Positions 1 to 64,000 of a stretch of DNA of 64,000 nt are shown here, piece after piece. Within the stretch, counting starts at the first letter, position 1. The number at the start of each line of letters is the position of its first letter. The notes under the pieces were generated by a model. The model worked only from the letters and a program-made list of their open reading frames with translations. It was not told where the DNA came from and searched no databases. Made by a program: the position numbers and the translations under genes. This DNA is from an uncultured Candidatus Saccharibacteria bacterium (GTDB taxonomy: Bacteria > Patescibacteriota > Minisyncoccia > Phycocordibacterales > Zambryskibacteraceae), in NCBI GenBank assembly GCA_964349945.1, contig CAYGIH010000001.1, positions 227,718 to 291,717 on the forward strand, in the 5' to 3' direction.

Positions 1-92
1 AGTAATAGATCTTTTTCTATTTGTGGGTCATTCTCATTTTTATATAGAAGGCCTAAATTCCATGTTGTTTGCTTTTGGTTCATGGTGATGAA

Positions 93-959
93 TTATATCC
101 CCTCTTTCTTTAATTCTTCAACTAATTTCTTTTGTTCCTTAGATAATTTTTCTGGAATGTTTACTTTTATACGAACATAAAAATCACCACGGCGATTGAC
201 CGAGTGTGGGACACCCTTACCATTCACACGGAGAATGGTGCCCGTATTTGTGCCGTTAGGAACCTTGAGTTCTATTCGTCCATCTAGTGTATCTAGAGTC
301 TTTGTAGCCCCTAATAAAGCGTCTGTAAGGCTTATAGTGGTGTCCATAATGAGGTTATAGCCCTCTTTTCTTATATGTGGGTGCTTTTGGACAAATATTC
401 TAATAAAAAGGTTGCCTGGGTTTCCACCTTCAATAGTTTCTCCGTAGCCCGGCATTTTTATCATTTGACCGTTTTCTATACCCGCAGGTATTTGAATGGT
501 GACTTCCTTCTCTTTAACTGCCTTACTGTTTATAGAAATCTTTCTGGTGATACCAAAAATTGAATCATGAAAATTAATTTCTATATCTACCTGCACATCT
601 CTGCCTCTCTTCACTCTTCTACCACCAAAGATAGATGAGAGTATGTCTTCGATGTTGCCATTATCAAATCCTCCAGCATTTCCAAAACCAGAGAAATCAA
701 AACCAAAATCATTTGGATTAAATCCTCCTTGGAATCCTCCGCCCATGTTTGGACCAGTCGAACCGAATTGATCATACTGGGCCCGTTTATTCTTATCAGA
801 TAAAACACTGTACGCCCCACTTACCTCTTTGAACTTGGCTTCATTGCCACCCTTTTTGTCTGGATGATGCTCATGAGCAAGCTTTCTAAAAGCTTTTTTT
901 ATTTCTTCTTCACTCGCATTCTTAGAGACTCCTAAAATTTTGTAGTAATCCTTTGACAT
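93..959 (-). CDS. dnaJ: DnaJ-family co-chaperone with J domain, G/F-rich region and C-terminal domains; no Cys-rich zinc finger (type II, CbpA-like)
   Basis: N-terminal 'DYYKILGV...HPDK' J-domain with HPD motif, then a Gly/Phe-rich linker. No CxxCxGxG repeats. Lies downstream of dnaK in a grpE-dnaK-dnaJ order. Confidence 0.85.
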   Translation of the reverse strand: MSKDYYKILGVSKNASEEEIKKAFRKLAHEHHPDKKGGNEAKFKEVSGAYSVLSDKNKRAQYDQFGSTGPNMGGGFQGGFNPNDFGFDFSGFGNAGGFDNGNIEDILSSIFGGRRVKRGRDVQVDIEINFHDSIFGITRKISINSKAVKEKEVTIQIPAGIENGQMIKMPGYGETIEGGNPGNLFIRIFVQKHPHIRKEGYNLIMDTTISLTDALLGATKTLDTLDGRIELKVPNGTNTGTILRVNGKGVPHSVNRRGDFYVRIKVNIPEKLSKEQKKLVEELKKEGI

Positions 960-984
960 AGTTTATAGCTTACTAGCTTTTTAG

Positions 985-2883
985 CTAATTAGCTTTTGGT
1001 TCAGAGTTGTCTCCTTCTTTGAATTCAGCGTCTTTTACCTCACCTTCTGGTTTTGGCTCTGTTTGTGCAGGTTGCTCGGCTTGAGCCTTTTGCATTGCTT
1101 CTCCTATCTTTTGCATTTCAGTTGAAAGAGCCTCTGTAGCTGATTTGATAGATTCTATTGTGCCTGAATCTTTTTCTTTCTTTAAGGAATCTATTTTTGC
1201 TTGGACACTGGATTTTATTTCTTCACTTACACTAGCTCCATTGTCTTTCAAAGCTTTCTCCGCAGTGTAGACTAGTTGTTCTGCAAGGTTCTTTGCATCC
1301 ACTAAATCTTTTTTCTTCTGGTCCTCACTCGCATTAGCTTCTGCATCTTTCTGCATTCGTTCAATGTCTGTCTTAGAAAGTCCAGAAGATGCTTCAATTC
1401 TTATAGATTGTTCTTTGCCAGTAGTTTTATCTTTGGCTTTGACACTAAGGATACCATTAGCATCCACATCAAACGACACTTCGATTTGAGGCATACCACG
1501 AGGGGCCGGAGGTATTCCATCCAATATGAAGCGTCCAAGAGATTTATTGTCTCCCGCCATCGCTCTCTCTCCTTGGACAATATGAATCTCTACAGAAGTC
1601 TGATTATCTGCGGCAGTGGAGAATGTCTGTGATTTAGTTGAAGGAATAGTTGTATTTCTCTCTATGAGTTTAGTAGCTACACCCCCCATAGTCTCTATTC
1701 CTAGTGAGAGAGGGATGACATCAAGGAGAAGTACATCCTTCACATCACCTGCAAGTATTCCTCCTTGGATGGCAGCCCCGAGTGCCACCACTTCATCTGG
1801 GTTAATAGATTTATTAGGTTCCTTGTTGAAAAATTTCTTCACTGCATCGCTTATGGCTGGCATTCTGGTTTGTCCTCCCACTAGGATTATTTCTGCAATC
1901 TCATCTATTTTGAAGGGTGAAGCTTCCATGGCTCTCTTAGTAATGGTCATGGCTCTATCTATAAACTCAGCAGTAAGTTCCTCGAGTTTTGCACGAGTCA
2001 TTTTTAATAGGAGATGTTTTGGACCACTAGCATCAGAAGTTATGAATGGGATATTAATTTCCGTTTCTATTGCAGTAGAAAGTTCGATCTTGGCTTTTTC
2101 CGCGGCTTCATCCAATCGTTGTAGAGCCAGCGCATCAGAACGTACATCTATACCAGATTCTTTTTTGTATTCCTCGGCTATCCAAGCAATAATCTTTTGA
2201 TCGATATCTTTACCACCTAGATGTGAATCTCCATCTGTAGATTTTACTTCTACTACATCATCACCAACCTCGAGGACAGATACATCAAAAGTTCCTCCAC
2301 CGAAGTCAAAGACTACTATCTTCTCATTTTTCTTTTTATCGAACCCATAAGCTAAAGCAGCTGCTGTAGGCTCATTTATAATACGCATCACTTCGAGGCC
2401 GGCAATTTGCCCAGCATCTTTGGTGGCTTTTCTTTGAGCATCATTAAAATATGCAGGGACAGTGATAACTGCCTGAGTAATTTTTTCTCCGAGTTTTGCT
2501 TCTGCATCTACCTTCAACTTCTGAAGAATCATTGCTGAAATTTCTTCTGGACGTTGGTCCTTTTCACCAAGATGAACAATAACTCCTCCATCAGTAGAAT
2601 TTTTTACCTCGAATGGCACAACCGCTTTATCTTTTTGAACCGCAGGATCAGAAAATGTATGACCGATAAATCGCTTAATACCAAAGATAGTGTTCTTTGG
2701 ATTGGTGACAGCTTGCCTTTTAGCCAAAAGACCAACCAGTCTTTCGCCGGTTTTAGAAATAGCCACTATAGAAGGAGTGGTTCGTACACCCTCTGCGTTT
2801 TCAATAATTTTTGGACTGCCAACTTCCATGACTGCGACGGCAGAATTTGTTGTTCCCAAATCTATCCCAATGATTTTTGCCAT
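985..2883 (-). CDS. dnaK: Molecular chaperone DnaK (Hsp70)
   Basis: '[14 protein letters not shown]', 'DLGGGTFD' and '[14 protein letters not shown]' Hsp70 signatures. 632 aa. Sits between grpE and dnaJ. Confidence 0.97.
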
Positions 2884-2917
2884 ATTGTTTTGCAGTTAAA
2901 TTACTAATTGAGGCTTT

Positions 2918-2945
2918 ATTATAAGGGAATTTTAGCTATTGTCAA
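2918..2945 (-). promoter_or_regulatory. sigma70-type promoter of dnaK: TTGACA-N16-TATAAT on the minus strand; no CIRCE element seen
   Basis: On the minus strand TTGACA (+2940..2945) and TATAAT (+2918..2923) are separated by 16 nt and lie about 34 nt upstream of the dnaK ATG. Confidence 0.5.
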
Positions 2946-2950
2946 TAAAT

Positions 2951-3481
2951 TTACTCCTTGTATTCCCCTACTATTACCTTAGCTGGTCTTAAAATTCTCT
3001 CCCCTAACTTATAACCATTTTGAAGTACTTCTAGTACCTTATGGTCATCACTTTTCTCATTAGTTTGTCGCATACTTATAGCCTCACACACATTTGGATT
3101 AAATACTTCGTTTATTGGATTTACTTCTTCCAAACCATTTTGTTTAAGAATCTGTAAAAGTTGGTTCGAAATTGGTTCTACTTCTTTATGACCATGAGTC
3201 AGAGCGTGGTTGAAGCTATCCAGTACAGGAATAATTTGTGAAAGAATGTCAGATTTTGCAAATTTAATGAATTCAATTTTTGCTTCCTCGTCTCTCTTTC
3301 TTAGATTCACAAAATCAGCCTGAGCTCTTTGCCATCCATCTAAATTTTCTTTGGCTTTAGACTCCGCTTCTTTAAGTTTACTTCTTAACTTCTTTATAGT
3401 GTCTCCCTGAGCTTCTTCGGATAAGACAGAATCATCAATTCCTTCCTCTGTATCTAAAATTACATCCTGTTCGTCGTTCAT
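2951..3481 (-). CDS. grpE: Nucleotide exchange factor GrpE
   Basis: 176 aa with a coiled-coil N-terminus and a GrpE-like C-terminal region ('DFVNLRKR', 'GLEEVNPI'). Immediately upstream of dnaK on the same strand. Confidence 0.85.
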   Translation of the reverse strand: MNDEQDVILDTEEGIDDSVLSEEAQGDTIKKLRSKLKEAESKAKENLDGWQRAQADFVNLRKRDEEAKIEFIKFAKSDILSQIIPVLDSFNHALTHGHKEVEPISNQLLQILKQNGLEEVNPINEVFNPNVCEAISMRQTNEKSDDHKVLEVLQNGYKLGERILRPAKVIVGEYKE

Positions 3482-3502
3482 AGACTTAAAGAATATATTA
3501 AA

Positions 3503-3913
3503 TTAACGCTTGCTCCACTGTGGTGCCTTTCGGGCTTTCTTCAATCCGAACTTACGTCGTTCTTTTGCTCTAGGATCTCTCTTTAAGAAGCCCTTCACCT
3601 TAAGCTTAGTTCTTAGGTTTACATCATATCCAAGGAGTGCGCGAGCGATACCATGTCTAAGAGCATCAGCTTGGGAGGAAACTCCACCTCCTTTGATTTG
3701 GGCTGTGACAGCAAATTTTTGTTCAAGGCCTGAAGCGATAAATGCTGACTTTACTGTTTGTCTTAGTTCTGCAGTAGGAAAATAATTTTCGAATTCTCTA
3801 TCGTTTATAGTGATAGAAAATTTGGATGCAGGAGTAATGCGAACACGAGCAGTAGAGGTCTTTCTTCGTCCAACAGCACCAATATATTTCTCTGAATTCT
3901 TTACTGCAGTCAT
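3503..3913 (-). CDS. rpsI: 30S ribosomal protein S9
   Basis: C-terminal '...KKARKAPQWSKR' S9 signature. 136 aa. Follows rplM. Confidence 0.93.
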   Translation of the reverse strand: MTAVKNSEKYIGAVGRRKTSTARVRITPASKFSITINDREFENYFPTAELRQTVKSAFIASGLEQKFAVTAQIKGGGVSSQADALRHGIARALLGYDVNLRTKLKVKGFLKRDPRAKERRKFGLKKARKAPQWSKR

Positions 3914-3914
3914 A

Positions 3915-4259
3915 TTATTCTTTAATGGTTAAGTTAATCATCATCTTCTGTCGAAGTTTATTTTTGGGAAGCATTCCAAGTACTGCCATTCTCAAAACCT
4001 CCTTACCTCCTTTAGAAGCAATCATTTTCTCCATAGACTGGAGTTTGAGTCCTCCTGGGTAACCTGAATGAGTGGCGTATTTCTTGTCTATAAGTTTCTT
4101 TGAATTAAAACTCATTTTACCAGCATTAATTACCTCAATTTTTACTGGAGCAATAGTATTTTTAGAAAAATCAGTTCTGTTCTTACCCATAAGCAAGACA
4201 GCAAGCTCAGTAGCAAGTCGTCCGGGCTTTTTGTCTGTGGCGTCGATTGTGTGTTTCAT
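3915..4259 (-). CDS. rplM: 50S ribosomal protein L13
   Basis: 114 aa L13-like sequence directly upstream of rpsI (canonical rplM-rpsI pair). Confidence 0.85.
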   Translation of the reverse strand: MKHTIDATDKKPGRLATELAVLLMGKNRTDFSKNTIAPVKIEVINAGKMSFNSKKLIDKKYATHSGYPGGLKLQSMEKMIASKGGKEVLRMAVLGMLPKNKLRQKMMINLTIKE

Positions 4260-4260
4260 T

Positions 4261-4611
4261 TTATTTTACAAATTCTATAATTGCCATTTTTGCTCCATCG
4301 GATTGTCGAGCAATCATTTTGGTGATACGAGTATAACCACCATTTCTTTTCATATATTCAGGAGAAAGAATCGTAGCAATTCTCTTAGCTGCAATTTTAC
4401 CAACTCTAGATTCAAGTTCTCGTCTTGAAGCGAGAGTTTGCTTTTTTCCTAGAGTAATGAGCTTTTCTACAAAAGGGCGAATTTCCTTGGCTTTAGGCTC
4501 GGTGGTCTTAATTTTACCCTTAACCACAAGTGAGTAGGCCAAAGACTTTAAAAGAGCTTTTCTCTGGGACTGTTCTCTGCCGAATTTTCTGTTTACGTTA
4601 CCGTGTCGCAT
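4261..4611 (-). CDS. rplQ: 50S ribosomal protein L17
   Basis: 'MRHGNVNRKFGR' L17 N-terminus. Follows rpoA as in the alpha operon. Confidence 0.93.
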   Translation of the reverse strand: MRHGNVNRKFGREQSQRKALLKSLAYSLVVKGKIKTTEPKAKEIRPFVEKLITLGKKQTLASRRELESRVGKIAAKRIATILSPEYMKRNGGYTRITKMIARQSDGAKMAIIEFVK

Positions 4612-4625
4612 GGATGTATACCTTA

Positions 4626-5588
4626 CTAGTTTTTGAGCGTAATGCCAAATTCCCCTAGGGCCTTACGAATCTCATTAATACCCTTAGAGCCTAAACCGTC
4701 TATTTCTAATAGATCTTTCTCCTTTTTTCGTGCGAGTCCACCTACGGTTCTAATGTTTGCTTGTGCAAGTGCGTTTTGGGTTCTGGCAGACATATCCAGA
4801 GTTTCAACCCTGGTTTTTAGAACCTCAGGATCTACACTTGATGAAGAATGAGTGGTTGTTGGTGCTTCTGAATGCTCTTCGACAACAGGTGCCTCTTCTT
4901 TAAACCCGACAACAGCCTTCAGTTGATTAATCATTATCTCAATAGAACGAGTAAGGGCGTCTTTTGGAGAAATAGTACCATCAGTCTCAATAAATAATTT
5001 AAGCTTATTGAAGTCTGTCCTGTCGCCTATGCGCATGTTTTCAACCTCGTAGCTGGCTCGTCGAATAGGAGTAAAGATGCCATCTAATGAAATAGAGCCA
5101 ATATCAACTCGATTCTTTTCAAGAACTTCCTTGGCCACAAATCCAAGACCTTTTTCGGCGGTAATCTCCATTTCTAACTCTCCAGATTTACTTGTGACTG
5201 TAGCAATAATTTGATCAGGATTAAGAATTTCTACCTGACCGGGAACATCTAAATCTGCAGCGGTTACAACCTTCTCACCTTTTACTTTTAGGGTCATGGT
5301 CTGGGGTTCATCTGTTGAAAATCTCATCCTTACCTTCTTTAAGTTTAGAAGAATCGTTATAACATCTTCTTTTACACCATCCATTACTGAGAATTCATGA
5401 CTTATTCCCTTAATTTTCACTGATGTAATTGCTATACCAGGCAGAGAAGAGAGGATAATTCGTCTAAGACTATTACCTAAAGTATGACCATATCCTGGAT
5501 AAAGTCCTTCTATCTCATAAACACCACGCACCCCTTCTTCAGAGATGACTTTTGGTTTCGAAGGTAAAAGTATTGTGTAATCAGCCAT
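4626..5588 (-). CDS. rpoA: DNA-directed RNA polymerase alpha subunit
   Basis: 'GHTLGNSLRRILLSSLPG' alpha N-terminal-domain signature and a C-terminal alpha-CTD. In alpha-operon context. Confidence 0.95.
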   Translation of the reverse strand: MADYTILLPSKPKVISEEGVRGVYEIEGLYPGYGHTLGNSLRRIILSSLPGIAITSVKIKGISHEFSVMDGVKEDVITILLNLKKVRMRFSTDEPQTMTLKVKGEKVVTAADLDVPGQVEILNPDQIIATVTSKSGELEMEITAEKGLGFVAKEVLEKNRVDIGSISLDGIFTPIRRASYEVENMRIGDRTDFNKLKLFIETDGTISPKDALTRSIEIMINQLKAVVGFKEEAPVVEEHSEAPTTTHSSSSVDPEVLKTRVETLDMSARTQNALAQANIRTVGGLARKKEKDLLEIDGLGSKGINEIRKALGEFGITLKN

Positions 5589-5661
5589 TTGAATATAAAA
5601 AATATTAGGTTTAAATTATACGTTATTCTTGCGTTTGATGCAACTTTATGTCCGAACTAAC

Positions 5662-6267
5662 TTATCTACTATAATACTCGAGCACTGCCCCAAGATCGAA
5701 TACATGCTCCCCTGGTATATACACAGGCATGGCTACAATCTTGATTTCCTTTTTCTTTGGATCAAGTTCAATCCACGCGGGCGCGGCTTGAGTCTTGATT
5801 TTCTCTTCAATATCTGCAAACAGTGGGCTGTTCTTGCTTCCTTCTCTAATGCCCACCACGTCTCCAATGTCTAATTTGATTGAAGGAATAGTTACTCTTT
5901 TACCGTTTAGAGTGGTGTGTCCATGAGAGGCCATCTGCCTGCCTAATGCCCGAGTTTTTGCGAAGCCTCCCCTATAGAGAACATTGTCCAAACGAAGTTC
6001 AACAGAACGAAATAGTTTTTGAATTGGTTCTGAAGCACTCAAGGAAGCCTTTGAATACTTTGCGAATTGCTTCTCTGATATGCCATAACTGAATCTCGTT
6101 TTTTGTTTTTCTGTGAGCTGTTTACCGAATTCAGATTTTGGCTTCATTCGCCCCTTCATATTCTTCTCCTTTCTGGTTAGAGACAACGCGTACTTTGCAG
6201 TTTGAGTTTTCTCAAATATTGGGCTACCTAATCTCCTTGCAATTTTGTATTTTGGTCCGATTTTCAT
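5662..6267 (-). CDS. rpsD: 30S ribosomal protein S4
   Basis: 'KIGPKYKIARRLG' S4 N-terminus and an S4 RNA-binding domain. Alpha-operon context. Confidence 0.93.
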   Translation of the reverse strand: MKIGPKYKIARRLGSPIFEKTQTAKYALSLTRKEKNMKGRMKPKSEFGKQLTEKQKTRFSYGISEKQFAKYSKASLSASEPIQKLFRSVELRLDNVLYRGGFAKTRALGRQMASHGHTTLNGKRVTIPSIKLDIGDVVGIREGSKNSPLFADIEEKIKTQAAPAWIELDPKKKEIKIVAMPVYIPGEHVFDLGAVLEYYSR

Positions 6268-6272
6268 ATATT

Positions 6273-6719
6273 TTATGCTCTCCTTGGTCTAGGTGGTTTA
6301 GGACCATTATGTGGAACTGGGGTCATGTCCTGAATTGTTGTGATGTTTATACCTTTAGATATAAATCCTCTAATAGCAGATTCCCGACCAGAACCCACTC
6401 CTTTTACTACTACTTTTACTTCTTTTATACCAAACACAGAGGCTTTTTCTGCAAGTTTCTCTCCAATTTTTGCAGCTGCAAAGGGTGTTCCCTTCTTTGC
6501 TCCCTTAAATCCTATAGCTCCAGATGTAGACCAAGCAAGTGTGTTACCTTTGGGGTCAGTAAGTACTAGTTTAGTATTGTTATAAGTTGATTCTACACAG
6601 AGTATACCTGAATCAAAACGTTTCTTTGAACTAACTGAGGGTGTAGCAGCAACCGATGGGACTATTACATCCTTTTCTTTGTCTGTCTCTTCAGTTTTAA
6701 TTACAGCTCTTTTACCCAT
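6273..6719 (-). CDS. rpsK: 30S ribosomal protein S11 (with N-terminal extension)
   Basis: S11 core ('GSGRESAIRGF', 'ITDMTPVPHNGPKPPRPRR'). Confidence 0.92.
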   Translation of the reverse strand: MGKRAVIKTEETDKEKDVIVPSVAATPSVSSKKRFDSGILCVESTYNNTKLVLTDPKGNTLAWSTSGAIGFKGAKKGTPFAAAKIGEKLAEKASVFGIKEVKVVVKGVGSGRESAIRGFISKGINITTIQDMTPVPHNGPKPPRPRRA

Positions 6720-6737
6720 TTTAATATTTAAATATAA

Positions 6738-7118
6738 TTATTTCTTCTCTGCTATTTTACGACCAGTTCCCATTGTCTTTCGAACATTTCCTCTCCTGGT
6801 GCGAGAATTCGTTTTTGTTCGCTGTCCTCTCACAGGGAGACCTCTAGTATGTCTGACTCCTCTATAAGCCTTTATATCCTTTAATCTCTTTATATTAGAA
6901 GAAACCTCGCGCTTAAGATCTCCTTCGAGTGTCAATGTTTCTATAATGCCTCGAATCTTATTTTCATCCGCCAATTTAATGTCTTTTGGCCTCAAATCTC
7001 CAGACACCTTAGCTTCCTTAAGAATTGCTTGAGCTCTAGACCTTCCTATGCCAAATAAAACGGTCAAACCGATATCAATTCTTTTTTCTTCTGGAATGGT
7101 TATACCTAAAATTCTCAT
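6738..7118 (-). CDS. rpsM: 30S ribosomal protein S13
   Basis: '[18 protein letters not shown]' S13 N-terminus. Confidence 0.93.
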
Positions 7119-7119
7119 T

Positions 7120-7236
7120 TTATCCTTGTCTTTGTTTATGTCTTGCGTTAGCCTTGCAGATCACATAGACATAGCCTTTGCGCCTTACGATTTGGCATTT
7201 TGAGCATATCTTTTTGACTGAAGCTTTAACTTTCAT
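7120..7236 (-). CDS. rpmJ: 50S ribosomal protein L36 (38 aa; missed by the >=60 aa ORF track)
   Basis: Manual translation of the minus strand gives [38 protein letters not shown], the canonical L36 zinc-ribbon pattern. The ORF is 117 nt, sits between infA and rpsM as expected, and its stop lies 1 nt before the rpsM start. Confidence 0.88.
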
Positions 7237-7247
7237 AGTGAATAGCT

Positions 7248-7275
7248 ATTTTAGCTGACTTTGTAAATTTGTCAA
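7248..7275 (-). promoter_or_regulatory. Putative internal promoter (TTGACA-N16-TAAAAT) ending about 11 nt before the rpmJ ATG, giving a near-leaderless transcript
   Basis: On the minus strand TTGACA (+7270..7275) and TAAAAT (+7248..7253). The -10 is fused to an AGCTATT motif. No SD lies between the -10 and the ATG. Confidence 0.4.
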
Positions 7276-7300
7276 ACTGATGGATTTATAACTATGCTAA

Positions 7301-7516
7301 TTATAGTCGTTTTATAATTTTTGCCTTGCCTCCATATGGCTCTAACTGAAGAATAACCTTATCACCAACCAAAACACGTATTCGATGTAACCTCATTTTT
7401 CCTGACAAATATGCTAAGGTATCGACTTCTTCACCGTCAATTCTGACCTTAAACATAATATTTGGAAGGGCCTCCATCACAACCGCTGTTCTTTCTAAGT
7501 CTTTATTGTCTGACAT
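7301..7516 (-). CDS. infA: Translation initiation factor IF-1
   Basis: 71 aa S1-like OB fold ('VVMEALPNIMFKVRIDGEEV...'). Confidence 0.92.
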   Translation of the reverse strand: MSDNKDLERTAVVMEALPNIMFKVRIDGEEVDTLAYLSGKMRLHRIRVLVGDKVILQLEPYGGKAKIIKRL

Positions 7517-7540
7517 TAAATCATTATATACTAAAAACCT

Positions 7541-8878
7541 TTATTTTATAGAATTTTTTACAAGCTTGATGTCTTTAATGCTCAAAGGAAAAGTATTTTT
7601 CCAAAAAGGACGAATCTTGACATTAGCGTTATCAATACTTGGATATTTAGTGAGAATACTTGCCAAATTAGATTTTGATGCTCCTGCCAAATCCTTTTTG
7701 AGATTTTCTTCTGGTACCACGGCTACAGCTTGCGCATTTCCAGATAATTCAAAGCTGATTTGATCAGCTTTTATGAAATCAGTAGCTGTTTGCTTTTGAA
7801 GAGCAGCGCTTAATAAATCCAAGTCAATTATTTCTACGTTCCCAACAATTCCTTGATTAGCCTTTTTTGCAGTTAAATAGTTATTTAAATCGCTTCGTTT
7901 AAACATTATGCCGTAAAAATCAGCTTGTTCATTCAGTGTCACGGTGTCTGTTTTAGGAGATGTTTGCGGTAAATCATAATAGTTAATAACAACCAAATTG
8001 GGATAAAGTATAAAGTCGGCTGGTACCTGCGCTTTGGCTTGATTAAGTAGTTCTGACTTCAGTGATGTTTCCAGAGCAAGTTTTGCTTTAGCTAAATCCG
8101 ATTCACTGACCTGTTTTCTAAGACCAACATAACCACCAGACGTTGCAGTTTTGGAACGAGCATAAACATTTTCATATCTTGGGTCCCCTTTGAGTCCAGG
8201 GACTGTAAAATCAGTTAGTCCGATATTATATTCTGCCCCCGCTTGATCTGCATATAGGTTTACTTCAAGAGAACCAGGAGTTGTGCCTTTCTTTGCAGGA
8301 ATACTTATATCCGCCAAAATTCTAAAAACTTTATTTTCTAAGGATTGAAATCTAGTATTTCTAATTAGTTTGACTACAGAGCTAGTATTGTTATAAACAA
8401 TGGCTTTACCACTTGCTTTAATAGACACTTTTTCTTCACCACTGGCCTTTGCCTCGATTCCTTTTGTACCAGAAAGTTTAACAACACTAAACATCAAATC
8501 CTTTTCTCCTCCTGTCTTATATGCAGTAAAAGAATCTTTATTAAAAGTTAAATTAAATACCTTAGGACTATAAGTTAAAGTCGCACTTTTAAAAATAGAT
8601 AAAAGTGCGAACAATACTACCATCAAACCGATAATTGAAGCTATAACTAAAATCTTTCTTGAAGATTTGTTTTTAGATTTAAATACAAAATTAGAATTAT
8701 CAGTCAATTTCTTTTCCTTTGTCTCATCCGAAGTATTTATATGAATAGGAATTTTTACCTCATTTTTAACTCTTCCTTCTGGAATGGGGACATTCCTTAT
8801 AGATTTTTGATCACCTTTTTTATGAACAATTATGTCTTCAATATTTTTTGGCATATGTTTAATACAATTGTATATCAA
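7541..8878 (-). CDS. Hypothetical bitopic membrane protein (about 77 aa cytoplasmic N-terminus, one TM helix, about 340 aa extracytoplasmic domain)
   Basis: Single hydrophobic segment 'ILVIASIIGLMVVLFALLSIF'. No recognisable catalytic motif. Co-directional with, and 27 nt downstream of, the actin-fold gene. Confidence 0.5.
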   Translation of the reverse strand: MIYNCIKHMPKNIEDIIVHKKGDQKSIRNVPIPEGRVKNEVKIPIHINTSDETKEKKLTDNSNFVFKSKNKSSRKILVIASIIGLMVVLFALLSIFKSATLTYSPKVFNLTFNKDSFTAYKTGGEKDLMFSVVKLSGTKGIEAKASGEEKVSIKASGKAIVYNNTSSVVKLIRNTRFQSLENKVFRILADISIPAKKGTTPGSLEVNLYADQAGAEYNIGLTDFTVPGLKGDPRYENVYARSKTATSGGYVGLRKQVSESDLAKAKLALETSLKSELLNQAKAQVPADFILYPNLVVINYYDLPQTSPKTDTVTLNEQADFYGIMFKRSDLNNYLTAKKANQGIVGNVEIIDLDLLSAALQKQTATDFIKADQISFELSGNAQAVAVVPEENLKKDLAGASKSNLASILTKYPSIDNANVKIRPFWKNTFPLSIKDIKLVKNSIK

Positions 8879-8905
8879 ATTACCAACACTGCAATCTGTG
8901 GACGA

Positions 8906-10042
8906 CTATAAGGCAATGTTTGAGTATGCTGCCAAAATAGAAATTCTCTCATCAACTCTAACTTCGTCGATATAACCTGAAATTAATTTTACTAAATTAC
9001 TATTTTTCCCTACTTGTTCAACCTTATGATTATTGAATGTCCCAGATAAAAGTGTTTTTATTATTGATTCATTTTGTGCTGAACCTATTAGAAATATTTT
9101 ATAAGGGATAACTTGATCCTTAGGTATCTCGCTAGTCACTCTTTCCCATGAACTGGTCCATTCAGTTTCAATATCCCTGAACAATTCCTCAAATTTCCTT
9201 CTGGTATCACTATTAAGCGCTCCATCAGAAAATAGTGAAATATATGAATATGCGATCTCTAAAGGAACATTCATTTTCTTTTGTATGGCTCTGGCTATAT
9301 AGGCAGGTCCGAATGGTAAGGATATAGAAACCAGCGGATACGATTTTTTAACCAAAAGCAAATCAAGAGCTTCATTAGACATATTTACCAATAAAGCTGA
9401 ATGCATATTTTGAAAGGCTCTGGTAAAAACTTTCATAAATACAAACATGAAATTTTCAAATATCATATCGTTTTTAACTCCAATCAAATTAGTAATCTCA
9501 CGTTCTATATTATCTATTGAAGATTTTTGACCAGCGTACATCATAAATTGGATTTCTAAATCATTGGTCTGTTGTGATGCAAAAATATTTGATTCATAAC
9601 CATTTAAAGTAATGTTTGTAATCTTTGAACCAAAAATTTCACTTTTTTCTATATATCTCTTTTCCAAATCATTTTTAAAATTCTCTTCCTCCTCTTTCAA
9701 AATATTTGATATATGCTTTCTGTTTACTAAAAAAGGTTTTTCTGATTTCTGTACATAAGTTCTTAAACGCGATGTTATCCAGGGAGAAGAAAAAGAGACC
9801 AATACTGTATCTACACTAGAGTTTCCTATTTCTTGAATGATTCCTTTGATGTTTCTTAGAAGAGCCTTTTCTATAGAGTTCGAATCAGGTTTATCTTTTA
9901 AATAAAGAGGCACTCTTAAAGTATTAAGAACTAAGGGTATATTTCTTGGCTGTAATTTTATAAGGCCTGCACCCACTGATCCAGAGGATATATCTAATAC
10001 GAGAACAGTTTTAGCAGAACTGAATTTAGACCATAATTTCAT
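8906..10042 (-). CDS. Hypothetical actin-fold (ASKHA) ATPase-like protein, PilM/FtsA-like N-terminus, possibly degenerate
   Basis: N-terminal 'TVLVLDISSGSVGAGLIKL' resembles the phosphate-1 motif of PilM/FtsA/ParM. The second phosphate motif is not clearly conserved. Confidence 0.3.
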   Translation of the reverse strand: MKLWSKFSSAKTVLVLDISSGSVGAGLIKLQPRNIPLVLNTLRVPLYLKDKPDSNSIEKALLRNIKGIIQEIGNSSVDTVLVSFSSPWITSRLRTYVQKSEKPFLVNRKHISNILKEEEENFKNDLEKRYIEKSEIFGSKITNITLNGYESNIFASQQTNDLEIQFMMYAGQKSSIDNIEREITNLIGVKNDMIFENFMFVFMKVFTRAFQNMHSALLVNMSNEALDLLLVKKSYPLVSISLPFGPAYIARAIQKKMNVPLEIAYSYISLFSDGALNSDTRRKFEELFRDIETEWTSSWERVTSEIPKDQVIPYKIFLIGSAQNESIIKTLLSGTFNNHKVEQVGKNSNLVKLISGYIDEVRVDERISILAAYSNIAL

Positions 10043-10046
10043 TTCT

Positions 10047-11783
10047 TTATTCTAACACTGCTTTAATTCTTCTAACACCGGCTGATACTGCTTCTTCTTT
10101 AATAATTCTAAATCTACCTAAGTCTTTTGTGTTTTTTACATGAGGGCCACCACAAAATTCTTTTGACCAAGCTGACTCAAGTTTATCTCCAATAAAATAA
10201 ATTGAAATTTGATCTGGGTATTTTTGATCAAAAAAGTGTCTCGCTCCAGTTCTCATAGCTTCTTCTTTTGGAAGGATTATGTTTTGCATAGGTAAAGCTT
10301 CTTGAATCTTGTGGTTTACTATTTCTTCAACCTTTCCTTTTTCATCATCTGTTAACTTTCTAGGGAAGGAAAAGTCAAATCTAAGCCTTTCTGCTGTGAT
10401 GTTGCTACCTTTCTGTCCTACTTCATCTCCTAATACGTCATGTAAGGCTTGATGAAGTATGTGAGTGGCTGTGTGTAGTTTCGTATTCTCCTCACTTGCA
10501 TCAGATAAACCACCTTTAAACATTCCTGCAGAAGCTGTTCTCGAGGCATTTTGGTGCTCGGCAAATTTTTTATTAAATTCTTCTACATCTATTTTTTTTC
10601 CAGTTTCTTTAGCCATCTCTATACTTAACTCAAGCGGGAACCCATAGGAGGTAAACAAAGTAAATGCATCAACACCCTTTTCAAATTCCCTTAACCCATT
10701 CTCTAGGGTTTTTTCAAATTTTTCTTCTTCTTGCTGTAGATTAGAAAATATGAATTCCTTGTTGTTATTAAGTTCAGGATAAATGTTCTTGTATATCTGA
10801 ACGACAGCACTCGCAATCTCTCGAGTAAAATTATTTATACCTAACTGTTTGCCGTATCTAACTGCTCTTCTTACAAGTCTTCTTAGAACATAGCCTTGTC
10901 CAGTATTAGATGGAGCAATTCCCTTTTCATCTCCTAAAATAAATGTAGCAGTCTTAATATGGTCAGCTATAATTCTAAAAGGTCTTTCATTTCCTTTATA
11001 TTCTTTACCAGATATTTCCTCAATTTTCTTAATAATCGGCAGGAATATATCTGTTTTATAAACATCATCCAAACCATTTAAAGCAACCAGTGTTCTTTCT
11101 AGTCCTCCTCCAAAATCTATATTTTTTTGTTTAGCTTCCTCATAAATTCCCTCTTTATTTTTTATATACTGCATAAGAACATCGTTTCCTATTTCAACCC
11201 AGTTCTTGTTTTCTGGTTCAAATCCTTTCGGTACAGCTTCACTGCCGGTCCAATAAAACATTTCTGTATCTGGTCCACACGGGCCAACCTCTCCAGCTGG
11301 TCCCCACCAGTTATCTTTTTTAGGGAGAAAAGCAATTCTTTCTTTTGGGATCCCTAAGGAAACCCAAATATCAAATGATTCAATGTCTTTAGGAGCATCA
11401 TTATCACCAGCAAAACAACTGACAGCATATTTCTCCAAGGGAATTTTTAATACTTTAGAATGAAATTCAAGAGTCATTTCTATCGCGTCCTTTTTCCAAT
11501 AGTCTCCAAGTGACCAATTACCCATCATTTCAAAAAAAGTAAGGTGTGAGTTATCCCCTACTTCATCAATATCTCCAGTTCTAATACATTTTTGAATATT
11601 TACAAGGCGTTTGCCTGCAGGGTGCTTTTCTCCAAGCAAAAATGGCACAAGTGGGTGCATTCCGGCTGTGGTAAACAATACCGAAGGGTCATTTTCTGGT
11701 ATTAAGGATGCAGAAGGCAGTATTGTATGGCCTTTTTCTTTAAAGAAATTAAGATATTTATCACGAATGTCATTAGAATTCAT
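10047..11783 (-). CDS. alaS: Alanyl-tRNA synthetase, short form (catalytic and editing domains, no C-Ala domain)
   Basis: N-terminal 'FTTAGMHPLVPFLLG...IQKCIRTGDID...FFEMMGNWSLGDY' class-II AlaRS core. 'HTATHILHQALHDVLG' editing-domain motif. 578 aa. Confidence 0.9.
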   Translation of the reverse strand: MNSNDIRDKYLNFFKEKGHTILPSASLIPENDPSVLFTTAGMHPLVPFLLGEKHPAGKRLVNIQKCIRTGDIDEVGDNSHLTFFEMMGNWSLGDYWKKDAIEMTLEFHSKVLKIPLEKYAVSCFAGDNDAPKDIESFDIWVSLGIPKERIAFLPKKDNWWGPAGEVGPCGPDTEMFYWTGSEAVPKGFEPENKNWVEIGNDVLMQYIKNKEGIYEEAKQKNIDFGGGLERTLVALNGLDDVYKTDIFLPIIKKIEEISGKEYKGNERPFRIIADHIKTATFILGDEKGIAPSNTGQGYVLRRLVRRAVRYGKQLGINNFTREIASAVVQIYKNIYPELNNNKEFIFSNLQQEEEKFEKTLENGLREFEKGVDAFTLFTSYGFPLELSIEMAKETGKKIDVEEFNKKFAEHQNASRTASAGMFKGGLSDASEENTKLHTATHILHQALHDVLGDEVGQKGSNITAERLRFDFSFPRKLTDDEKGKVEEIVNHKIQEALPMQNIILPKEEAMRTGARHFFDQKYPDQISIYFIGDKLESAWSKEFCGGPHVKNTKDLGRFRIIKEEAVSAGVRRIKAVLE

Positions 11784-11798
11784 AGCTGAAATATAACA

Positions 11799-12395
11799 CT
11801 AAATGAGAGTTTTTAAAATTTTGAAATCCTCAAATAATATGCCTTTTGAATGTTGGTTATATATAGATACTGAAGGGTGATACAAGGTTACAATTTTTAT
11901 TTTTCCCCACGATACTTTTGCATCAAAAATTTTTCCATGAAGTTCTCCAATAGGTTTTATATCTTTGGTTAAACCATACTTATTCATAATATAAACCATT
12001 GCGAATCTACCTAAAGTAGCAATGACTTTGGGTTTAATAACTTCAATTTGTCTGTCGAGAAACGGAGTGTAAATCTCGATTTCTTCGGGTTTAGGATCTC
12101 TGTTTTTTGGAGGACGATCTTTTACAATACTTGTGATAAACACTGATTCTCTGGGGATTTTTACAGAAACAAGTAATTCATCAAGAAATTTCCCAGAACG
12201 ACCGATAAAGGGTTTTCCCGTTTTGGCCTCATTAGCACCAGGCGCCTCACCAACTAACATAATCGAAGCTTTACTGCTTCCCTCCCCAACCACAGGTAAA
12301 TAGTTATTCTTAATACGTTCATCAACCAAAAAAAATCCCCTAAGAGCCTCTACTTCGTTCGCAATTTCTTTTAATTTCTCTGTACGTTCGTCCAT
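11799..12395 (-). CDS. Uracil-DNA glycosylase superfamily protein (family 4/5-like)
   Basis: 'GEAPGANEAKTGKPFIGRSGKFLDELL' motif A and 'LYHPS' motif B. Confidence 0.8.
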   Translation of the reverse strand: MDERTEKLKEIANEVEALRGFFLVDERIKNNYLPVVGEGSSKASIMLVGEAPGANEAKTGKPFIGRSGKFLDELLVSVKIPRESVFITSIVKDRPPKNRDPKPEEIEIYTPFLDRQIEVIKPKVIATLGRFAMVYIMNKYGLTKDIKPIGELHGKIFDAKVSWGKIKIVTLYHPSVSIYNQHSKGILFEDFKILKTLI

Positions 12396-12862
12396 TAATT
12401 GACACTCTTTTTTAAACTATTACCAGTTATTTTGTGCTCAATAAACCACAACACCGTAAAGGCAAACAGAGTGGCGATAGTAACAAATAGTGCGATTGGC
12501 ATGTATCCATATCCTACAGCCGCTCCAATACCCGCAGTTATCCAAAGACCAGCAGCAGTGGTAATACCAGAAGTGTGATCCTGATTATTCGTGTGGTTAT
12601 GCAAAATAGCACCACCTCCAATAAACCCTATACCCATTATTAATCCTTGGAGTACATACATATGCCCAGGAGAACCTGGATCGACTACCGGTGTGACCAG
12701 TTTGCTTAAAATTATGAATAAACATGAACCCATGGCTACCAATCCATAAGTTCTCATACCAGCAGTCTTCCCGGCGAAAGTTCTTTCAAGTCCTAAGCAT
12801 GCACCTAGAAGCATTGCTATTATTAATTCAAAAAAGAAATTTATTATATCTGCGTTATACAT
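12395..12862 (-). CDS. MgtC/SapB family membrane protein
   Basis: 'LGACLGLERTFAGKTAGMRTYGLVAMGSCLF' MgtC signature. Multiple TM helices. Confidence 0.8.
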   Translation of the reverse strand: MYNADIINFFFELIIAMLLGACLGLERTFAGKTAGMRTYGLVAMGSCLFIILSKLVTPVVDPGSPGHMYVLQGLIMGIGFIGGGAILHNHTNNQDHTSGITTAAGLWITAGIGAAVGYGYMPIALFVTIATLFAFTVLWFIEHKITGNSLKKSVN

Positions 12863-12866
12863 TTGA

Positions 12867-13583
12867 TTATAAATTATTAGGAATTTCTAAAGAATCTAAA
12901 ATACCTGTTTCCTCAATCATATCCTGCAAATTTCCAGTTTCTGGATAATTCCATCCTATCATAGTTAAATTTTTACATTCTCCATAATGAATTGCTGTTG
13001 AAGAAAACTTTGTATTTGTGATTAACCAACCCTCATCCAAGACTCTTTTCTTTCCACCATAATTAAAAACTGTTCCGGCTTCTCGTATGTCATCAAAACG
13101 AGCTTTCACATAAAGTGCCACTTTTAAATCTGACTTGGTTCCAAGTTCATTATGATATTTTGCTTCACACATAATTAGTTTTTCCTTATTCCAAGCCACC
13201 ACATCTATTTCATGAGATACACAACTACCAAGGACTATTTGATCTGTGACAGTCTCATAACCCTTCGCTTCGAGTAGTCGTGCTACAAACTTTTCGAAAG
13301 GAAAACCAGATGGTCCAAGACTCATTACTATTCTTCTTATAGAGTATCTCCTCGCAACCTGTTTTTCGATTTTATGAAGTATGTCAAAAGCATATTTATA
13401 TATATCGCCAGTGCTCATATTATCCTTTAATTCACCTAAAATACGACTGACTACTTTCTCTATAGCACTGTCTGTGGCACCTGCTCTGAATAATGAGGAA
13501 CGCAACTTGTTCATATCAAACGGCTCCCTCTTGCCGTTTGCCTTTAATATAATGATTTCTCTTTCTTCGATGTTTTGATTCAT
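12867..13583 (-). CDS. ATP-cone domain fused to a restriction-endonuclease-like PD-(D/E)xK (Mrr-cat-like) domain
   Basis: N-terminal NrdR-like ATP-cone ('IILKANGKREPFDMNKLRSSLFRAG'). C-terminal 'HEIDVVAWNKEKLIMCEAKYH' D...ExK nuclease core. Confidence 0.6.
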   Translation of the reverse strand: MNQNIEEREIIILKANGKREPFDMNKLRSSLFRAGATDSAIEKVVSRILGELKDNMSTGDIYKYAFDILHKIEKQVARRYSIRRIVMSLGPSGFPFEKFVARLLEAKGYETVTDQIVLGSCVSHEIDVVAWNKEKLIMCEAKYHNELGTKSDLKVALYVKARFDDIREAGTVFNYGGKKRVLDEGWLITNTKFSSTAIHYGECKNLTMIGWNYPETGNLQDMIEETGILDSLEIPNNL

Positions 13584-13608
13584 TCAAAAATTATAGCTTA
13601 AAACTCAT

Positions 13609-14700
13609 TTAACTTATAATTCTATTAATTATCGCTCCACCAATACAATGTTCTCCATCGTAAAACACTATAGACTGACCTTCATTTACTCCCCTAGTTG
13701 GTGACAATAAATCAACAGTATTTGAGTCCATTTTAATAGATATCTTCTCTCCTCTATATCTTATTCGGGCACATAGATTTTTTATTTCCTTATTAACACT
13801 AAAATTAATATTTTTTAATTCTATTAGTCTTGGAGAAAAATTTAATACCTCTACATCGCTATTCGCAACTGTAACGGTGTTCTTCTTCATATCCTTTGAA
13901 ACAACATAATAAGCATTACTTGTTGGACTTTTTATTTCTATATCAAAACCGTGCCTTTCACCCTTGGTATAGTAAATAGCTCCTTTATGAGTACCGATTA
14001 TTTGACCTGATTTGTTTAAAACATTTCCAGGTTGAATGTTTGTGAAGTGTGGCAAAAAATCCTCTAAAGATACTTCTCCAAGGAAACATATACCTTGGCT
14101 ATCCTTTTTGTTTGAAACAGGTATTTCGTATTTTCTTGCGAGCTTCCTCACATATGCCTTATCCAAATCACCAATAGGGAAAATCACATGCTCCAAGTCA
14201 TCTTTTGTTAGTGTCCAAAGGAAATAACTTTGATCCTTCTCCTTATCTACTCCTTCAAATAGCTTTTGATTAATATTTCTTGCATAATGCCCTGTGGCTA
14301 TATAATCAGCTCCTAATTCTTTTGCCTTTCGCCAAAATGCTCCAAATTTAATTTCCCTATTACATAACACATCTGGATTTGGTATTCGACCATCTATATA
14401 CTCATTTATCATATAGTCAGCAACTTCCTTTTTATATTCTTTTTCAAAATCAAAAAAAATGAATGGAATATTCAACTTTGCAGCCACTCTCATTGCATCA
14501 CGCCTCTCATCCTTCCATGTGCAAGGTAAAAATTCAGGCGACCAAACCTTAATAAACACACCAGTGACGTCGAATCCCTGATCTTTCAGTAATGCTGCAG
14601 AAACAGCACTGTCTACACCACCAGACAGTCCAACGAAGACTTTTTTATTTATTGAGATATTTTGCTTTATTTGCTTTGTGCTCATCAAAAGTTCTTGCAT
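13609..14700 (-). CDS. mnmA: tRNA-specific 2-thiouridylase MnmA
   Basis: PP-loop 'VGLSGGVDSAVSAALL'. MnmA catalytic Cys region. 363 aa. Confidence 0.9.
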   Translation of the reverse strand: MQELLMSTKQIKQNISINKKVFVGLSGGVDSAVSAALLKDQGFDVTGVFIKVWSPEFLPCTWKDERRDAMRVAAKLNIPFIFFDFEKEYKKEVADYMINEYIDGRIPNPDVLCNREIKFGAFWRKAKELGADYIATGHYARNINQKLFEGVDKEKDQSYFLWTLTKDDLEHVIFPIGDLDKAYVRKLARKYEIPVSNKKDSQGICFLGEVSLEDFLPHFTNIQPGNVLNKSGQIIGTHKGAIYYTKGERHGFDIEIKSPTSNAYYVVSKDMKKNTVTVANSDVEVLNFSPRLIELKNINFSVNKEIKNLCARIRYRGEKISIKMDSNTVDLLSPTRGVNEGQSIVFYDGEHCIGGAIINRIIS

Positions 14701-15589
14701 AATGCATTATACCCATCTTATCAGTCAAGAAATAAAGGTAAGGAGAGTTTTTTGGGTACAAAGATGCTCTAATAGCATTCATACCGGGATTGTTTAGTGG
14801 ATTCTTTGGTAATCCAATTTCTTTGTATGTATTCATATCTGAATCAACTTGTAGAGGCATATTTATACTAAGTCTTTTCCAAAGAATTCCTGAAGCCATA
14901 GACATTTCTTCTGGTGTTTTTGCCTCTGCTTCTAGTATTGAAGCCATAATTATGATTTCACTTAATGTGCGCTTTGATTTAGATATGTCATCCAATAATG
15001 GAGCAATTTTTTTATTAAAATTATTTTCTAACAAATTTATAGTTGAGGTGGCTGTAGCACTCACCTCTATAAAATATGTATCAGGAAATAAATATCCTTC
15101 TCTCGCTGATTTTAAGAACAATTCATGATCAAATTTACTAAATTTTGGTGTAAATAACTCAGAGATATCTTGTTTTGTAAAACCCTCTGGAATTGTGATT
15201 CTAACTTCCTCTATGTTTCTCATTCCATGTAATATTCTCCACGCAAGTAGAACAGAGTTCTCTGGAGCCTTTAAATAATAGTCACCCGCTTTCATTTTAT
15301 TTTCCCCGCCCAAAAGAATTGCAAAGCTTCTAAAACCAATAGCCGAACGAACTATGTCCTTTTGCTTTAAATCAATTGATAGCGTGTATAAACCAGATCC
15401 TTCTTTTATATTGACGATGCTCTTTGATGGGAAATTAGTTGGAGGACTAATTAAAAGGATATAAAAAAATAATATTAAAAATAAAATTAAAAAAATAACA
15501 TTCTTTCTACTCTGAAAATTATACGTTTTAAGAAAACCATCTAACCAACTAAATAATTTTTCTGCACGAGATAAAAAGGGGTTCTCCAT
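14645..15589 (-). CDS. YceG/MltG-like endolytic transglycosylase paralogue (membrane-anchored)
   Basis: N-terminal TM helix. C-terminal 'GLPKNPLNNPGMNAIRASLYP...YLYF' YceG motif. The annotated 3' end overlaps the mnmA start by 56 nt. Confidence 0.7.
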   Translation of the reverse strand: MENPFLSRAEKLFSWLDGFLKTYNFQSRKNVIFLILFLILFFYILLISPPTNFPSKSIVNIKEGSGLYTLSIDLKQKDIVRSAIGFRSFAILLGGENKMKAGDYYLKAPENSVLLAWRILHGMRNIEEVRITIPEGFTKQDISELFTPKFSKFDHELFLKSAREGYLFPDTYFIEVSATATSTINLLENNFNKKIAPLLDDISKSKRTLSEIIIMASILEAEAKTPEEMSMASGILWKRLSINMPLQVDSDMNTYKEIGLPKNPLNNPGMNAIRASLYPKNSPYLYFLTDKMGIMHYARTFDEHKANKAKYLNK

Positions 15590-15594
15590 AGAAG

Positions 15595-16800
15595 CTACAT
15601 TGGTAAATTCGAAGGAGCTTCTCCCTTTTTAGAAGGTAAACGAGCAAGGGTAGGTGTAGCTGCCACTGTAGAACTAGGGAAATGCCATATAGTGGCCAAC
15701 TCCTCAGATGTCAGGATAAATGGTTTGCCATGGAAATGTTTGAATGGAGAGTTGAAAAATGATCGCCTCTTATAAGCTTCAAGTAGATTAATCTCATTTT
15801 TTCTCTTTCGGATACCCTTAAAATCCTGCCATGGATAATCGTAGCTTGCGTTAAAACTGGGTTTGAATCCATTCAAGTTATTAGAACCAAATTGTTTAAA
15901 ACTCCCTAAGAGACCCCCAATATTGTTTTTATTTAAAACATCCTTTTCTGCTATGTACGCAGCCCTAATCATTGTGTCAAAAGCTGGCTTAGCCAATGTT
16001 CTCTCTATTGCCTTAATCGTGTCATTTTGTGATTCTGATAAATTCAAATAACTAGTCTTCTTTTCATCAGCTGTCTTAAGTGTCGCTTTCTTTAATATTT
16101 CATTAATTTCTTTTTTAACTCCATCTGACCAATCAGGTTTAAGAGAAAGTCGACCAAATTTTATTCCTTCTTTTGTGTGTCCTTGCACTAAAATTTGAAT
16201 CCAAGCTTGCTCTCCTTTTTTTAATGAACCAAGAAATTCAAGTGTGGGTACTATTGGATCATTTTTATATTCCTCTTTTGGATCTTTATCCAGACCATAC
16301 TCTACATAAGTTTTTATCGGATATGCATCTGCCTTTGTGAGGGCAAACTGACCAATCCATCCAAACGAAATCTTCTCTGGATTATAATGAACATCTAAAG
16401 TGTAATCTTTAGCTTCGTGTACCTCTACATTTGGAAATTGAGCATAAAGTTGTGCTTCAATAATATTTTTAAATTTTGGGGAGGTCCAAATATAAAAATG
16501 AACATGCCCTCCTATGGAAGCTATTTCAAGCGAAAACCAAGATCTGACTCTGCCTTTAAAATATACATCTATTAAGCTCCCCACACTCGTTTGATGAAGA
16601 GTATTCATAAATATTTCCATTGATAACGGAGACTTGAGAATCTCATTCGGTATTTTAATCTCAAGAAGAGTACTGCCCTGTTCTTTTATATACTCACGTC
16701 TCTTATAATTCATCCAAGTATCAAACCAAAACAATAGAATAAACACTGGCACCCAAATAGGAGCGTAGTATTCTAATAGAGAAACAGCAGTCATTAACAT
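15595..16800 (-). CDS. Hypothetical protein with N-terminal TM helix (401 aa)
   Basis: Hydrophobic N-terminus 'VSLLEYYAPIWVPVFILLFWF'. No recognised catalytic motif. Conserved-looking C-terminal 'ILTSEELATIWHFPS'. Confidence 0.5.
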   Translation of the reverse strand: MLMTAVSLLEYYAPIWVPVFILLFWFDTWMNYKRREYIKEQGSTLLEIKIPNEILKSPLSMEIFMNTLHQTSVGSLIDVYFKGRVRSWFSLEIASIGGHVHFYIWTSPKFKNIIEAQLYAQFPNVEVHEAKDYTLDVHYNPEKISFGWIGQFALTKADAYPIKTYVEYGLDKDPKEEYKNDPIVPTLEFLGSLKKGEQAWIQILVQGHTKEGIKFGRLSLKPDWSDGVKKEINEILKKATLKTADEKKTSYLNLSESQNDTIKAIERTLAKPAFDTMIRAAYIAEKDVLNKNNIGGLLGSFKQFGSNNLNGFKPSFNASYDYPWQDFKGIRKRKNEINLLEAYKRRSFFNSPFKHFHGKPFILTSEELATIWHFPSSTVAATPTLARLPSKKGEAPSNLPM

Positions 16801-16834
16801 AATTATATTTTACACAACCTGCACACAAAAAGCA

Positions 16835-17917
16835 CTATGCAACTGAATATTTTCCTTCTTTGTCTTTCTTGAAGAATTTGCTGTTCTGAAGATTTACCAT
16901 AATAGTATTTTCTTTCACATACCTCTCTTTGAGAACTTTTTCAATAATTTTATCCTTACTGAGTGGTCCATCTTTCTCCAAAATCTTTTTAATAACATCC
17001 TTGACTACTCCGGACATATAACCCCATTCTGCAAGAGCGTATAAACCTCGTCCCACCAAAACAAATCTTGGATCCTTTATTAATTCATTATGTGTTGTAG
17101 CTACATGTGCTTTTTTGTCAAAATATTGAGAAATGGCCTTTGCTACTTCTTTAAAGTGTATAGGTGACCCATGCTTTCTTATAACCAAGAAAGCATAATC
17201 CCTCATACCTTTGGCATTTACATTTGGGGAAGTAGTTTTACCCCATTCACCTAGAGGGTTTTTGCCAATTTTATGAGAAATAGATAACCATCTCTTTATA
17301 ACTTCTTCATTTTTATATTTCTCATTTATATCCTTAACTTCATCAAGAAAATCATTAATAAGGTCACTCTCAACGACCAATTCATCATCTGAAAGCTTTG
17401 TGTATAATTTCCTTATTGCATTCTGAATTTTCTTTGCGAGCTCTGGGTCGACGTGCCATCTATGTTTAAATTCTTCGTCTTCTTTCTCCTTTTTAAATTC
17501 ATCTCCGATTACCAATAGAAAATTTATGTGATTTTGTGTAACTTGATCCTTAGATAAATGCTTCAATAAATCTTTCTCTGCCACAATACCCCCTAAGCTT
17601 AGAATCAATTCTTTTAATTCAGTGAATGCTAGTTGAGAATCCTTATATGACTTTGACTTGCGAATAGCTGCCAATGAGTGATTTTCAATCTGACGAACTC
17701 TTTCTCTAGTAATCCCATACTTCTTTCCAATAGAATCTAGAGTCATTTTTGTTGCCTTGGTGCCGAGTCCATATCTTGATTCTATGACATCTCGACCTCG
17801 TTTAGTGAGCCCAGAAAGAAGTGACTTGGTCACTTGTTTTGGCTTGAAGCTTAATGTTATTTTTTCACTCATATGTTTATAAAGTTTATTTGTATCACTT
17901 GACGCTATATCTGTCAA
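16835..17917 (-). CDS. Sigma-70 region-4-like HTH protein with C-terminal HARE-HTH-like domain (putative RNAP-associated regulator)
   Basis: 'DVIESRYGLGTKATKMTLDSIGKKYGITRERVRQIENHSLAAIRKS' closely matches the sigma region 4.2 pattern. The C-terminal 'FVLVGRGLYALAEWGY' resembles the HARE-HTH motif of the RNAP delta subunit. Confidence 0.5.
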   Translation of the reverse strand: MTDIASSDTNKLYKHMSEKITLSFKPKQVTKSLLSGLTKRGRDVIESRYGLGTKATKMTLDSIGKKYGITRERVRQIENHSLAAIRKSKSYKDSQLAFTELKELILSLGGIVAEKDLLKHLSKDQVTQNHINFLLVIGDEFKKEKEDEEFKHRWHVDPELAKKIQNAIRKLYTKLSDDELVVESDLINDFLDEVKDINEKYKNEEVIKRWLSISHKIGKNPLGEWGKTTSPNVNAKGMRDYAFLVIRKHGSPIHFKEVAKAISQYFDKKAHVATTHNELIKDPRFVLVGRGLYALAEWGYMSGVVKDVIKKILEKDGPLSKDKIIEKVLKERYVKENTIMVNLQNSKFFKKDKEGKYSVA

Positions 17918-17942
17918 ATTAATATCTTATTTATGAAAACAA

Positions 17943-20183
17943 TTATATCACAATATTGACAATTTTGCCAGCAACAATGATAATTTTTTTAATCTTCTTG
18001 TGGTTGAGCCATTTTTTTACTTCTTTTTGCTCTAAAACCATTTTCTTCAATTCTTCGTCAAAAATGTCAATATGAACCTTTATAGTAGATCTTAATTTGC
18101 CATTTATTTGAATTCCCATGATTACTTCCCTGTTTGTGAGTTTATTTTCATCAAATTTTGGCCACTCTTTATCAAATATTGAAGTTGAATTATTTATTTG
18201 AAGATTAAGTTCCTCACAAACATGAGGAGCAAATGGTGCTAATAATGAAATTAAGATTTCATATTCTTTCTTTGAAATACTTTCTCGCTTTTCTAGTGTG
18301 TTTGCATAAATCATTAAACTAGAGATGGCTGTGTTAAAACCAACATTCTCTAAATCATCTGTAACCTTTTTAATAGTTTGATGCATTAATATCTCATGTT
18401 CAGAAATGATTTCAGCATTTCCTGAATCAATTTTATTTTTTAGTTTCCAGACTTTTTCTATAAATCTCCTTGGACCAACAAGTGAACTTTCATTCCAAGC
18501 AATCGCTTGTTCAAATGGACCCATAAACATCTCATACAAACGAAGAGTGTCGGCACCAAAGCGCCTTATGATGTCATCTGGGTTGATAACATTACCAATT
18601 GACTTACTCATCTTTTCCCCTCCTTCCCCTAATACTAGTCCATGAGATGTTCTTTTTTTATACGGTTCGCTAGTGGGCACCAAACCTATATCGAACAAAA
18701 ACTTATTCCAGAAACGAGAATACAAAAGGTGCAGTGTGGTGTGTTCCATACCTCCGTTATACCAATCCACAGGCATCCAATGCTCTAGTTTTTTCTTCGA
18801 AGCAAACATTGTGTCATTTCTAGGATCTGCATAACGCATAAAATACCAACTAGACCCAGCCCAGTTTGGCATAGTGTCTGTTTCTCTTTTTGCAGCACCT
18901 CCACAGCTTGGACAACTGGTATTTACCCAAGAATCTATGGCTGCGAGTGGTGACTCTCCATTGTCTGTAGGTTCATATTTAGCCACCTCCGGCAACAAAA
19001 CAGGTAAATCTTCCTCTGGTACTGGCACGTTGCCACATTTAAAACAGTGTATAACTGGAATAGGTTCTCCCCAATATCTTTGTCTACTAAAAACCCAATC
19101 TCTAAGTTTGAACCTTGTAACTTTCTGTCCAAAATCCTCAAACCCCGCTTCTTTGTAATCTTTTATAATCGGTAGTTTGTATTTCTTTGCAAATTCCATA
19201 TCTCTCTCATCATCTGCAGGCACTCCCATAATGGCGCCTGTGCCATAATCTGCTGAGACATAATTCACTACCCAAACTGGTATTTTTTCACCACTGGCAG
19301 GATTTGTTACTACGAGCCCAGTATCAACACCAACTTTTTCTTTGTTTTCCCTATCTGTATCAAGAACTACACCAAAATCATCTCCAATCAATTTCTTTGA
19401 AATTTCTGGAGCAATAGCAAGAAAAGTGGCACCAAAGATGGTGTCAGGACGAGTGGTAAAAACTTTTATTTCTTTATCACCATTAAAGACAATCTCCGCT
19501 CCTTCTGACTTGCCTATCCAATTCTTTTGACTTAACTTTACTCTCAGAGGAAAATCTACTGACTCCAAATCCTTGTCTAACCTATCTGCATATTTGGTTA
19601 TGGAGAGCATCCATTGCTCCTTCTCTTTCTTTTCAACCTTTGTACCACACCTCTCACAACAACCATTCACCACTTCTTCATTGGCCAAACCTATTTTATC
19701 TTTTGGACACCAATTGATGGCAATCTTGGCTTTATAAGCTAAATCATGTTTAAGGAATTGCAGGAACAACCACTGGGTCCACTTATAGTATTTTGGATCC
19801 GTTGTATTTATTTCCCTCGACCAATCAAACGAAAGACCAAGAGCTTTTAATTGTCTTCTAAAAACATCGGTATTTTCTTTAGTAACAATTTTTGGGTCTT
19901 TGCCTGTCTTGATGGCATAGTTTTCTGTGGGTAAACCGAAAGCATCCCAACCTATTGGGTAAAGGACGTTGTAGCCCTCCATACGACGTTTACGAGCTAG
20001 TGCGTCTAATGCTGTATAACTCCTTACATGGCCTACATGGAGACCATCTCCTGATGGATATGGAAACTCAACCAACACATAATATCTGGGCTTATTTGAG
20101 TTTTCTTCGGCTGTGCCTGATTTATCCTCTTCCCAAATTTTTTGCCATTTTGATTCTATTTGTTTTGGATCGTAATCCTGCAT
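17943..20183 (-). CDS. leuS: Leucyl-tRNA synthetase (compact, 746 aa)
   Basis: 'PYPSGDGLHVGHVRSYT' HIGH region, 'KMSKSIGN' KMSKS motif, CP1 editing domain. Confidence 0.95.
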   Translation of the reverse strand: MQDYDPKQIESKWQKIWEEDKSGTAEENSNKPRYYVLVEFPYPSGDGLHVGHVRSYTALDALARKRRMEGYNVLYPIGWDAFGLPTENYAIKTGKDPKIVTKENTDVFRRQLKALGLSFDWSREINTTDPKYYKWTQWLFLQFLKHDLAYKAKIAINWCPKDKIGLANEEVVNGCCERCGTKVEKKEKEQWMLSITKYADRLDKDLESVDFPLRVKLSQKNWIGKSEGAEIVFNGDKEIKVFTTRPDTIFGATFLAIAPEISKKLIGDDFGVVLDTDRENKEKVGVDTGLVVTNPASGEKIPVWVVNYVSADYGTGAIMGVPADDERDMEFAKKYKLPIIKDYKEAGFEDFGQKVTRFKLRDWVFSRQRYWGEPIPVIHCFKCGNVPVPEEDLPVLLPEVAKYEPTDNGESPLAAIDSWVNTSCPSCGGAAKRETDTMPNWAGSSWYFMRYADPRNDTMFASKKKLEHWMPVDWYNGGMEHTTLHLLYSRFWNKFLFDIGLVPTSEPYKKRTSHGLVLGEGGEKMSKSIGNVINPDDIIRRFGADTLRLYEMFMGPFEQAIAWNESSLVGPRRFIEKVWKLKNKIDSGNAEIISEHEILMHQTIKKVTDDLENVGFNTAISSLMIYANTLEKRESISKKEYEILISLLAPFAPHVCEELNLQINNSTSIFDKEWPKFDENKLTNREVIMGIQINGKLRSTIKVHIDIFDEELKKMVLEQKEVKKWLNHKKIKKIIIVAGKIVNIVI

Positions 20184-20713
20184 TAGATTGAATCTTTAAA
20201 TTTCCTTACAGCAATCCAAATAAGGATACCAAGAGCTATGGCAAGAATAATAACTTTGATTAGATTGTCTGCACTGGTCCAATATCGCACTGAAGCAATG
20301 ATGAAAGACAAAACACCTGCAATTGATAATGCTTGGCTAATAACTAAATTATTCTTTAGATAATTTCCTAACAAGACACAAAGTGCACCAAGAATAACTA
20401 GAGTAACAAAAACATTTCTATCATAATTCTTTCTTGCTGCATCATATTCTGCTCTACAAGTGAATTGAAGGTCACAATAACCACTGGCTTCCATCTTTTG
20501 TGGAGCATAGGCGGTGTTTTGGTTCCATTGACCACCCTTCGAGACACAGAGGTCTTTTGTGTTTGCTTCTACGACCTGAGCCGTATTAGGACAATAAACA
20601 TCATATGCAGGCTCTTTATAAACTAAAGAAAGAGCATAATTAAAAAACATATTAAGGACTATCACTATACCAATAATAACTGACCACTTAAGAATTTTTG
20701 ATTGATTATTCAT
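20183..20713 (-). CDS. Hypothetical small membrane protein with a Cys-containing exoplasmic loop
   Basis: Three predicted TM segments and a Cys-rich loop ('CPNT...CVSKGG...CDLQFTC'). Confidence 0.45.
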   Translation of the reverse strand: MNNQSKILKWSVIIGIVIVLNMFFNYALSLVYKEPAYDVYCPNTAQVVEANTKDLCVSKGGQWNQNTAYAPQKMEASGYCDLQFTCRAEYDAARKNYDRNVFVTLVILGALCVLLGNYLKNNLVISQALSIAGVLSFIIASVRYWTSADNLIKVIILAIALGILIWIAVRKFKDSI

Positions 20714-20737
20714 TAAGTGATTATAGCAATAATTTAA

Positions 20738-20763
20738 TGAAAAAGGACTAGCTGTGCTAGTCC
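20738..20763 (-). terminator. Intrinsic terminator on the minus strand (GGACTAGC-tgt-GCTAGTCC followed by a U-run)
   Basis: Perfect 8-bp stem; on the minus strand it is followed by TTTTTC. Lies downstream of ychF and the GC-rich small ORF. Confidence 0.6.
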
Positions 20764-20975
20764 TGCTTAATTATAGATTTTCTAGCTTTCAAATCTGCTA
20801 GAATTTGTTTTACTCTTGCTCGTTTACCAGCTCGGACAGCTTCTAGCTGTCTTTTTCCTAACCGACGCTTCATGCCAGCAGTAACTAGCCCTATTTCGTA
20901 ATCACACTCCCGAATCTCTTGCCGGAGACGACGAATTTCAGCATACGGACCAGTCCCACTTATTCCGGGTGTCAT
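20757..20975 (-). CDS. GC-rich small ORF (72 aa, very basic); coding status uncertain, could instead be a structured RNA
   Basis: Has a GGAG about 6 nt upstream and a terminator downstream. Codon and GC composition are atypical for this genome, and there is an internal perfect palindrome at 20835..20851. Confidence 0.25.
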   Translation of the reverse strand: MTPGISGTGPYAEIRRLRQEIRECDYEIGLVTAGMKRRLGKRQLEAVRAGKRARVKQILADLKARKSIIKQD

Positions 20976-21013
20976 AAATGCTCCAGTTAGGGTCTAGATG
21001 AAAGATTACTCCT

Positions 21014-21829
21014 TTATATTAGAAACTCAACCACATCACCATCCTTCATAATATATTCTTTGCCTTCAGTTCTAACCCAGCCCTTAGAGCGAGCAATGGC
21101 ATAAGAGCCGGCTTCTAGTAGTTTCTCATTCTCTATAACTTCAGCACGGATAAACTTCTCCTTAAAATCATTGTGGATTGCTCTCCCAGCCTCTGGAGCT
21201 GTTGAGTTTCTCTTGGTTGTCCAAGCCCTAGATTCCTTTTCTCCAGTAGTGAAAAAAGTTATTAGATCCAAAAGGTCATATCCTGCCTTTATAAGATTAT
21301 CTAAGCCAGTTCCAAAGATTGGGTCTATTTCTATGTAAGGTCCAGGAATCTTTGAAAGCACTTCTCTATGATTCTCAGTAACTTCTGAAGTATTTATCAC
21401 ATATAAGATCGGCTTCTTTATCCCAGCTGCTTCAAGCTCCATATTTATAATCTCTATATCAAAAAGTGGATCTACCTTGTCGTGCACATGAATAATATCC
21501 TTATCTTCAAAAATTCGAACTACCTGAATAATCGCATCAACTTCTCGAATATGAGAGAGAAATTTATTTCCAAGACCAGCACCTTCTGAAGCTCCTTTGA
21601 CTAATCCAGCGATGTCTACGAATTCTACAACAGCAGGAATGACATTTTTGGACTTACTCATCTCAGCTAATTTTGTAAGTCTTTCATCCGGCACAGGCAC
21701 GATACCCACAGATGGGTCTATGGTGCAAAAAGGATAATTCTCTGCAGGCACAGACTTCTTAGTCAAAGCATTGAAAAGCGTAGATTTCCCCACATTTGGT
21801 AACCCAACAATGCCGATTGATAATTTCAT
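21014..21829 (-). CDS. ychF: Ribosome-binding ATPase YchF (short, 271 aa)
   Basis: 'IGIVGLPNVGKSTLFNALT' P-loop; C-terminal TGS-like domain. Confidence 0.85.
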   Translation of the reverse strand: MKLSIGIVGLPNVGKSTLFNALTKKSVPAENYPFCTIDPSVGIVPVPDERLTKLAEMSKSKNVIPAVVEFVDIAGLVKGASEGAGLGNKFLSHIREVDAIIQVVRIFEDKDIIHVHDKVDPLFDIEIINMELEAAGIKKPILYVINTSEVTENHREVLSKIPGPYIEIDPIFGTGLDNLIKAGYDLLDLITFFTTGEKESRAWTTKRNSTAPEAGRAIHNDFKEKFIRAEVIENEKLLEAGSYAIARSKGWVRTEGKEYIMKDGDVVEFLI

Positions 21830-21831
21830 AC

Positions 21832-22803
21832 TTAATTAGAATTTATGGTTTCGTTGCTAAAACTATAAAAAGTAATATTTTTAAATATCTTACTTTTAGT
21901 TATATAACTGTTTAAACTATAAATTCCAAACAATATAACCAAAACAATTAATCCATTAGTAATTAAATAGGGATGTCTTTTGTCTGTTCTTATAAACAAT
22001 TTTAGGATCAGTGCAAGTAAAATAATGGAACCAAATATGACGAAAATTATATTAGCCACATGTCCAGGAGAAGTGACATATTGCATAAATATATTTGACT
22101 TTTGATTTCTTGGTTGAGAAACATCATTATTTATAACTGCTTCAGCTCCAAGGACTTTAACCTCATTTATTTGGGTGGTTGCGGGCTTGCTATTTGATAG
22201 AACTTTCGTAGTTGATACAACAGCAGTTTCTGTCATAGGCCTTGCATAAACTTGAGCGATAAAAATTGTTGGATGGCCCTCAAAGGTACCACTCACTACA
22301 CCCGTACCCATTTCTGTATAAACACCCTTCACTATATTTGCTCTGTGTGTTGGAGAATTCATCCAAGCCAAAGTTACATCTTTAGAATCAGTAAAATCTA
22401 CTGCAAGGTTCTCCCCAGCAAATAGATATTTATAGCCAACTTTATCAAACCAGTACCACGGTGCCTTTCCCTCAGGACTTGTATGAGCGAAGTACCCCTT
22501 CTCAGCCATATCTCTAGCTTTTAATTCTGCTACCTCATTTAAAACAGGATTTATTCTCAAAAGAGCCAAATGATTTTCTTGTCTATTTTGATTCGAAAGA
22601 TCACCTAATACCCCAGGTAAAACTGCAGCAAGGTAACCATTGTATATTGGTCCAATCGTTGGTATATAAGGTATTGCAAATACTCCTAATTCCAAAACAA
22701 AAATTACCAGAATGACAACCCGGATGTTTTTAGAACGTAAAAAATGAGGCTGATGATCGTTCCCTTCATGAGGTATGAAGTGCTTTTTGAGCCATTTAAA
22801 CAT
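21832..22803 (-). CDS. CAP/SCP/PR1-like (YkwD-type) domain protein with N- and C-terminal TM segments
   Basis: 'MNSPTHRANIVKGVYTEMGTGV' CAP signature. Hydrophobic N-terminus and C-terminus. Confidence 0.65.
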   Translation of the reverse strand: MFKWLKKHFIPHEGNDHQPHFLRSKNIRVVILVIFVLELGVFAIPYIPTIGPIYNGYLAAVLPGVLGDLSNQNRQENHLALLRINPVLNEVAELKARDMAEKGYFAHTSPEGKAPWYWFDKVGYKYLFAGENLAVDFTDSKDVTLAWMNSPTHRANIVKGVYTEMGTGVVSGTFEGHPTIFIAQVYARPMTETAVVSTTKVLSNSKPATTQINEVKVLGAEAVINNDVSQPRNQKSNIFMQYVTSPGHVANIIFVIFGSIILLALILKLFIRTDKRHPYLITNGLIVLVILFGIYSLNSYITKSKIFKNITFYSFSNETINSN

Positions 22804-22819
22804 TTAATGATTATAAATC

Positions 22820-22852
22820 AAAAACTCACCCAAGTCTATGGGTGAGTTTTTT
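22820..22852. terminator. Bidirectional intrinsic terminator (ACTCACCCA...TGGGTGAGT flanked by A- and T-runs)
   Basis: 9-bp stem with a T-run on the plus strand and a T-run on the minus strand. Downstream of the beta-helix protein gene. Confidence 0.6.
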
Positions 22853-22873
22853 AAATTATTAGTCTTTGTCTTT

Positions 22874-24925
22874 CTACTGCATAGAGTTAATTTCTGCTTG
22901 TAGCAATACAATCAATTGTCTAATCAAATCTCTCAATTGAACCTTGATTGATTCTATTTGCTGAGCAACAGCCGCAGCATTTTCTGTCTCCGCACCAAGG
23001 ACACGTCCTACGGCTACAGGAGAAGCTTGAGATGGAAGTGATGAAGCAATTCTATTCGCTCCACTGCGTCCACCTGACCTTACTTCTGAGATGGGATCTA
23101 GGTCGCCAAAGGTTGTGAAGTGATATGTCCAGATAATTGTATTTCCAGAATCAGCTACATAACATTCACCAGAAGTGATACCAGGGACTGTCGCACTTGT
23201 ACATTGTGTTGATATGAGATGCCACTCTATAGAGCCTGCTGGTTTATAACCAACTCTACCTGTGACACCCGGAAGTGTAATTTTCACCGCTTTGTCGAAA
23301 GTTAAAGTGAAAAGAGGAGAACCCATTTCAATGACCATATCACCTACTGAGAAACTTGCAGGAGCTGTTCCCGAAGTGCTCCCAACTGTTGGAGCAGACA
23401 TTACTCCATCCCAACCAGCAGCTGTGACTGTTGTGTCAGCGGGAATTTCTACCGTTGCTATACTCGAAGTAAGTGTAGTCTCGGGAATTAGTCCCGTGCC
23501 AGTGACGTCGTCAATAAGTGAATCATAATTTATAGTTGCTCCCACAACGCTACCCAATTCGATTGTAACTGGTGTAGTTGCAGTGACAACAACTTCTTTT
23601 TCTGTTTCAGTTACCGTAGCAGTGCCAGTTTCATCTGGAGTTGTCTGACCTACTGCAAGTAAACTAAATACTCTTGTATTTCCATTATCAACATGAGAAT
23701 ACTGGTGATTTGTATCAATAACTGAAACTGCCTTAGTAGTGTCATCTTCCCAAATAGCAGTAGATTCTGTGTGAGAGCTTGTGCCATTTACTGTTAATGT
23801 AGCAGGACCAACTACTCCATTCCCCAAGTCTACGTTAATACCTCCCCATGAGTTATTTGCAGTTGTAATGTTGTTTACTGTCACAATCGAACCATTAACT
23901 GTTATACCTGATTTGTTGTTATTTGACGAAGTAACAGTATCAAGAATCACATTATTTGCTACGTAAATATTAAACCCATGAATTCCGGTACTTCCGGTTC
24001 CATTTTCAACTAAATTCTTAATTGTTACATCACTACTAGTAATTGTCATGGCAGAATTTGAACCATTGGTTACATTTGCGAATAGTGTATGGCCCAAACC
24101 ATCTATTGTTAGGGCCTTGTTAACAACAATTTGTGACGTTGTCGTTATATCAGAACCCAGTAGAACTGTGGCACCAGCTGAACTGTCTTCCATTACGTCT
24201 AGAAATGCTGCTAAATTTGATGCCTTTGAATACGATAATTTGTAACCACCGTTCCAATTTGAATGAACATAATCATAGTAACTTCCTGTAAAAGAATTAT
24301 TTGTCGCAAGTGACTGTTCATTACTTAGAGTTATTGTTGAGGAAGTTGTGCCACCCATTCCAACTCTTGACATATCTATTTCCTCTGCAATTAGAATTGC
24401 AGTTGAAGACCAACCAGGAACAGTTGCTCCATAACCCACAAAAGCGTTTCCAGTCGTATTAAGATTTGGAGTTGCACTACCATATGGCCAGACAACCACG
24501 CCGTTTCCAACTCCACCTCCAGCTGCTACTGCATCAGGATTGGGCATCTCAAATCTACAATTTGTAATATTCGCTGATTTTGAAACAACATTTACTGCAT
24601 TCTTCAACGAATCACTTCCACCCCCCCGGTTGTATACATTAAGACCGTCTAATGTATCATTGTCACCCTTAAGATTAAAAGTTCCATAAATCTTATTTCC
24701 ACTTGTACCATTAATTGTCACATTAGAGGATGTTACCTCATAAAGCGTATACTCTGTTGTGCTTCCCAATATGCCATCAACAGTAATAATATCTCCAGAG
24801 ATTGCGCTTGAAAGCGCGGCTGTTAACTCTGTTGGTGTTGTTACAGTTGTAGCTGCATAAGCATTTGCTGTAAATACAAAAAACATTGCAAGAAAAGCAA
24901 TAGAAACAAATCTAAGATTTTTCAT
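22874..24925 (-). CDS. Secreted parallel beta-helix (pectate-lyase-fold) repeat surface protein with Thr/Ser-rich region and C-terminal coiled-coil tail
   Basis: Signal peptide 'MKNLRFVSIAFLAMFFVFTANAYA'. Repeated 'NxTIxNxxF/GN' beta-helix rungs. 683 aa; low-complexity T/S/G-rich stretch. Confidence 0.6.
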   Translation of the reverse strand: MKNLRFVSIAFLAMFFVFTANAYAATTVTTPTELTAALSSAISGDIITVDGILGSTTEYTLYEVTSSNVTINGTSGNKIYGTFNLKGDNDTLDGLNVYNRGGGSDSLKNAVNVVSKSANITNCRFEMPNPDAVAAGGGVGNGVVVWPYGSATPNLNTTGNAFVGYGATVPGWSSTAILIAEEIDMSRVGMGGTTSSTITLSNEQSLATNNSFTGSYYDYVHSNWNGGYKLSYSKASNLAAFLDVMEDSSAGATVLLGSDITTTSQIVVNKALTIDGLGHTLFANVTNGSNSAMTITSSDVTIKNLVENGTGSTGIHGFNIYVANNVILDTVTSSNNNKSGITVNGSIVTVNNITTANNSWGGINVDLGNGVVGPATLTVNGTSSHTESTAIWEDDTTKAVSVIDTNHQYSHVDNGNTRVFSLLAVGQTTPDETGTATVTETEKEVVVTATTPVTIELGSVVGATINYDSLIDDVTGTGLIPETTLTSSIATVEIPADTTVTAAGWDGVMSAPTVGSTSGTAPASFSVGDMVIEMGSPLFTLTFDKAVKITLPGVTGRVGYKPAGSIEWHLISTQCTSATVPGITSGECYVADSGNTIIWTYHFTTFGDLDPISEVRSGGRSGANRIASSLPSQASPVAVGRVLGAETENAAAVAQQIESIKVQLRDLIRQLIVLLQAEINSMQ

Positions 24926-25292
24926 TAAAATATGTTTAAAATGTAAGGCTTATTTAAGAGTTATCAGATATATGGCAAACGGGCACATCTGAAGCAACCT
25001 ACATAAGCAGAATAAGTTGTTGTTCTCGGTATACGCCTTAGAACAAGAGGTGTCAATGTAGACAAAGTGCTTAAACTGTGGAGAAACTGTTTACAAGATT
25101 AAACCCTAGAATTTGACTCATAATCCGGCTTTCGGATTACATGGCGCTGTTGCCAATCAGAAACAATGTAGTAGCAAGTATTACTCCAATTGCTATTGGA
25201 TTTTTGGCTGATTCTAATAGTAATTTCATATTGTTGTTATTAATTAACGATTTCTATAACAACAATGACGATATGGACTTTAATCCATTACA

Positions 25293-25970
25293 TTATTTCT
25301 TAAATTTATCCTTACTATCCAAAACTCTTATAACAGTACCCTTGAGTCTCTCAACTTTATCCAACTGATCATCGTTTTGACTATTTTCTGTCCCTTCCTT
25401 CCCTTCTTTAACCTTGGTTTTGATTTTGTCCCTAAAATCCTGTTTTATTTTCTCTGTTTTTTCCTCAACTGCAGAAACTGAATCCTCTGTAGAAGAAGCG
25501 GCAGTATTTATTGCTTCAGCAAATGCTTTGGAATTCTTCTCAAGATTAAAATTTAATTCTTCGGCTTTCTTGTCATCAAGCTTATTTTTGACCGCAAGGG
25601 ATTCTGCTTCTTCAATACGACGAATAACCTTTTCTTCTGTCCAAGCCAAATTTTCTTCTGTAGAAACATTAATCACTCCAATTAATGGTTCGATGGCTCT
25701 TATTTTCATAAAATACAAAACGTCTCCAGGTAATGATTCATCAGAAGCATAAACAACACCTCCACCAATCAATACAGTCACAAAAAAGCTCGCGAACATT
25801 GCCTGTCTTTGATTAGAAAGCACAAATGCGAACATCCGACTATGTTTCATATACGGAGACTTTATGGGTGTTGAGGAGAAGATTCTTTGGAGCATACTGG
25901 CTTTTTCTTCACTGCTCATATTGATTTTCTTTATTTCCTCTATTCCTTTTTTAAATTCTGTTTCATTCAT
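25293..25970 (-). CDS. Putative anti-sigma factor (single-TM membrane protein) cognate to the upstream ECF sigma
   Basis: The ECF sigma stop (25972) and this start (25970) are 1 bp apart, so the two are translationally coupled. TM helix 'FASFFVTVLIGGGVVYA' with cytoplasmic N-terminus. Confidence 0.55.
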   Translation of the reverse strand: MNETEFKKGIEEIKKINMSSEEKASMLQRIFSSTPIKSPYMKHSRMFAFVLSNQRQAMFASFFVTVLIGGGVVYASDESLPGDVLYFMKIRAIEPLIGVINVSTEENLAWTEEKVIRRIEEAESLAVKNKLDDKKAEELNFNLEKNSKAFAEAINTAASSTEDSVSAVEEKTEKIKQDFRDKIKTKVKEGKEGTENSQNDDQLDKVERLKGTVIRVLDSKDKFKK

Positions 25971-25971
25971 A

Positions 25972-26493
25972 TTATTGTTCTTTAATACCCATAAGCTTTC
26001 TCAAATCCTCTAACCCTCTATTGATTCGCACGGATACAGTACCCGCATTAATATTCAACATTAGTGCAATGTCCTTTGGTGGGAAACCTTCTATATAATT
26101 TAGATATATTACCTCTCTGTATAGTGGATTCATATTATTAAGTATTGTAAGTGCTTTCTTCGCATCAGAATGTATTTCAATATTTGAGAGGGCCTCTTCA
26201 TCTGGTACTTCAAACTTAATACCATCCTCTTCAGAAAGTGACTCTAATGAGATTGATTTGCTTTTTTTATACCAATCTATAATAAGATGTCTGACCACCA
26301 CAAAGAGATATGCTCGAGGGTTCTCTATGGCTTTACCAGATGAGACTGCGACCCAATAGCGAGTGAAGCTCTCGGCCACAATATCAAGCGCTTGCTCCCT
26401 GTCCGAAACCCTAAGTAAACAAAATCTAAAAAGAGAGCCACTTTCTCTATTATAGATTTCAGTAAAACGCTTTTTATCATCTTCTACTATCAT
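25972..26493 (-). CDS. ECF-type RNA polymerase sigma factor (sigma-70 regions 2 and 4)
   Basis: Region 2 'FTRYWVAV...AYLFVVVRHLIIDWYKK'; region 4 'YREVIYLNYIEGFPPKDIALMLNINAGTVSVRINRGLEDLRK'. Confidence 0.85.
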   Translation of the reverse strand: MIVEDDKKRFTEIYNRESGSLFRFCLLRVSDREQALDIVAESFTRYWVAVSSGKAIENPRAYLFVVVRHLIIDWYKKSKSISLESLSEEDGIKFEVPDEEALSNIEIHSDAKKALTILNNMNPLYREVIYLNYIEGFPPKDIALMLNINAGTVSVRINRGLEDLRKLMGIKEQ

Positions 26494-26500
26494 AACGATT

Positions 26501-26515
26501 AGGAAATTGTTTCCT
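26501..26515. promoter_or_regulatory. Perfect inverted repeat AGGAAA-ttg-TTTCCT in the divergent sigma / FN3-protein control region
   Basis: 6-bp arms with a 3-bp spacer, 8..22 nt upstream of the sigma start codon. A candidate operator or autoregulatory site. Confidence 0.35.
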
Positions 26516-26656
26516 TACAAAGAAACTATTCTAAACATTATGCTTTAAATTTTGTATTTGTCCATGAAAGACTTGCTCCAACTCACTCGTCTCTATTTAT
26601 AGCGGCGAATATTGACGCTGAGTAATTACTGAAAATTAATAATTAAATTAAAATGC

Positions 26657-27520
26657 ATGTCTAGTAAATTTTTAAAGAACTTCATGTTGGGTACAATGGT
26701 CACTCTCTTCGCAGTTACCCCGATGTTGTCGTACGCGAAGGATAAAGATAAGGAGAAGAACGAGAATTCACGTTCTAACTCTTCATCATGTATAAAGGCC
26801 TTTGGTCATCTCATCGCTCCTGGGTATATCAAAATAAAGGGGGAAGCAGATTTTAGACAGAGTTGTTTCTACCCTTTCGGTATAAACAAAAAAATTGGTG
26901 GTAATGCAAGCTCAACTCCTGACACACTAGCTCCAATCATTAGTAATGTTTCAATCTCACCAAAGATTACAACTGCCAATATTGTTTGGAAAACTAATGA
27001 GAGGTCAAATAGTACAGTTTTTTGGAGTTTATCTACTCCAGTGAATACTGTCAGTGCTTCATCCACGAGCCAAAACAAGCTTACCAAGGATCACAAGCTA
27101 AAGATAAGTGGGTTGGTTGCGGGCACTGCGTATCACTTCGTAGTTAGATCTACTGACGTTGCCGGCAATGTTTTCACTTCAAACGAAGGCACGTTTACTA
27201 CTAAAACTCCTGACTTGGATGCAGTCACTCCAATAATATCCAATGTTGCCTCTCTTGCTGGGTCTACTACAATAAATGTTAGTTGGAAGACAAACGAGCA
27301 ATCTTCATCTAAATTATTTTATTCGACCGTGAACCCACTTGTTATCTCTGCCAGCACCACGAACTTCGTTTCATCTGAATCACTTGTATTAAACCACGCC
27401 TTAGGTATTACTGGACTAGCCACTGGCACTCCATATAGCCTAGTAATTCAATCAAAAGATTCTGCTGGGAACATCACCACTTCTCCACAGTTTACGTCCA
27501 CTACTACTTCTGGATTATAG
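26657..27520 (+). CDS. Secreted protein with two tandem FN3-like repeats
   Basis: Signal peptide; internal duplication 'PIISNVSISPKITTANIVWKTNERSNSTVFWS' and 'PIISNVASLAGSTTINVSWKTNEQSSSKLFYS'. Divergent from the ECF sigma gene. Confidence 0.6.
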   Translation: MSSKFLKNFMLGTMVTLFAVTPMLSYAKDKDKEKNENSRSNSSSCIKAFGHLIAPGYIKIKGEADFRQSCFYPFGINKKIGGNASSTPDTLAPIISNVSISPKITTANIVWKTNERSNSTVFWSLSTPVNTVSASSTSQNKLTKDHKLKISGLVAGTAYHFVVRSTDVAGNVFTSNEGTFTTKTPDLDAVTPIISNVASLAGSTTINVSWKTNEQSSSKLFYSTVNPLVISASTTNFVSSESLVLNHALGITGLATGTPYSLVIQSKDSAGNITTSPQFTSTTTSGL

Positions 27521-27550
27521 GTATCTCCTATTGAATTCATGATCAACTAA

Positions 27551-27580
27551 AAACAGCGCTCCCGCGCTGTTTTTATTGTT
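27551..27580. terminator. Bidirectional intrinsic terminator (CAGCGC-tccc-GCGCTG with flanking T/A runs)
   Basis: GC stem followed by TTTTTATTGTTTTATTTT on the plus strand and by a T-run on the minus strand. Lies between convergent genes. Confidence 0.65.
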
Positions 27581-28168
27581 TTATTTTGCCTTTTGCCCGA
27601 GGTTATAAACACTTTTTTTCATCCTCTCTCTGCGCCACATACCAAAATGCTTTAAATAACCAAATTTGTGTACATATATAGGACCAAAACCTGCAAACCA
27701 CAAAATCCCTTTTCTCAATTCATTCGTCGTATCACCAAAAACAATTCGTTGAACAATTGGAGCAGTATCAGAAGTCACAATCATTGAAGCGGATTTACCT
27801 TTTAATAATTTTTTCCACATATAACCACCATCAACAAAACTATATGCAAAATTTGGTAACCAAGCCCTATCAAAAAGGCCCTTAAGCTTCGCTGGCATAG
27901 AAGACCACCAAGAAGGATAAATAATTACTAAATGATCAGCCCATCTCACGTTTTCTTGAAAAGCTAAAAGATCTGGTTCAAGTTCCTGCTTGAGTCTGTA
28001 ACCATGATGGAGCATTGGATCAAAGTTCATTTCCCCAACATTCATTCTTCGTACATCATGGCCATTTTCCATAGCCCCTCTTTCGTATTCGTTAGCCAAA
28101 GTTGCGTTCAAGCTATCCGTGTCTGGGTGCCCAAGCAAAATAAAGATTTTTTTGGTTTTCTTACTCAT
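27581..28168 (-). CDS. Flavodoxin-like fold NAD(P)H-dependent oxidoreductase (NQO1/KefG/MdaB family)
   Basis: 'KIFILLGHPDTDSLNATLANEY' N-terminal signature of Flavodoxin_2 family. Confidence 0.7.
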   Translation of the reverse strand: MSKKTKKIFILLGHPDTDSLNATLANEYERGAMENGHDVRRMNVGEMNFDPMLHHGYRLKQELEPDLLAFQENVRWADHLVIIYPSWWSSMPAKLKGLFDRAWLPNFAYSFVDGGYMWKKLLKGKSASMIVTSDTAPIVQRIVFGDTTNELRKGILWFAGFGPIYVHKFGYLKHFGMWRRERMKKSVYNLGQKAK

Positions 28169-28389
28169 AGCAACTTTTGGAATTCTGCTTGATGCTTGCG
28201 CATTACCTCCATAGAAGCTTCCATCTCTGACTTCCCCGCTTTCTTCTTGGCCTCAATTTCCTCTCCAATCATCTTAAAAAATTCTGGATTTCTCTCCATG
28301 GCTCCAAGGAGCTTCTCCTGCTGAGCCTCTGGTACTCCCTTCATTTTAGATTTTAATATTTGTCTGGTGAAAAAGCTTTTGATTCCCAT
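28165..28389 (-). CDS. Hypothetical small protein (74 aa); its 3' end overlaps the start of the oxidoreductase gene by 4 nt (ATGA)
   Basis: Charged, helical composition. The TATAATAGCTAT motif directly abuts the ATG. Confidence 0.4.
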   Translation of the reverse strand: MGIKSFFTRQILKSKMKGVPEAQQEKLLGAMERNPEFFKMIGEEIEAKKKAGKSEMEASMEVMRKHQAEFQKLL

Positions 28390-28428
28390 ATATAGCTATT
28401 ATACTTGCACTAACTCATATTTCCAAAC

Positions 28429-28452
28429 AAAAAAACAGCCGAAGCCGTTTTC
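28429..28452 (-). terminator. Intrinsic terminator on the minus strand (AACGGC-UUCG-GCUGUU followed by a U-run) after the zinc-ribbon gene
   Basis: UUCG tetraloop hairpin followed on the minus strand by TTTTTTTG. Confidence 0.55.
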
Positions 28453-28476
28453 CTGAATAAACATTATTTTATTAAA

Positions 28477-28644
28477 TTACTTCTTTGCTGAAGGAAGGAT
28501 TTTGTACATTCCTGTGCCACAAACGGTACAAGTACCCTTTGCTGCTGGACGTCCAGGCTTGATTTCAACCTTTTTAACATCCTTCATCTCTCTCTTCTCT
28601 TTGCACTTTACACAATAACCTATGATTTTTTCATTTGTATCCAT
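28477..28644 (-). CDS. Small zinc-ribbon protein (CxxC...CxxC), about 55 aa from the internal ATG
   Basis: 'YCVKCKEK...CTVCGTGMYK' four-Cys ribbon. The longer track ORF relies on a TTG start; the ATG at 28642..28644 is the likelier start. Confidence 0.5.
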   Translation of the reverse strand: MDTNEKIIGYCVKCKEKREMKDVKKVEIKPGRPAAKGTCTVCGTGMYKILPSAKK

Positions 28645-28698
28645 CCGAGTACTATACCATTTAGCAAACAAAAAGCAATACAATCAAGCCTAAATATG

Positions 28699-28769
28699 TG
28701 GACCTAGCGGGAATCGCACCCGCGATTCGTCCATGCCATGGACGCGTGTTACTACTATACTATAGGCCC
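28699..28769 (-). tRNA. tRNA-Ala (anticodon GGC)
   Basis: Cloverleaf with 7-bp acceptor stem carrying the G3:U70 alanine identity pair, anticodon loop AUGGCAU, and a GC-rich T-stem GCGGG/CCCGC. The T-loop UGCGAUU is slightly non-canonical. CCA is not encoded. Confidence 0.6.
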
Positions 28770-28908
28770 AGAATAGCTATTAGCTGATAGCTTTTTAGCT
28801 ATTTAGTTTTAATACTTTATCAAAATAACATTTGAAAATAAATCAATTTCCCTGTATTCTAGTAATTCAGCTAAAAAAGCTAACAACTGAAAGCTGAAAG
28901 CTGTTTTA

Positions 28909-28984
28909 GGGCCCTTAGCTTAGTTGGTAGAGCGCCTCATTTGCAATGAGGAGGTCACCGGTTCGAATCCGGTAGGGTCCACCA
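28909..28984 (+). tRNA. tRNA-Ala (anticodon UGC), CCA encoded
   Basis: GGGCCCU acceptor with G3:U70, D-arm AGCUUAGUUGGUAGAGC, anticodon loop UUUGCAA, T-arm GGUUCGAAUCC, 3' ACCA. Confidence 0.9.
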
Positions 28985-29364
28985 TGACGAGCGTAGTTGA
29001 GAAGTTGTTTGATAAAGAAAACGGGAATTTAGTTGTCCCGTTAGCTCTGTTTATATTGTTTTTTATTCTTAAAGCTTTTGCTGGCTTTTCTGAACTGACT
29101 TCAACAATAATCGCGATATTATTCAGTGCCACCATCTTTAAGGTCAGAATTCATAAAGGTGAATACAAAGTATTTCTGCTTGGTCTATTTATTGGCTCTT
29201 TTATAGAAATTGTTCTCGGCCTAGTATCAAGAAAACAATTCTGGGATGATGCGTCTCTTTTGGGTGTGCCTGCTTGGCTCCCTATTGCTTGGGCTATAGG
29301 TTTTGTAGTCATCACAAGAGTTGGAATGACTATTGAAGGTTTTAAATGGAAAAATGGGGATTAA
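28984..29364 (+). CDS. Hypothetical small membrane protein (about 126 aa from the ATG at 28984)
   Basis: Three or four hydrophobic helices. The longer track ORF begins with TTG inside the tRNA; the ATG overlaps the last tRNA base. Confidence 0.4.
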   Translation: MTSVVEKLFDKENGNLVVPLALFILFFILKAFAGFSELTSTIIAILFSATIFKVRIHKGEYKVFLLGLFIGSFIEIVLGLVSRKQFWDDASLLGVPAWLPIAWAIGFVVITRVGMTIEGFKWKNGD

Positions 29365-29576
29365 GCGACTTCCCTCTTTCTCTCTTCGTTTGCCTTTAGT
29401 ATATCTCTTGCAGCCTGACGAGCTCTCTCCATTATTTGTTCATCATTTAATCCTTCTTTTTCTTTCATTCTTTTTATTGCCTCAATAGGAAATCTTACAA
29501 ATGGAATATCAGGATTACCTATATCTGGTCCTTCTTTCTTTTCTGGTTCCTGTGGAGGAATATCAAAATTAAGCAT
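29361..29576 (-). CDS. Hypothetical small charged protein (71 aa)
   Basis: ORF only; no motif recognised. Confidence 0.3.
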   Translation of the reverse strand: MLNFDIPPQEPEKKEGPDIGNPDIPFVRFPIEAIKRMKEKEGLNDEQIMERARQAARDILKANEERKREVA

Positions 29577-29615
29577 TTATGTGATTATTACTCTTAATAG
29601 GTTAATTATATCAAT

Positions 29616-30608
29616 TTATTTAGTTTCGCGCGCCAGTACGAGTACATGCTCCAAAAATCTCTCAGGACTTGAGCCTATATAATCCAACGATTTATGTAAG
29701 AGCGAATCTTTAGAAAAATCAGGTAAAGCTCCAGTTTCTAAGACATAAACCTTGCCTTGCGGGGTGAGAATCAAATCAGAATATGAATAATGCCTTAAAC
29801 CTAATGCTTCATGGGCCTTCTTAGCTGCATGTTCTAAAATCTTCTTTTCATTAGGAGAGAAACTGGTTTCGTGTAGATATTCATGAACAGAATTAAATTT
29901 TTTATCATAATCAGGCATTAGCTGATTACGTTTTGGGGTAAATACTTCAACAGGAACAAGTGCATAATGTTTTTCTCCTCTAAATCCCTCTATGACTCCA
30001 CATCTAGCTTCCCTACCCCTTATAAATTCTTCAACAATCACTTTTGGAGAATATTCTAAAGCTTCATCAATATATTTGGCTAACTCTTCAAATGTATAAG
30101 CCAATCTAACTCCTCGTCTATAATTCTCACTACTAGGTTTAATTACCAAGGGGTGCATATAATTCCTAAATATTTCCACCAATTTTTCTAATTCTTCTTC
30201 TCCTGTAAGTATTTCAAATCTTGGAGTGAGAAGTCCATAGTTTGAATAAGCATTTTTAGCCAAATCCTTGTTTAGCGCCATAACTGATCCAAGCGCTGTT
30301 GAACCTGTATAAGGTTTGCTCATTGATGCAAGCATTTTTTGAACACTACCCTCATCGGCAAATTTACCTTGAAGTGCATTAAAAGCAATGTCTGCATATT
30401 CAAGAGCCTTATGCGGTGGAACTTTTACTCCCTTTAAATGCCATTCACCATTTTTGGATATAAAAATATCTATTGGTTCATAATTATCAAGTTTTTCTCT
30501 AAGAAGATAAAGTGCATGCTCTCCTGTTTTAAGAGACGCATCATACTCCTCTGAAGGTCCACCACGTAAAACCGCAACCTTAATTTTTGAATTAGAAGAA
30601 ATACCCAT
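29616..30608 (-). CDS. ddl: D-alanine--D-alanine ligase family ATP-grasp enzyme
   Basis: 'KVAVLRGGPSEEYDASLKTGEHAL' Ddl N-terminal domain. ATP-grasp core. 330 aa. Confidence 0.75.
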   Translation of the reverse strand: MGISSNSKIKVAVLRGGPSEEYDASLKTGEHALYLLREKLDNYEPIDIFISKNGEWHLKGVKVPPHKALEYADIAFNALQGKFADEGSVQKMLASMSKPYTGSTALGSVMALNKDLAKNAYSNYGLLTPRFEILTGEEELEKLVEIFRNYMHPLVIKPSSENYRRGVRLAYTFEELAKYIDEALEYSPKVIVEEFIRGREARCGVIEGFRGEKHYALVPVEVFTPKRNQLMPDYDKKFNSVHEYLHETSFSPNEKKILEHAAKKAHEALGLRHYSYSDLILTPQGKVYVLETGALPDFSKDSLLHKSLDYIGSSPERFLEHVLVLARETK

Positions 30609-30615
30609 GAGGAAA

Positions 30616-31809
30616 TTATATCCTAAATCCCTTGCTTCGCAATTTACGGTGATAGGTTATAGCGAACCTATGAGCTTCAGTGTTCGCAAGGAGAATTGAT
30701 TTGCCCCATTTTTCTACAGTACCTTTGAGGCCCAAAATATCTTTAGCTTTATGCCTTTCATCCTTTACTACAGAAACAATTTCGATTAGGAAGCCTCTAT
30801 CTTTCAAAATACTTCTAGCTGCATTAATCTGCGCAGTACTTCCGTCTATGACTATTAAATTTGGAAGAGACCATTCTGCATGACCAAGACGTCGTCTAAT
30901 TATTTCCCTTAAATTCGCTGTATCATCTATACTAACTTTTTTGTTTTGTCCAATTATTTTAAACTTTCTGTATTGATCTTTAGCCAATTCTCCATCTATA
31001 ACTACAGTCATCACCCCAACAGTATCTTTACCTGAAAGATGCGCAATATCAAAAGCCTCTATTCTATATGCGCTTTCATTATTATCTCTTTCTATATCTC
31101 TTCTAATTAGTGCAATATCTTGAATATGCTCTAGAGAGTAGATGGTTCTTTTCAACTGCTCAGCTTGCTCAAACCTTTCTTCTTTGGCCGAAGATTTCAT
31201 CTCTTTCTCTAAATCCTTAATAAGCAAATTTTTTTTGGCTTCAAAAAATAGTTTTATGTATTTAATTCTTTTTTTATATTCCCTTTTGTTCATTAACCCT
31301 GCACAAACTCCAGGACATAGTCCAATTTGTGAGTTGAAACAGGGTTTCTTCATAGTGCATTTGTTATCTCTATATGGGAATATTCGTCTAATTATCTTTA
31401 AAGCTTCTCTTAATTCACTACTATTTGGGAATGGACCGTATGTGCCGTTACCACGAGTTATAAATATTTGAGGAAAGTCTTCGTCGGTGACAGTCACATA
31501 GTTATAACTCTTATCATCTTTCTCTCTCGAATTAAAATACGGTTGATGTTTCTTTATTTGATTAGCTTCCAGAATCAAGGCTTCAAGCACTGATTGAGTT
31601 TGAATAAATTTTATATCTTGAGCCCTTTCTAACATTTGTACTAATCTTGGTCCACGAGTATTCATGAGGTCTCTGGAGAAATAACTTTTCACTCTGTCTC
31701 TCAAACTGGTAGCCTTGCCTATATATAAAATTTCTTTTTTTGGTCCAAAGAAAAAATACACCCCAGGAGCGTCAGGTAATTTGAGTTTTTTATAGCCTTG
31801 ACTGTTCAT
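30616..31809 (-). CDS. uvrC: Excinuclease ABC subunit C (compact UvrC, about 397 aa from the internal ATG)
   Basis: GIY-YIG 'GVYFFFGPKKEILYIGKATSLRDR'. The 59-codon N-terminal extension of the track ORF depends on a GTG start running through a GC-rich island and is probably spurious. Confidence 0.8.
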   Translation of the reverse strand: MNSQGYKKLKLPDAPGVYFFFGPKKEILYIGKATSLRDRVKSYFSRDLMNTRGPRLVQMLERAQDIKFIQTQSVLEALILEANQIKKHQPYFNSREKDDKSYNYVTVTDEDFPQIFITRGNGTYGPFPNSSELREALKIIRRIFPYRDNKCTMKKPCFNSQIGLCPGVCAGLMNKREYKKRIKYIKLFFEAKKNLLIKDLEKEMKSSAKEERFEQAEQLKRTIYSLEHIQDIALIRRDIERDNNESAYRIEAFDIAHLSGKDTVGVMTVVIDGELAKDQYRKFKIIGQNKKVSIDDTANLREIIRRRLGHAEWSLPNLIVIDGSTAQINAARSILKDRGFLIEIVSVVKDERHKAKDILGLKGTVEKWGKSILLANTEAHRFAITYHRKLRSKGFRI

Positions 31810-31864
31810 TATTTCTATCTTACTATCATAAAAGACTAAGCACAAACCCTTTCTGAGAGGCACT

Positions 31865-32038
31865 ATGACTGTCGCCAAGGACGGCCAGAATGGTCCACGA
31901 GCCGAAAGAACTGTTCGTGAACTCGACAAGGAAACTCTCAATTTGCTCAACAGTGCAACTCCTGACAACTCAGCACATGTTGACACAAGAGTGAGGAGCG
32001 ACGGAGTAACCGAAACCAGACCAGCATCGTCTGAGTAG
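31865..32038 (+). CDS. GC-rich small ORF (57 aa, hydrophilic, likely disordered) with SD and terminator; coding status uncertain, RNA alternative
   Basis: GAGAGG lies 5 nt before the ATG. The ORF ends inside the terminator hairpin. Antisense to the flanking genes. Confidence 0.3.
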   Translation: MTVAKDGQNGPRAERTVRELDKETLNLLNSATPDNSAHVDTRVRSDGVTETRPASSE

Positions 32039-32061
32039 CAGAGCTAGCGCTCTGCTTTTTT
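32038..32061 (+). terminator. Intrinsic terminator on the plus strand (GCAGAGC-uagc-GCUCUGC followed by UUUUUU)
   Basis: Perfect 7-bp stem followed by T6 on the plus strand. Overlaps the uvrA stop codon on the opposite strand. Confidence 0.65.
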
Positions 32062-34683
32062 CTTACTCTTTTTTAATATTTTTCTTAGATAAACACCTGT
32101 ATGAGTATCTGTGTTTGCCACTTCTTCCGGTGTCCCACAGGCGACTAATTCCCCACCACTATTTCCACCTTCTGGGCCAATATCTAATACGTAGTCACAA
32201 CTTTTAATAAAATCTAAATTATGTTCAATGACTATAACTGTATTACCTTTGTCTACTAGTATTTGGAGAATTTCTATAAGCTTCTTTACATCCTCATAAT
32301 GAAGTCCAATTGTTGGCTCGTCCAAAATATATATGGTTTTTTGATGTTGAGGACGATAAAGCTCCGAAGCAATCTTCACTCGTTGAGCCTCTCCACCAGA
32401 GAGAGTGGTGGCTGACTGACCGAGTTTTAAATAGCCTAGCCCCACATCACTCATACATTTTAATCTGTCATAGATAGCAGGTATATCCTCATAGAAAGTC
32501 TGTGCCTCCTCAACTGTCATTTCCAATACCTGAAATATATTTTTCTTTTTATATTCAACCTCTAACGTCTCTTTCATAAACCTCTTACCCTTACAGACAT
32601 CACAAGGCACATAAACAGTAGGAAGAAAATGCATTTCAACTTCAATCATCCCATTGCCTTGACATGTCTCACATCTACCACCCTTCACATTGAACGAAAA
32701 TCTATTAGCCTTCCATCCACGTGCACGTGCTTCTGTAGACTCAGCGAACAAATCACGAATAAAAGTAAACGCTCCAGTATATGTGGCTGGATTACTTCGA
32801 GGAGTTCGACCGATTGGAGATTGATCAATCATAATCGCTCTCCCCAGATACTCACTGCCAGTGAAAGATTGTGCATTGTATGTTTCTGCACTTCTATATC
32901 TCTTCTCTAATCGTGCTTGTAGATTTTTATATAAAATTTCATAAACAAAAGAAGATTTACCTGAGCCTGACACTCCGGTGACTGCAATTAGACGATTTAA
33001 AGGAATGTCCACATTCAAGTGCTTAATGTTGAATATTTTTCCAGCGCGAATTTTTATTTCCCCCTTCTCACCTGTTCTACGTACTTCTGGGGTTTCAATT
33101 TTTGTTTCCTCTCGCAGATATGAAAGTGTGAGCGACTTTGAATCATTTTTCTTGGCAGTAAGTAAGGTGTCCAAATAGTCAGCCACCACCACGTGTCCTC
33201 CATGAGTACCTGCACCTGGACCTATATCTACAATATAATCAGAAGAGTAAATTGTATCTTCATCATGCTCAACAATGAGTATGGTGTTTCCTAAATCACG
33301 TAGTTCATGGAGAGTTTTAATAAGCCTATCATTATCTCTACTGTGTAGTCCTATCGTTGGCTCATCGAGCACATAAAGTGCTCCCACGAGCCCAGAACCG
33401 AGCTGAGATGCAAGTCTAATGCGCTGTGCTTCTCCACCCGAGAGAGTGTGCGCCCGTCTATCTAGGGTCAAATAATCAATGCCTACATTCAACATAAATT
33501 CTAATCTGGCCTCAATTTCTTTGGTCACCACCTTAGAAATATTCTTCTCTCTAATTGTTAATTTAAGTTTCTTAAAGAATTCATTTGCATCATGAATAGA
33601 CAGAGACACTAATTCAACAATATTCTTGCCACCAATCAAAACATGCAGAGCCTCTTCTCTGAGTCTCTTACCTTTACACTTTTCACACGGAGTACTACCA
33701 AACAAATATTTTGTCCCTAGACCATTACATTCTGGACATGCTCCGTAAGGAGAATTAAATGAGAACAAACGAGGTTCAATTTCTGGGAAGGAGAAACCGT
33801 CTTTTGGACAAGCCCACTTCGCAGACATAAGGAATTCTTCTGCTTCTTTTTGTTCTTTTTTTGGTTTCTGTTCATTAGCCAAATCTCTAAATCTCACTAC
33901 CAAAAGTCCATCTGATTCATGAATAGCTTTCTCTATTGCTTCACTCAACCTTTCGTTGGCAGTTTTCTCATCTGTCTTAAACTCATTCAAACTAATCGAA
34001 TCAACCAATACTGATATGTTGTGCACTTTGGTTTTAGTTAAAACAATTCTCTCTCGCAGTTTTTTTCTTTCTCCATCGACTAATACTTCTGTGTAACCCT
34101 TACCTAATAAGTCATACAAAAGTTGATAGTATTCCCCTTTTCTCCCTCTTACTATTGGAGAATATATTTCCACATAAACAGGCAATTCAAGTTTTTTATT
34201 TTTTGGTTTACTGGATTCATATTCACCAATTTTCTCCAATACAAAAGTTTTTATTTCTTCGTTAGAAAGTTTTTTTATCTCACTTCCGCACACCAAACAA
34301 TGTGGTCGACCAATGCGTGCATACAAAATTCTTAGATAGTCATAAATTTCTGTGATAGTAGCAACTGTTGAGCGTGGATTATTAGAACGAGATTTTTGAT
34401 CAATCGAAATGGCTGGTGAAAGACCACTAATCTCATCTACATCTGGCTTTTGCATTTGCTTCAAAAACTGACGAGCATATGAAGAAAGTGATTCTACATA
34501 ACGCCTTTGTCCCTCGGCAAAAATAGTGTCGAAGGCCAAGGAAGACTTGCCCGAACCAGAAAGTCCAGTGAATACAGTCATTTTGTTGCGTGGCATCTCC
34601 ACACTTAAGTTCTTTAAATTGTGTGTTCGAGCGCCCTTCACTATAATTTTATCTTCTTTGTTTTTATTTTTGTTTTTATCCAT
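32044..34683 (-). CDS. uvrA: Excinuclease ABC subunit A
   Basis: Two ABC modules ('[10 protein letters not shown]', 'GVSGSGKSS') with zinc-finger Cys clusters. 879 aa. Confidence 0.95.
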
Positions 34684-34769
34684 ATACTCAAATTCCCCAC
34701 GGTTTGGCCCATGGGGTTTGACACGAACGGATTATATCATCCTAAATAATTCTTATCCACTTTTTTCTA

Positions 34770-35127
34770 TATAAATAAAAATTACACGTGATATTTTAAA
34801 TAAGGGTCAGTTCCTTGTTAAACCTTAAAGCACTGGGCCATGCTAACCTTCGCAGAGTTCAAGCAGAGGAGCTGCACGGAAAAAATTCCATATGCAAGAC
34901 GTGGAATTGCATGGGCTGAGGCACAGAGACTCGGAGAGGGAAACCAAGTCTATGAATGTCTCTTTCACAAACACTATCATGTTGGTCGGCCTGCATCGAA
35001 GCAGATAATTAGGCGCATGTTACTCAAGCTTTTGGTTTTTCGTGAAGTAGAGAGAAAGAGAAGGCACCATCGCAGGATGCGCTTTCTCAATCGTCCTGGT
35101 GCACGCAGGCAACACTTCAATTACCGC
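34770..35127 (+). ncRNA. Candidate structured RNA or foreign mini-gene: GC-rich island between uvrA and uvrB ending in a plus-strand terminator; class unassigned
   Basis: About 50% GC against an AT-rich background. Contains a 98-aa Arg-rich ORF (34840..35136) with no SD, typical of translating a structured RNA. Antisense to both flanking genes. Confidence 0.3.
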
Positions 35128-35156
35128 GCAGCCTAGATATTGGGCTGCTTTTTCTT
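35128..35156 (+). terminator. Intrinsic terminator on the plus strand (GCAGCC-loop-GGCUGC followed by a U-run)
   Basis: 6-bp GC stem with an 8-nt loop, followed by TTTTTCTTTTC. The uvrB stop codon lies inside it on the opposite strand. Confidence 0.6.
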
Positions 35157-37166
35157 TTCTAATTTTGCTTCGAGCATTCTGATTTCATCCCTTATAAGTG
35201 CTGCTGTTTCAAAGTCTAAATCTTTCACCGCTTCTTCCATTTCTTGCCTCTTCACTTTTATAAATTTCTTTGGATTTTTATTAAACAAAGCTTCATCAGT
35301 TTCCATGAGCAATCCAACAGCATTATGATGTTCTCGCTCAAGGGTGTCTGTAATATCTTTAATTTTCTTTTTGATACTAATCGGAGTGATGTTGTGCTTT
35401 TTGTTGTAGGCCATTTGTATTTTCCTTCTTCGAAGCGTCTCACTCATTGCTCTTTCTATAGATCCAGTGACATTGTCCGCATAGAGAATTACTTTGCCCT
35501 CAAGGTTTCTGGCTGCACGACCAATAATTTGAATCAATGATGTTTCTGAACGAAGAAAACCTTCTTTGTCTGCATCAAGTATTCCTATGAAAGTCACTTC
35601 AGGAAGATCTAACCCCTCTCGTAGAAGATTCACTCCAACCAAACAGTCAAACGTGCCCTTTCTAAATTCTGTAAGGATCTCTATGCGTTCTATGGTTTTT
35701 ATCTCACTATGTAAATACCTTGCCTTTATCTTTTTCTCCTTTAGGTATTCAGCCAAATCTTCGGCCATTTTCTTAGTCAGAGTAGTAGCTATCACTCGTC
35801 CACCTTTCTTAATAGCTTTTTCTGTTTCTTCTATGAAGTCTTTCACTTGCCCTTCATACTTACCTTTGCTCTGTATTGGGCGAACTGTCACTTCTGGATC
35901 AATAAGACCGGTTGGACGAATCACCTGCTCCACCAATTCCCCACTATGTTCTAGTTCAAATTTTCCTGGAGTAGCGCTGGTAAATATTATCTGGCCGACT
36001 CTTTCCTTAAATTCTTCTATCCTAAGAGGTCTATTGTCTCTAGCACTAGGTAATCTAAAACCATGTTCAATAAGAGTATCTTTTCTGGATTTATCTCCCG
36101 CATACATACCTCCGATTTGCGGGAGTGAGACGTGGGACTCATCAATGATAGTCAAAAAATCTGGTGTACCATCTAGTTTATGAGGAAAATATGAAAGCAA
36201 AGTGTCTGGAGCTTCCCCAGGTCTTCTGTTTGAAAAAAGCCTGGAATAATTTTCTATCCCATTGCAATAACCCACCTCTCGAATAAGTGCGAGGTCATAA
36301 GAAGTTCTGCGCTTTAATCTTTCAGCTTCGAGTAACTTCCCTTCTTTTTTGAATTTTTCTAATTGTTCTTCTAGTTCTAATTTGATTTTTTGTATTGCTT
36401 TCTTGTTTGTATCATCATTAGTGATGAAGTGCTTCGCAGGGAAAAGGAAAAATGAATCTGGTTCACTAATAATTGTTCGACTGACAGCATCAATACGTTT
36501 TATAGATTTGATTTGTCCTTCTTCTAATTCAATTCTATAAATTATCCTTTCTCCTGTGGGCATTATCTCTACTGCATTACCTAAAGCCCTAAATGTCCCT
36601 GGCTTCACATCAGCATTTGTTCTAGAAAAATGAATATCTATAAGATCGCGTATAAAATCAGCACGACTAAGTTTGTCCCCTTTCACTATCTTCATGTTCA
36701 CCCTCTCATATTCTGCTGGAGAACCAAGGCCATAAATACAAGATACAGAAGCTACAATTATTACGTCCTTCCTAGTAAGTAAGGCTTGGGTCGAAGCATG
36801 ACGAAGTCTATCTATCTCTTCATTAATCATCGCCTCCTTCTCAATATAAGTATCTGTGACCGGCATATAAGCCTCTGGCTGATAGTAGTCATAGTAAGAC
36901 ACGAAGTAGTGCACTGCATTGTCTGGGAAGAATTCTCGATATTCTTGGGCTAACTGTGCCGCAAGGGTTTTGTTGTGCGCAATGACCAAGGTTGGCTTAC
37001 CAATTTTCTCTATCACATTCGCCGCGGTGAAAGTCTTTCCAGAACCAGTCACGCCCAAAAGAGTTTGATATCGTTTACCTTTCCTTAGTCCTTCGACCAA
37101 CTCTTTGATCGCTTTTGGTTGGTCTCCAGCTGGTTTAAAGTCATTTTTTATCTTAAAAACTGTCAT
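35133..37166 (-). CDS. uvrB: Excinuclease ABC subunit B
   Basis: 'LLGVTGSGKTFT' Walker A, helicase motifs, C-terminal UVR domain ('ALIRDEIRMLEAKL'). Confidence 0.95.
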   Translation of the reverse strand: MTVFKIKNDFKPAGDQPKAIKELVEGLRKGKRYQTLLGVTGSGKTFTAANVIEKIGKPTLVIAHNKTLAAQLAQEYREFFPDNAVHYFVSYYDYYQPEAYMPVTDTYIEKEAMINEEIDRLRHASTQALLTRKDVIIVASVSCIYGLGSPAEYERVNMKIVKGDKLSRADFIRDLIDIHFSRTNADVKPGTFRALGNAVEIMPTGERIIYRIELEEGQIKSIKRIDAVSRTIISEPDSFFLFPAKHFITNDDTNKKAIQKIKLELEEQLEKFKKEGKLLEAERLKRRTSYDLALIREVGYCNGIENYSRLFSNRRPGEAPDTLLSYFPHKLDGTPDFLTIIDESHVSLPQIGGMYAGDKSRKDTLIEHGFRLPSARDNRPLRIEEFKERVGQIIFTSATPGKFELEHSGELVEQVIRPTGLIDPEVTVRPIQSKGKYEGQVKDFIEETEKAIKKGGRVIATTLTKKMAEDLAEYLKEKKIKARYLHSEIKTIERIEILTEFRKGTFDCLVGVNLLREGLDLPEVTFIGILDADKEGFLRSETSLIQIIGRAARNLEGKVILYADNVTGSIERAMSETLRRRKIQMAYNKKHNITPISIKKKIKDITDTLEREHHNAVGLLMETDEALFNKNPKKFIKVKRQEMEEAVKDLDFETAALIRDEIRMLEAKLEKKKQPNI

Positions 37167-37188
37167 ATTTGCGCATTATAGCAAATTA

Positions 37189-38394
37189 CTATTTTAAGTA
37201 TTTTTTCAAAAAACTATCTTTATACTCCTTGAAATTTCCATCCAAAATACTTTGTCTCATTTTCTTTACTAAATTTATTATAAAGTAGAGATTATGAATT
37301 GAACCAAGGGTAGCAAACAGCATCTCATGAGAACGATTAAGGTGAGATAAATATCCTAATGAATAGTTTTTACAAGTAGAACATCCACATTCTGGATCTA
37401 TTGGTCCTTGAGCATCTACAAATTTAGCATTACCTATATTAATAGTTCCATTATTTGTATACAAAGTTCCTCCGCGTGCTCGACGAGTAGGAGCCACACA
37501 ATCAAACAAATCCACTCCATTTTCTACACCCATAAACAAATCCTCCGGTTCCCCTATACCTAATAAATGTCTAGGTTTATCTTTGGGTAATATCTCATTC
37601 ACCCATTTGACCGCAGTACTCATATCTTCCTTGGCAAAACTGCCACCAATACCAAAACCATCAAAATCTAAACTAGAAATATATTCTGCAGATTTTTTTC
37701 TAAGTGATTCTTCCCTGCCACCCTGAACAACTCCAAACAATGCTTGTGTTTCTGCATTGGGTTTCGATTTATGATACTCCAAACTCTTCTTCGCCCATCT
37801 ATGTGTTCTATCTAAAGCCTCTTCTTGATATGCAAATTTTTCTGTTGGAGAAGTACATTCATCGAATGCAAATATGATATCTGCTCCGAGATTGTGCTGA
37901 ATCTCTATAGATTTCTCAGGAGTGATGTAGTGTAGAGAACCGTCAATATGTGAGCGAAAAGACACACCATCAGAACCAATGGTGGCCAAACGTGGAGCAT
38001 CTCCTTCATTTGAGCGTTCAGAGATAAGTAGTGATGGATCAGAAATAGACACTACTTTATTCAACGCCTTGCCATACGCAGCACCGAGTGAAAATACTTG
38101 GAAACCACCAGAATCAGTCATAAGTGGTCCATGCCAATTCATAAACTTATGTAAACCACCAAATTTTTTTACCCTCTTATCTCCTGGTTGAAGATAAAGA
38201 TGGTAGGTATTTGCAAGCACCACATCCGCTCCAGCTTTTAAAATATCTTCTGGACTAAGTGCTTTCACTGTTGCCTTGGTACCCACAGTCACAAACGCAG
38301 GAGTCAAAATATCTCCATGTGGAGTTTGAATTTTCCCCGCTCGACCCATTTCGCCATCGAGTTCTTTTTGGATAGTAAACTTTATTGGCTTCAC
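37189..38394 (-). CDS. tgt: Queuine tRNA-ribosyltransferase (tRNA-guanine transglycosylase)
   Basis: 'LMTDSGGFQVFSL', 'FDEC', and zinc site 'CGCSTCKNYSLGYLSHL'. Confidence 0.9.
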   Translation of the reverse strand: MKPIKFTIQKELDGEMGRAGKIQTPHGDILTPAFVTVGTKATVKALSPEDILKAGADVVLANTYHLYLQPGDKRVKKFGGLHKFMNWHGPLMTDSGGFQVFSLGAAYGKALNKVVSISDPSLLISERSNEGDAPRLATIGSDGVSFRSHIDGSLHYITPEKSIEIQHNLGADIIFAFDECTSPTEKFAYQEEALDRTHRWAKKSLEYHKSKPNAETQALFGVVQGGREESLRKKSAEYISSLDFDGFGIGGSFAKEDMSTAVKWVNEILPKDKPRHLLGIGEPEDLFMGVENGVDLFDCVAPTRRARGGTLYTNNGTINIGNAKFVDAQGPIDPECGCSTCKNYSLGYLSHLNRSHEMLFATLGSIHNLYFIINLVKKMRQSILDGNFKEYKDSFLKKYLK

Positions 38395-39411
38395 TTATCT
38401 CTTCGCTATTATAGATTTCTTATAAACATCCAAATGGTCAAGGGCTACACCAGTTCCTTTAGCAACACAATAAAGTGCATCTTTGGCTAAAACCGCTTTC
38501 ACTCCGGTTCTACGAAAAACTAATTCAGGAAGGTGTCTAAGCATTGAAGAACCACCAGTCATAATGATACCTCTATCAATAATATCTGAAGAAAGTTCTG
38601 GTGGAGTTTCTTGGAGAACATCTTTTATTGCCTTAATCATTTCTCTTAGCTCCTTACTTATTGCTTTAGTAATCTCGTTTGATTTTATTTCAATTGTTCT
38701 TGGGAGGCCTAAAACATAATCCCTACCCTTCACACTCATCACTAATTCCTCATCAATGGGCATAGCCGAACCAATTTTTATTTTTATATCTTCTGCGGTT
38801 TTATCACCGATTGCAAGATTATATGTTTTCTTTATATAGTCTGCGATAGCTAAATCAATTTTGTTGCCAGCCACTTTCACTGAGGTTGAAGCCACAATAC
38901 CTCCAAGAGAAATAACCGCCACGTCTGTGGTACCCCCTCCAATATCAACAATCATATGTCCAGCGGCCTCTTGGATAGGAATACCCGCACCTATCGCTGC
39001 GAGGATTGGCTCTTTCACCACATATGCATTTTTAGCTCCAGCTTTAATAGCTGCTTCTACTACCGCTCGTCGTTCCGTGGAAGTTACTCCAGCTGGCACA
39101 GAAATCAAAACATCTGGTTTGAAAATATTCCATTTACCTAATGCTTTGTTAATGTAATATCGAAGCATTGCTTCAGTCACTCTATAATCCGCAATAACTC
39201 CATCCTTCATAGGTCTATATGCCACAATGTTGTCTGGTGTCCTACCAATCATGGTCTTAGCTTCTGCACCTATAGCAAGTATTTTGTTGTCATCCTCAGA
39301 AACAGCCACCACAGAAGGCTCATTAAGAACAATGCCTACTCCAGGCACAAAAACGAGTATATTTGTAGTACCTAGGTCAATTCCTAGTTTTTTTGTCCCA
39401 AAAGCTGTCAT
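38395..39411 (-). CDS. mreB: Rod-shape determining actin homologue MreB
   Basis: '[14 protein letters not shown]', 'IVDIGGGTTDVAVIS'. Confidence 0.9.
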   Translation of the reverse strand: MTAFGTKKLGIDLGTTNILVFVPGVGIVLNEPSVVAVSEDDNKILAIGAEAKTMIGRTPDNIVAYRPMKDGVIADYRVTEAMLRYYINKALGKWNIFKPDVLISVPAGVTSTERRAVVEAAIKAGAKNAYVVKEPILAAIGAGIPIQEAAGHMIVDIGGGTTDVAVISLGGIVASTSVKVAGNKIDLAIADYIKKTYNLAIGDKTAEDIKIKIGSAMPIDEELVMSVKGRDYVLGLPRTIEIKSNEITKAISKELREMIKAIKDVLQETPPELSSDIIDRGIIMTGGSSMLRHLPELVFRRTGVKAVLAKDALYCVAKGTGVALDHLDVYKKSIIAKR

Positions 39412-39439
39412 TCCAATATGATACCGTTATAATAGCCTT

Positions 39440-41353
39440 ATGAAAAGAGAACGAAAAAGCGACGTACTTAAAGTAGTAACTGTCATCCCTGTGAGTAAAT
39501 CAATGCTTCGTTCGACCCTTTCTTACTTCACCAAAGATGATGTCTCTATCGGTTCATTTGTAAAAATTAGCATTAGAAATAAAACTAGTCTCGGTTTGGT
39601 GACGAATGTGGCTAGCGCAAGATCAGTAAAATCTGACTTGAAAAATTCCTCCTTTGCACTAAAGAAATTATCAAAAGGAAACTCTGCAAAACTTTCTGCT
39701 GGGTTTATTAAAGCTTGCGAACAAACTGCCTTTTATTATGCAACCACGACTGGAAGCGTCCTTAGTACTATATTACCTAAATTTTTTCTTGAATTTCCTG
39801 AACTTATCCAAAGTTACAAAAAAAATGAAAATAAATCAGATACATTGCATGAACCTTATCTAATTCAATTACCACTAGAAGAAAGATTTGGCGAGTATAA
39901 AACTATAATTCGTGAATCATTTGCACGGAGCAGTTCTGTACTATTCATTGCTCCCACTATTGAGGAAGCTCAAAGATCATATGAAATCTTATCCAAAGGT
40001 ATACATGAGTACGCTTTCACTACCGTTGGCCAAAGCCAGAAAAAACTAAAAGAAATATTTATTGAATGTCACAAAGAGAAACACCCAATTATGCTTATTA
40101 CTACTCCGTCTTATGGGGCATTTGATAGACCAGACTTAAATACTATCATTCTAGAAAGAGAAAATTCTCGGTCATATAAAACTCTTTCTAAACCATATAT
40201 AGACATAAAAACATTTTTTGAAATGCTGGCCAAGGAAACTGGCAAGACACTAATTCTCGGTGATTCTGTACTATCTATAAAATCCCTTTGGTTAGAAAAG
40301 CAAGGCAAGTTTGCTGAGTTGTCTCCATTGAAATGGAAAACTCGCTTTGATACACAGACAAGGATAATAGATATGAAGGCACCACTCATTAGTGAAGATG
40401 AGGTTCAAAAATTTAGAATACTTTCAAAGGAAATTATTGAACTTATTAATAAGTCTATTAGTGAGAAAAAAAAAGTTTTTCTCTTCGGAACTCGTAAGGG
40501 ATTGGCTCCATCAACAATATGTGTTGATTGTGGAAATTTACTTGAATGTTCAAATTGCAAAGCGCCTTTGGTACTCCATGAGAGCAAGGGAAAGGAGAGA
40601 ATTTATCTTTGTCATGCCTGTGGAGCCAAAAGAACTTCTGAGACCAGATGCGACAAATGCAATAGTTGGAATTTGAATCCATTGGGAATAGGTATAGATA
40701 AAATTGCGAACGAAGTTAGAAATGAATTTCCCACAGCAAATGTGTATGTCTTAGACAAAGATAAAGCCACCACACCTCAAAAAGCTTCAGCAATTATTAA
40801 TAAATTTCTAAATGATGACCACGGTATACTCGTGGGAACTGAATTAGCTCTACTTTATACAGAGAAAGTTCCTTATGTGGGTGTAATATCACTTGATTCA
40901 TTATTTTCTATCCCAGATTTTAGTGTTAATGAAAGAATATTTTATTTAGTAAACAGAATCATAGAAAAATGCGAATCTCAATTTATAATTCAAACAAGAA
41001 ATATTGGACGAGAAATCCTTAGTCTAGCTACCAGAGGTGACATTCTCGAGTTTTATAGAAAAGAAATTCAAGAAAGGGATGAATTACAATATCCACCCAT
41101 CTCTCTATTCATTAAGGTTATCACTGAAGGTGCATCAATAGATCTAGAAAAAAAATCTATCTTCCTGCTTCAATGTTTTGGTGAACACAATCCAGATTTT
41201 ATTAAATCGAAGGGTATGAAAAGTGGCAAAATTAGCCTTTCGATGATCATTAGATTAAAGCGCGGTGATTGGCCAAATAAAGACTTGATTGAAAAATTAC
41301 TTTTGCTAAGTCCTGAATTTTTGATTAAAGTAGACCCTGAAAGCATCATATGA
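39440..41353 (+). CDS. PriA-like primosomal helicase homologue with degenerate Walker A/B but intact Cys-rich zinc-ribbon region
   Basis: Cys-rich region 'CVDCGNLLECSNCKAPLVLH...LCHACGAKRTSETRCDKCNS' matches the PriA lobe-2 insert. Motif Ia-like 'VLFIAPTIEEAQ'. Walker A position reads 'FGEYKT' (no GxGKT), and the DEEH-box position reads 'ERENSRSYK'. Confidence 0.6.
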   Translation: MKRERKSDVLKVVTVIPVSKSMLRSTLSYFTKDDVSIGSFVKISIRNKTSLGLVTNVASARSVKSDLKNSSFALKKLSKGNSAKLSAGFIKACEQTAFYYATTTGSVLSTILPKFFLEFPELIQSYKKNENKSDTLHEPYLIQLPLEERFGEYKTIIRESFARSSSVLFIAPTIEEAQRSYEILSKGIHEYAFTTVGQSQKKLKEIFIECHKEKHPIMLITTPSYGAFDRPDLNTIILERENSRSYKTLSKPYIDIKTFFEMLAKETGKTLILGDSVLSIKSLWLEKQGKFAELSPLKWKTRFDTQTRIIDMKAPLISEDEVQKFRILSKEIIELINKSISEKKKVFLFGTRKGLAPSTICVDCGNLLECSNCKAPLVLHESKGKERIYLCHACGAKRTSETRCDKCNSWNLNPLGIGIDKIANEVRNEFPTANVYVLDKDKATTPQKASAIINKFLNDDHGILVGTELALLYTEKVPYVGVISLDSLFSIPDFSVNERIFYLVNRIIEKCESQFIIQTRNIGREILSLATRGDILEFYRKEIQERDELQYPPISLFIKVITEGASIDLEKKSIFLLQCFGEHNPDFIKSKGMKSGKISLSMIIRLKRGDWPNKDLIEKLLLLSPEFLIKVDPESII

Positions 41354-41886
41354 AAACCTTAATCAAGCAAATGACGGCACCTGTTCTGAGAGAGCAAGCA
41401 AAACACGTCAAAATAGAAGAGATAAAAACCAAAAAAATCCAAACAATTTTGGATAAGATGAAAAGCGCCCTCAAAAAGGAGGAGGATGGCGTGGCTATAG
41501 CCGCGCCCCAAATAGGAGAAGGTTTACGAATTTTTATAATTAGTGGTCGAACAATTTCGATTATAAATAACGAAGGTGAAGATATAGACAAAAATATCAT
41601 ATACCCCGATCAAGTTTTCATAAATCCAATAATTAAAAAACTATCAAAAACAAAGAAGAAAATGGAGGAAGGATGTCTTTCTGTTAGGTGGTTATATGGA
41701 CAAGTAGAGAGAAGTACAAAAGCCACAATAGAAGCCTATGATGAACACGGTAAAAAGTTTCAGAAAGGAGCCTCTGGACTAATGGCTCAAATATTTCAAC
41801 ATGAAGTAGATCACTTGAACGGTATACTTTTTATTGATAAAGCAGAAAATATAGAGAATATTCCTCCACAAAAAAATGCAAAATAA
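41350..41886 (+). CDS. def: Peptide deformylase
   Basis: 'GVAIAAPQIG', 'EGCLSV', 'QHEVDHLNG' motifs. Confidence 0.92.
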   Translation: MKTLIKQMTAPVLREQAKHVKIEEIKTKKIQTILDKMKSALKKEEDGVAIAAPQIGEGLRIFIISGRTISIINNEGEDIDKNIIYPDQVFINPIIKKLSKTKKKMEEGCLSVRWLYGQVERSTKATIEAYDEHGKKFQKGASGLMAQIFQHEVDHLNGILFIDKAENIENIPPQKNAK

Positions 41887-42619
41887 TATTCGTTTTATTT
41901 ATTTTGGTTCATCAGAATTTTCTAAACATGTTTTAAACGAACTTGAAGCCAAAGGGTTAGTGCCGGTTTTGTCCATTACTTCTGCTCATGAACCATTGGA
42001 TAAAGAAAAGCTTGAATCAATGAAAGCTGACGTATTTATAGTGGCTTCTTTTGGGAAAATCCTCCCTGATTGGCTCATATATATGCCGAAGTTTAAGACC
42101 TTGAATGTTCATCCATCTCTCCTCCCTAAACTTCGTGGCCCCTCACCTATTCAGGGAGCAATTTTATCTGAAGAAAAAACCGGTGTTACTATACAGAGAA
42201 TAAATGAAAGGATGGATGAAGGACCGATTATTGCTCAAAGAGAAGTGGAACTATCAAGCAACATTGGTTATATAGAAGCAGAAAAAATATTGGCTAAAGT
42301 TGGAGGAGAAATGCTTATAGAAATTTTACCTAAATATATAAGTGGTGAAATAAAAGAAGTTGAACAATCGAGTGAAGGTGCTACTTACACAAAGATGATA
42401 AGGAAGGAAGATGCTGACATCTCAAATGACTCTGCAGAAATTGCTCTAAGAAAAGTCCGTGCATATGAAGTTTGGCCCAGAGCTCGCAAGGGAGAATTAG
42501 TTATCACTAAAGCCCATATTGAGGGTGACAAATTCATGCCAGACAGAGTTATTCCTCCGGGTAAGAAAGAGATGGATTATAAAGATTATCTTCGAGGCAA
42601 CCCAAAAGTAATTTTATAA
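41876..42619 (+). CDS. fmt: Methionyl-tRNA formyltransferase (compact)
   Basis: 'LNVHPSLLPKLRGPSPIQGAIL' formyltransferase core. Follows def. Confidence 0.85.
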   Translation: MQNNIRFIYFGSSEFSKHVLNELEAKGLVPVLSITSAHEPLDKEKLESMKADVFIVASFGKILPDWLIYMPKFKTLNVHPSLLPKLRGPSPIQGAILSEEKTGVTIQRINERMDEGPIIAQREVELSSNIGYIEAEKILAKVGGEMLIEILPKYISGEIKEVEQSSEGATYTKMIRKEDADISNDSAEIALRKVRAYEVWPRARKGELVITKAHIEGDKFMPDRVIPPGKKEMDYKDYLRGNPKVIL

Positions 42620-42628
42620 AAGTAATAA

Positions 42629-42840
42629 GCGCCCACTCGTGAGAGGGGCGCTGCAATAATAATAATTATGTGTGTCAGTGACCGAAGTCACAGAAAGAGC
42701 GAGTGGTAGTGCGGTGTTCGCTGACACCGCACTACCCGGCGACCCATCGACTATACTTCAGTCCGCGCCTAGGCGTAATGCTACTACGGCTGGCCATGAG
42801 AGGGTCACCGAAACCATCCAAGTGAGGTAATTTTCACCCC
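42629..42840. ncRNA. Candidate structured RNA: GC-rich, hairpin-dense intergenic region between convergent fmt and hpf; class unassigned
   Basis: GCGCCC...GGGCGC hairpin (42629..42651). Perfect 12-bp hairpin GTAGTGCGGTGT-ucgcug-ACACCGCACTAC (42706..42735). GC far above background; no ORF. Confidence 0.3.
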
Positions 42841-42926
42841 ACTCCTCAAGTATACACCTTTCATGGGTTTTGTCAAGCACTTCTATTGATATGTGAAAAT
42901 AGGCCTATTTTGAGCCATTTTACAGA

Positions 42927-43322
42927 CTAAAGCTTTGGTTTTCTAAAACGCTTTAATGCCCATGGGAAATCTTTCATTAAATCTTTGATAGCTCTCTGCC
43001 CACGACGAAGTAGTTTGAGTCTTCTACTCTTCCCTTGTACTAATTCTCTCTGTACATCTGCCTCTACGAGGTCTATGGCCGCATATAAATCTTCGGCTTC
43101 AGCTACTGAATATATATCGAGCCCTCCACCAGTAACATTTACCTCTGCCTTAAACACATCACCTCCTTTATGATGTTTTGTTGTCTTCCCTACTTCAATT
43201 CTAAATATTACTCCATCGGATCTTTTGTCTACAAACTTCTCAAGGGTTTTAATTTTCTTAGTAGCATAATCTGTAATTGCGTCCGTTAACTCTATTCCTG
43301 TTCCCTTGAGATTTATTTTCAT
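42927..43322 (-). CDS. hpf: Ribosome hibernation promoting factor (HPF/RaiA family)
   Basis: 'MKINLKGTGIELTDAITDYATKKI' S30AE family N-terminus. Confidence 0.85.
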   Translation of the reverse strand: MKINLKGTGIELTDAITDYATKKIKTLEKFVDKRSDGVIFRIEVGKTTKHHKGGDVFKAEVNVTGGGLDIYSVAEAEDLYAAIDLVEADVQRELVQGKSRRLKLLRRGQRAIKDLMKDFPWALKRFRKPKL

Positions 43323-43379
43323 GAAGTTTTTACAAATTACTTTTAATACTCACATTATACTATGCACCTCACATTTAAA

Positions 43380-43778
43380 TCATTCTGTAGTCACACCATC
43401 AAATTCTGGTCCATTGGCCTCTGCTTCGGCCTTAGTTAATCTCACCACACCATCTTTATGATGTGCTGGTGAATATATCGTGTAAAGCTTTAAGTCTTCT
43501 GTTGTAGAAGTATTTATAACATTATGCTTTGCTCCAAAAGGTACCACTATGGCTGAACCGTCACTTAGTTCGTATTCGTTTCCATCAATAATACATTTAC
43601 CGCTTCCCTTTTCTATTCTAAAAAACTGGTCATTTTCTGTATGAATTTCTTCTCCAATTTCTTCTTGGGGTTTCAAATTCATCAATACTAACTGACTATG
43701 TTTACCTGTATAGAGCACTTTTCTAAAGTTGCTATTCTCTAACGTGTCGTTTTCTATATTTGAGTGAAAGCCTTTCAT
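43380..43778 (-). CDS. Cupin-fold protein
   Basis: 'IVVPFGAKHNVINTS' cupin motif-2-like region. 132 aa. Confidence 0.5.
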   Translation of the reverse strand: MKGFHSNIENDTLENSNFRKVLYTGKHSQLVLMNLKPQEEIGEEIHTENDQFFRIEKGSGKCIIDGNEYELSDGSAIVVPFGAKHNVINTSTTEDLKLYTIYSPAHHKDGVVRLTKAEAEANGPEFDGVTTE

Positions 43779-43819
43779 ATTTTTATTATTTATTCTTATT
43801 ATTATTTATTCTTATTATA

Positions 43820-44902
43820 CTACTTTCCCTGTCCGTAATACTTCTTCAGTTGCTTCACGTGGTCAGCATAGGTATCTGAACAATGAAATCCTCCTCTTCT
43901 ATCATGAAAATAGAACAGACAAGTAGTTTTAATGGGATTAAGAGCAGCAAGGATAGCAGCCACAGAAGGGTTGGCTATGGGGGCTGGAGGCAATCCAGAA
44001 TTCAAATAAGTATTATACGGTGACTTTATATATTTATCTTTGGATAAAACAGTTGGCCACCAGATTGAAGTGCTCTTGCTACTGGCCCTTGCATATTGGA
44101 GAGTAGCGTCTATCTGTAGATTCATACCTTTAAAGATTCTGTTCCAAATAATGCCTGATATTTCTCTCATGTCTTCTGTGCCCAAAGTCTCTCTTTCTAT
44201 AAGTGACGCGATTGTTAAGGCGGTTTTGAGTGGCACAATTTTCTCTACAGATGCACCATAGTGAGAAAGTACTTCTTCGCTGAATCTTTTATTTACTAAC
44301 TCTTGCGCTTGTTCTGGGGTTGTACCAAGATTAACTAAATATGTTTCTGGGAAAAAAGAACCCTCAATATGCGGTAGCAAGGAACCACTCGGCGCTGTCA
44401 AAAAATTAGTTCTATCATCCGTATCCCAAGAAAGGGCCTTAGAGAATAAATTCGCAACTTGTTCTTTTCTTAGACCGGGTGTAATGGTGACTAGTTTGCC
44501 TCCTCCAGCGAATGCCAGATTTTGATACACGGACGTGTTTGCTAAGGCTATTGAAATCCATTTATATATATCCCCGACCGTTTCAGAAATATTAAAAACC
44601 GAGGCTTGAAGTGGAGAATCTGGACTAGTTAAATACTGATTAACTAACTCGTTCTCTGTTATAGTTTTATTTTGAGGGTCCACAGTTACTGGGAATTGAC
44701 TCTGTATGTTTGAGGCTCTTCGTTCTTGCCAATATTTAACTTGAACAATAAACACTGCGGGCAGAACCAGGATTAAACATCCAACTATGAATAATGCAAT
44801 AAATGTCTTGCGAAATTTCTTTATTGAAGCATTAAAATTATTTAATACCATGATCTTTATAATTATAATCATATTTGCTTGAATCACTAAATTTGATATC
44901 AT
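43820..44902 (-). CDS. mltG: Endolytic murein transglycosylase MltG (YceG)
   Basis: N-terminal TM helix. 'YNTYLNSGLPPAPIANPSVAAILAALNP...YFHDRRGGFHCSDTYADH' canonical MltG motifs. Confidence 0.85.
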   Translation of the reverse strand: MISNLVIQANMIIIIKIMVLNNFNASIKKFRKTFIALFIVGCLILVLPAVFIVQVKYWQERRASNIQSQFPVTVDPQNKTITENELVNQYLTSPDSPLQASVFNISETVGDIYKWISIALANTSVYQNLAFAGGGKLVTITPGLRKEQVANLFSKALSWDTDDRTNFLTAPSGSLLPHIEGSFFPETYLVNLGTTPEQAQELVNKRFSEEVLSHYGASVEKIVPLKTALTIASLIERETLGTEDMREISGIIWNRIFKGMNLQIDATLQYARASSKSTSIWWPTVLSKDKYIKSPYNTYLNSGLPPAPIANPSVAAILAALNPIKTTCLFYFHDRRGGFHCSDTYADHVKQLKKYYGQGK

Positions 44903-44910
44903 CAGAACAT

Positions 44911-44983
44911 TCCGCGTTAGCTCAGTCGGTAGAGCGCCTCCCTGTTAAGGAGGATGTCCTAGGTTCGAGCCCTAGACGCGGAG
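44911..44983 (+). tRNA. tRNA-Asn (anticodon GUU)
   Basis: Acceptor UCCGCGU/ACGCGGA, D-arm GCUCAGUCGGUAGAGC, anticodon loop CUGUUAA, T-arm CUAGGUUCGAGCCCUAG. Confidence 0.85.
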
Positions 44984-45029
44984 CATTATATATGTGGGTG
45001 GAATTCTGACTTTTTGATATACTACAAGT

Positions 45030-45575
45030 ATGAAAACACTCTTTAAAATAATCGTTGTTGTCCTAATAGTTCTGGGTATTTGGTTTCTTTATAATAAAAC
45101 ATCAAACGCCCCAACTTCAGACGATATAGTAAATCAAGCCTTACTAACTCACCCTGACCCATCCAATGCTACCTTTGAATTTGAGGATGAATCCGTAACA
45201 TTAAAAAATGGGATTCACGAAGGGAAGATTGAAAATAGTTCTGCCACCGTTGAAACAACATTATTAGATGTAATTGGTTACGGTGACCTAAACAATGACA
45301 AAAAGGAGGATGCAGTTGTAGTACTTCTTCAAGATGGCGCTGGTTCAGGATTATTTGTATACGTTGCCGGTTACGTTTCTGCGCCACTAAATTACATTGG
45401 TTCAAATGCTCTATTTATTGGTGATAGAATAGAACCAAAATCTATTGCTATTAAGAATGAATTAATTACTCTCACTTATTTAGACAGAAAAGCAAATGAG
45501 CCAATGTCTGCAGAGCCGACTGTTATGAAAACAAAGAATTATAAGTATACAAAGGGAACGTTGGCTGAAATATAA
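45030..45575 (+). CDS. Hypothetical secreted or membrane-anchored protein (181 aa)
   Basis: N-terminal hydrophobic segment 'LFKIIVVVLIVLGIWFLY'. Confidence 0.45.
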   Translation: MKTLFKIIVVVLIVLGIWFLYNKTSNAPTSDDIVNQALLTHPDPSNATFEFEDESVTLKNGIHEGKIENSSATVETTLLDVIGYGDLNNDKKEDAVVVLLQDGAGSGLFVYVAGYVSAPLNYIGSNALFIGDRIEPKSIAIKNELITLTYLDRKANEPMSAEPTVMKTKNYKYTKGTLAEI

Positions 45576-45907
45576 TAAACCAAAAGCCTCCGCATTTAGC
45601 GAAAGGCCTTGGTGTTGCAGCTCACCCCTCTTAGGAAGCGACCACTTTAATTAAATTATTATTGTCTCTAATCAGGTTCATAACTCCCGACAAAACGAGA
45701 CTTTTATCTATTGTTGGTGCTCCTCACAAGGACTGAGGTATCTTAATTGTTGACCCTATACAATATAAGTCAATGTAGTGCAACTAGTCATTTGGTGCAA
45801 AACCTGTGCACTAATTGTGGGTAAGTAGAGAAAATAGTGGAAAATTTGATTGCCTATTTCTTTTTTTTATGCTTTAATTGTTTCTCTCGGCACTAGCCGT
45901 TTTTATT

Positions 45908-47713
45908 ATGGAAATTCGTAACATAGCCATCATAGCTCACGTTGACCACGGCAAAACAACCTTGACTGATGCTTTAATGCGCCAGACAGGTATGGTTGAA
46001 GAAGGTGTGTCTATGGACTCAAACGACCTTGAAAAGGAACGTGGTATTACTATATATTCAAAGAACACTTCAATCTTTTATAAAGATACAAAAATTAACA
46101 TAGTAGATACACCCGGTCACTCTGATTTCGGTTCGGAAGTAGAACGAGTACTTCGTTCAATAGACACAGTTTTACTTGTTGTTGACGCTCAAGAAGGACC
46201 GATGCCTCAAACTCGTTTTGTGTTAAAAAAATCTCTTGAGCTCGGACTTAAGCCGATTGTTGTTATAAACAAAATTGATAAGCCTGCAGCTAGACCTGAA
46301 ATAGTGCATGAAATGGTATTAGAGTTATTCCTCGAACTTGGAGCCAACAATGAACAAATAGATTTCCCTACTGTTTATGCCATAGGTCGAGAAGGTGTGG
46401 CTAAGAAAAATTTATCTGATGAATTCCCTACAGGTTCAAACGGTCTTGCCCCTTTATTGGACGTAGTTCTAGATCACGTTCCTCCTGCTCCACAAAATAC
46501 CGAAGCAGTAGTTCGTCTCCAACCTTTTAACCTCGCATATGATAACTTTCTCGGTCGTTTAGCTATTGCCCGTGTTTATGAAGGAACAATCAAAAATGGT
46601 CAAGAAGTTTGGGTAAAAAAACCAGATGGGAAAACTTATAAAGGCAAAATTACTAAATTATTCACATTTGAGGGAATAAAGAGAATTGAAAATGAGTTCG
46701 CCATAGCAGGAGACATTTGTATGGTAGCTGGATTATCAGAAATTTATATTGGTGATACTATCGGCGGTTCTGACTCCATAGAGGCCCTTCCTGCTATTAA
46801 TGTAGATGAACCAACTATTTCCTTAAACTTCTTTGTGAATGACTCTCCTTTCGCTGGAAAAGAAGGTAAATATGTGACTGGTCGACAGATACGAGAGCGA
46901 TTAGAGCGAGAGCTTGAAGTAAACGTTGGTCTAAAGGTGGATTTTTCATCTACAGATGAGCTAACGGTCTATGGTCGTGGTGAACTACACATTGCTATTC
47001 TTCTTGAGAACATGCGACGTGAAGGTTTTGAGGTTCAGGTGTCTCAACCACATGTAATCATTAAAGAAGAAAATGGTAAAAAACAAGAGCCATATGAAGA
47101 AGTAGTCATTGATGTACCAGAGGAGGCCAGTGGTGGAGTTATTTCTAAACTAACAGAAAGACGTGCGATTCTAATGGACATGAAAACAGAGCATGGACAA
47201 ACACGCCTTATACTCGAAGCCCCTACTCGTGGACTACTTGGATATCGTGGACAATTCGTGGTGGACACTCGAGGATTGGGCATATTCTCATCTCGCTTCA
47301 CAAACTTCAAGGATTATGCTGGAGAAATCAAACATAAACATGTAGGTGCCATGGTCTCAATGGAAAACGGAAAGGTCTTGGCCTTCTCACTCGATAACCT
47401 CCAACAACGAGGAGTATTATACATCTCTCCAGGTACTGAAATTTATGAAGGTCAAGTAATAGGCAATACTTCAAAGGGTGAAGATTTGTATGTAAACCCA
47501 ACCAAAGGCAAACAGCTGACAAACATGCGTGCTTCAGGTACTGATGATGGTATTTTCTTGGTGCCAGCTTGGACACTTACTATAGAGCGAGCCATGGAAA
47601 TTATGAACGAAGATGAATATATTGAAATCACACCAACTTCAACCAGATTGCGTAAGCAACATTTAACTCAACAAGAACGTTCAAAGGCACTCAGAAAAGA
47701 TTTGAAGCTATAA
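45908..47713 (+). CDS. typA: Translational GTPase TypA/BipA
   Basis: 'IRNIAIIAHVDHGKTTLTDALM' G1 motif and 'DTPGHSDF' motif; EF-G-like domains. Start moved to the ATG at 45908 (the track ORF extends 10 codons upstream). Confidence 0.9.
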   Translation: MEIRNIAIIAHVDHGKTTLTDALMRQTGMVEEGVSMDSNDLEKERGITIYSKNTSIFYKDTKINIVDTPGHSDFGSEVERVLRSIDTVLLVVDAQEGPMPQTRFVLKKSLELGLKPIVVINKIDKPAARPEIVHEMVLELFLELGANNEQIDFPTVYAIGREGVAKKNLSDEFPTGSNGLAPLLDVVLDHVPPAPQNTEAVVRLQPFNLAYDNFLGRLAIARVYEGTIKNGQEVWVKKPDGKTYKGKITKLFTFEGIKRIENEFAIAGDICMVAGLSEIYIGDTIGGSDSIEALPAINVDEPTISLNFFVNDSPFAGKEGKYVTGRQIRERLERELEVNVGLKVDFSSTDELTVYGRGELHIAILLENMRREGFEVQVSQPHVIIKEENGKKQEPYEEVVIDVPEEASGGVISKLTERRAILMDMKTEHGQTRLILEAPTRGLLGYRGQFVVDTRGLGIFSSRFTNFKDYAGEIKHKHVGAMVSMENGKVLAFSLDNLQQRGVLYISPGTEIYEGQVIGNTSKGEDLYVNPTKGKQLTNMRASGTDDGIFLVPAWTLTIERAMEIMNEDEYIEITPTSTRLRKQHLTQQERSKALRKDLKL

Positions 47714-48457
47714 AAAATATTCCCCTACTCTGGTGCGTTTTATCCAAAAAGCTATGGCTTCACTTCCAAAGTATTTACCCATTTCATTAGCTAATCCGCG
47801 TATATATGTGCCACTACTGACACTTGCATTAAATTTTGATATGAGAAAGTTTTCTTCTCCTGATTGTTTTATTGCATCATTCCATTTTCCCAATATTTCC
47901 TGTTGACGAAAATCTCCTTTTACTAAACTAACTCTAGTGTGGATCTCATTAAGTAATTCTTGTTTTGAAACAAGTCTAGAATCAACATGATTTATAGAGA
48001 AAATTTTAATTCCTCTTTCTGGTACATCAATTTCTTCAATTCTATTTTCTCTTGCCCATTCAAATAATGGTTTACCATTAACTGTTTTTGATGAATATGG
48101 AGGATAAGATTGATTTTTCTTTTCTCTAATAGTATCCAAAAGACTTGGCATTCTTTCCTCAATTCTTTTTGGAGTAACACCTGTACCAATTGTAACTAAA
48201 CCTAAAATATCATAAGTATCTGTTCCAAATCCCCAAAGAATTTCAAATTCGTATGTTTTATCCATAGACAAATACACTTCCTTCTCCTTTGTATTATGAG
48301 CAAGCACCAATAGTAATCCTTCAGCCAAGGGATCAAGACGCCCCAAATAAGTCATTTTAGTTTCCTTATACGTAGGATTATCCAGTCTAAACCGCTCGAT
48401 ACACTCAAGTGGGGTTTCTCCGAGCTGTTTATATAAGGTTAAAACTTTAGTTTCCAT
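47708..48457 (-). CDS. truB: tRNA pseudouridine(55) synthase TruB
   Basis: 'LGRLDPLAEGLLLV' catalytic Asp motif. Confidence 0.85.
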   Translation of the reverse strand: METKVLTLYKQLGETPLECIERFRLDNPTYKETKMTYLGRLDPLAEGLLLVLAHNTKEKEVYLSMDKTYEFEILWGFGTDTYDILGLVTIGTGVTPKRIEERMPSLLDTIREKKNQSYPPYSSKTVNGKPLFEWARENRIEEIDVPERGIKIFSINHVDSRLVSKQELLNEIHTRVSLVKGDFRQQEILGKWNDAIKQSGEENFLISKFNASVSSGTYIRGLANEMGKYFGSEAIAFWIKRTRVGEYFL

Positions 48458-48493
48458 GCAATGCTTAACCCAATATAGATAATTTGCTATACT

Positions 48494-49573
48494 TTGTCCA
48501 TGTCAAACAAACTAAGTACAGATTCATATAAGGGGGTTCGAGATTTTTACCCAGAAGACCAATTCGTTCAAAACTACATTTTTGGAGTTTGGAAGAAGAC
48601 TGCAGAAAGTTTTGGTTATGTTGAATATGGAGCATCTATCCTCGAACCTTCAGAGATTTATAAAGAGAAATCAGGTGAAGAAATAGTGAACGAGCAGACA
48701 TTCACTTTCATAGACAGAGGAGAAAGAGAGGTGACACTCAGGCCCGAAATGACACCTACAGTGGCTCGTATGGTAGCAGCGCATAAACGAGAGCTCGGAT
48801 TTCCTCTTCGTTGGTATTCTGTTCCTAATTTATTTCGCTATGAAGCGCCGCAAAGAGGTCGACTAAGAGAGCACTGGCAATTGAACGTAGATATATTTGG
48901 CTCTGGGGCACTTGAAGCAGATGTAGAAATAATAAATATTGCATATAGAATAATGTGCAATTTTGGGGCAAAGGATAGTGACTTTGAAATTAGATTAAAC
49001 AGTCATTCTAATAATGATGATTTAAACAAAGTCGTCTCAGCTCTGCGAGGGTTAGGTATTAATAATACTAAAATTGATGAAACCTTGGCTCGCGGACAGG
49101 CATACTATACAGGAGTGGTTTTTGAATTCTTTGATACTGATCCTGCGAACCCTCGTTCAATTCTTGGTGGTGGAAGATATGATAATCTCATAGATTTATT
49201 TTCTAGTGATAATGTCCCCGCTGTTGGCTTTGGAGCTGGTGACGTAACAATCAAGGATTTCCTTATAACTCACAATCTTTTACCTTCATTTAATTCAACT
49301 ACAAGCCTATATATCGCTTTATTATCTACTGACTTTATTCAATACGCAGGAGAGATGGCTGACACCCTAAGACAAAATGGAGTAAATGTTGAGATAGATT
49401 TTAGTGGACGCAAGGTTGGCGATCAGATTAAAACTGCCGACAAACACAAAATACCGTTTTTGATTGTTATTGGTGACGAGGAAATTAATTCCAATACCTT
49501 TAAACTCAAAGATCTCAGAACTGGAGAGGAAAAGCAGGTGACCGCAAACGAAATCCCAACATGCGTAAAATAG
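48494..49573 (+). CDS. hisS: Histidyl-tRNA synthetase (compact, 359 aa)
   Basis: 'GVRDFYPED' motif, motif-2-like 'FRYEAPQRGRLREHWQLNVDIFG'. C-terminal anticodon-binding domain ('IPFLIVIGDEEI'). Confidence 0.8.
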   Translation: MSMSNKLSTDSYKGVRDFYPEDQFVQNYIFGVWKKTAESFGYVEYGASILEPSEIYKEKSGEEIVNEQTFTFIDRGEREVTLRPEMTPTVARMVAAHKRELGFPLRWYSVPNLFRYEAPQRGRLREHWQLNVDIFGSGALEADVEIINIAYRIMCNFGAKDSDFEIRLNSHSNNDDLNKVVSALRGLGINNTKIDETLARGQAYYTGVVFEFFDTDPANPRSILGGGRYDNLIDLFSSDNVPAVGFGAGDVTIKDFLITHNLLPSFNSTTSLYIALLSTDFIQYAGEMADTLRQNGVNVEIDFSGRKVGDQIKTADKHKIPFLIVIGDEEINSNTFKLKDLRTGEEKQVTANEIPTCVK

Positions 49574-50136
49574 TTTTTGATATAGAAACAAAAAATGTCT
49601 TTGCAGATGTGGGTAAAAATGATCCTTCACTATTAGACATATCTGTTGTTTGTATTCATGATTCGGAAACCGATTCATATTCTTCGTATTTAGAAGAAGA
49701 TTTACCAAAACTTTGGCCAATACTTGAAAGGGCTGACATGCTCATAGGGTACAACTCTGATCATTTTGACATACCACTACTAAACAAATATTATCCTGGT
49801 GATTTAACCAAAATTAAATCCTTGGATATCCTTAAAGAAATACAAAAATCATTTGGTCGCCGTATGAAACTTGACCAAATTGCTGAAGGCACATTAGGAA
49901 AGAATAAAACAGGTCATGGCTTTGATGCGATAACCTGGTGGAAAAAAGGTGAAATAGATAAGATAATTAAATACTGTCTTGAAGATGTGAAGATAACTAA
50001 AGAAGTATATGAATATGCCAGAGCAAATAATAAACTAATTTTCAAAGAAGGAGGGGTTATGAATGATATTAAGCTTGATACTTCAGGCTGGGAGGAACCA
50101 AAAGAAAATAAATTAACCTTTACTCTACCTTTTTAG
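49561..50136 (+). CDS. Stand-alone DEDD 3'-5' exonuclease related to the PolB exonuclease domain
   Basis: Exo I 'FDIET', Exo II 'YNSDHFDIPLL' (PolB-type YN..FD), Exo III 'YCLEDVKITKEVY'. Confidence 0.65.
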   Translation: MRKIVFDIETKNVFADVGKNDPSLLDISVVCIHDSETDSYSSYLEEDLPKLWPILERADMLIGYNSDHFDIPLLNKYYPGDLTKIKSLDILKEIQKSFGRRMKLDQIAEGTLGKNKTGHGFDAITWWKKGEIDKIIKYCLEDVKITKEVYEYARANNKLIFKEGGVMNDIKLDTSGWEEPKENKLTFTLPF

Positions 50137-50930
50137 AAAAAATATAATATTAGAACAGCAAGGCCAATACGATACCAGATAAATATATAAAGTTTGTGAG
50201 TTTTTAAATACTGTATCAAAAAGTGAATGGATGCTAACCCCACGGTAAATGAGACTAGAAAGCCTATACCCAGAGGGAGTGAACCAATCGACGCTATCTC
50301 ACCCGCTCTATAAACTTCCATAAAGGATTTTAAGCCCGCTCCAACAATAATTGGGAAGGATAGTAAGAAGCTAAATCTAGTTGCCATCTCTCGAGTTAAA
50401 CCTAAAAATAATCCACCAGAAATAGTTGCGCCAGAACGAGATACACCAGGCACAAGAGCTAAACTTTGAAACAAACCAATAATAAATCCCTTACCTGTGC
50501 TTAAAATTTTATTTTGCCTTGCATATTTCTCTGCCAAAAACATTAATAACGATCCAGCCAGAAGTGACCAGGCCACTAGATGAGCACTCCTAAACGTAGT
50601 TTCCATATATTTCTCTACATAGAGTCCAATTATTACAGCAGGTATAGTGCTTATAATAATTGCTTGAATCATAATTTTATCTTCATTTGCAACAATTTTC
50701 CTAAGACCCATCCTTATAAATACCTTGAAAAGATGACATAAATCAGACCAAAAATATACTAAAACAGCCAAAATTGTCGCAGATTGAAAAATAGCATCAA
50801 CACTGAGACTTTCTATACCTTGAATATTTAATATTTTATGGCTCAAAATTAAATGGCCAGAGGAAGATATAGGAATAAATTCTGTTGCCCCTTCCACAAT
50901 GCCTAAAATTATGGCGTGCCAAACTGACAT
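50133..50930 (-). CDS. uppP: Undecaprenyl-diphosphatase UppP (BacA)
   Basis: 'PGVSRSGATISGGLFLGLTRE' BacA signature. Polytopic. Confidence 0.88.
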   Translation of the reverse strand: MSVWHAIILGIVEGATEFIPISSSGHLILSHKILNIQGIESLSVDAIFQSATILAVLVYFWSDLCHLFKVFIRMGLRKIVANEDKIMIQAIIISTIPAVIIGLYVEKYMETTFRSAHLVAWSLLAGSLLMFLAEKYARQNKILSTGKGFIIGLFQSLALVPGVSRSGATISGGLFLGLTREMATRFSFLLSFPIIVGAGLKSFMEVYRAGEIASIGSLPLGIGFLVSFTVGLASIHFLIQYLKTHKLYIFIWYRIGLAVLILYFF

Positions 50931-50987
50931 ATTTACATTTTAGCATACGTGATATAATTCACTGCATACAAATTAATTTTTAGAATA

Positions 50988-51716
50988 ATGATTAAAAAAG
51001 ACAATCCATTAGTTGTTCCAATATCTATAATTATTGCTGGCGGACTTATTGCCATTGCAATATATTTAGGTGGAAAGAGTAACCAACAATATGCAGCCGC
51101 CCCTACAAATAACAACCAACAACAGCAACAACAGCAACCACAACAACCACAACAACCAAATGGACAAGTGGCTCCTGTTACTGATAAAGATAATATTGTT
51201 GGAAGCAGGGATGCCAAGGTTATCATTGTGGAATATTCCGATTCTGAATGTCCTTTCTGTAGATCATTCCATAAAACTATGCTTCAAGTAGTAAAGGAAT
51301 ATAAACCAAGTGAAGTAGCTTGGGTTTATAGACAATTCCCTATTGCCCAGCTTCACCCAAATGCACCTAAGCAGTCAGAAGCAATGTATTGTGCGAACGA
51401 TCTCGGAGGAAACAAGGGCTTTTGGTCATTTACAAATAGACTCTTTGAAGTTGCTGGAGCAGGTGGACCATTAGATATGAATGAACTCCCTAAGATTGCT
51501 AGTTTTGCTGGTCTCGATACAGATGCATTTAATCAATGCCTATCAAGCGGTAAGTTTACTAAGGCTGTTCAAGATGCAGTGAGTGCAGCAGGCGCAGCAG
51601 GAGCACAAGGAACTCCATACTCAGTAGCTATTAGTAAGTCAGGACAGCAACTTGTTATCAGTGGCGCCCAACCATTTGAACAAGTAAAGTCAACAATTGA
51701 TTCTCTACTAAAATAA
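50988..51716 (+). CDS. DsbA-like thiol:disulfide oxidoreductase with N-terminal TM anchor and Gln/Pro-rich linker
   Basis: 'CPFC' CxxC active site in a thioredoxin fold. 'NNNQQQQQQQPQQPQQPNG' linker encoded by a CAA/CAG/CCA-rich repeat. Confidence 0.75.
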   Translation: MIKKDNPLVVPISIIIAGGLIAIAIYLGGKSNQQYAAAPTNNNQQQQQQQPQQPQQPNGQVAPVTDKDNIVGSRDAKVIIVEYSDSECPFCRSFHKTMLQVVKEYKPSEVAWVYRQFPIAQLHPNAPKQSEAMYCANDLGGNKGFWSFTNRLFEVAGAGGPLDMNELPKIASFAGLDTDAFNQCLSSGKFTKAVQDAVSAAGAAGAQGTPYSVAISKSGQQLVISGAQPFEQVKSTIDSLLK

Positions 51717-51718
51717 AA

Positions 51719-53227
51719 TTGGAAAACAAAAAGCAAGTTATTCTATCTAAAACTAATTACATTCTCTACAGAGATTGTCCGAAGAATACTTGGCTCAAAA
51801 TCCATAAACCAGACGTTTACTTCAAGTCAGAGCTTTCTGATTTTGAAAAATCAATTATAGAAACAGGAAACGAAGTAGAATTAGAAGCTAGAAAACTGTT
51901 CCCTACTGGTGTTCTCATCGAAGGACGTGATGAAGACGCTCAAAAATTAACGGCAGATTATATTAGAGAAAAACAGCCAACATTCTTTCAGGCTGTTTTT
52001 TCTATTAATGACTATCTGGCAGCTACAGACATTTTGAAATTTCATCCAGAAACTAATTCGTATTCTATATACGAAGTGAAAGCTTCAAATAGTGTAGATT
52101 TAAAGGTTCATATTCATGACCTGGCCTTTCAGGTTAATGTCTTACGACAAGTTGGGTTAACAGTCACAAGTGCCGTTGTTATCCATTTGAATCCAGAATA
52201 TGTAAGAGATGGAGAACTTGAGATTACTAAGCTCTTTCAGGAAACAAATGTTACTAAACAGGTCGAAGAAATTTCTATGGAGGTTTGGGATGAAATGAAT
52301 TTTGCCTTAAAGTATTTGAGAGATGAGAATGAACCCACTGGTCCATGTTCATGTCTACGCAAGGGCCGTTCGAAACACTGCACTACATTCCACTACTCAA
52401 ACCCTCAAGTACCTGATTATAGTGTCCATGATATAGCCAGAATTGGTTTGAGTAAGGTTAAACTTACTGAGCTTGTTGACTCAAACATCTTTCACATCAA
52501 AGATGTGCCTAGAGAATTTGAACTATCAGAAACCCAGAGAAATCAAATTGATTCATATGTTTTCGACAGAGTTATAATTGACCATGACAAAATCAAAGAA
52601 GAATTTGAAGATTTAGTGTTCCCTCTTTATTTCCTAGACTATGAGACCTTCCCCGCTGCCATACCACGCTTCGATGGATTTTCACCCTATCAGCAAATTC
52701 CCTTTCAATATTCTCTACATGTTGTAGACAAGCCAGAAAGTGAGCCAAAACATTTTGAATTTCTCTATACAGAAAACGGTGACCCTAGTCACTCCTTTGT
52801 AGAGTCAATGCAAAAACACATAGGTAAAGTTGGAAGTATAATTGTCTGGCACAAAAGTTTTGAATGTAGCAGAAATAAGGAATTAGCCACAAGAATACCC
52901 GAAGCAAAAAGTTTCTTAAATGACATTAATAACCGCACTTATGACCTTGAGGATATCTTCAAGAAGCAATACCATGTCCACAAAGACTACAAAGGTAGTA
53001 GCTCTATCAAGAAAGTTTTACCAGTTCTTGCTCCAGATTTGTCATATAAGAACCTAGAAATCCAAGAAGGCGGCAGCGCAACTCAAGCATGGAACAAAGT
53101 TGTCACTGCAGAATTAGAACCATTTGAACGGGAAACAATTATAGATAACCTTAAAAACTATTGTAAGTTAGATACTTACGCCATGTATGCTATTTGGAGA
53201 GAACTCAATAGTCTAATATCCTCTTAG
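51719..53227 (+). CDS. PD-(D/E)xK (Cas4/RecB-like) nuclease fused to a C-terminal DUF2779-type RNase-H-like exonuclease domain
   Basis: N-terminal '[10 protein letters not shown]' followed by 'IYEVKAS' ExK core. Central Cys cluster '[12 protein letters not shown]'. C-terminal 'LYFLDYETF' and '[13 protein letters not shown]' DEDD-like motifs. Confidence 0.6.
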
Positions 53228-54457
53228 ACGGTTTATTTTATCGTGCTGACGAATCTTCTCATGAGCCTTGGCTTCGATTTGTCGAATACGCTCTCGAGTG
53301 ACACCAAAGACTTTTCCCACTTCCTCTAGTGTATGAGTATATCCATCAAGGAGGCCGTGGCGCATTTCAAGAATTTTACGTTCCTTTGGAGGAAGATCAT
53401 TAAGGATTTCTCTCACTTGGTCCTGAATAATTCTACGAGAGGATTCCATATCTGGAGAAAGAATTTTGTCATCAGCGATGAAATCTCCGAGCTTGCTCTT
53501 ATCATCTCCGTCATCCCCCACTGGGTTCTCCAAAGATACAGTTGATTGATCAATCTTTTCAATTTGATAAATCTTATCTACATCAAGGTTCATCTCTGTG
53601 GCAATTTCCTCCTGTAGAGGCTCACGACCCAAATCTTGTGTTAAACGTCTTACAACTTGTTTATATTTAGCAATAGTTTCCACCATATGCACTGGCACGC
53701 GGATAGTCCTAGATTGGTCGGCCAAAGCACGTGTAATAGCCTGTCTAATCCACCAAGTGGCGTAAGTAGAGAACTTATAGCCCTTTGTCCAATCAAACTT
53801 GTCTACGGCCTTAAATAGCCCCAAATTACCCTCTTGGATGAGGTCTAGGAGAGTTAGATCAGGTGAACGGTTAGCGTATTTCTTGGCTATAGAGACAACC
53901 AAACGGAGGTTAGCCTTGGCTAGGAGGTTTTTAGCATCCTCATCTCCGGCTTCAATTCTCTTTGCCAGTTCCTTCTCCATATTCCCAGAAATAAGTGGGT
54001 ACTGCCCAATTTCCTTGAGATACATTTGGATAGAATCGTATGCAGAATCAGACTTTCCATAAGAATATTTTTTACCTGTTTCCTCTACGGGCATTTCTAG
54101 TAATCCTCCACTTTCAAGTACATCAATGCCTAATATGTGAAGTTTGGTGTATAGCTCGTCTAAGAAAATAATATCATTTTCAATAGTTGGAAATTCCTTT
54201 AATATTTCATCATAAGTAACAAATCCTTTTTCTTTACCCCTTGATGTTAGCTTATTAAGCTTATGTAGAATATCCAAATCTTTTTTAGAAGTAGAAACCT
54301 TTTTAGTTTTCTCAACTTTTTTTGAAACCTTTTTGGCTTTAACTTTTTTAACAACTTTTTTCTTTATGCTTTTTGCCTTTTTGGAAACCCTTTTAGCCAA
54401 CTTTTTAGCGGGCTTGGTTTTCTTATTCAACTTTTTTATTTTTTTATTTTTGGGCAT
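53213..54457 (-). CDS. rpoD: Primary RNA polymerase sigma factor RpoD with Lys-rich (histone-H1-like) N-terminal extension
   Basis: Region 2 '[40 protein letters not shown]'. Region 4 '[22 protein letters not shown]'. N-terminal about 55 aa is K/A/V-rich. Confidence 0.93.
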
Positions 54458-54468
54458 TTATGTATATA

Positions 54469-56061
54469 TTATACGAGTTTTCGTTTCTCCACATCTCTTT
54501 TCTTATCTATAGCATGAATTTTTCTATTTATCTCCTCATCATCACCTCCACTATGCAACTCATCTACTAATCCTTGCCGTTCTTCATCTAGAACGGCAAT
54601 ATTTAGACGAATCTTGAGTTCTTCTTCCTCTTTTATTAAAGCTTCCAATTCTTTTGACTCAGGAGCAAACTCCTTTTGCCATTCTAGAACTTCTTGCAAA
54701 CGGGCTTCAATTTTTTCCCTTGGAGAAACTATGAGTGAAGAAATTTCTTCTGTTTCTATATTACTTTCAACAAGATTCTCAATCTGAACACTTTTTACCT
54801 TTCTCAAATCGTCCCAAATTATTTCTTCTTTTATTCCTGATTTTTTTGAAATCAAAGAAATAAAATGTGATTTCTCAATCGTGCTCTCGATTAAACTCAC
54901 AAGTGGCAAGATATTTCTTTCTATTAGTTTGCCAACTTTTCTTTTGTCCTTCTCCTCTCTAATAATTCTATCTAACGCATACTCTATTGCATGCTTTGCC
55001 TCTCTAAGAATGTCCTTCCAACTATCTGGTGACTTATTAGCTTGATCTGCGGGGTCACTTCCATCTGGGAGCTTTGCTATCTTTACCTCCATTCCTATAG
55101 ATAGTCCCAAAACAGCACTTTTTTCAGCAGCCTTTTCTCCAGCCATATCCCCATCAAAGGCAAGTAACACTCTATTTGAAAGCTTTTTAAGTCTTTCTAA
55201 ATGCTCCCTAGTAAAGGCTGTGCCAGATGAAGCCACTGTATTCTTGACTCCAACCTGATGAGACAGAACCAAATCAATCTGTCCTTCTACTAAGACAGAG
55301 TAATTCTTCTTGCGAATTTCATCTTTGGCCTTATCTAAACCATATAAAACTTCGCTTTTGTTAAAGAGTACTGTCTCCGGGGTATTTAGATACTTTGCCA
55401 AAGCATCTTTCTCCAAAGATCTACCAGAAAACGCGATAACCCTACCTGTTGAATCAAAGATTGGGAAGATAATACGGTTTCTAAAAACATCGTAAGCCTC
55501 TTTGCCCAAATCTTCTCCTTGTTTAATGAGTCCGGCCTTCAATAGTAATTCTTTGGAGTACCCAAGTGACTTGAGATACTCAAACGCGCTCCGCCACTCA
55601 TCGAGGGCGAATCCTAATCTCCATTCTTTGATTGATTCTGAATTAATACCTCTGGATTTTAAATATTCCAAGGATAATTCACTGTTTTTTAAGTTATCTT
55701 CAAAGAATAGAGTGACAGCGTTTAAGACTTCATAGAGCTTTTCTTTCTCTTCTTTTGATTCACCACTTTTACCCCTGTATTCCTCAAGTTCCACTCCCGC
55801 TCTTTCGGCCAAAGATTTTAAAGCGGTTTTAAAATCCACACCTTCCATCTCTTGAACAAAAGTAAATATGTCACCTTTAGCTCCACAACCAAAACAATAA
55901 TATCCTTGACGGTTTTGAGACACTGAAAAAGATGCTGTTTTCTCGTTGTGGAACGGACATTTACCCTTATAGTTTTTGCCCGCTTTCTCGAGTTTAATGT
56001 AGGAACCTAATACTTCGACTATATCTAGTCGATCTTTGATGGTGTCGACTGTTCCTCGCAT
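54469..56061 (-). CDS. dnaG: DNA primase DnaG
   Basis: CHC2 zinc finger 'CPFHNEKTASFSVSQNRQGYYCFGCG'. TOPRIM domain ('EGQIDLVLSHQ', 'LAFDGDMAG'). Confidence 0.92.
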   Translation of the reverse strand: MRGTVDTIKDRLDIVEVLGSYIKLEKAGKNYKGKCPFHNEKTASFSVSQNRQGYYCFGCGAKGDIFTFVQEMEGVDFKTALKSLAERAGVELEEYRGKSGESKEEKEKLYEVLNAVTLFFEDNLKNSELSLEYLKSRGINSESIKEWRLGFALDEWRSAFEYLKSLGYSKELLLKAGLIKQGEDLGKEAYDVFRNRIIFPIFDSTGRVIAFSGRSLEKDALAKYLNTPETVLFNKSEVLYGLDKAKDEIRKKNYSVLVEGQIDLVLSHQVGVKNTVASSGTAFTREHLERLKKLSNRVLLAFDGDMAGEKAAEKSAVLGLSIGMEVKIAKLPDGSDPADQANKSPDSWKDILREAKHAIEYALDRIIREEKDKRKVGKLIERNILPLVSLIESTIEKSHFISLISKKSGIKEEIIWDDLRKVKSVQIENLVESNIETEEISSLIVSPREKIEARLQEVLEWQKEFAPESKELEALIKEEEELKIRLNIAVLDEERQGLVDELHSGGDDEEINRKIHAIDKKRDVEKRKLV

Positions 56062-59000
56062 ATGAGTTTTTCTTTATAGCCTCCCTTAAACCCTGTACCC
56101 GCTGGAATCATACGACCAATAATAACATTCTCCTTCAAGCCTAATAATTCATCCTCCACACCTCTAATCGCAGCTTGTATAAGAACACGAGGGGTATGTT
56201 GAAATGAAGCAGCAGAGAGGAAACTTGCTCTTGAGAGAGAAACCTCGGAGATACCCATGATAACTGAGTCACCCTTTGCTTCTTCTTTGTTTTTACCTTT
56301 AGTTTCTTCATTTACAGCCATATAATCTGACATCTCAACGATATCTCCTCTGGTAAATGTTGTTTCTCCAATACTTCTAATTTTTCGTCTTGAGAACATT
56401 TGGCGAACAATGAGTTCAATATGCTTGTGAGACACAGCTGCACCTTGTAGTTCATAAAGTTTGGAAACTTCATGAATAATATAATTTTCTGTCTTCTCTC
56501 GACCAGCATATCTAAACAATTCATCTAAGTCAGCAGATCCATCTGTTAGGAAGTCCCCCTTTTTCACTTCTTGACCAACCTTTACCAAAATAGTTCTCAT
56601 CACACTAACCCCATATTCATTATCAAGTTTTTTTGTTTTCTTCTTTTCCTCTTTTATCTCTGGAGTAATGACAATTGTTCTATCGCTTCCATCAATTCTG
56701 ATTTCAGAAATAATACCATCCATATGAGCAATAGATGCTGGATTCTTTGGCTTCCTCTTCTCAAAGATTTCTTCAACACGAGGCAAACCAGCGGTAATAT
56801 CTCCACCAACTGAGGCGATACCTCCAGCGTGGAAGGTACGCATTGTAAGCTGTGTTCCTGGTTCACCAATAGCTTGAGCCGCGATTGTTCCTACTGCTTC
56901 TCCAAGTTCTACGATTTTGTTTGTTCCCAAATCTGCACCATAACATTTAATACATACTCCTTGGAGAGATTTACAGGCCATCGGTGAGCGAACGGCGATT
57001 GCGGGTACATTAGCTTTGTCTATAATTTCAGCATCATTCTTGGTGACAAAGTGTCCTTTCTTAAAGAGAACATTTCCATTTGAATCCACAACATCAGCCG
57101 CAAGGAATCTGCCCTTGAGAGTTTTTGTATATGGCATTTCTATTCCTGATGCAGTCATCTTGGTAATAGTTGTGAATTCTTTTGTACCACATTCTTCTTC
57201 TGAAACTATCTCGTCTTGTGCTACATCAAAGAGTCTTCGAGTTAGATAACCCGCCTTCGAGGTATTTAGAGCTGTGTCTGTGAGACCTTTTCTTGAACCG
57301 TGAGTAGTGATGAAATATTCAAGCGGAGTCAAACCCTCCTTATAACAAGAAAGAATTGGGAATTCCAAGGCTTCTCCAGAAACATTTTGAATAATACCTA
57401 TCACTCCAGCCATCTGGTTAATCTGACCCAGGGATCCTCTGGCTCCTGATTTAATCAAGTCGTGGACAGAACCTTTGTCTCCTAAAGTTGCAGGGATAAG
57501 AGCTTCTACTTCACCCTTAACTCCTTGCCAAGCTTCGACTGATTTCTGGATACGTTCACGTTCAGAAATAAGTCCGTCATTAAATTGATCAACAATAATC
57601 TTTATGCTTTCGCGTCCAGCCTGAATCAATCCCTTCTTTTCTTCTGGAATTTTAACATCAGTTAAACTCCATGTAGTTCCTGATTGAGTAGCGTATTTGA
57701 AGCCAAATGATTTAATTCGATCAATAATTGGAGGAATATTCTCTAAAGTATAATGTTCTATCAAATCATCAATGAGAGTTCCCATTTTTTTATTGTTGAT
57801 TTCATAGTTTTGGAACGGATAATCAGCTGGCAAAACAGCATTGAAGAGAAGACGCCCAACAGAGGTCTCAAATATTTTGCCTTCAAAGACTTTGTACTTT
57901 GGAGAATCAGTAGGCATGACATGAATCTTGGCTTGAAGACTTATGGCATCAAAATCTTTCAAAAGAATCGCGCTATTAGGACTAGAGAAATATTTCCCTT
58001 CTCCTTTTTCACCTGCCACAATTCTAGTCGCCCAATAACTTCCTAGAACTAAATCCAATTTATCGATTGAGAGAACGAGATTTCCGTTACCTGGTTTAAG
58101 TATATTTCTATCTGCAGCCATGATAAGTCTCGCTTCAGCTTGAGCCTCATCTGAAAGTGGTACATGAACAGCCATTTGGTCTCCATCGAAGTCCGCATTG
58201 AAGGCAGTACAAACAAGAGGGTGAAGCTGAATAGCATTCCCTTCAATCAAAACTGGTTGAAAAGCCTGAATACCAAGTCTGTGCAGAGTAGGAGCACGGT
58301 TTAAGAGCACATATTTTCCTTTAATTATTTCTTCAAGAATAGCCCATACTTCAGGAATGGCATCTTCTATTAATCGTCTTGCTCCAGGAATATTGTATGC
58401 AAGTTCTTTTTTTAGAAGTTCAGAAATTATGAAGGGTTTAAACAATTCAAGAGCCATATGTTTAGGCAACCCGCATTGATGAAGATGAAGTTCTGGACCC
58501 ACCACAATTACCGAACGTCCAGAATAATCTACACGCTTTCCTAATAAGTTTGCACGGAACAATCCTCGTTTACCTTTGAGGTTATCTGAAAGAGACTTTA
58601 GGGGACGACGCTGAGATTGATTACCTGAAGCTTGTCCATGTCGAATTGAGTTATCAATAAGTGCGTCTACTGCTTCTTGAAGAATTCTTTTTTCATTACG
58701 GAGAATAACATCAGGAGCGCTGATATCCATAAGTTTCTTTAGACGATTGTTTCTGTTTATTACTCGTCTATAAAGATCATTCACATCGCTTGTTGCATAA
58801 CGCCCTCCATCCAAAGGCACCATTGGACGTATGGCTGGAGGAATAACTGGAATACGTGTAAGGAACATCCATTCAGGACGTATGCCCGCGCGCTTCATCC
58901 ACTCTATAGTGCTTGAACGTTTATGCAGTCTTGAGATTTCAGTAGCTGGTGCTGTTTCTATTTGAGTCTCGATTTCCTTGAGCAACTTGTCCATATCTAC

Positions 59001-59687
59001 CGCCTTCAGAATATCGAAGATTGCCTCTGCACCAATCCCCGCTTCGAAGATTGTTGAATATTTCATGGAGAAACGATGATATTCAACTTCATCAAGAACT
59101 CTACCCAATTCAATTGATTCAATATCTTTTTTGGCAGCAAGGGCAAGTTCCTTTAGAGCGTCTTTTGACTTTTCATCTTGAAGAGACTTTGTTTTTGATT
59201 TAAATTCTGAATCAAGATCTTTTAGAACTCTAGTTTTCTCTGCTTCTGAGACCGCGGTCACAATATATCCAGCGAAGTAAATTACCTTCTCAAGATCAGC
59301 AACTGGAATACCCATTACTAATGAAATTCTTGAAGGTACATTTTTAAGGAACCAAATATGTGCGACAGGAGAAGCGAGTTCAATGTGACCCATTCTCTCT
59401 CGACGAACAATTGAGCGAGTTATCTCTACCCCACATTTCTCACAAACAATCCCCTTATATCTTATACCTCTATATTTACCGCAATAACATTCGAAATCCT
59501 TGTCTGGACCGAATATTTTTTCATCAAAGAGACCGTTTCTCTCACTTCGTTGAGTTCTATAGTTGATGGTTTCTGGTTTGGTAACTTCACCGAATGACCA
59601 CTCCTTGATTCTCTCTGGAGACGCCAACTTGATAGAAATCAAATCGAAATCATTTGTGTCTATGTTTTTGTTTCGTGGGATGTTCAT
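56025..59687 (-). CDS. rpoC: DNA-directed RNA polymerase beta' subunit
   Basis: 'NADFDGDQMAVHVPL' active-site motif. 1220 aa. Its 3' end overlaps the dnaG start by 37 nt. Confidence 0.97.
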   Translation of the reverse strand: MNIPRNKNIDTNDFDLISIKLASPERIKEWSFGEVTKPETINYRTQRSERNGLFDEKIFGPDKDFECYCGKYRGIRYKGIVCEKCGVEITRSIVRRERMGHIELASPVAHIWFLKNVPSRISLVMGIPVADLEKVIYFAGYIVTAVSEAEKTRVLKDLDSEFKSKTKSLQDEKSKDALKELALAAKKDIESIELGRVLDEVEYHRFSMKYSTIFEAGIGAEAIFDILKAVDMDKLLKEIETQIETAPATEISRLHKRSSTIEWMKRAGIRPEWMFLTRIPVIPPAIRPMVPLDGGRYATSDVNDLYRRVINRNNRLKKLMDISAPDVILRNEKRILQEAVDALIDNSIRHGQASGNQSQRRPLKSLSDNLKGKRGLFRANLLGKRVDYSGRSVIVVGPELHLHQCGLPKHMALELFKPFIISELLKKELAYNIPGARRLIEDAIPEVWAILEEIIKGKYVLLNRAPTLHRLGIQAFQPVLIEGNAIQLHPLVCTAFNADFDGDQMAVHVPLSDEAQAEARLIMAADRNILKPGNGNLVLSIDKLDLVLGSYWATRIVAGEKGEGKYFSSPNSAILLKDFDAISLQAKIHVMPTDSPKYKVFEGKIFETSVGRLLFNAVLPADYPFQNYEINNKKMGTLIDDLIEHYTLENIPPIIDRIKSFGFKYATQSGTTWSLTDVKIPEEKKGLIQAGRESIKIIVDQFNDGLISERERIQKSVEAWQGVKGEVEALIPATLGDKGSVHDLIKSGARGSLGQINQMAGVIGIIQNVSGEALEFPILSCYKEGLTPLEYFITTHGSRKGLTDTALNTSKAGYLTRRLFDVAQDEIVSEEECGTKEFTTITKMTASGIEMPYTKTLKGRFLAADVVDSNGNVLFKKGHFVTKNDAEIIDKANVPAIAVRSPMACKSLQGVCIKCYGADLGTNKIVELGEAVGTIAAQAIGEPGTQLTMRTFHAGGIASVGGDITAGLPRVEEIFEKRKPKNPASIAHMDGIISEIRIDGSDRTIVITPEIKEEKKKTKKLDNEYGVSVMRTILVKVGQEVKKGDFLTDGSADLDELFRYAGREKTENYIIHEVSKLYELQGAAVSHKHIELIVRQMFSRRKIRSIGETTFTRGDIVEMSDYMAVNEETKGKNKEEAKGDSVIMGISEVSLSRASFLSAASFQHTPRVLIQAAIRGVEDELLGLKENVIIGRMIPAGTGFKGGYKEKLICEEQSTPSKID

Positions 59688-59691
59688 GGTT

Positions 59692-62600
59692 TTATTCGTT
59701 AGTTGATGAAGCCTCTGGTAATACTCTCTTTTTCTTTTTTAACTCCATGTCCAAACCTAAGCCACGAAGATTATTCAAGAGCACATTAAATGATGCTGGT
59801 GTATTCGGAAGAGGAATCTTTTCTCCTTTCACTATGGCATCAAAGGCGGCTGAACGTCCTGTAATATCATCAGACTTTATAGTAAGCATTTCTCGTAGAG
59901 TATGTCCTGCGCCGTGTCCAAGAAGTGCCCACACTTCCATTTCTCCGAATCTCTGACCTCCATTTTGAGCTTTTCCTCCAAGAGGTTGTTGAGTGATAAG
60001 AGAATAAGGACCGATAGAACGCATGTGAATCTTGTCTTCAACCATGTGGTGAAGTTTGAGGATATACATATATCCAACAGCAATATCCTGTTCGAATTCC
60101 TCACCGGTTCTTCCGTCAAACAATTTAACCTTGCCTGATTTTTCGAATCCTGATTTGACTAATTCTTCTCTAATTTCTTCTTCTGTTGCTCCAGCAAATG
60201 GAGGCACAATAGCTTGATAATTTAGAGTGTGAGCTGCAAGCCCAAGGTGAAGTTCAAGGATTTGTCCTAGGTTCATACGTGAGGGCACCCCGAGTGGTGT
60301 GAGGATAATGTCTATAGGAGTTCCGTCCGCCATATATGGCATTTCTTCTACTGGTAGAATCCTTGAGATAACTCCCTTGTTTCCATGCCTTCCGGCGAGT
60401 TTATCTCCCACAGAAACATTTCTGAGTTCTGCTACTTGGATGTGAATTTGTTTAATGATTCCTGAATCCAATTTGTCTCCCTTTTCTCTAGAAAATACTT
60501 GAACAGAAATAATACGTCCTCGTTTTCCTCCTTCCATTCTCTTCGAAGTATCCTTTACATCACGAGCTTTTTCTCCGAATAGTGAGCGAAGCAATCTTTC
60601 TTCTGGAGTAAGTTGAGACTCGCCCTTTGGAGTAATCTTGCCTACTAGGATGTCTCCTGGACGAACTTCTGCACCAACACGGATGATACCGTCCTCAGCA
60701 AGGTTCTTGAGTTTTGATTCACCAACATTTGGGATGTCACAGGTAGTGACTTCTGGTCCAAGTTTTGTCTCTCGAACGTTTATGGTGAAGTCTTCAATGT
60801 GAACAGAAGTAAACTTTGATTCTTTAACCAATCTTTCAGAAAGAATAATGGCGTCTTCATAGTTTGCTCCTGACCAAGACATAAAGGCTACTAATATATT
60901 TTGTCCAAGTGCCATTTGACCATGGTCTGAGGTAGAAGTATCTGCGAGCACATCACCTTTCTTTACTTTTTGCCCAATTTCTACAATTGGTCTCTGATGA
61001 AAAGCGGTAAAAGTGTTGGTCATAGAGAAGTTTACGAGTTTGAAATTAATCTTTTCTCCCTTGGTATTCTCCAAGACTATTTTCTTACCATCTACAGCAA
61101 CAACTGTGCCTGCTTCTGGAGCAATAACTAATCTACCTATATCTCGAGCAGCCTTTTCCTCTATACCTGTAGCCACAAGTGGTGCTTCAGGGATAATACA
61201 AGGAGTACCCTGTTTCTGCATGTTAGAACCCATGAGTGCTCGACTCGCATTGTTGTGGTTCAGGAAAGGAATCATTGAAGTCACAATAGAAAAAGCTTGA
61301 TTTGTAGCCACATCAATATAATTAACATGACTTCTTTCTACTGTAATAGGAGTGCCTTTGTGTCTGACTTCTACAGTATCTGGAATAATGTGACCACTTG
61401 GATCAATTGGAGTTGCTCCGTGGGCAATATTATGTGCTTCCTCTTCAAGAGCATTGAGATATTTTATCTCCTTTGTTACCTTTCCATCCTTCACAACTGC
61501 ATAAGGTGTCTCTATCATGCCAAAGTCATTTACACGTGCATATGAAGCGAGACGCAAAATAAGACCGATGTTTGGTCCTTCTGGAGTTTGAATAGGACAA
61601 AGACGACCATAATGAGATGGGTGAACATCACGCACTTCATAACCAGCACGAGCACGAGACAAACCTCCAGGACCTAGAGCTGAAAGTGTTCGAAGGTGTT
61701 CGAGCTCTTCTGTGGCATTTGTTTGTTGCATGAACTGAGAGAGTTGGTTCGTAGTGAAGAACTCCTTCATTCTGGCTTGAAGTGGTTTAGGAGAAATAAA
61801 GTTCACAGGCAAAGTCACATCCGTATCAATAGTGGACATCCTGTTTTGAATATTTCTCTTGATTTGAGCCATACCAACTCGGATTTTTTGCTGGAAAAGT
61901 TCACCGACGTATCTAACTCGTCTTGAACCAAGGTGATCTATGTCATCTTCAACTGAACCAGGAGTAGAGTTGAGCATCGCTATGTGCGACAAAATCAAAA
62001 CTAAATCTTCAATCGAAAGGGTTCTGCGCTCAATCTCTTTTGGGGTCTCCTTTAATCCAAATCGCCTTATAAAAGCGTAGCGACCAACTTTGTGTATGTC
62101 GTATCTTTCTTCATTAAAGATTGATTCGACGAATTCACGCGCATTATCTGCAGAAGCGAGATCTCCATCTCGAAGTCTTTTATGGATTTCTATACAAGCT
62201 TCATCAACATTTGTGGTATGATCCTTCGCTAGTGATTTCTCAATAAAATGCTTTGCATCAGGATAATCCTTAAATAGAGCCATTATTTTCTCATTTGTGG
62301 CTACTCCAAAGGCTCGAAGAAGAACTGTGACAGGGAATTTTCTCTTTCTGTCTATACGAACATAAATAACTCCGTCTAAATCTGTTTCAAACTCTATCCA
62401 GGCTCCACGAGCTGGGATGATTTTCCCTCCAAATGTTTTCTTGCCTTTTAATTCCTGAGAAGTAAAAAACACACCGAAAGAACGAGCTAATTGTGGAACG
62501 ATCACACGCTCGATGCCAGAGATAATAAATGTTCCATGGGAAGTCATGAGTGGGAAATCTGCCATGAAAATCTCTTGTTCCTTCTCTGTCTTCATGATGT

Positions 62601-62919
62601 GATTCTTCAAACGAATCTTCACCTTTAGAGGTGCTTCGTATGAGAGCTTCAAATCCTTTGCCTCATATTCATTTAGCTTTGGTTTCTCTAATTCAAATCC
62701 AACAAAATCAAGCTGGAATTTTCTTCCAGAGAAATCTTGAATTGATGAAAACTCCTCAAATACTTCCTTGAGACCCTTTTCTATTAACCATTTAAACGAA
62801 TCTACTTGAGAGATTACCAGGTTTGGCATCTCTGTCAGCGGTTCACGAAACTTTCCGAAAAACTTCTTCTCTCGGAGCTTCATCGTAGGATTAGCTCCTT
62901 TTGTTTTATGTATAGACAT
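59692..62919 (-). CDS. rpoB: DNA-directed RNA polymerase beta subunit
   Basis: 1075 aa with beta-subunit conserved regions ('GPGGLSRARAGYEVRDVHPSHYGR', 'NMQKQGTP'). Immediately upstream of rpoC. Confidence 0.97.
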   Translation of the reverse strand: MSIHKTKGANPTMKLREKKFFGKFREPLTEMPNLVISQVDSFKWLIEKGLKEVFEEFSSIQDFSGRKFQLDFVGFELEKPKLNEYEAKDLKLSYEAPLKVKIRLKNHIMKTEKEQEIFMADFPLMTSHGTFIISGIERVIVPQLARSFGVFFTSQELKGKKTFGGKIIPARGAWIEFETDLDGVIYVRIDRKRKFPVTVLLRAFGVATNEKIMALFKDYPDAKHFIEKSLAKDHTTNVDEACIEIHKRLRDGDLASADNAREFVESIFNEERYDIHKVGRYAFIRRFGLKETPKEIERRTLSIEDLVLILSHIAMLNSTPGSVEDDIDHLGSRRVRYVGELFQQKIRVGMAQIKRNIQNRMSTIDTDVTLPVNFISPKPLQARMKEFFTTNQLSQFMQQTNATEELEHLRTLSALGPGGLSRARAGYEVRDVHPSHYGRLCPIQTPEGPNIGLILRLASYARVNDFGMIETPYAVVKDGKVTKEIKYLNALEEEAHNIAHGATPIDPSGHIIPDTVEVRHKGTPITVERSHVNYIDVATNQAFSIVTSMIPFLNHNNASRALMGSNMQKQGTPCIIPEAPLVATGIEEKAARDIGRLVIAPEAGTVVAVDGKKIVLENTKGEKINFKLVNFSMTNTFTAFHQRPIVEIGQKVKKGDVLADTSTSDHGQMALGQNILVAFMSWSGANYEDAIILSERLVKESKFTSVHIEDFTINVRETKLGPEVTTCDIPNVGESKLKNLAEDGIIRVGAEVRPGDILVGKITPKGESQLTPEERLLRSLFGEKARDVKDTSKRMEGGKRGRIISVQVFSREKGDKLDSGIIKQIHIQVAELRNVSVGDKLAGRHGNKGVISRILPVEEMPYMADGTPIDIILTPLGVPSRMNLGQILELHLGLAAHTLNYQAIVPPFAGATEEEIREELVKSGFEKSGKVKLFDGRTGEEFEQDIAVGYMYILKLHHMVEDKIHMRSIGPYSLITQQPLGGKAQNGGQRFGEMEVWALLGHGAGHTLREMLTIKSDDITGRSAAFDAIVKGEKIPLPNTPASFNVLLNNLRGLGLDMELKKKKRVLPEASSTNE

Positions 62920-63114
62920 TAGACAGAAAATTTAAACACCACCACACTAGGTTGTGTTTCTTATAAAATTAACTATTAAGCAAAACGGAACTTTTTTAAC
63001 AAATGCGCCTTGTTATTTCCACTTTTTGCTTCGATTTGGTCATAACTAAATCGTTCTCGAAGTTGGGCATAGTATATAGACTGCATGAATATGTGTCAAT
63101 CACCTTATCCCCAG

Positions 63115-63143
63115 TTAAAAAAGAACCATCACTTGGATGGTTC
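63115..63143 (-). terminator. Intrinsic terminator on the minus strand (GAACCAUC-loop-GAUGGUUC followed by U6) between trmD and the rpoB promoter region
   Basis: 8-bp perfect stem followed on the minus strand by TTTTTT. Confidence 0.6.
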
Positions 63144-63326
63144 AATCTGTCTCTCGTGTCTGGGCTCCATGAACCCACCTCTCTCCACACATTCAACGAT
63201 AGTGTAGAGACGACCCTTCCTTACCTTCTCAGTATCGACGTATCCGACGATAAGTGTATTGGTCTTGAGCGCCACATGGTCAATCTCTTGCCAACCACAC
63301 CGCCCACAAGGAAGCTTGCTATACAT
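63129..63326 (-). CDS. GC-rich small ORF (65 aa, CxxC-containing) with strong SD, ending in the terminator; coding status uncertain
   Basis: GAGGG lies 6 nt before the ATG. 'LPCGRCGW' motif. Locally elevated GC. Occupies the slot where rplS would normally follow trmD, but it is not L19-like. Confidence 0.3.
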   Translation of the reverse strand: MYSKLPCGRCGWQEIDHVALKTNTLIVGYVDTEKVRKGRLYTIVECVERGGFMEPRHERQIEPSK

Positions 63327-63376
63327 GGTTAATCCCTCAATAACCGGGTTTGAAGAACATCTACAACTACCCTATA

Positions 63377-64000
63377 TTATTTTCTCTTTTTCTTCCACTC
63401 CTCTATTTTGGCTTGATGGCCTGAGAGTAAAATTTTAGGCACTTTATATTTCTTACCTTTATATTCAAATACTTCTGGGCGAGTATAAACTTCACTAGTT
63501 GATATTCGACTTTCTTCTAAAGAATCAAAATTACCCAAAACTCCTTCAACTTGTCTGGCCATCACATCTATCATAAGCATTGCTGGAAGTTCCCCACCAG
63601 TGAGCACAAATGGTCCGATAGAAATATCCTCCATTTTGAAAACCTTTTTGATGCGTACATCTATACCTTCGTAGCGTCCAGAGACAATAATGATGCTTTT
63701 GTACTTCTTTGAAACATTCTTCGCATATTCGTTTGTGAACTGCTTGCCCGAAGGACTTAGAAAAATAATCTTAACTGGTTTACCCTTTGCAGTCTTAACA
63801 GCTTTCTCTATAGCCTTTATAACTGGCTCGGCCTGAATAACCATCCCTGGACCACCACCAAATGGACGTCTATCTATACGGTCATGTTTATTGTCTGCGA
63901 AGTCTCTTGGATTATAAAAGCTAACCCTAAGCTTTTTGTCTTCTATGGCGCGCTTAAGAATCGACTCACCAAGGTAGGAGTCAAATGCATGTGGGAAAAG
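63377..64000 (-). CDS. trmD: tRNA (guanine37-N1)-methyltransferase TrmD, 5'-partial (continues past the window edge)
   Basis: 'GRYEGIDVR', 'ISIGPFVLTGGELPAMLMIDV' SPOUT knot motifs. The in-frame translation continues upstream to position 64000 ('RDFADNKHDRIDRRPFGGGPGM'). Confidence 0.85.
   Translation of the reverse strand, partial: LFPHAFDSYLGESILKRAIEDKKLRVSFYNPRDFADNKHDRIDRRPFGGGPGMVIQAEPVIKAIEKAVKTAKGKPVKIIFLSPSGKQFTNEYAKNVSKKYKSIIIVSGRYEGIDVRIKKVFKMEDISIGPFVLTGGELPAMLMIDVMARQVEGVLGNFDSLEESRISTSEVYTRPEVFEYKGKKYKVPKILLSGHQAKIEEWKKKRK

Follow-up and report, generated by a model that had tools for sequence, protein, structure and literature searches.

The AGCTAT/TAGCT string that recurs near gene starts in the window (the 64,000-nucleotide stretch of DNA analysed here, from an uncultivated Minisyncoccia (Parcubacteria) genome of the Patescibacteria) is probably not a new promoter element. 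We put a probability of roughly 0.55 on its being three separate things, which would be leaderless promoters of the ordinary kind, a single conserved promoter at rpmJ, and short tandem repeats centred on AGCT. The sequence-only reading of this DNA had proposed that AGCTAT/TAGCT, fused to a -10-like hexamer, is an extended-promoter or initiator element specific to the lineage and determines where leaderless transcripts start. The strings that it quoted are all present where it placed them: GAATAGCTATTTTAGCTGAC at 7240-7259 before rpmJ, GAATAGCTATT plus three further TAGCT from 28771 at tRNA-Ala-GGC, AGCTAAAAAAGCTAA from 28869 at tRNA-Ala-UGC, TATAATAGCTATAT directly before the ATG of the 74-aa gene, and ATAGCTAAAAT within the dnaK promoter spacer. 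At priA, TTATAATAGCCTT does precede the ATG, but it reads AGCC and not AGCT. The features are listed in Table 1.

Table 1. Positions in the window of the promoters and repeat runs discussed in the text; repeat units are separated by commas.
Feature	Position	Strand	Composition
Octamer tandem repeat, dnaK-dnaJ	960..998	-	gene strand AGCTAATT, AGCTAAAA, AGCTAGTA, AGCTATAA
dnaK promoter	2918..2945	-	TTGACA, 16-nt spacer, TATAAT; 12/12 consensus matches
rpmJ internal promoter, very short leader	7237..7275	-	-35 TTGACA 7270-7275, 16-nt spacer, -10 TAAAAT 7248-7253, AGCTATTCACT, ATG 7234-7236
74-aa gene promoter, leaderless	28390..28426	-	-35 TTGGAA 28421-28426, 17-nt spacer, -10 TATAAT 28398-28403, AGCTATAT, ATG 28387-28389
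tRNA-Ala-GGC 5' flank, heptamer/octamer repeat	28770..28809	-	AACTAAAT, AGCTAAAA, AGCTATC, AGCTAAT, AGCTATTCT; ends at tRNA 5' end
tRNA-Ala-UGC promoter	28832..28860	+	TTGAAA, 17-nt spacer, TATTCT (scan)
tRNA-Ala-UGC transcribed 5' leader (putative), heptamer repeats	28869..28908	+	AGCTAAAAA, AGCTAAC, AACTGAA, AGCTGAA, AGCTGTTTTA
mreB and priA divergent leaderless promoters	39412..39439	.	mreB TATCAT; priA TATAAT 39428-39433 then AGCCTT

The part of the earlier proposal that holds is the leaderless one. Counting as -10-like any hexamer with at least five of six matches to TATAAT, a histogram of distances to the start codon peaks at 6 nt: such a hexamer ends precisely 6 nt ahead of the start in 12 of 62 genes and 8 nt ahead of it in three more, while SD-like 4-mers (GGAG, GAGG or AGGA at -20 to -4) occur in only 4 of the 62. 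TATAAT is the top upstream 6-mer, present in 21 of 65 windows against 1.9 expected (p ~1e-16), and the second, GCTATA, fits TGC-TATAAT. The same 6-nt peak is seen in related Patescibacteria loci, including L003, L023, L027 and L011. The claim of leaderless mRNAs lacking an SD is thus well supported, with transcription starts predicted from the DNA: a putative sigma-70-type -10, often TGnTATAAT, would lie 6 nt (sometimes 8) 5' of the start codon across the clade, and transcription would begin at or beside the A of the ATG. The divergent mreB and priA promoters illustrate this arrangement, each -10 ending 6 nt from its own ATG. For the dnaK operon, whose promoter matches the consensus fully, a search for the CIRCE/HrcA operator (TTAGCACTC-N9-GAGTGCTAA) gave no match at up to three mismatches.

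Leaderless promoters of Actinobacteria and Deinococcus carry the -10 hexamer about 6-7 nt 5' of the start codon. Those described here resemble them in the TATAAT-like hexamer at a fixed 6 nt from ATG, GTG or TTG, in having no SD, and in the frequent TGn; the difference is the host, an uncultivated Patescibacteria lineage. A literature search found no description of leaderless genes in Patescibacteria/Parcubacteria. An example reference for bacterial leaderless-mRNA promoters is Cortes et al. (2013), as cited in PMC12641261.

The AGCT-containing part of the proposed element does not appear to belong to these promoters. AGCTAT is present in 5 of the 65 upstream windows and ranks 16 among 1616 6-mers, which fails multiple-testing correction. 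Across the whole window neither TAGCT (122 observed, 134 ± 12 expected) nor TAGCTAT (12 observed, 9.1 ± 3.3 expected) is enriched. Intergenic DNA, which makes up 5.2% of the window, holds 20 of the 122 TAGCT, and AGCTAT occurs there 11 times against 2.6 expected; the intergenic AGCT excess is traced wholly to four loci, which account for 14 of the 23 start-proximal AGCT (-45..+3). By our own arithmetic the other nine correspond to a density of about 3.1 per kb; the figure for the window as a whole is 3.95 per kb. A fixed position at many promoters is not found either: of about 22 promoters that can be recognised, 2-3 have AGCTAT or AGC after the -10.

Nor is the string retained at orthologous promoters. 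In the 74-aa gene the relatives have TATAAT-GGCTGTAT-ATG (L023) and TATAAT-AAATGACCT-ATG (L027), so that the spacing is kept and AGCTAT is lost, having become GGCTGT or AAATGA. The priA sequence AGCCTT reads AGCCGT in L023 and GTCCTT in L027. In L003, the AGCTA of the dnaK spacer (2933-2937) is AGTCA, and this AGCTA is a chance occurrence. The TCAGCT that precedes the alaS ATG is GCTTCT in L003, and a link specific to alanine, joining the alaS start with both tRNA-Ala genes, was rejected on this basis; the use of tRNA-Ala to retrieve the relatives also biases the sample toward this gene. AGCTA as a form of extended -10 was also ruled out, since the favoured form is TGnTATAAT (TGC or TGA).

Among the quoted motif sites, conservation is limited to rpmJ. 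Its promoter, TTGACA-16-TAAAAT-N11-ATG, scores 11 of 12 consensus matches and is kept in two relatives while the intergenic surroundings diverge; it is absent from 12 other Patescibacteria loci. In the window an AGCTA pentamer flanks the -10 on either side. The promoter has two changes in L003 and reads CGCTAAAATAGCTTATTCACCT in L007, where neither AGCTA is intact. The promoter flanks spell AGCTA twice by happenstance.

With these data, an initiator role for AGCTAT/TAGCT is highly unlikely. Three observations do point toward it. AGC lies directly after the -10 in 3 of about 22 promoters (those of rpmJ, priA and the 74-aa gene), against an estimated 0.24 expected for a pre-specified trinucleotide; the rpmJ block GCTAAAATAGCT..ATTCAC is kept in three lineages; and at tRNA-Ala-GGC a TAGCTA unit sits at the expected -10 place, 16 nt after TTGATA. 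Against these, AGCTAT is neither general among leaderless promoters nor significant in the upstream census, it is not kept at the orthologous dnaK, 74-aa, priA and alaS promoters, and the -10 lies anywhere from 0 to 40 nt away from the motif and the start. As described below, the tRNA-Ala-UGC array also lies 3' of a conserved -10, and the dnaJ array is a recent insertion whose TATAAA is badly placed. The class that would cover the proposed initiator is that of discriminator and ‘start’ elements, which likewise lie between the -10 and the start and may be lineage-specific; AGCTAT differs from them in being neither general nor conserved. For the ‘start’ element, Kuo et al. (2025, NAR, PMC12641261) give a 3-bp motif, YRY/YRR, with the start site at its centre.

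The remaining occurrences belong to tandem repeats, one of which lies between dnaK and dnaJ. TAGCT is indeed found on the + strand at 966, 974, 982 and 990 with a period of 8, as the sequence-only reading had it, but the description needs three corrections. The units are not all upstream non-coding DNA: the dnaK TAG stop (985-987) falls inside the third, and the fourth (990-994) is dnaK coding sequence; on the gene strand the first repeat unit is inside the 3' end of dnaK. The TATAAA before dnaJ stops 2 nt short of the ATG and is too near to it to be the -10. TRF reports 3.8 copies of period 8 over 962-997, and 2.2 copies of period 16 with 85% matches; positions 967-994 are predicted to form an 11-bp hairpin (RNA fold -12 kcal/mol, z = -3.07). 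Here dnaK and dnaJ are 25 nt apart. In L003 and L031, whose DnaJ proteins are 80-88% identical, the gap is 3 nt and 2 nt, respectively. Both available relatives lack the repeat, and by this comparison the run is a species-specific 22-nt insertion. The relatives' gap of 2-3 nt implies translational coupling. An identical four-unit array is found in three assemblies of the species (the window, L001 and L002), giving a constant copy number in a sample of only three, and thus no sign of copy-number instability. In Bacillus subtilis, the dnaK operon has an internal sigma-A promoter before dnaJ. The extra DNA here could similarly hold a promoter, with TAAGCT 7 nt from the ATG; TAAGCT has only three of six matches to TATAAT, however, and there is no -35 or TG.

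The other two runs flank the divergent tRNA-Ala genes. The tRNA-Ala-UGC promoter found by the scan is conserved: TTGAAA-17-TATTGT is present in L045 and L029, and TTGAAA-17-TATTSY is common to three lineages. The array begins about 9 nt after this conserved -10, and with the promoter upstream it would sit in the transcribed 5' leader. TRF gives a period of 7 with four copies at 28876-28903, and the leader has no fold signal (z = -0.9). L045 has an array comparable to that of the window, again after the -10, while L029 has the same promoter and no array; there, 19 nt separate the -10 and the tRNA, for a leader some 12 nt long. At tRNA-Ala-GGC, the promoter scan found no canonical promoter. There is a probable -35, TTGATA, at 28817-28822, and the TAGCTA at the expected -10 is the first intact repeat unit; since no canonical promoter was detected, this unit may serve as the -10. 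The GGC run has a period of 8 at 28788-28806 (TRF) and a predicted hairpin of -11.7 kcal/mol (z = -2.0). L039 carries a five-unit array at this gene in the same register as that of the window, and lineages of the L023 type have no array, their promoter being TGGACA-16-GAAAAT-10-tRNA.

The region between the two tRNA-Ala genes spans 139 nt in the window; that of L023 has 63 nt and lacks repeats. The arrays are found in two other lineages and are missing in the closest relative. Several further observations were made in this region. The tRNA-Ala genes are nearly identical across lineages; L039 has a 20-nt duplicate of the tRNA-UGC 5' end; and L059, a strain contig 99.9% identical to the window, ends or diverges exactly at the tRNA-UGC 5' end, before the tRNA arrays. 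A recombination breakpoint inside tRNA-Ala-GGC was considered and rejected, because the sole informative base is private to L023. There are no arrays at tRNA-Asn, tRNA-Cys, tRNA-Lys, tRNA-Val or tRNA-Ala-CGC in the related loci examined.

The runs are clearly not random. One 5-mer in runs of at least three copies in two separate intergenic regions was not obtained in any of 1000 Markov-1 shuffles, and in 749 kb of Patescibacteria DNA non-coding AGCTR-N(1-5)-AGCTR pairs occur at these loci only. The sequences shared between runs carry less weight: the 11-mer GAATAGCTATT and the 14-mer TAGCTAAAAAGCTA were rejected as evidence of a common element, both being at chance level between AT-rich intergenic regions by our estimate (TAGCTAAAAAGCTA at up to two mismatches has 3 matches against 1.25 expected). 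A dispersed-repeat search found no larger repeat family that includes the runs, and Rfam at the gathering threshold returned only three tRNAs for the window, with no family matching the runs. No terminator lies 3' of the arrays, and the window proteins include no R-M methylase, transposase or obvious RNA-binding regulator. When decomposed, the heptamer arrays contain mutated units (AACTGAA, ACCTATA, CACTGGC), as expected for decaying repeats, and the presence and length of the arrays differ between related lineages.

Starting from the established anatomy of the runs, their tandem structure and non-randomness, their position relative to conserved promoters, and their presence or absence in relatives, we consider the best reading to be that they are slippage-derived repeats in non-coding leader and spacer sequence, probably with no dedicated function. 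A unit of the type AGCT(A/G)WW, 7-8 nt long and in 4-5 copies, some of them degenerate, would occupy the scarce non-coding DNA of a compact genome, namely the divergent tRNA-Ala 5' leaders and the dnaK-dnaJ spacer. The repeats would have arisen by replication slippage or local duplication from seeds already in place, namely AAGCT(A/G)A where the tRNA leader begins and in the dnaK stop region. The reverse complement of AGCT is again AGCT, so pairing between neighbouring units is possible; this may favour slippage, and it gives the runs their hairpin potential. Because the repeats are 3' of promoters, any effect would act on RNA and not on promoter recognition; it might involve the length or structure of the leader before RNase P cleavage, or the spacing between dnaK termination and dnaJ initiation. 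Simple-sequence repeats of this general kind are known in promoters and 5' leaders, as in the 7-bp repeats upstream of hmw1A and hmw2A in Haemophilus influenzae. The likeness lies in head-to-tail units of 7-8 nt between promoter and gene, with a copy number that differs between lineages; the runs described here differ in that copy number does not vary among the three assemblies, that the units have diverged, and that the downstream genes are tRNAs and a chaperone rather than surface proteins.

The features that follow sit uneasily with slippage, speak for a functional cis-element, or both. In such an element AGCU(A/G) repeats would act in RNA or single-stranded DNA. In one version an oligomeric protein with sequence specificity would bind several short cores, set apart by variable spacers of 2-4 nt, in the pre-tRNA-Ala leaders and the RNA between dnaK and dnaJ; in another, hairpins would adjust processing, stability or translation downstream. 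Conservation is stronger in the AGCT cores than in the spacers, which vary in sequence and length: between the GGC arrays of the window and L039 there are about 2/20 core and 6/16 spacer differences, a borderline comparison since the alignment register favours cores. Five GGC units in the same register are found in the window and in the more distant L039 (70% identity in the flavodoxin-like protein) and none in the closer L023 (85%), which suggests long persistence or exchange and not fast neutral turnover. In every array the A-rich AGCTR strand is the sense strand of the downstream gene, a consistent orientation; arrays stand beside tRNA-Ala genes in three lineages; the 7-9-nt period mismatches the DNA helical repeat and would suit single-strand binding over duplex binding; and the dnaJ run, identical in all three assemblies, has its predicted hairpin straight after the dnaK stop. 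We nevertheless regard such an element as rather unlikely. The closest relatives lack arrays at the orthologous positions; the UGC promoter is common to L029 and L045, of which only L045 has the array; several cores are mutated; the UGC leader shows no fold signal; other tRNAs in related loci (those for Asn, Cys, Lys and Val, and tRNA-Ala-CGC) have no such arrays; and neither an Rfam match nor a candidate binding protein among the window proteins was found. A known parallel is provided by the TRAP and HutP sites, where (G/U)AG triplets recur in leader RNA, separated by spacers that are short and variable. The pattern here is comparable, with 4-5 copies of a short core set apart by variable spacers of 2-4 nt in a putatively transcribed leader; transcription of the GGC and dnaJ runs is predicted, and some cores are mutated. 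The core is longer, however, at 4-5 nt (AGCU(A/G)), the downstream genes are tRNAs, and there is neither a terminator or antiterminator at the arrays nor a cognate protein in the window. The most elaborate form of this idea, which we consider very unlikely, is that in a subset of Minisyncoccia the (AGCURWW)n arrays serve as a conserved RNA element, a multi-site platform in the pre-tRNA-Ala leader, and in this species also in the dnaK-dnaJ spacer, for a putative single-strand-binding protein or RNase controlling tRNA-Ala maturation or dnaJ output. If that were true, the five-unit arrays shared by the window and L039 would reflect purifying selection.

It is highly unlikely that the runs are small mobile or recombination-derived palindromes of the REP type, or integration/excision scars at a tRNA hotspot, with copying from locus to locus. 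In favour of this, both the dnaJ run and the GGC run are extragenic imperfect palindromes of 28-30 nt that contain TAGCTAAAAAGCTA; the tRNA-Ala intergenic region is structurally unstable, given the L039 duplicate and the L059 divergence noted above; and the near-identical tRNA genes could act as homology arms. On the other hand, the 64 kb of the window and some 10 kb more from this genome contain only three such loci, the UGC array consists simply of direct repeats with no hairpin signal, the shared 14-mer does not by our estimate reach significance alone, given the base composition, the tRNA sequences have no recombination signature, and the window contains no transposase or RAYT-like gene. 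REP/BIME elements are extragenic palindromes with many dispersed copies and a RAYT transposase, and intercistronic stabiliser hairpins are a related comparison. What the dnaJ run would share with these is a short imperfect palindrome right after a stop inside an operon, with a stable predicted hairpin; the runs differ from REP/BIME in being a tandem 4-bp palindrome, not dispersed in many copies, with no RAYT in the window.

The main value of the analysis is corrective, in that an apparent new promoter element resolves into standard leaderless architecture and short tandem repeats. The AGCT-core heptamer arrays in pre-tRNA-Ala leaders occur in three lineages and, if functional, would be a rare case in which tRNA maturation is regulated in cis, in organisms whose regulatory repertoires are minimal. 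The sharply phased TATAAT-N6-start arrangement appears to be general in the Parcubacteria/Minisyncoccia loci examined, and such a leaderless organisation bears on the calling of gene starts in CPR genomes.

SecY-based retrieval places the window in Patescibacteria, class Minisyncoccia (Parcubacteria/Paceibacterota). Among the fetched loci of related Patescibacteria (numbered L), the closest is L003, a "Minisyncoccia bacterium" MAG (75% SecY identity), followed by Parcubacteria C7867-005 (L007, 46%). Proteins identical to DnaJ and Ddl occur on metagenome contigs of up to 381 kb from Logan, ENA and NCBI. GC content is 37%, and the minus strand carries most genes. Genes were named from Pfam annotation, and ARAGORN and Rfam identified three tRNAs. 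Besides the features tabulated, Pfam identified leuS, ychF, uvrABC, ddl, mreB, priA, rpoD, dnaG and rpoBC. Four non-coding gaps of 300–460 nt, which is long by the standards of this genome, gave zero Rfam matches and zero Pfam-positive ORFs.

Coordinates of features in the window
Feature	Position	Strand	Basis	Remarks
dnaJ	93-959		Pfam	288 aa; J and C-terminal domains, no zinc-finger domain; reduced/unusual
dnaK	985-2883		Pfam	
grpE	2951-3481		Pfam	
rpmJ	7120-7236		Pfam	alpha operon
infA	7301-7516		Pfam	alpha operon
alaS	10047-11783		Pfam	AlaRS of 578 aa; reduced/unusual
ATP-cone + Mrr_cat protein	12867-13583			reduced/unusual
Sigma70_r4 + HARE-HTH protein	16835-17917			reduced/unusual
Long gap	24926-25292			
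Intrinsic terminator	28404-28470			canonical; CGGCTTCGGCTG then T7, after DUF5679 gene; conserved in L023
tRNA-Ala-GGC	28698-28769	-	ARAGORN, Rfam	
tRNA-Ala-UGC	28909-28984	+	ARAGORN, Rfam	
126-aa ORF	28982-29364	+		ATG at 28984
mreB/priA spacer	39412-39439			28 bp
Long gap	42620-42926			
Cupin gene	43380-43778			
16-nt tandem repeat	43783-43818			perfect, TTATTATTTATTCTTA, 2.2 copies; spacer upstream of cupin gene, downstream of TAGTATAAT
tRNA-Asn	44911-44984	+	ARAGORN, Rfam	
Long gap	45576-45877			
Long gap	62920-63376			upstream of rpoB

The sequence-only reading described TATAAT or TAAAAT fused to AGCTAT(T), with tandem TAGCT units, beside several gene starts. This observation was partly confirmed. 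All the strings that it quoted are found in the window; taken as a whole, the window shows no enrichment of TAGCT or TAGCTAT, but both are clustered in intergenic DNA (5.2% of the window), an excess that stems from four loci only. At other loci, AGCT around starts (−45 to +3) is at background density by our own arithmetic. The tandem runs are not due to chance; runs of at least three copies of one 5-mer in two different intergenic regions appeared in 0 of 1000 Markov-1 shuffles. Within the 749 kb of Patescibacteria DNA fetched, non-coding AGCTR pairs were confined to dnaJ in this species, rpmJ in the window and L003, and the tRNA-Ala loci of the window, L039 and L045; none accompanies tRNA-Asn, -Cys, -Lys, -Val or -Ala-CGC. 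CTCAC and CCCAC also stood out in intergenic k-mer statistics.

At the dnaK-dnaJ junction TAGCT starts at 966, 974, 982 and 990, so the four units of period 8 reported upstream of dnaJ are present, but they are not all in the spacer. The gene strand reads ...CCA AAA GCT AAT TAG CTAAAAAGCTAGTAAGCTATAAACT ATG; therefore the first unit belongs to the dnaK coding region, the array contains the stop codon, and only 25 nt are truly intergenic. Where the window has these 25 nt, L003 has TCA (...CCAAAAACTGAATAA-TCA-ATG) and L031, whose DnaJ is 88% identical, has TA (...CCAAAAACTGAATAA-TA-ATG), and on this comparison the run is a species-specific insertion. It is identical in three assemblies of this species. 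TRF found 3.8 copies at period 8 and 2.2 copies at period 16 (85% matches), a pattern consistent with successive duplications. The self-complementarity of AGCT makes the run a 28-nt imperfect palindrome as well, and its RNA is predicted to form an 11-bp hairpin (967–994, −12 kcal/mol, z = −3.07). The lineage employs ordinary terminators; the hairpin after dnaK differs in being U-less.

A spacer of 139 nt separates the divergent tRNA-Ala genes. In L023/L024, where Ddl is 80% and neighbouring proteins 85–97% identical to those of the window, the spacer between this pair measures 63 nt and the repeats are absent. The tRNA-Ala-UGC promoter is common to three lineages, being TTGAAA-17-TATTCT in the window and TTGAAA-17-TATTGT in L045 and L029. 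In L029, 19 nt (ATTCAAGCAGAGTTTCTTT) lead from the −10 to the tRNA, with a leader of about 12 nt; in the window (AGCTAAAAA/AGCTAAC/AACTGAA/AGCTGAA/AGCTGTTTTA) and L045 (AGCTGAT/AGCTGAA/AGCTAAT...), the −10 is followed by an insertion of four to five heptamer units. Since they follow this conserved −10, the repeats lie in the transcribed 5′ leader removed by RNase P, outside the promoter, given the transcription start that we infer. The encoded CCA end of this tRNA overlaps the ATG of the 126-aa ORF, which has no Pfam match; L023 (11250–11692) shares this arrangement except that 1 nt separates the two, and in the L025 lineage, which lacks the tRNA, the ORF is preceded at 9 nt by a TGATATAAT of its own. 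The ORF could be expressed from a leaderless mRNA made by tRNA 3′ processing.

A metagenome scan for tRNA-Ala-GGC, queried with the first 20 nt of the gene, returned 26 loci, most of which have a TGGACA-16-(G/C)AAAAT-~10-tRNA promoter or a different conserved leader. L039, which is farther from the window than L023, L027 and L029, has an array directly 5′ of the gene (AGCTAAA/AGCTAAC/ACCTATA/AGCTAGA/AGCTAGTTCT) in the same register as that of the window (AACTAAAT/AGCTAAAA/AGCTATC/AGCTAAT/AGCTATTCT). No canonical promoter was detected at tRNA-Ala-GGC in the window. The likely counterpart of the L023-type promoter, by alignment, is TTGATA-16-TAGCTA, and for this reason the first intact unit may also act as a weak −10. 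In L023-type genes (L023 11715–11755) the −10 is about 10 nt before the tRNA, and at the tRNA-Asn locus (44885–44984) TTGCTT-16-TATCAT ends 8 nt before the mature 5′ end; tRNA primary transcripts of the clade may have almost no 5′ leader. The tRNA-Ala spacer of L039 (1915–2160, 246 nt) holds a second copy of 20 nt from the tRNA-Ala-UGC 5′ end (1968–1987), with AGCT repeats of its own in front; it looks as though the original 5′ end had been displaced by an insertion.

The motif had been interpreted as part of leaderless promoters and as a new promoter or initiator element; the former is supported and the latter is not. In a listing of all upstream regions, TATAAT-like hexamers lie a few nucleotides from many start codons and SD sequences are nearly absent. 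Of 62 genes, 12 have a hexamer with T1, A2, T6 and at least 5/6 matches that ends exactly 6 nt ahead of the start, 3 have one that ends 8 nt ahead, and 4 are preceded by an SD-like 4-mer. When 6-mers were counted in 65 upstream windows of 50 nt, TATAAT occurred in 21 against 1.9 expected, with GCTATA second, as in TGC-TATAAT. The 6-nt peak recurs in L003, L023, L031, L027, L029, L011, L016 and others, and is therefore a property of the clade. We found no paper on leaderless architecture in Parcubacteria in the literature searched. In the divergent mreB/priA spacer each −10-like hexamer is exactly 6 nt from its own ATG, so that two overlapping leaderless promoters stand back to back; L023 shares this arrangement.

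AGCTAT itself was in 5 of the 65 upstream windows against 0.84 expected (rank 16 of 1616), which is non-significant after correction. At orthologous promoters, relatives preserve the −10 and its spacing, but the motif is not maintained: the dnaK spacer has AGCTA in the window and AGTCA in L003; the 74-aa gene has TATAAT-AGCTATAT-ATG, against GGCTGTAT in L023 and AAATGACCT in L027; priA has AGCCTT, against AGCCGT and GTCCTT in the same two loci; and alaS has TATATT-TCAGCT-ATG, against TATATT-GCTTCT-ATG in L003. The only conserved site is at rpmJ, where TTGACA-AATTTACAAAGTCAGC-TAAAAT-AGCTATTCACT-ATG recurs with two changes in L003; L007 has TTGACA...CCGC-TAAAAT-AGCTTATTCACCT-ATG, with both AGCTA pentamers broken, and the promoter is absent from 12 other Patescibacteria. 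The rpmJ site is a genuine internal promoter with a predicted leader of a few nucleotides. Judged from these alignments, AGCTAT is not a conserved promoter component, and a role as promoter or initiator element is most unlikely; for an initiator, the closest described concept is the 3-bp "start" element (Kuo et al., 2025, PMC12641261).

We favour an origin in which the repeats would arise by slippage or duplication seeded by pre-existing AAGCT(A/G)A, and their hairpin potential would be a by-product of the AGCT palindrome. This is because the structure is tandem, the units are degenerate, they are gained and lost between lineages sharing one promoter, and they lie in the only sequence that a 95%-coding genome can spare. 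We retain, as possible though doubtful, the view that the arrays are a functional RNA element, because AGCT cores are better preserved than spacers, five-unit arrays are common to the window and L039, orientation on the sense strand is uniform, and the array does not change between assemblies. An origin as REP-like elements or recombination scars seems very unlikely, although the clear instability of the tRNA-Ala locus speaks for it, as seen in the duplicated tRNA fragment of L039 and in L059, a near-identical strain contig that diverges exactly at the tRNA-Ala-UGC 5′ end. L059 (4700–5321, against window 28904) was assembled from a different sample, matches the window at 99.9% identity over 4.7 kb and continues into GC-richer DNA with a different gene, reflecting either structural variation between strains or an assembly chimera. 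Slippage or duplication remains our preferred origin. As short tandem repeats within leader or spacer sequence, the repeats are of a known kind, and the leaderless promoters here also belong to a known kind.

Follow-up and report, generated by a model that had tools for sequence, protein, structure and literature searches.

Introduction

The ATP-cone has so far been understood only as the switch of ribonucleotide reductase and of the repressor NrdR. What, then, would an ATP-cone do at the N-terminus of a nuclease? The question is raised by a single gene in the 64,000-nucleotide stretch of DNA analyzed here (the window), which comes from a bacterium of the Patescibacteria (candidate phyla radiation, CPR), and for this gene the initial annotation proposed a fusion of an ATP-cone to a PD-(D/E)xK nuclease core, gated by nucleotide pools and plausibly acting as a defense or stress effector. 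Here, we examine the domains, family, genomic neighborhoods and possible roles of the encoded protein.

Results

An ATP-cone fused to a nuclease domain

The gene and its features are listed in Table 1. The gene is present in a single copy within the window and an identical protein (P0001) is found in public assemblies. Both domains of the proposed fusion exceeded their curated Pfam cut-offs, which are 25.8 bits for the ATP-cone (PF03477; residues 11–84, 37.5 bits, E = 3.5e-9) and 21 bits for Mrr_cat (PF04471; residues 93–208, 26.6 bits, E = 7e-6). The reported placement of the gene between those for an MgtC-family protein and MnmA, both on the same strand, is likewise correct. Scans around the gene for promoters, terminators and Rfam families returned nothing specific.

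Table 1. Features of the ATP-cone nuclease locus (positions in the window; residues numbered in the encoded protein)
Feature	Position	Strand	Details
ATP-cone + AF1548-type PD-(D/E)xK nuclease gene, short form	12867..13583	−	Complete ORF, 238 aa (ORF listing, Pfam)
ATP-cone, residues 11–84	13332..13553	−	Beta-hairpin lid (strands 11–13, 19–21), then four helices
Linker and first nuclease helix, G90-P91-x-G93-F94-x-F96-E97	13293..13322	−	Invariant in 70 close homologues
PD-(D/E)xK nuclease domain, AF1548 type, residues 93–229	12897..13307	−	
Catalytic core	13158..13205	−	D127 13203–13205; E140 13164–13166; K142 13158–13160
MgtC-family membrane protein	12395..12862	−	Starts 4 nt past the nuclease stop; PF02308 E = 1.6e-32
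mnmA (tRNA 2-thiouridylase)	13609..14700	−	Ends 25 nt before the start of the nuclease gene; tRNA_Me_trans E = 3e-72
UDG-superfamily uracil-DNA glycosylase	11799..12395	−	PF03167 E = 9e-30

The N-terminal domain displays the characteristic ATP-cone fold, a beta-hairpin lid followed by a four-helix bundle. Its residues I12, K14, E20, P21, F22, K26 and L27 align with V51, K53, E59, P60, F61, K65 and L66 of Escherichia coli NrdR, for which the adenine-nucleotide contacts have been described (bioRxiv 10.1101/2025.03.28.645925). Of the cone residues, K14, G17, E20 and K26 do not vary among family members. The NrdR-type contact residues are thus conserved at the sequence level, and adenine-nucleotide binding itself is predicted. 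The sensor fold and the principal contacts (the lid Lys and Glu, the Pro-Phe pair and the Lys-Leu pair of helix 1) are common to the cones of NrdR and ribonucleotide reductase, and by analogy with both the window protein would be expected to respond through nucleotide-dependent oligomerization. What differs is the output domain, a nuclease in place of the Zn-ribbon DNA binder of NrdR or of a reductase; correspondingly, the NrdR model TIGR00244 matched the cone only (20.1 bits versus a cut-off of 124.65). We also considered whether the invariant Y80 of the last cone helix corresponds to Tyr131, the gatekeeper of NrdR, but the profile alignment does not match the two residues.

The nuclease half is, by sequence, a clear homologue of the uncharacterized AF1548 from Archaeoglobus fulgidus (PDB 1Y88). 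After allowing for an offset of 13 in the SEQRES numbering, D127, E140 and K142 align with D38, E51 and K53 of AF1548, which have been predicted as catalytic (PMC1874628, PMC1821046). Because AF1548 is a structural-genomics protein of unknown function, the match yields a fold and an active site but no biology. The catalytic acidic and lysine residues of the initial annotation were present on proper alignment and, together with the helix-1 acidic residue E97, are invariant in 70 close and 32 diverse family members; H124, E125 and H144 of the catalytic core are likewise invariant, and the G, P, G, F and E of the linker motif stay invariant even when members from Archaea, Bacteroidota and Chlamydiota are compared with those from Patescibacteria. 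In a fold search, the nearest structures after AF1548 included Can2, Card1, Cdn1 and NucC, together with MspJI and AspBHI. The Mrr_N winged helix gave no match at E ≤ 1; the N-terminus is occupied by the ATP-cone instead.

These residues bear on the idea that the protein is a non-catalytic regulator, in which the nuclease fold serves as a DNA-binding module with its occupancy set by ATP or dATP. NrdR itself demonstrates that an ATP-cone can govern DNA binding through oligomerization. However, a catalytic constellation that is invariant across phyla (E97, D127, E140 and K142) is unexpected for an inactivated nuclease and Pfam detects neither a Zn-ribbon nor an HTH domain in the window protein; we consider a purely regulatory role exceedingly improbable.

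A short form of a large, catalogued family

The combination of ATP-cone and nuclease is already catalogued and is not new: its members appear in databases as 'ATP cone domain-containing protein' or 'restriction endonuclease', the latter probably a misleading annotation. Thousands of homologues occur in Patescibacteria, Bacteroidota, Chlamydiota and Archaea, with 3678 matches to the window protein as query and 6551 to a Criblamydia homologue; the family forms 1029 clusters at 50% identity, and relatives are present in 480 species genomes. The window protein is 54–86% identical to members from Parcubacteria and 40–44% identical to those from Bacteroidota and Chlamydiota. When a fragment of AF1548 was used as query, the 17 matches included archaeal forms lacking the cone and some that carry it.

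The usual form of the family comprises an ATP-cone, Mrr_cat and an AF1548-like_C domain (PF22357) in approximately 280 residues, and the window protein is full-length for the first two. AF1548 differs in the opposite sense, lacking the ATP-cone but carrying AF1548-like_C, with the nuclease core of the same type in both. No PF22357 match was obtained for the window protein, whereas the long members of the family do match. As the protein stops at residue 238 without PF22357, and the MgtC gene begins only 4 nt further on, it represents a variant of truncated architecture; such short forms are found at 12 of 77 Parcubacteria loci. AF1548-like_C is probably a non-specific nucleic-acid-binding module, so the window protein may bind its substrate more weakly or need a partner. 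The initial annotation had mentioned neither the membership in a large family related to 1Y88 nor the loss of its usual C-terminal domain. In the literature searched, we found no functional study of the fusion, of AF1548/1Y88 or of the NCBI product name; a Pseudomonas metalloproteome preprint that was considered as a lead proved irrelevant to the family.

A conserved housekeeping cluster in Parcubacteria

In 76 Parcubacteria loci and the window, the gene lies in a co-directional order of leuS, sigma-r4/HARE-HTH, DUF8128, mltG, mnmA, the nuclease, a variable slot, UDG and alaS. The cluster containing mnmA precedes the nuclease directly in 51 of 77 loci, and UDG follows within three genes in 52. 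The variable slot holds MgtC, a Cas4-like PD-(D/E)xK nuclease, a PolB-exo-like 3'–5' exonuclease or a YfbR-like HD 5'-deoxynucleotidase. MgtC is the next gene in 22 of the 77 loci and MgtC-family genes are also found near family members in Bacteroidota and Bathyarchaeia; the two proteins are possibly linked in function.

Median identities to the proteins of the window were 60% for the nuclease, 53% for MnmA, 49% for AlaRS and 40% for MltG, and the nuclease was more conserved than these neighbors in 94–100% of paired loci, although choosing the loci by similarity of the nuclease biases this comparison. The identity of the nuclease tracks that of its neighbors (Spearman rho ~0.75). Within this housekeeping cluster of the Parcubacteria, the gene is strongly conserved and appears to be passed on vertically.

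Partners in other phyla

Outside the CPR, we analyzed 39 loci, not phylogenetically independent of one another, in which 3 kb or more of sequence flanks the nuclease gene in each direction. A beta-CASP/RMMBL RNase lay within 6 kb of it in 26 of these; TP/AMP-phosphorylase-family genes were found in 10, PRPP-synthetase-family genes in nine and Usp genes in 16. In 25 of the 40 loci that have a beta-CASP gene downstream on the same strand, this gene starts no more than 30 nt from the nuclease stop codon or overlaps the nuclease gene; the beta-CASP product has its best NCBIfam matches among Cas14-type and aCPSF1-type RNases. The nuclease, beta-CASP, phosphorylase and PRPP-synthetase genes form a four-gene cassette on plasmids of Criblamydia and Pontibacter, as well as in two further loci (L171 and L173). 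Bathyarchaeia encode a cone-less AF1548-like nuclease downstream of genes of the IF-2B family, which includes ribose-1,5-bisphosphate isomerase, and of the AMP/thymidine-phosphorylase family. A comparable TP/PRPP-synthetase/MBL operon of Bradyrhizobium diazoefficiens (bll3117–bll3115) is induced by microoxia in a FixK2-dependent manner (PMC6515984, PMC9104804); as published, it does not include an ATP-cone nuclease.

None of these partners (beta-CASP, phosphorylase, PRPP-synthetase, AAA_28, Usp or HSP20) was detected in the window or in 80 Parcubacteria loci (tblastn, E < 0.01; the positive control worked). Any functional context that they suggest for the window protein is therefore transferred across ~40–44% identity.

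The two sets of neighbors bear differently on a role in DNA repair or recombination, in which a structure-specific nuclease (similar to a Holliday-junction resolvase, NucS or a flap endonuclease) would be coupled by its cone to the dNTP and ATP supply for repair synthesis. The Parcubacteria neighborhood, with its UDG, Cas4-like nuclease and exonuclease, fits this role equally well, but synteny inside one bacterial class is a weak sign of functional linkage. The non-CPR partners, an RNA-type beta-CASP enzyme with RMMBL, the phosphorylase, the PRPP-synthetase and stress genes, are not repair genes, and the Hjc model (PF01870) scored the window protein at 12.4 bits, below its cut-off of 21.1. A repair nuclease is consequently an unlikely, if credible, identity for the protein.

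The same partners raise the alternative of an endonuclease dedicated to the processing or degradation of RNA (tRNA, rRNA or mRNA), in which the cone would link decay to energy charge. The RNA-specificity domain RMMBL of the beta-CASP partner and its Cas14- and aCPSF1-type matches are consistent with such a role, as are the tRNA-related mnmA, alaS and leuS genes of the window and the fold relatives Can2 and Card1, which cut RNA as well as DNA. On the other hand, Mrr-like PD-(D/E)xK enzymes mostly act on DNA, the 5'-deoxynucleotidase and DNA exonuclease neighbors in the CPR point to DNA, and the usual C-terminal domain of the family appears to resemble DNA-binding helical modules. We judge an exclusive role on RNA to be quite improbable. 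It overlaps with the role in nucleic-acid turnover proposed below, from which it differs mainly in substrate.

No support for a defense function

The defense part of the initial annotation corresponds to an anti-phage or abortive-infection nuclease, either a type IV restriction enzyme similar to Mrr or an effector that responds when infection disturbs the ATP/dATP pools, conceptually similar to GajA of Gabija. Nucleotide-sensing defense nucleases do exist, the catalytic domain belongs to Mrr_cat, the nearest folds include both ligand-gated defense nucleases (Can2, Card1, Cdn1 and NucC) and modification-dependent restriction enzymes (MspJI and AspBHI), and two homologues are carried on plasmids.

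The searches directed at this function gave little in return. No match was found in 50,697 phage records or in 2.9 million IMG/VR viral contigs; comparison with BFVD viral folds was negative or returned generic similarity only. PADLOC-DB v2 gave sub-threshold matches that reflect the nuclease fold only (PDC-S02, 19.8 bits, and CARF_PDDEXK, 16.2 bits, were the best), and PADLOC models matched the partner genes only through generic MBL similarity. Among the eight neighbors scanned there was neither a methyltransferase, as originally noted, nor any other defense gene, and the local composition is unremarkable, with a GC content like that of the flanks. Mrr-type type IV enzymes share the catalytic family, but the window protein has no N-terminal domain that reads modified DNA, and its gene has no defense context and is vertically conserved. 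Can2, Card1 and Cdn1 sense cyclic oligoadenylate through CARF domains, in contrast to the predicted sensing of ATP/dATP by the cone, and the window gene has no CRISPR association. Moreover, the plasmid copies lie in metabolic cassettes. The stable synteny, vertical-looking inheritance and conservation above that of aminoacyl-tRNA synthetases (in loci chosen by similarity of the nuclease) run counter to the patchy occurrence and rapid evolution that are typical for defense genes. Defense was accordingly rejected as the leading reading and is very unlikely to be the function. Of the two effector roles first suggested, the stress component fares better, being in line with the beta-CASP RNase, nucleotide-catabolic and stress genes that accompany the family in other phyla.

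Discussion

A proposed nucleotide-gated nuclease in nucleic-acid turnover

The explanation that we favor, and regard as evenly poised between right and wrong, is an adenine-nucleotide-gated nuclease of the AF1548 family that initiates nucleic-acid turnover or salvage, as a housekeeping enzyme or in response to starvation. Gating by nucleotide pools, as first suggested, would be the most parsimonious reading. From its sequence, we infer a metal-dependent PD-(D/E)xK endonuclease whose activity would be switched by adenine nucleotides at the N-terminal ATP-cone. If the cone works as it does in ribonucleotide reductase and NrdR, the binding of ATP versus dATP, or the loss of nucleotide, would alter the oligomeric state and so turn the nuclease on or off. 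The neighborhoods in other phyla suggest that the enzyme may initiate the breakdown of RNA and/or DNA by endonucleolytic cleavage, producing 5'-phosphate ends, and that exonucleases (in Bacteroidota and Chlamydiota, the translationally coupled beta-CASP RNase) would reduce the pieces to mononucleotides, to be salvaged or catabolized via AMP/thymidine-phosphorylase-family and PRPP-synthetase-family enzymes. The cone would thereby tie self-digestion to adenylate/dATP status, following the same logic by which ribonucleotide reductase links dNTP synthesis to dATP. Patescibacteria are generally held to depend on scavenged nucleotides, and in their cells the digestion of nucleic acids could be a constitutive core function.

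More tentatively, and with doubt outweighing confidence, we propose a widespread, as yet undescribed self-digestion pathway, with the nuclease as its regulated first step. Once adenine nucleotides report energy limitation or hypoxia, the nuclease and the beta-CASP exonuclease would convert cellular or imported RNA and DNA to mononucleotides, which archaeal-type NMP/thymidine-phosphorylase-family and PRPP-synthetase-family enzymes would direct to pentose phosphates and salvage. Such a pathway would be common to Bacteroidota, Chlamydiota, some Proteobacteria (in a version without the nuclease), Bathyarchaeia and Parcubacteria, where the nuclease would be a core gene.

Implications

Thousands of proteins belong to the family, and in the Parcubacteria genomes sampled its gene evolves slowly and is syntenic. 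If the self-digestion proposal is correct, it would add a third biological use of the ATP-cone to those in ribonucleotide reductase and NrdR. Should the cone indeed gate breakdown by ATP/dATP, 1Y88, an orphan structure for twenty years, would gain a function, and the logic of dNTP-pool homeostasis would be extended from synthesis to degradation and salvage, with relevance both to ultra-small symbionts that live on scavenged nucleotides and to the survival of starvation and hypoxia by free-living bacteria.

Domain architecture and active sites

The initial annotation described the target gene as a fusion of an ATP-cone to a restriction-endonuclease-like PD-(D/E)xK domain, and Pfam bears this out, with both domains scoring above their curated cut-offs: the ATP-cone spans residues 11–84 (E = 3.5e-9; 37.5 bits versus a cut-off of 25.8) and the Mrr_cat restriction-endonuclease domain residues 93–208 (E = 7e-6; 26.6 bits versus 21). 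NCBIfam gave a sub-threshold NrdR match across the cone, YraN-like matches across the nuclease and nothing else. The GC content of the gene (0.35) is the same as that of its flanks, and no second copy is present within the 64-kb window. The AlphaFold2 model, for which 70 homologues were used, was predicted with confidence (mean pLDDT 86.5, pTM 0.76) and comprises a β-hairpin and four helices followed by an α/β nuclease core. In fold searches, the N-terminal half resembles the ATP-cones found in NrdR and in ribonucleotide reductases of classes I and III, while the nuclease half matches, after AF1548, restriction enzymes of the modification-dependent and type IIS kinds, NucS, and the CARF-linked Can2, Card1 and Cdn1. 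AF1548, an uncharacterized structural-genomics protein, shares the nuclease core of the target; it contains an AF1548-like_C domain (PF22357) but no cone, whereas the target contains a cone but no AF1548-like_C.

The strings IDVVA and EAK quoted in the initial annotation were located in the target (see table). D127, E140 and K142 align with the predicted catalytic residues D38/E51/K53 of AF1548 (PMC1821046, PMC1874628) once the numbering of the deposited sequence, which is offset by 13 residues, is taken into account. Together with E97 (first helix), H124, E125 and H144, they are invariant in 70 close homologues, and D, E, K, E97 and H-E show no variation either when 32 sequences from Patescibacteria, Bacteroidota, Chlamydiota and Archaea are aligned. 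The cone residues I12, K14, E20, P21, F22, K26 and L27 correspond in the alignment to E. coli NrdR V51, K53, E59, P60, F61, K65 and L66, residues that cover or line the adenine nucleotide (structural study, bioRxiv 10.1101/2025.03.28.645925); no counterpart of the NrdR gatekeeper Tyr131 was established in the target. Judged from these alignments, both the PD-(D/E)xK active site and the adenine-nucleotide pocket are intact, and that the protein is a non-catalytic regulator is scarcely credible. On all features examined, its sequence places it in the ATP-cone and Mrr_cat families. Neither outcome that the initial annotation named as refuting it, an ATP-cone hit short of significance or missing catalytic D/E/K residues, was observed.

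Coordinates of the target gene, its active-site codons and associated features
Feature	Locus	Position	Strand	Description
Target ORF	window	12867–13583	(−)	238 codons, ATG start
D127 codon GAT	window	13203–13205	(−)	within HEIDVVAW
E140 codon GAA	window	13164–13166	(−)	within CEAKYH
K142 codon AAA	window	13158–13160	(−)	within CEAKYH
MgtC-family gene	window	12395–12862	(−)	4 nt downstream of target; at +1 in 22/77 Parcubacteria loci
Unannotated ORF	window	8906–10042		378 aa, after alaS; fast-diverging, median identity 23%
alaS	window	10047–11783	(−)	578 aa; tRNA-synt_2c + tRNA_SAD
mnmA, as called	window	13609–14700		overlaps mltG end by 56 nt
mltG	window	14645–15589	(−)	
DUF8128 gene	window	15595–16800	(−)	401 aa; syntenic in about 60 Parcubacteria loci
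Sigma70-r4/HARE-HTH gene	window	16835–17917	(−)	360 aa; median identity 70% (57 loci)
Two tRNA-Ala genes	window	28698–28984		divergent; GGC and TGC anticodons, 140 nt apart
Plasmid cassette with flanking genes	L081 (Criblamydia plasmid)	3855–13880		cassette headed by family gene
MgtC-DUF4010	L084 (Bacteroidota)	3304–4572		gene found in 10/84 loci
Phosphorylase–nuclease block	L168–L170 (Bathyarchaeia)	3190–6621		cone-less nuclease
MgtC-family gene	L168 (Bathyarchaeia)	10601–11026		~4 kb downstream of cone-less nuclease
Split family gene	L173	5605–6456		
Split family gene	L174	129–980		

Family distribution and the question of defense

A search with the target protein returned 3678 proteins at E ≤ 1e-3, the best 120 of which are all at least 61% identical to it; several of these 120 are named 'ATP cone domain-containing protein', 'ATPase' or 'restriction endonuclease'. 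Exhaustive searching of 1.84 billion cluster representatives gave 1029 clusters at E ≤ 1e-3, of which 378 reach E ≤ 1e-30; both domains are covered in nearly all of them. Confirmed relatives come from 480 species-representative genomes, the best 80 belonging without exception to Patescibacteria (Zambryski-, Taylor- and Nomurabacteria, Paceibacterota, Minisyncoccia). Plasmid homologues with 42% identity were detected by tblastn in Criblamydia sequanensis and Pontibacter actiniarum, and the Criblamydia protein as query yielded 6551 further matches, including Chitinophaga, Psychroserpens, Saprospiraceae and Chlamydiia. Most family members are ~280 aa long with AF1548-like_C as a third domain; short forms without it, such as the target, occur in 12 of 77 Parcubacteria loci, and among archaeal relatives some have the cone and others lack it. 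This common architecture already appears in public annotation, for example under the JGI name 'restriction endonuclease/ATP cone domain-containing protein/AF1548-like protein'; the target is therefore a short variant of a known, functionally uncharacterized kind.

Two further arrangements were observed. In two independent assemblies (L173, L174), the family gene is divided between two ORFs 57 nt apart, one of 112 aa holding the ATP-cone and one of 151 aa holding the nuclease and AF1548-like_C domains, and β-CASP, ATC_hydrolase, TP-family and PRPP-synthetase genes follow; the split is natural or else stems from a frameshift that both assemblies share. Two contigs of one MAG (CAZOIN01; loci L054 and L063) carry distinct family copies, each ~55% identical to the target protein, reflecting either paralogy or a mixed bin.

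No tblastn match to the target was found in 50,697 phage records, no relative is encoded among 2.9 million viral contigs, and a viral structure library contained single-domain look-alikes only. PADLOC gave weak matches to the nuclease fold only, the target contains no modified-DNA reader domain, and none of the eight neighbors scanned is a methyltransferase. The defense role considered plausible at the outset is thus not borne out, and we regard a defense nuclease as highly improbable. In separate comparisons, the target was ruled out as an Mrr-type restriction enzyme, NrdR, Hjc or a PADLOC system component.

A core syntenic gene in Parcubacteria

The position of the target between MgtC and mnmA was confirmed: it starts 25 nt after mnmA, also on the minus strand, and a UDG-superfamily glycosylase and then alaS follow MgtC on the same strand. 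ORFs called in 80 related loci and the window, clustered by BLASTP, revealed a recurrent co-directional order of leuS, a sigma-r4/HARE-HTH protein, DUF8128, mltG, mnmA, target, a variable slot, UDG and alaS. The slot holds MgtC, a Cas4-like PD-(D/E)xK nuclease (at +1 in 11 loci), a PolB-exo-like 3′–5′ exonuclease (DNA_pol_B_exo2) or a YfbR-like HD 5′-deoxynucleotidase, or is empty. The UDG, Cas4-like and exonuclease neighbors favor a nuclease of repair or recombination, a role that we nevertheless consider unlikely.

Median identities to the window proteins are 60% for the target, a figure inflated by the picking of loci by target similarity, 59% for LeuRS, 53% for MnmA, 49% for AlaRS and 40% for MltG. 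The target exceeds MnmA, AlaRS and MltG in 94–100% of paired loci, and its identity tracks that of its neighbors (Spearman rho about 0.75). Despite the selection bias, this sequence pattern indicates vertical inheritance under strong constraint; the target is a core syntenic gene in Parcubacteria.

The sigma-r4/HARE-HTH protein, with an N-terminal Sigma70 region-4 and a C-terminal HARE-HTH, has an unusual sigma-like architecture and is the most conserved of the block. The DUF8128 protein had no Pfam match here, its name coming from precomputed annotation, and AlaRS has nothing past the SAD domain. Translation of mnmA probably begins at a codon further downstream. Slot occupants also include a PaaX_M-domain protein; the Cas4-like nuclease is Cys-rich (PDDEXK_1), and L041, L032 and L064 exemplify the slot (clusters 16, 24 and 37).

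A β-CASP cassette outside CPR

On the Criblamydia and Pontibacter plasmids, an annotated four-gene block comprises the ATP-cone protein, an MBL-fold hydrolase, a thymidine-phosphorylase-family protein and ribose-phosphate pyrophosphokinase, in that order; the Criblamydia block has phosphoketolase, glycogen phosphorylase and acetate kinase on its flanks. In a non-CPR set of 80 metagenomic loci and six from plasmids or genome records, the family ORF was found in 84 of 86. A β-CASP gene lies downstream on the same strand in 40/84 (in 61/84, the sequence extends 1.5 kb or more downstream), starting within 30 nt of the family gene's stop, or overlapping it, in 25 of the 40. The domains of the partner are Lactamase_B, Beta-Casp and RMMBL; in NCBIfam it comes closest to Cas14-type and aCPSF1-type RNases, with both scores below cut-off. 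Thirty-nine loci have 3 kb or more on each side; in these, genes within 6 kb of the family gene include β-CASP RNase (26 loci), universal stress proteins (16), P-type ATPase (14), the archaeal-type thymidine/AMP-phosphorylase family (PRK04350/TIGR02645; 10), the PRK07199-type PRPP-synthetase family (9), MgtC-DUF4010 (7), HSP20 (5) and an AAA_28/dNK-like kinase (5).

Single loci fit this picture: β-CASP follows the family gene in a Chlamydiia MAG (L085/L086) and AAA_28 does so in Chitinophaga, the Psychroserpens order is PFK, MgtC-DUF4010, 2-hydroxyacid dehydrogenase, Usp, an ion-channel gene and the family gene, and the cassette in L171 and L173 comes with DeoC or PRPP synthetase. In Bathyarchaeia, an IF-2B-family gene (the family of ribose-1,5-bisphosphate isomerase) and an AMP/thymidine-phosphorylase-family gene precede a cone-less AF1548-like nuclease on the same strand; a Phosphodiest-family gene adjoins the nuclease on the opposite strand, and RNase HII lies upstream. 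None of the β-CASP, phosphorylase, PRPP-synthetase, AAA_28, Usp and HSP20 partners was found by tblastn (E < 0.01) in the window or the Parcubacteria loci. The comparison of neighborhoods across homologues, proposed in the initial annotation, has revealed housekeeping synteny in Parcubacteria and a β-CASP cassette elsewhere: outside CPR, the nuclease is operonic with an RNA-type β-CASP protein and nucleotide-catabolic enzymes inside stress islands. A dedicated RNA-decay enzyme is a less probable reading than a repair nuclease.

Published work links the partner genes of the cassette to low oxygen. The Bradyrhizobium diazoefficiens operon bll3117-bll3116-bll3115 encodes a TP-family protein, a PRPP synthetase and an MBL hydrolase; it is upregulated in microoxia at the RNA and protein levels, carries a FixK2 box and shows up to a 30-fold drop in a fixK2 mutant (PMC6515984, PMC9104804), in which the FixK2 targets phosphoketolase and acetate kinase are likewise down (PMC9104804). 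As these two enzymes flank the Criblamydia cassette and are Bradyrhizobium FixK2 targets, the plasmid cassette and its flanks suggest a transferable low-oxygen fermentation island. Separately, an MgtC-family gene lies near the nuclease family in three distant lineages, Parcubacteria, Bacteroidota and Bathyarchaeia. MgtC is tied to ATP homeostasis in Salmonella.

Proposed mechanism and significance

We propose, at about an even chance of being right, a cone-gated nuclease that couples nucleic-acid breakdown to adenylate/dATP status. Binding of ATP and/or dATP to the cone would shift the oligomeric state and so switch the nuclease, as in RNR and NrdR; the predicted mode is most like that of ligand-gated PD-(D/E)xK effectors (CARF nucleases), with the ATP-cone replacing their sensor. 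The nuclease would cut endonucleolytically to leave 5′-phosphate ends, from which exonucleases and phosphorylases could yield bases and pentose phosphates, or salvageable nucleotides. The switch could operate in either direction, and the substrate could be RNA and/or DNA.

The ATP-cone/nuclease fusion itself will not surprise a specialist. What appears to be previously undescribed is that it behaves almost as a housekeeping gene in CPR and shows conserved coupling to both a β-CASP RNase and a low-oxygen-induced nucleotide-catabolic cassette. Together these features lead to a concrete hypothesis that can be tested, namely that the ATP-cone has a third role.

Follow-up and report, generated by a model that had tools for sequence, protein, structure and literature searches.

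A small basic protein gene behind ychF in a Patescibacteria genome, with homologues in phages

A short stretch of DNA between ychF and a membrane-protein gene of an uncultured Patescibacteria bacterium combines an ORF of 72 codons, a raised GC content and two hairpins. Is it a gene, an RNA, or the remains of something mobile? We address this question for a 64,000-nt stretch of a contig assigned to Candidatus Saccharibacteria, the whole of which we refer to as “the window”. A preliminary description, made from the sequence alone, offered several readings of the ORF: a degenerate fragment of a mobile-element gene, a gene for a small nucleic-acid-binding protein, or a pair of convergent small RNAs, with a likeness to SRP RNA in addition. 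Here, we describe the composition of the ORF, its relatives, its hairpins, its genomic setting and the predicted structure of its product, and we weigh what the protein might do. Other loci are cited by number, with the prefix L.

The ORF and its two flanking genes lie where the preliminary description had placed them, and all three are read from the minus strand (Table 1). The upstream neighbor is identified as ychF by Pfam matches to MMR_HSR1 (4e-23) and YchF-GTPase_C (1e-30). A purine-rich GGAG or GGAGG is found at the same place upstream of the homologous genes in L083, L086 and L087 (alignment A2). Together, the promoter-like site and the terminators found by consensus scans indicate that the transcription unit here reads CAP gene, ychF, 72-aa gene, terminator. 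The 72-aa gene thus closes a minus-strand unit of three cistrons, in which it follows the CAP-domain gene and a short form of ychF.

Table 1. Positions of features at and around the 72-aa gene, numbered from the first letter of the window
Feature	Position	Strand	Basis or remark
176-aa hydrophobic membrane protein gene	20183..20713	minus	downstream of 72-aa gene; overlaps leuS start
Intrinsic-terminator-like hairpin, AGGACTAGC-ACA-GCTAGTCCT then TTTTCATT	20736..20764	minus	consensus scan
72-aa gene	20757..20975	minus	ATG ORF; product MTPGISGTGPYAEIRRLRQEIRECDYEIGLVTAGMKRRLGKRQLEAVRAGKRARVKQILADLKARKSIIKQD
Hairpin inside the ORF, 8 pairs, 3-nt loop, then TTTTCC	20834..20852	plus	consensus scan
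N-terminal motif M-T-x-G-[IV]-x-G-[TS]-G-P-Y, codons 1-11	20943..20975	minus	best-conserved part of the family
Shine-Dalgarno GGAG, 5 nt 5' of the ATG of the 72-aa gene	20981..20984	minus	read from sequence
ychF, short 271-aa form, immediately upstream of 72-aa gene, 38-nt spacer	21014..21829	minus	Pfam
CAP-domain protein gene, first cistron of the ychF unit	21832..22803	minus	stop 2 nt before ychF start
Promoter-like site before CAP gene	22838..22810	minus	consensus scan
Terminator upstream of CAP gene	22851..22820	minus	consensus scan

The 176-aa membrane-protein gene has an unusual start. It has no Shine-Dalgarno sequence, and an extended −10 element, TGCTATAAT (20720-20728, minus), ends 6 nt before its ATG. 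With the element so close, transcription would begin at or next to the start codon, possibly giving a leaderless mRNA. This putative leaderless arrangement (20711-20728, minus) is not seen in L083 or L092. YchF is a factor implicated in the translation of leaderless mRNAs, and here a gene with a possible leaderless mRNA lies directly downstream of ychF, past the 72-aa gene.

The raised GC content was the first reason to regard the stretch as unusual. The ORF does exceed the background (0.447, compared with 0.373 for the window), but it reaches only the 95th percentile of 219-nt windows, and the excess falls wholly in codon positions 1 and 2 (0.60/0.46 versus 0.47/0.36). At the third position, the ORF has a GC content (GC3) of 0.292, and the long ORFs of the window average 0.287. 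When the same protein was simulated with the codon usage of the window, the total GC content came to 0.424 ± 0.019, i.e., 42.4 ± 1.9%. This value, together with the native GC3, indicates that the “GC island” is an effect of encoding a protein rich in Arg, Gly and Ala. It stems neither from foreign DNA nor from structured RNA, and the native GC3 rules out a recent foreign origin by composition. The codons CGG, CGA and GGG had also been described as rare elsewhere. This holds for CGG, which accounts for 3 of the 11 Arg codons in the 72-aa gene and for ~1% of the Arg codons in the window's other long ORFs; by contrast, CGA makes up 13% of the Arg codons and GGG 11% of the Gly codons in the window, and neither is particularly rare. 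The product is indeed extremely basic, with 18 Lys and Arg residues versus 8 Asp and Glu and a net charge of +10.

Relatives of the protein are difficult to find. A word-indexed search with the single protein recovered only the protein itself, and an exhaustive HMMER search was needed. Searching 1.84 billion representatives with phmmer yielded 23 relatives at E ≤ 1e-3 that cover nearly the full length (51–69 of the query's 72 residues), with 36–49% identity and E-values down to 6e-11. These relatives are 62–113 aa long, most of them 62–75 aa. Two profile searches, along with six-frame hits in fetched contigs, brought the collection to 45 distinct sequences with a median length of 69 aa, a net charge of +7 and a pI of 10.1; L091–L100 came from a search with a degenerate nucleotide pattern that encodes the N-terminal motif. 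The window protein scores 99 bits against the family profile. It begins with MTPGISGTGPY, and so fits the family motif MTxGIxGTGPY, and it shares the conserved L17, Y26, E27 and I55. Across the family, the start codon, the first eleven residues and these four positions are nearly invariant.

The family has two branches. An hhalign comparison of the Patescibacteria-type alignment (A4) with that of the second type (A5) gave a probability of 99.4% (E 3e-21, 67 columns), indicating that the branches are homologous. In the Patescibacteria branch, referred to here as branch A, G4, G9 and P10 are invariant and M1 and Y11 nearly so; in branch B, M1, T2, G4, G7, G9, P10 and Y11 are all invariant.

The pattern of substitution is that of a coding sequence. 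For nine Patescibacteria genes, identity at codon positions 1, 2 and 3 is 0.57, 0.61 and 0.35, respectively, i.e., the third position varies most. The only unsaturated pairs gave dN/dS values of 0.17 for L083–L096 (dN 0.17, dS 0.98), 0.25 for L083–L092 and 0.14 for L092–L096. Synonymous-biased substitution, which the preliminary description had named beforehand as the sign of a real protein, is therefore what the gene displays. Full-length homologues, this bias and the conserved start together indicate a real protein gene under purifying selection. As far as sequence can tell, the 72-aa ORF is an intact, genuine protein gene; it is neither the degenerate remnant of a mobile element nor a gene for an RNA, SRP RNA included. 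One member of the family looks different: in L097 (192-398, on a low-coverage contig) it is split between two frames, and the motif lies at 192 and the remainder in a second frame, at 279-398. Either a frameshift has made this copy a pseudogene, or the assembly is wrong here.

The family has no name in the libraries that we searched. Neither the protein nor the alignments have a meaningful match in Pfam, NCBIfam, PHROGs, PADLOC or any PDB sequence. The single PADLOC match is a weak one, of 1 of the 23 members to a Cas6 model over 27 residues (E 0.003), and the label “CHAD domain-containing protein” that one member carries in its source record rests on a stray weak match. The proposed link to mobile elements fails on the same searches: no transposase or IS family in Pfam, NCBIfam or PHROGs is matched at a meaningful E-value, and the gene is intact and of full length, with a conserved start and Shine-Dalgarno sequence. 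The family does, however, have true homologues in phage genomes.

The two hairpins fare differently from one another. The minus-strand terminator reported earlier stands: its stem (20764..20744) has 9 pairs, 5 of them GC, around a 3-nt loop, it overlaps the TAG stop codon of the gene, and the hairpin appears in the MFE fold. The features of a Rho-independent terminator, i.e., a G+C-rich stem-loop, a T run and a position at the end of a unit, are found together at 20736-20764, as a consensus match. No terminator-like site was found behind the homologous gene in L083, L086, L087 or L092. The terminator looks real but specific to this genome, and the 72-aa gene appears to be closed by a terminator of the intrinsic type that ends the unit of CAP gene, ychF and small gene. 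The hairpin inside the ORF had been described as a perfect 17-nt palindrome and read as a plus-strand terminator. It is in fact an interrupted inverted repeat, with a 7-bp stem (GACAGCT/AGCTGTC; the tool extends it to 8 pairs) and a 3-nt loop. A T-rich tract does follow the stem, but the hairpin is absent from the DNA of the homologous genes, and the window's ORF list has no plus-strand gene upstream of it to terminate. It falls in poorly conserved codons of the loop and second helix (GKRQLEAV). By chance alone, 219 nt should contain ~0.12 terminator-like sites (scaled from shuffles, 3.3 per 6 kb), and the hairpin offers no signal beyond that. Its position in the least conserved codons, its absence from homologues and the chance expectation suggest that it is fortuitous, i.e., probably a product of chance. 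An octamer, CTAGCTGT, occurs in both hairpins (20748-20755 and 20843-20850), and further copies of CTAGC lie between them, at 20783 and 20797.

Could the region nonetheless be chiefly an RNA element, with the ORF incidental? Such an element might be a pair of small RNAs, an SRP-like RNA, or a leader or attenuator (for example a T-box) for the operon of the membrane gene and leuS, directly upstream of which the segment lies. Besides the presence of two terminator-like hairpins, the folding of the minus strand points this way, since its 300 nt form a more stable fold than shuffled sequences do (z = −2.5; 2 of 200 shuffles did equally well); the signal comes largely from the two hairpins. The plus-strand fold, by contrast, is unremarkable (z = −1.4). 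At the gathering threshold, Rfam has nothing at the 72-aa gene and only three tRNAs elsewhere in the window; at E ≤ 10, a scan of 20600-21100 returned only noise centered on the terminator, with no SRP, T-box or other plausible family. The suggested likeness to helix 8 of SRP RNA is thus not borne out by either scan. A T-box or other cis-regulatory leader of leuS, considered separately, was rejected for want of an Rfam match and because the terminator is missing at homologous loci. Indeed, neither hairpin is kept at those loci, whereas the amino acid sequence is conserved over its full length with protein-like substitutions. The convergent small RNAs find no support in Rfam or in the substitution pattern, which is that of a protein. 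The RNA-element reading is already largely refuted, and we regard it as very improbable.

Branch A of the family lives in the chromosomes of Patescibacteria (Paceibacteria/Parcubacteria), in a variable slot of the ychF-leuS block. The gene lies directly behind ychF, on the same strand and at a distance of 34–45 nt, in the window/L001/L002, L083–L085, L087, L088, L091, L092, L096 and L097; in L086 and L103 it follows ychF after one to three small ORFs; and in L098 it adjoins the membrane gene and leuS, without ychF. Linkage to ychF is seen in 8 of the 9 informative Patescibacteria contexts. Downstream of the family member, the gene differs between loci; examples are the 176-aa membrane protein gene, a DUF5671 gene and a PfkB gene in reverse orientation. 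No conserved partner adjoins the small gene across contexts, and the small neighbors in L083, L086 and L103 have no family matches.

The gene is not a regular companion of ychF. We examined the best 80 ychF loci, with one genome per species, including ~42 from Patescibacteria. At none of these ~42 representative loci does any frame within 4 kb encode a family member, and the non-carriers include the closest relatives, with YchF proteins 82% and 77% identical. In L013, L058 and L060, the junction is empty: a homologue of the membrane gene comes straight after ychF, and leuS lies beyond it. The preliminary description had raised the absence of the segment from close relatives with retained flanks; both the nearest relatives and these empty junctions do lack it. 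Since no family gene occurs at the ~42 representative loci, YchF does not need the small protein. In 31 of the 42 Patescibacteria loci (L004–L077), ychF and leuS share a strand and are no more than 4 kb apart. The genes in the gap between them differ greatly, and include those for DUF5671 proteins and for the 176-aa membrane protein family as well as unrelated ones. We conclude that ychF-leuS is an old, conserved block with a variable slot, and that the 72-aa gene is an accessory occupant of this slot. Its patchiness reflects either many losses or exchange between related genomes, and the link to ychF may merely mirror inheritance of an old syntenic block. In L086 (6749-9757), the LeuRS is 1,002 aa long and has a NUDIX-family match inside the synthetase (Pfam).

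Branch B lives in phage genomes, where its gene belongs either to a Mu-like head module (portal/MuF/G) or to a replication module. In L101 and L102, the gene order is holin, SLT, further genes, gp27, terminase, Mu portal, [gene], MuF and G, with overlapping starts and stops. L107 has portal, MuF, a 124-aa ORF, [gene] and G, and L105, at a prophage edge, has [gene] followed by G. The gene belongs to a replication module in L106, where it adjoins a primase/VapE gene, and to an early-type region with PHROG matches in L089. No YchF is encoded near the phage homologues. In curated phage sets, no member was found, either in INPHARED (tblastn) or in IMG/VR (pattern scans). A candidate in L108 was discarded as a chance match over 14 residues, in a frame antisense to a tail gene.

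Several neighbors in these phage contexts are of interest in themselves. The MuF proteins at L101 6204-7478 and L107 2511-3716 have a C-terminal PBECR3 domain (a Barnase/EndoU/RelE-like nuclease), and are MuF-type polymorphic-toxin/polyvalent proteins. Immediately 5' of the small gene, L107 (3713-4087, 124 aa) and L105 (7-294, 95 aa, cut by the contig end) encode one and the same protein (77% identity), and these are the only adjoining neighbors in any context that match each other; the protein looks ASCH/PUA-like by eye, and Pfam has no match for it. In L089, a DUF3850/“RNA-binding protein” PHROG (2387-2650) lies within the same string of genes as the family member.

The predicted structure of the 72-aa protein is simple. 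The AlphaFold2 model (pLDDT 85) has two helices, spanning residues 10–32 and 41–71, packed as an antiparallel hairpin. Residues 1–10, which hold most of the conserved motif, have a low pLDDT (58), i.e., they are predicted to be flexible. The modeled fold of the family is therefore a flexible, glycine-rich N-terminus followed by two long helices in an antiparallel hairpin, and the product belongs to a family, rare and unnamed, of basic proteins with a two-helix hairpin. Foldseek listed ABCF, Uup and SerRS among weak, generic matches (E > 1). A profile search of PDB sequences returned nothing below E 0.08, and kinship to bS21, uL29, DksA/TraR-type hairpins or Rop was not detectable by sequence. 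The ribosomal proteins bS21 and uL29 were set aside as candidates: 24 members searched at E ≤ 1 had no Pfam match to Ribosomal_S21 or L29, and no ribosomal chain of this kind in the PDB was matched at E ≤ 10.

The short ychF of the window invites a more specific idea, namely that the helical (coiled-coil) domain, lost from this YchF, is now the separate 72-aa protein and works in trans. The 271-aa YchF of the window lacks the whole helical insert of ~60 residues, with “EAAGIK” in its place (alignment A6), and also lacks a second segment of ~23 residues in the G domain. The small protein, a basic hairpin of helices, is about as large as the missing insert, and its gene comes immediately after ychF. 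However, the presence of the small gene does not co-vary with the length of YchF: L003 and L004 have an equally short YchF, a form also found in L005, and no small gene, whereas L083, L092 and L103 carry the small gene beside a full-length YchF (361–366 aa). The YchF proteins of L087, L006 and L010 (~330 aa) lack only the second segment. Moreover, hhalign gave 1.7% for the family against the YchF alignment, in which the domain occupies columns 141–203, and homologues exist in phages. With neither co-variation nor homology, the split-domain idea is refuted, and we consider it extremely improbable. The helical domain of YchF is thought to form half of an RNA-binding cleft, and a clade with a naturally minimal YchF may therefore merit a look in its own right.

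We are left with two broad views of an intact gene. The one that we favor, and hold to be probable, though well short of certain, is that this is an undescribed but ordinary gene: an accessory member of a basic hairpin protein family, situated at the end of a ychF operon, with homologues in phages, whose product would act by binding. Alternatively, the gene may be a phage-derived, moron-like cassette that has spread horizontally in Paceibacteria and merely resides behind ychF, functionally unconnected with YchF or translation and perhaps acting, for example, in phage-host conflict. Homologues in Mu-like prophages and other phage-like contigs are consistent with such a cassette, as are the empty sites in L013, L058 and L060, the CGG codons, which are unusual for the genome, and the compactness of the unit in the window, where a ribosome-binding site, an ORF and a terminator follow one another. 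The native GC3 argues against it, as does the absence of an integrase, other phage genes or flanking direct (att-like) repeats around the gene in the window, and so does the absence of members from IMG/VR, INPHARED, PHROGs and PADLOC.

The history of the gene can be read both ways. Carriers are scattered among non-carriers in the YchF tree, and similarity between small proteins does not track similarity between YchF proteins (Mantel r 0.18, P 0.31), as would suit a cassette; but the tree, built by NJ, is only approximate, and the Mantel test is of low power. Between L083 and L096, identity is 75% in the small protein versus 61% in YchF, and between the window and L086 it is 41% versus 75%. On the other side, the gene occupies the same junction in genomes whose YchF proteins differ by 25–45%, and repeated independent insertion there is implausible without a site-specific mechanism. 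On balance, we think the cassette unlikely, though it is the main rival.

If the favored view of an ordinary accessory gene is right, what might the protein do? With no enzymatic or catalytic features, the protein would act by binding. Our best guess is a nucleic-acid- or partner-binding accessory protein that is co-expressed with YchF. The basic hairpin would most likely bind nucleic acid, and the conserved N-terminal peptide would dock onto a partner. The companions of the family all handle nucleic acids (YchF, portal/MuF, primase), which favors nucleic-acid binding by the hairpin; even so, the specific combination of a nucleic-acid-binding hairpin and a docking peptide is put forward tentatively, as a possibility that we would not rely on. 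The preliminary suggestion of a small nucleic-acid-binding protein thus stands as regards a small, very basic protein that is conserved and under selection, while the binding itself is inferred. In the bacterium, the protein would be made together with YchF, a ribosome-associated ATPase with a positively charged helical/TGS cleft that potentially favors RNA interactions (PMC8779481). Given this co-production, it may act on RNA, on the ribosome or on YchF. The phage versions would be made with proteins for DNA packaging or replication. A bolder version makes the family an unrecognized RNA- or ribosome-binding factor of Patescibacteria and a working partner of YchF, a stress ATPase; phages would have captured or donated it to influence translation or nucleic-acid handling during infection, and it would dock through its N-terminal peptide. 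This version strikes us as improbable.

An odd-looking stretch of DNA is resolved as a normal small gene rather than an RNA, a pseudogene or a foreign insert. What is new is a compact, unannotated family of ~45 sequences that is common to ultra-small bacteria and phages and absent from the libraries searched. The molecular role of YchF is still debated. If the linkage to ychF is functional, the family would offer a way into both YchF and the reduced translation apparatus of Patescibacteria; otherwise, the gene is one more accessory small ORF.

Several known systems resemble the 72-aa gene or its product in part. Two-helix antiparallel hairpins of ~60 residues with a basic surface bind RNA in the helical domain of YchF, the inter-domain hairpin of ABCF proteins and the N-terminal arm of seryl-tRNA synthetase, and the predicted 72-aa protein shares this architecture with them and with Rop. 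However, the first three are parts of larger proteins and Rop is an acidic dimer, and none of the four has the MTxGIxGTGPY N-terminus. The small basic ribosomal protein bS21 is, like the family, encoded in both bacteria and phages; bS21 and uL29 resemble the family in being ~70 aa long, very basic and helical, but the 72-aa gene is accessory rather than universal. With respect to genomic context, the closest parallel is pth-ychF of enterobacteria, where a gene is co-transcribed with ychF, much as the 72-aa gene is co-oriented within a ychF unit; arguments for a role in translation have been built on this type of linkage (PMC8779481). Pth, though, is an enzyme of known function and unrelated sequence, whereas the partner here is a non-enzymatic hairpin of 72 aa, encoded downstream of ychF in a minority of related genomes. 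Lastly, like phage morons, the 72-aa gene is small, has its own terminator, lies between conserved neighbors, is patchily distributed and has phage homologues. Unlike morons, it has no promoter of its own, using that of the ychF operon, and its GC3 is native; and in Mu-like phages the family gene is translationally coupled to structural genes, whereas morons are insulated.

Follow-up and report, generated by a model that had tools for sequence, protein, structure and literature searches.

An ECF sigma factor gene with twin SigW-like motifs lies beside a probably independent pair of surface-protein genes in a Candidatus Saccharibacteria genome

We analysed a stretch of 64,000 nucleotides from an uncultured Candidatus Saccharibacteria bacterium (hereafter, the window) and found that positions 21832–27520 probably hold two functionally independent modules that are neighbours by happenstance. 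Judging from the sequence, the first module (25293–27520) is likely a three-gene ECF signalling unit, in which the gene for a secreted FN3-repeat protein is divergent from the genes for an ECF sigma factor and a putative anti-sigma factor. The second (21832–25091) appears to be a surface-protein pair, comprising a beta-helix gene and a CAP gene, and we consider it likely that each is served by its own sigma70-type promoter. We took the genome that carries them to be of the Parcubacteria group (Zambryskibacteria/Paceibacterota-like). All five open reading frames lie exactly where the initial annotation had placed them.

The two modules were separated by comparing the region with about 20 related loci. 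These loci share the order DUF5679, a gene for 74 amino acids, Flavodoxin_2, FN3 (divergent), sigma and anti-sigma, followed further on by YchF and LeuRS. Between 0.3 and 4.7 kb of unrelated cargo separates the anti-sigma gene from ychF; beta-helix and CAP genes were present at none of the approximately 19 other sigma-bearing loci in this synteny comparison. The anti-sigma candidate was paired with the sigma gene at every locus compared, and FN3 orthologues were divergent from the sigma gene in at least 13 related loci, bearing out the proposal in the initial annotation that the sigma/anti-sigma candidate pair and the FN3 gene diverge from a common control region. The beta-helix–CAP pair occurs without an adjacent sigma gene in L003, L005, L006, L040, L041 and L042, and in L040 and L005 the gene order matches that of the window except that the sigma and anti-sigma genes are missing.

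The sigma factor (25972–26493, minus strand; 173 amino acids) belongs to the ECF group (group IV). Its only Pfam domains are sigma2 and sigma4 (Sigma70_r2, 33.3 bits; Sigma70_r4_2, 47.1 bits), and it passes the ECF superfamily model TIGR02937 (76.6 bits; cutoff 42.9), confirming the identity first assigned to it. All matches to NCBIfam subfamily or equivalog models fell under their cutoffs (best, TIGR02985, 86.5 versus 126.4 bits), leaving the protein without a named ECF subfamily. Its nearest solved relative by sequence is Bacillus subtilis SigW (5wuq, E=1.3e-10). SigW–RsiW consists of an ECF sigma factor and a single-pass anti-sigma factor, with an autoregulated TGAAAC-N16-CGTA promoter. The window resembles this system in the sigma2-plus-sigma4 composition of its sigma factor, in the single-pass membrane protein encoded by the adjacent downstream gene, and in a motif, GAAAG-N16-CGTY, that nearly matches the SigW consensus.

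The downstream gene (25293–25970, minus strand) starts 1 nt past the sigma stop codon (TAA-T-ATG), so the sigma and anti-sigma genes do not overlap as had been supposed. We regard its product as a putative anti-sigma factor on the strength of its pairing with the sigma factor, a transmembrane (TM) scan and an AF2 model. The scan placed one TM segment at residues 57–75, and the model shows a short two-helix N-terminus of about 55 amino acids and an extracytoplasmic helical domain, putatively DUF5667. The protein scored 23.4 bits on DUF5667 (PF18915), below the Pfam cutoff of 27, although 9 out of 9 homologues had precomputed PF18915 matches; its family comprises 2841 clusters at E<=1e-10. No Pfam or NCBIfam match to a known anti-sigma domain (zf-HC2 with HxxxCxxC, or RskA) was obtained, residues 1–55 contain no Cys/His motif, and no PDB relative of the N-terminus was found. 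The candidate thus differs from RsiW, having the two-helix N-terminus and the DUF5667-like outer domain and lacking the zinc-binding HxxxCxxC domain, although its single-pass topology and its position adjoining the sigma gene fit the context of the functional definition. In the mechanism we propose, this DUF5667-like protein would bind the ECF sigma factor and hold it inactive at the membrane, and the released sigma factor would recognise a SigW-like promoter, GAAAG-N16-CGTY(AT).

The intergenic region between the sigma and FN3 genes carries two divergent copies of the SigW-like motif, one per gene. The arrangement is that expected of ECF family promoters (bipartite, with an AAC-like -35, a CGT-like -10 and a spacer of approximately 16–17 nt), and each of 20 distinct loci has two copies of GAAAG-N16-CGTY. 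A scan of the whole 64-kb window for ECF-type -35/-10 elements, using a position weight matrix (PWM) trained on relatives only and ten 64-kb shuffles as the control, gave its best match, at 17.1 bits, to the FN3-side copy (GAAAG-N17-CGTC, 26566–26591, plus strand), which precedes the FN3 start codon by about 65 nt. Nearly all loci have an FN3-facing GAAAG-N15-17-CGTY, located about 45–65 nt upstream of the FN3 ATG. The sigma-side copy (GTAAG-N16-CGTT, 26494–26518, minus strand) has one mismatch to GAAAG in its -35, and taken alone it scored 12.4 bits, inside the range of shuffled sequence. A sigma-facing G[AT]AAG-N16-CGTY was present in 20 out of 20 distinct upstream regions. Across 13 loci (155 kb, three of the loci lacking the sigma gene), we counted 26 exact-motif matches, of which about 19 lay within sigma–FN3 intergenic regions totalling about 1.5 kb. 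Both ECF-type motifs are present and conserved, and we infer that the sigma factor uses them.

A sigma70-like promoter (TGGACA-N16-CATAAT, 26537–26564, minus strand), which had the top score in a scan of the region, faces the sigma gene, and the FN3-side -35 adjoins it on the other side in back-to-back orientation. Its equivalent in those relatives whose spacer is long is T[AG]GACA-N17-TATTGT. This promoter would give basal expression of the sigma operon, which the second GAAAG-type copy also faces.

The FN3 protein (26657–27520, plus strand) begins with a signal peptide and a charged linker, after which come a conserved motif, about 30 amino acids long and bracketed by Cys residues, and two FN3-like domains. 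Pur_ac_phosph_N (PF16656) matched in two stretches (45.9 bits versus 30) and fn3 (PF00041) scored 29.9 bits versus 25, in agreement with the two internal repeats described initially. A terminator (27548–27575, plus strand) follows the gene, between it and the convergent Flavodoxin_2 gene. Because an ECF-type motif copy faces the FN3 gene, this gene is likely the main local target of the sigma factor. The predicted main conserved target is therefore the divergent FN3 protein, as opposed to the large detoxification regulon of SigW–RsiW.

The sigma–FN3 control region also contains the perfect 6-3-6 inverted repeat AGGAAAttgTTTCCT (26501–26515), which is separated from the sigma start codon by 7 nt. 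The repeat is real and lies just upstream of the sigma gene, as first noted, but it is neither above chance nor conserved: the window contains 19 perfect 6-3-6 repeats against 24.2 expected, and none of the 19 other distinct upstream regions retains this one. RNAalifold detected no common hairpin across the sigma upstream regions. The repeat falls in the -35/spacer portion of the sigma-side motif and is best read as incidental sequence within the promoter spacer, and a role as an operator is not supported.

In the second module, the beta-helix gene (22874–24925, minus strand) encodes a secreted surface protein of 683 amino acids with a signal peptide, beta-helix modules at residues 24–163 and 229–425, a beta-sandwich region at 430–610, a GRVLGA motif and a C-terminal amphipathic helix (646–681). 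It has the parallel beta-helix originally described, in the right-handed form of the pectin-lyase fold. The protein probably belongs to the "pectate-lyase-like adhesive domain" type. In eight of its 26 homologues, each beta-helix module opens with a match to PF20585 ("putative pectate lyase-like adhesive domain"), and 15 of the 26 end in a peptidoglycan-binding domain. In being secreted and cell-surface associated, it resembles PfbA of Streptococcus pneumoniae and other PF20585 surface proteins. By contrast with these, it falls under every Pfam threshold, lacks an LPXTG motif, and ends in GxVLGA and an amphipathic helix, not in a sortase signal or peptidoglycan-binding domain. A less likely but still plausible reading is that the protein is not a passive adhesin but an enzyme (polysaccharide lyase, hydrolase or epimerase) whose substrates are glycans of a host or of its own envelope; this reading draws on the invariant polar residues (N343, N357, W359, D365, D393 and Y408) and nearly invariant K302 and E386 of the conserved beta-helix module. 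Identity to such enzymes is 8–16%, too low to map catalytic residues of families such as PL1, PL6 or GH28, and the domains found in the homologues also speak for the adhesive type.

The CAP gene (21832–22803, minus strand) is the downstream neighbour of the beta-helix gene in seven genomes. It encodes a membrane-anchored CAP/SCP protein of YkwD-like type, with PF00188 at residues 70–177 (57.8 bits versus a cutoff of 21.1). The CAP domain reported initially was thus recovered, but in place of two TM anchors the TM scan gave three hydrophobic segments (29–47, 252–270 and 279–297), the first serving as an N-terminal anchor and the other two being TM segments at the C-terminal end. The protein shares PF00188 with bacterial CAP/SCP proteins such as the YkwD family and the divisome lipoprotein DalA, and YkwD is its best NCBIfam match, although it scored under both cutoffs (108 versus 171 for YkwD; 44.7 versus 200 for DalA). 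It differs from them in its three membrane segments and in its genomic coupling to the beta-helix protein in those seven genomes.

Upstream of the beta-helix gene, alignment with L005 revealed a conserved block (25011–25091, minus strand) with 86% identity, more than in the coding DNA. The block contains the element AACAGTTTCTCCAC (25091 down to 25078, minus strand) and a candidate promoter, TTGACA-N17-TATACC (25056 down to 25028, minus strand), whose TTGACA is invariant in six genomes, whether or not a sigma gene lies nearby. Between the beta-helix and CAP genes lies an intrinsic terminator with a 13-bp stem followed by a T-run (22820–22851, minus strand), and a promoter scan found a sigma70-like CAP promoter, TAGACT-N17-TATAAT (22810–22838, minus strand). 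Only 6 nt separate the end of its -10 from the ATG, as would suit a leaderless mRNA.

In other genomes, the beta-helix–CAP pair often travels with Ice_binding-family proteins and a sortase. A 30-codon open reading frame in the window (25137–25229, minus strand) is the 5' remnant, encoding the signal peptide, of such an Ice_binding-family gene: at the amino acid level it is 63% identical to the L005 gene's N-terminus, and the DNA, upstream region included, is 77% identical across 150 nt. The rest of the gene has been deleted in the window, leaving this stub. At the deletion junction is a hairpin, TAATCCGAAAGCCGGATTA (25121–25139, minus strand), which has no U-tract and is missing from L005.

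The initial annotation had suggested an envelope or surface-remodelling regulon, possibly for host or episymbiont attachment. On such a single-regulon reading, the sigma factor would drive the FN3, beta-helix and CAP genes together, whether by acting on them directly or through transcripts that read on from the sigma operon or from the Ice_binding-stub promoter. The apparent independence of the two modules means that this suggestion is only partly supported: the ECF-type motifs and the FN3 gene as a likely local target stand, whereas the beta-helix and CAP genes have their own promoters and are found apart from the sigma gene. We consider the single regulon unlikely. The genes concerned do all encode secreted or membrane proteins, and the beta-helix and CAP genes share the strand of the anti-sigma gene and come after it, with no canonical terminator in 24926–25292, so read-through co-transcription is possible. 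However, the two modules are apart in every other genome examined, the beta-helix promoter is itself conserved, and a strong terminator precedes the CAP gene. The PWM from relatives detected no ECF-type site above background between 21832 and 25300, the interval that includes the beta-helix gene and its upstream region. A GTAAT-N16-CGTCAT is retained upstream of the stub, but at 9.2 bits, a level at which about 25 sites per window are expected by chance (38.8 above 8 bits; 13.8 above 10 bits). In L003, an Ice_binding/sortase/beta-helix/CAP cluster has an ECF-type site of 19.0 bits located 68 nt ahead of its first gene, exceeding every maximum of the ten 64-kb shuffles (one of which reached 18.1), although the L005 and L006 clusters have no convincing ECF-type site. 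Given the strong L003 site, a looser, lineage-level link between the ECF sigma factor and surface proteins is possible.

Within the ECF unit, a further difference from SigW–RsiW lies in the position of the sigma-side -10 relative to the start codon: in 18 out of 20 loci it abuts the sigma gene's only possible start codon (CGTY-ATG; CGTT in the window), where a normal promoter could not give a translatable sigma mRNA. This placement might suggest that the twin elements are bound by a different regulator, or that they act at the RNA level within the sigma leader, and in compact loci the two -35 pentamers do form a near-palindrome, CTTTC-N3-13-GAAAG. We think this very improbable. Two blocks around an unconserved 16-nt spacer are an ECF signature, and the elements closely resemble the SigW-type consensus, TGAAAC-N16-CGTA, SigW being the nearest solved relative of the sigma factor. 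Moreover, the gap between pentamers ranges from 3 to 58 nt, unlike that of a dimeric operator, the sigma upstream regions gave neither a conserved RNA structure nor an Rfam match, and the FN3-side copy is spaced from its ATG like a normal promoter.

If the elements are ECF promoters, the sigma-side copy has a consequence for its own gene. By the usual rule, the start site lies some 10 nt beyond the base of the -10 that is flipped out (PMC7776599), and since the -10 abuts the ATG, a sigma-dependent transcript should start inside the sigma open reading frame. Two promoters with different products, including a sigma-R' isoform, have been described for Streptomyces coelicolor sigR (PMC4921905). 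As there, a constitutive and a sigma-dependent promoter would precede one ECF sigma gene, and the choice of promoter would alter the translatable product. In S. coelicolor, however, the sigma-dependent promoter lies upstream and gives a longer isoform, whereas the site described here is predicted, from the PMC7776599 geometry, to fire about 10 nt inside the open reading frame and give a transcript without sigma. Alternatively, the holoenzyme may initiate unusually near the -10, giving a leaderless sigma mRNA.

We tentatively propose that the ECF promoter facing the sigma gene may be deliberately set atop the only start codon, forming a built-in negative-feedback circuit. Active sigma factor would start transcription at about codon 4 of its own gene, producing an mRNA without the sigma coding sequence but with the anti-sigma gene, and polymerase sitting on the sigma-side site would, in addition, obstruct the housekeeping promoter that lies upstream. 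If true, this ECF unit would be under negative feedback, the reverse of the usual positive autoregulation of ECF sigma factors.

ORF calls bore out exactly all of the gene positions in the initial annotation. The minus strand carries the CAP gene (21832-22803; 323 aa; PF00188, 57.8 bits), the beta-helix gene (22874-24925; 683 aa; no Pfam match), the gene for a 225-aa anti-sigma candidate with a DUF5667 match below threshold (25293-25970) and the ECF sigma gene (25972-26493; r2 and r4_2; TIGR02937 at 76.6 bits versus 42.9). A secreted FN3 protein of 287 aa, with two FN3-like domains, is encoded divergently on the plus strand (26657-27520). The window comes from an ENA metagenome contig, and its relatives are Zambryskibacteria, Minisyncoccia and Paceibacterota MAGs (Patescibacteria/Parcubacteria group). 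Just past the block of Flavodoxin_2, 74-aa and DUF5679 genes lie two tRNA genes (28699-28769, minus; 28909-28981, plus); an ORF at 28924-29364 (plus) overlaps the second, and its 5' end is probably spurious. An Rfam scan of 19-31 kb returned only two tRNAs and sub-threshold noise, the control regions being empty. Adjoining the LeuRS gene, a 360-aa protein with Sigma70 region 4 and HARE-HTH (16835-17917, minus) is an unusual sigma-like or RNAP-associated protein, and its gene position is also kept in the related locus L040 (12849-13886).

The initial annotation had suggested that these genes form one surface regulon that includes the beta-helix and CAP genes. Comparison with related loci upheld the sigma/anti-sigma/FN3 unit, whereas synteny and the separate promoters of the beta-helix and CAP genes spoke against a joint regulon. 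Scans of genome and metagenome collections identified 28 sigma loci, about 20 of which are distinct. Their gene order is DUF5679, the 74-aa gene, Flavodoxin_2, FN3 (divergent), sigma and anti-sigma, with YchF and LeuRS farther on. Homologues of the anti-sigma candidate always stand directly behind an orthologous ECF sigma, and a beta-helix or CAP gene is absent from all of the roughly 20 distinct loci. Between anti-sigma and ychF (0.3 to 4.7 kb) the cargo is unrelated and includes methyltransferase-like genes, genes for small anchored proteins, and paired histidine kinase and response regulator genes. Regions flanking the sigma module (anti-sigma to ychF, or upstream of sigma) are hot spots of variable cargo in loci L012-L018, L009 and L039, for example a methyltransferase with DUF262-like genes in L018, a histidine kinase/response regulator/PP2C set in L013 and L039, HATPase_c_3 with HTH genes in L009, and small anchored secreted proteins in L013 and L016.

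The CAP gene directly follows a beta-helix homologue in six related loci (L003, L005, L006, L040, L041 and L042), and none of these pairs is adjoined by a sigma gene. Ice_binding (DUF3494) genes often lie ahead of the beta-helix homologues, and a sortase gene sometimes does. L040 and L005 share the flanks of the window and contain the beta-helix-CAP pair, with sigma and anti-sigma missing; in L003 and L006 the surface cluster lies between infA and rpmJ, which are adjacent in the window. A 30-codon ORF in the window (25137-25229, minus) is a stub left from the 5' end of an Ice_binding/DUF3494 gene and comprises the promoter region and signal peptide; L005 has the gene intact. A hairpin without a U-tract is located at the deletion junction (25121-25139). 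Since either module is found without the other in relatives, each persists independently; where a sigma gene adjoins surface-protein genes, comparative evidence is needed before a regulon is called.

Alignment of the FN3-sigma intergenic regions yielded a two-block motif, GAAAG-N16-CGTY(AT), that occurs twice per locus, with one copy facing FN3 and the other facing sigma. The sigma-side copy was present in 20 out of 20 distinct sigma upstream regions. Exact matches numbered 26 in 13 loci (155 kb, three of the loci lacking sigma), and about 19 of the 26 fall within sigma-FN3 intergenic regions. The motif closely resembles the consensus of SigW from B. subtilis, which is also the nearest relative of this sigma with a solved structure. 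We scored sites with a core PWM trained only on relatives; it replaced a first PWM with flanking positions, which had been over-fitted by the sigma-side ATG and missed the FN3-side site of the window. By the core PWM, the FN3-side site (26564-26592) is the best in the 64 kb, at 17.1 bits, and the sigma-side site scores 12.4 bits. A search for ECF-type motifs upstream of both the FN3 and the beta-helix genes had been suggested; it found one upstream of 26657, but no site above 9.2 bits from 21832 to 25300. Exact matches at 51837, 32588 and 45144 lie in or antisense to coding regions and were rejected, their number being what chance predicts. In long-spacer loci a sigma70-like promoter, T[AG]GACA-N16/17-TATTGT/CATAAT, is situated between the two -35 elements (26564 down to 26537 in the window), and this promoter is absent from compact loci.

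The perfect 6-3-6 inverted repeat singled out in the same control region, AGGAAAttgTTTCCT, is indeed present, at 26501-26515, inside the -35/spacer of the sigma-side motif, the spacer itself being unconserved. It has no special status, however: the window contains 19 such repeats versus 24.2 expected from shuffles, a count at or below chance. RNAalifold predicted 0 pairs across 15 sigma leaders, and hence no conserved hairpin. The repeat is a product of chance.

In 18 out of 20 distinct loci the sigma-side CGTY lies directly against the one codon at which sigma could start, a conserved and unusual overlap of promoter element and start codon. The exceptions are L036/L039, in which 3 nt separate the two, and L017, in which the aligned ATG is 13 nt away and an earlier in-frame ATG, 7 nt after CGTC, would fit a leaderless mRNA. 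Codon 2 of sigma is mostly TCT (window 26484-26518, minus; upstream regions of L008-L039). Given that transcription usually starts about 10 nt past the flipped-out -10 base (PMC7776599), a CGTY abutting the ATG places the expected +1 at about codon 4, and most orthologues have a pyrimidine-purine step at about codon 3/4, where this start is expected. Judged from sequence, the geometry therefore implies a sigma-dependent transcript that would lack the sigma AUG; the next in-frame start is Met121. Negative feedback is possible, in which the sigma-dependent mRNA would encode only the anti-sigma and the upstream promoter would be occluded. It is also possible that an unseen upstream promoter makes the sigma mRNA. 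Alternatively, sigma mRNA may be leaderless through an atypically short -10-to-TSS distance, a reading that stays alive because no other promoter is evident in the compact loci. A conserved sigma70 -10 element positioned for a leaderless sigma mRNA was also looked for, and inspection of the sigma upstream sequences by eye revealed no consistent hexamer at -12 to -7.

The beta-helix and CAP genes have promoters of another kind, the sigma70 type. The block upstream of the beta-helix gene is 86% identical to that of L005, more than the coding DNA is, and includes TTGACA-N17-TATACC, with TTGACA invariant across six genomes. About 20 nt upstream of this -35 lies AACAG[CT]TTCT[AC]CAC (25078-25091, minus), which is also conserved at homologous positions in L003, L005, L006 and L040 and could be a regulator-binding site or UP-like element. 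A strong terminator spanning 22851 down to 22820 stands between the beta-helix gene and CAP, as does a promoter, TAGACT-N17-TATAAT. Within 22803-22838 (minus), the CAP -10 (TATAAT) ends 6 nt before the ATG, a geometry that fits a leaderless mRNA, and no Shine-Dalgarno sequence was seen at any start codon inspected in this region.

An AF2 model of the 683-aa protein from 26 homologues (pLDDT 79) agrees with the beta-helix assignment. After a signal peptide, beta-helix modules occupy residues 24-163 and 229-425, the second of them modelled with very high confidence, and an S/T-rich disordered linker lies between the two. A beta-sandwich region (430-610) follows, and residues 646-681 form a long helix at the C-terminus. 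Homologues are built from modules, with residues 250-425 repeated up to three times within one protein; PG_binding_1 forms the C-terminal end in 15 out of 26, and 8 out of 26 match PF20585 ('pectate lyase-like adhesive domain'). A PDB sequence search with the family profile matched only the peptidoglycan-binding domains of homologues. In 22 out of 27 family members, the motif G-x-VLGA-[ESQT] is found ahead of the peptidoglycan-binding domain or amphipathic helix at the C-terminus. It occurs in the window in the beta-helix protein (GRVLGAE, residues 639-645) and CAP (KVLGAEA, residues 214-220), and also in a secreted 252-aa protein of L040 (QVLGAST), and may act as a signal for the sorting or processing of surface proteins in Parcubacteria.

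In L003, an Ice_binding/SpaA-like/sortase/beta-helix/CAP cluster is headed by an Ice_binding gene, and 68 nt upstream of this first gene is a perfect ECF-type site (cATGAAAGg-N16-CGTTATA, 3790-3817, plus; 19.0 bits). A second, divergent site (3636-3664, minus; 16.6 bits) is antisense within infA, and no sigma gene occurs within 7 kb. An N15 site in L006 was judged to be chance, since it falls in the final codons of infA and lacks homology to the L003 site. The window keeps a weak GTAAT-N16-CGTCAT in front of the Ice_binding stub, and a search for a terminator upstream of the beta-helix gene found none. Because of the L003 site, the weak stub-side site and this missing terminator, we keep in view an indirect or lineage-specific ECF control of such surface clusters, which we nonetheless consider improbable.

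At its N-terminus the DUF5667 protein is predicted to have two short helices, followed by a single TM segment (residues 57-75) and a helical bundle on the outside; a Foldseek search with its model retrieved nothing but generic helical bundles, and none reached E<0.001. We propose that sigma would be sequestered by this protein and, once free, would drive expression of the secreted FN3 protein. The system is an ECF of known kind with an uncharacterised type of anti-sigma partner. The DUF5667-type family comprises 5980 cluster representatives at E<=1e-3 and at least 2841 (50% identity clusters) at E<=1e-10. Our literature search found no mention of DUF5667 and nothing relevant on ECF with Parcubacteria or on DUF3494 with sortase. 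Regulators are, to our knowledge, very scarce in CPR/Patescibacteria, whose signalling has hardly been studied. A non-canonical design of autoregulation could lie behind the conserved overlap between -10 element and start codon, and the circuit suggests a function for DUF5667, a large family. What results for one Parcubacteria lineage is an ECF circuit, concrete and testable, in which a sigma is paired with a DUF5667 partner and both the promoter motif and the target are defined.
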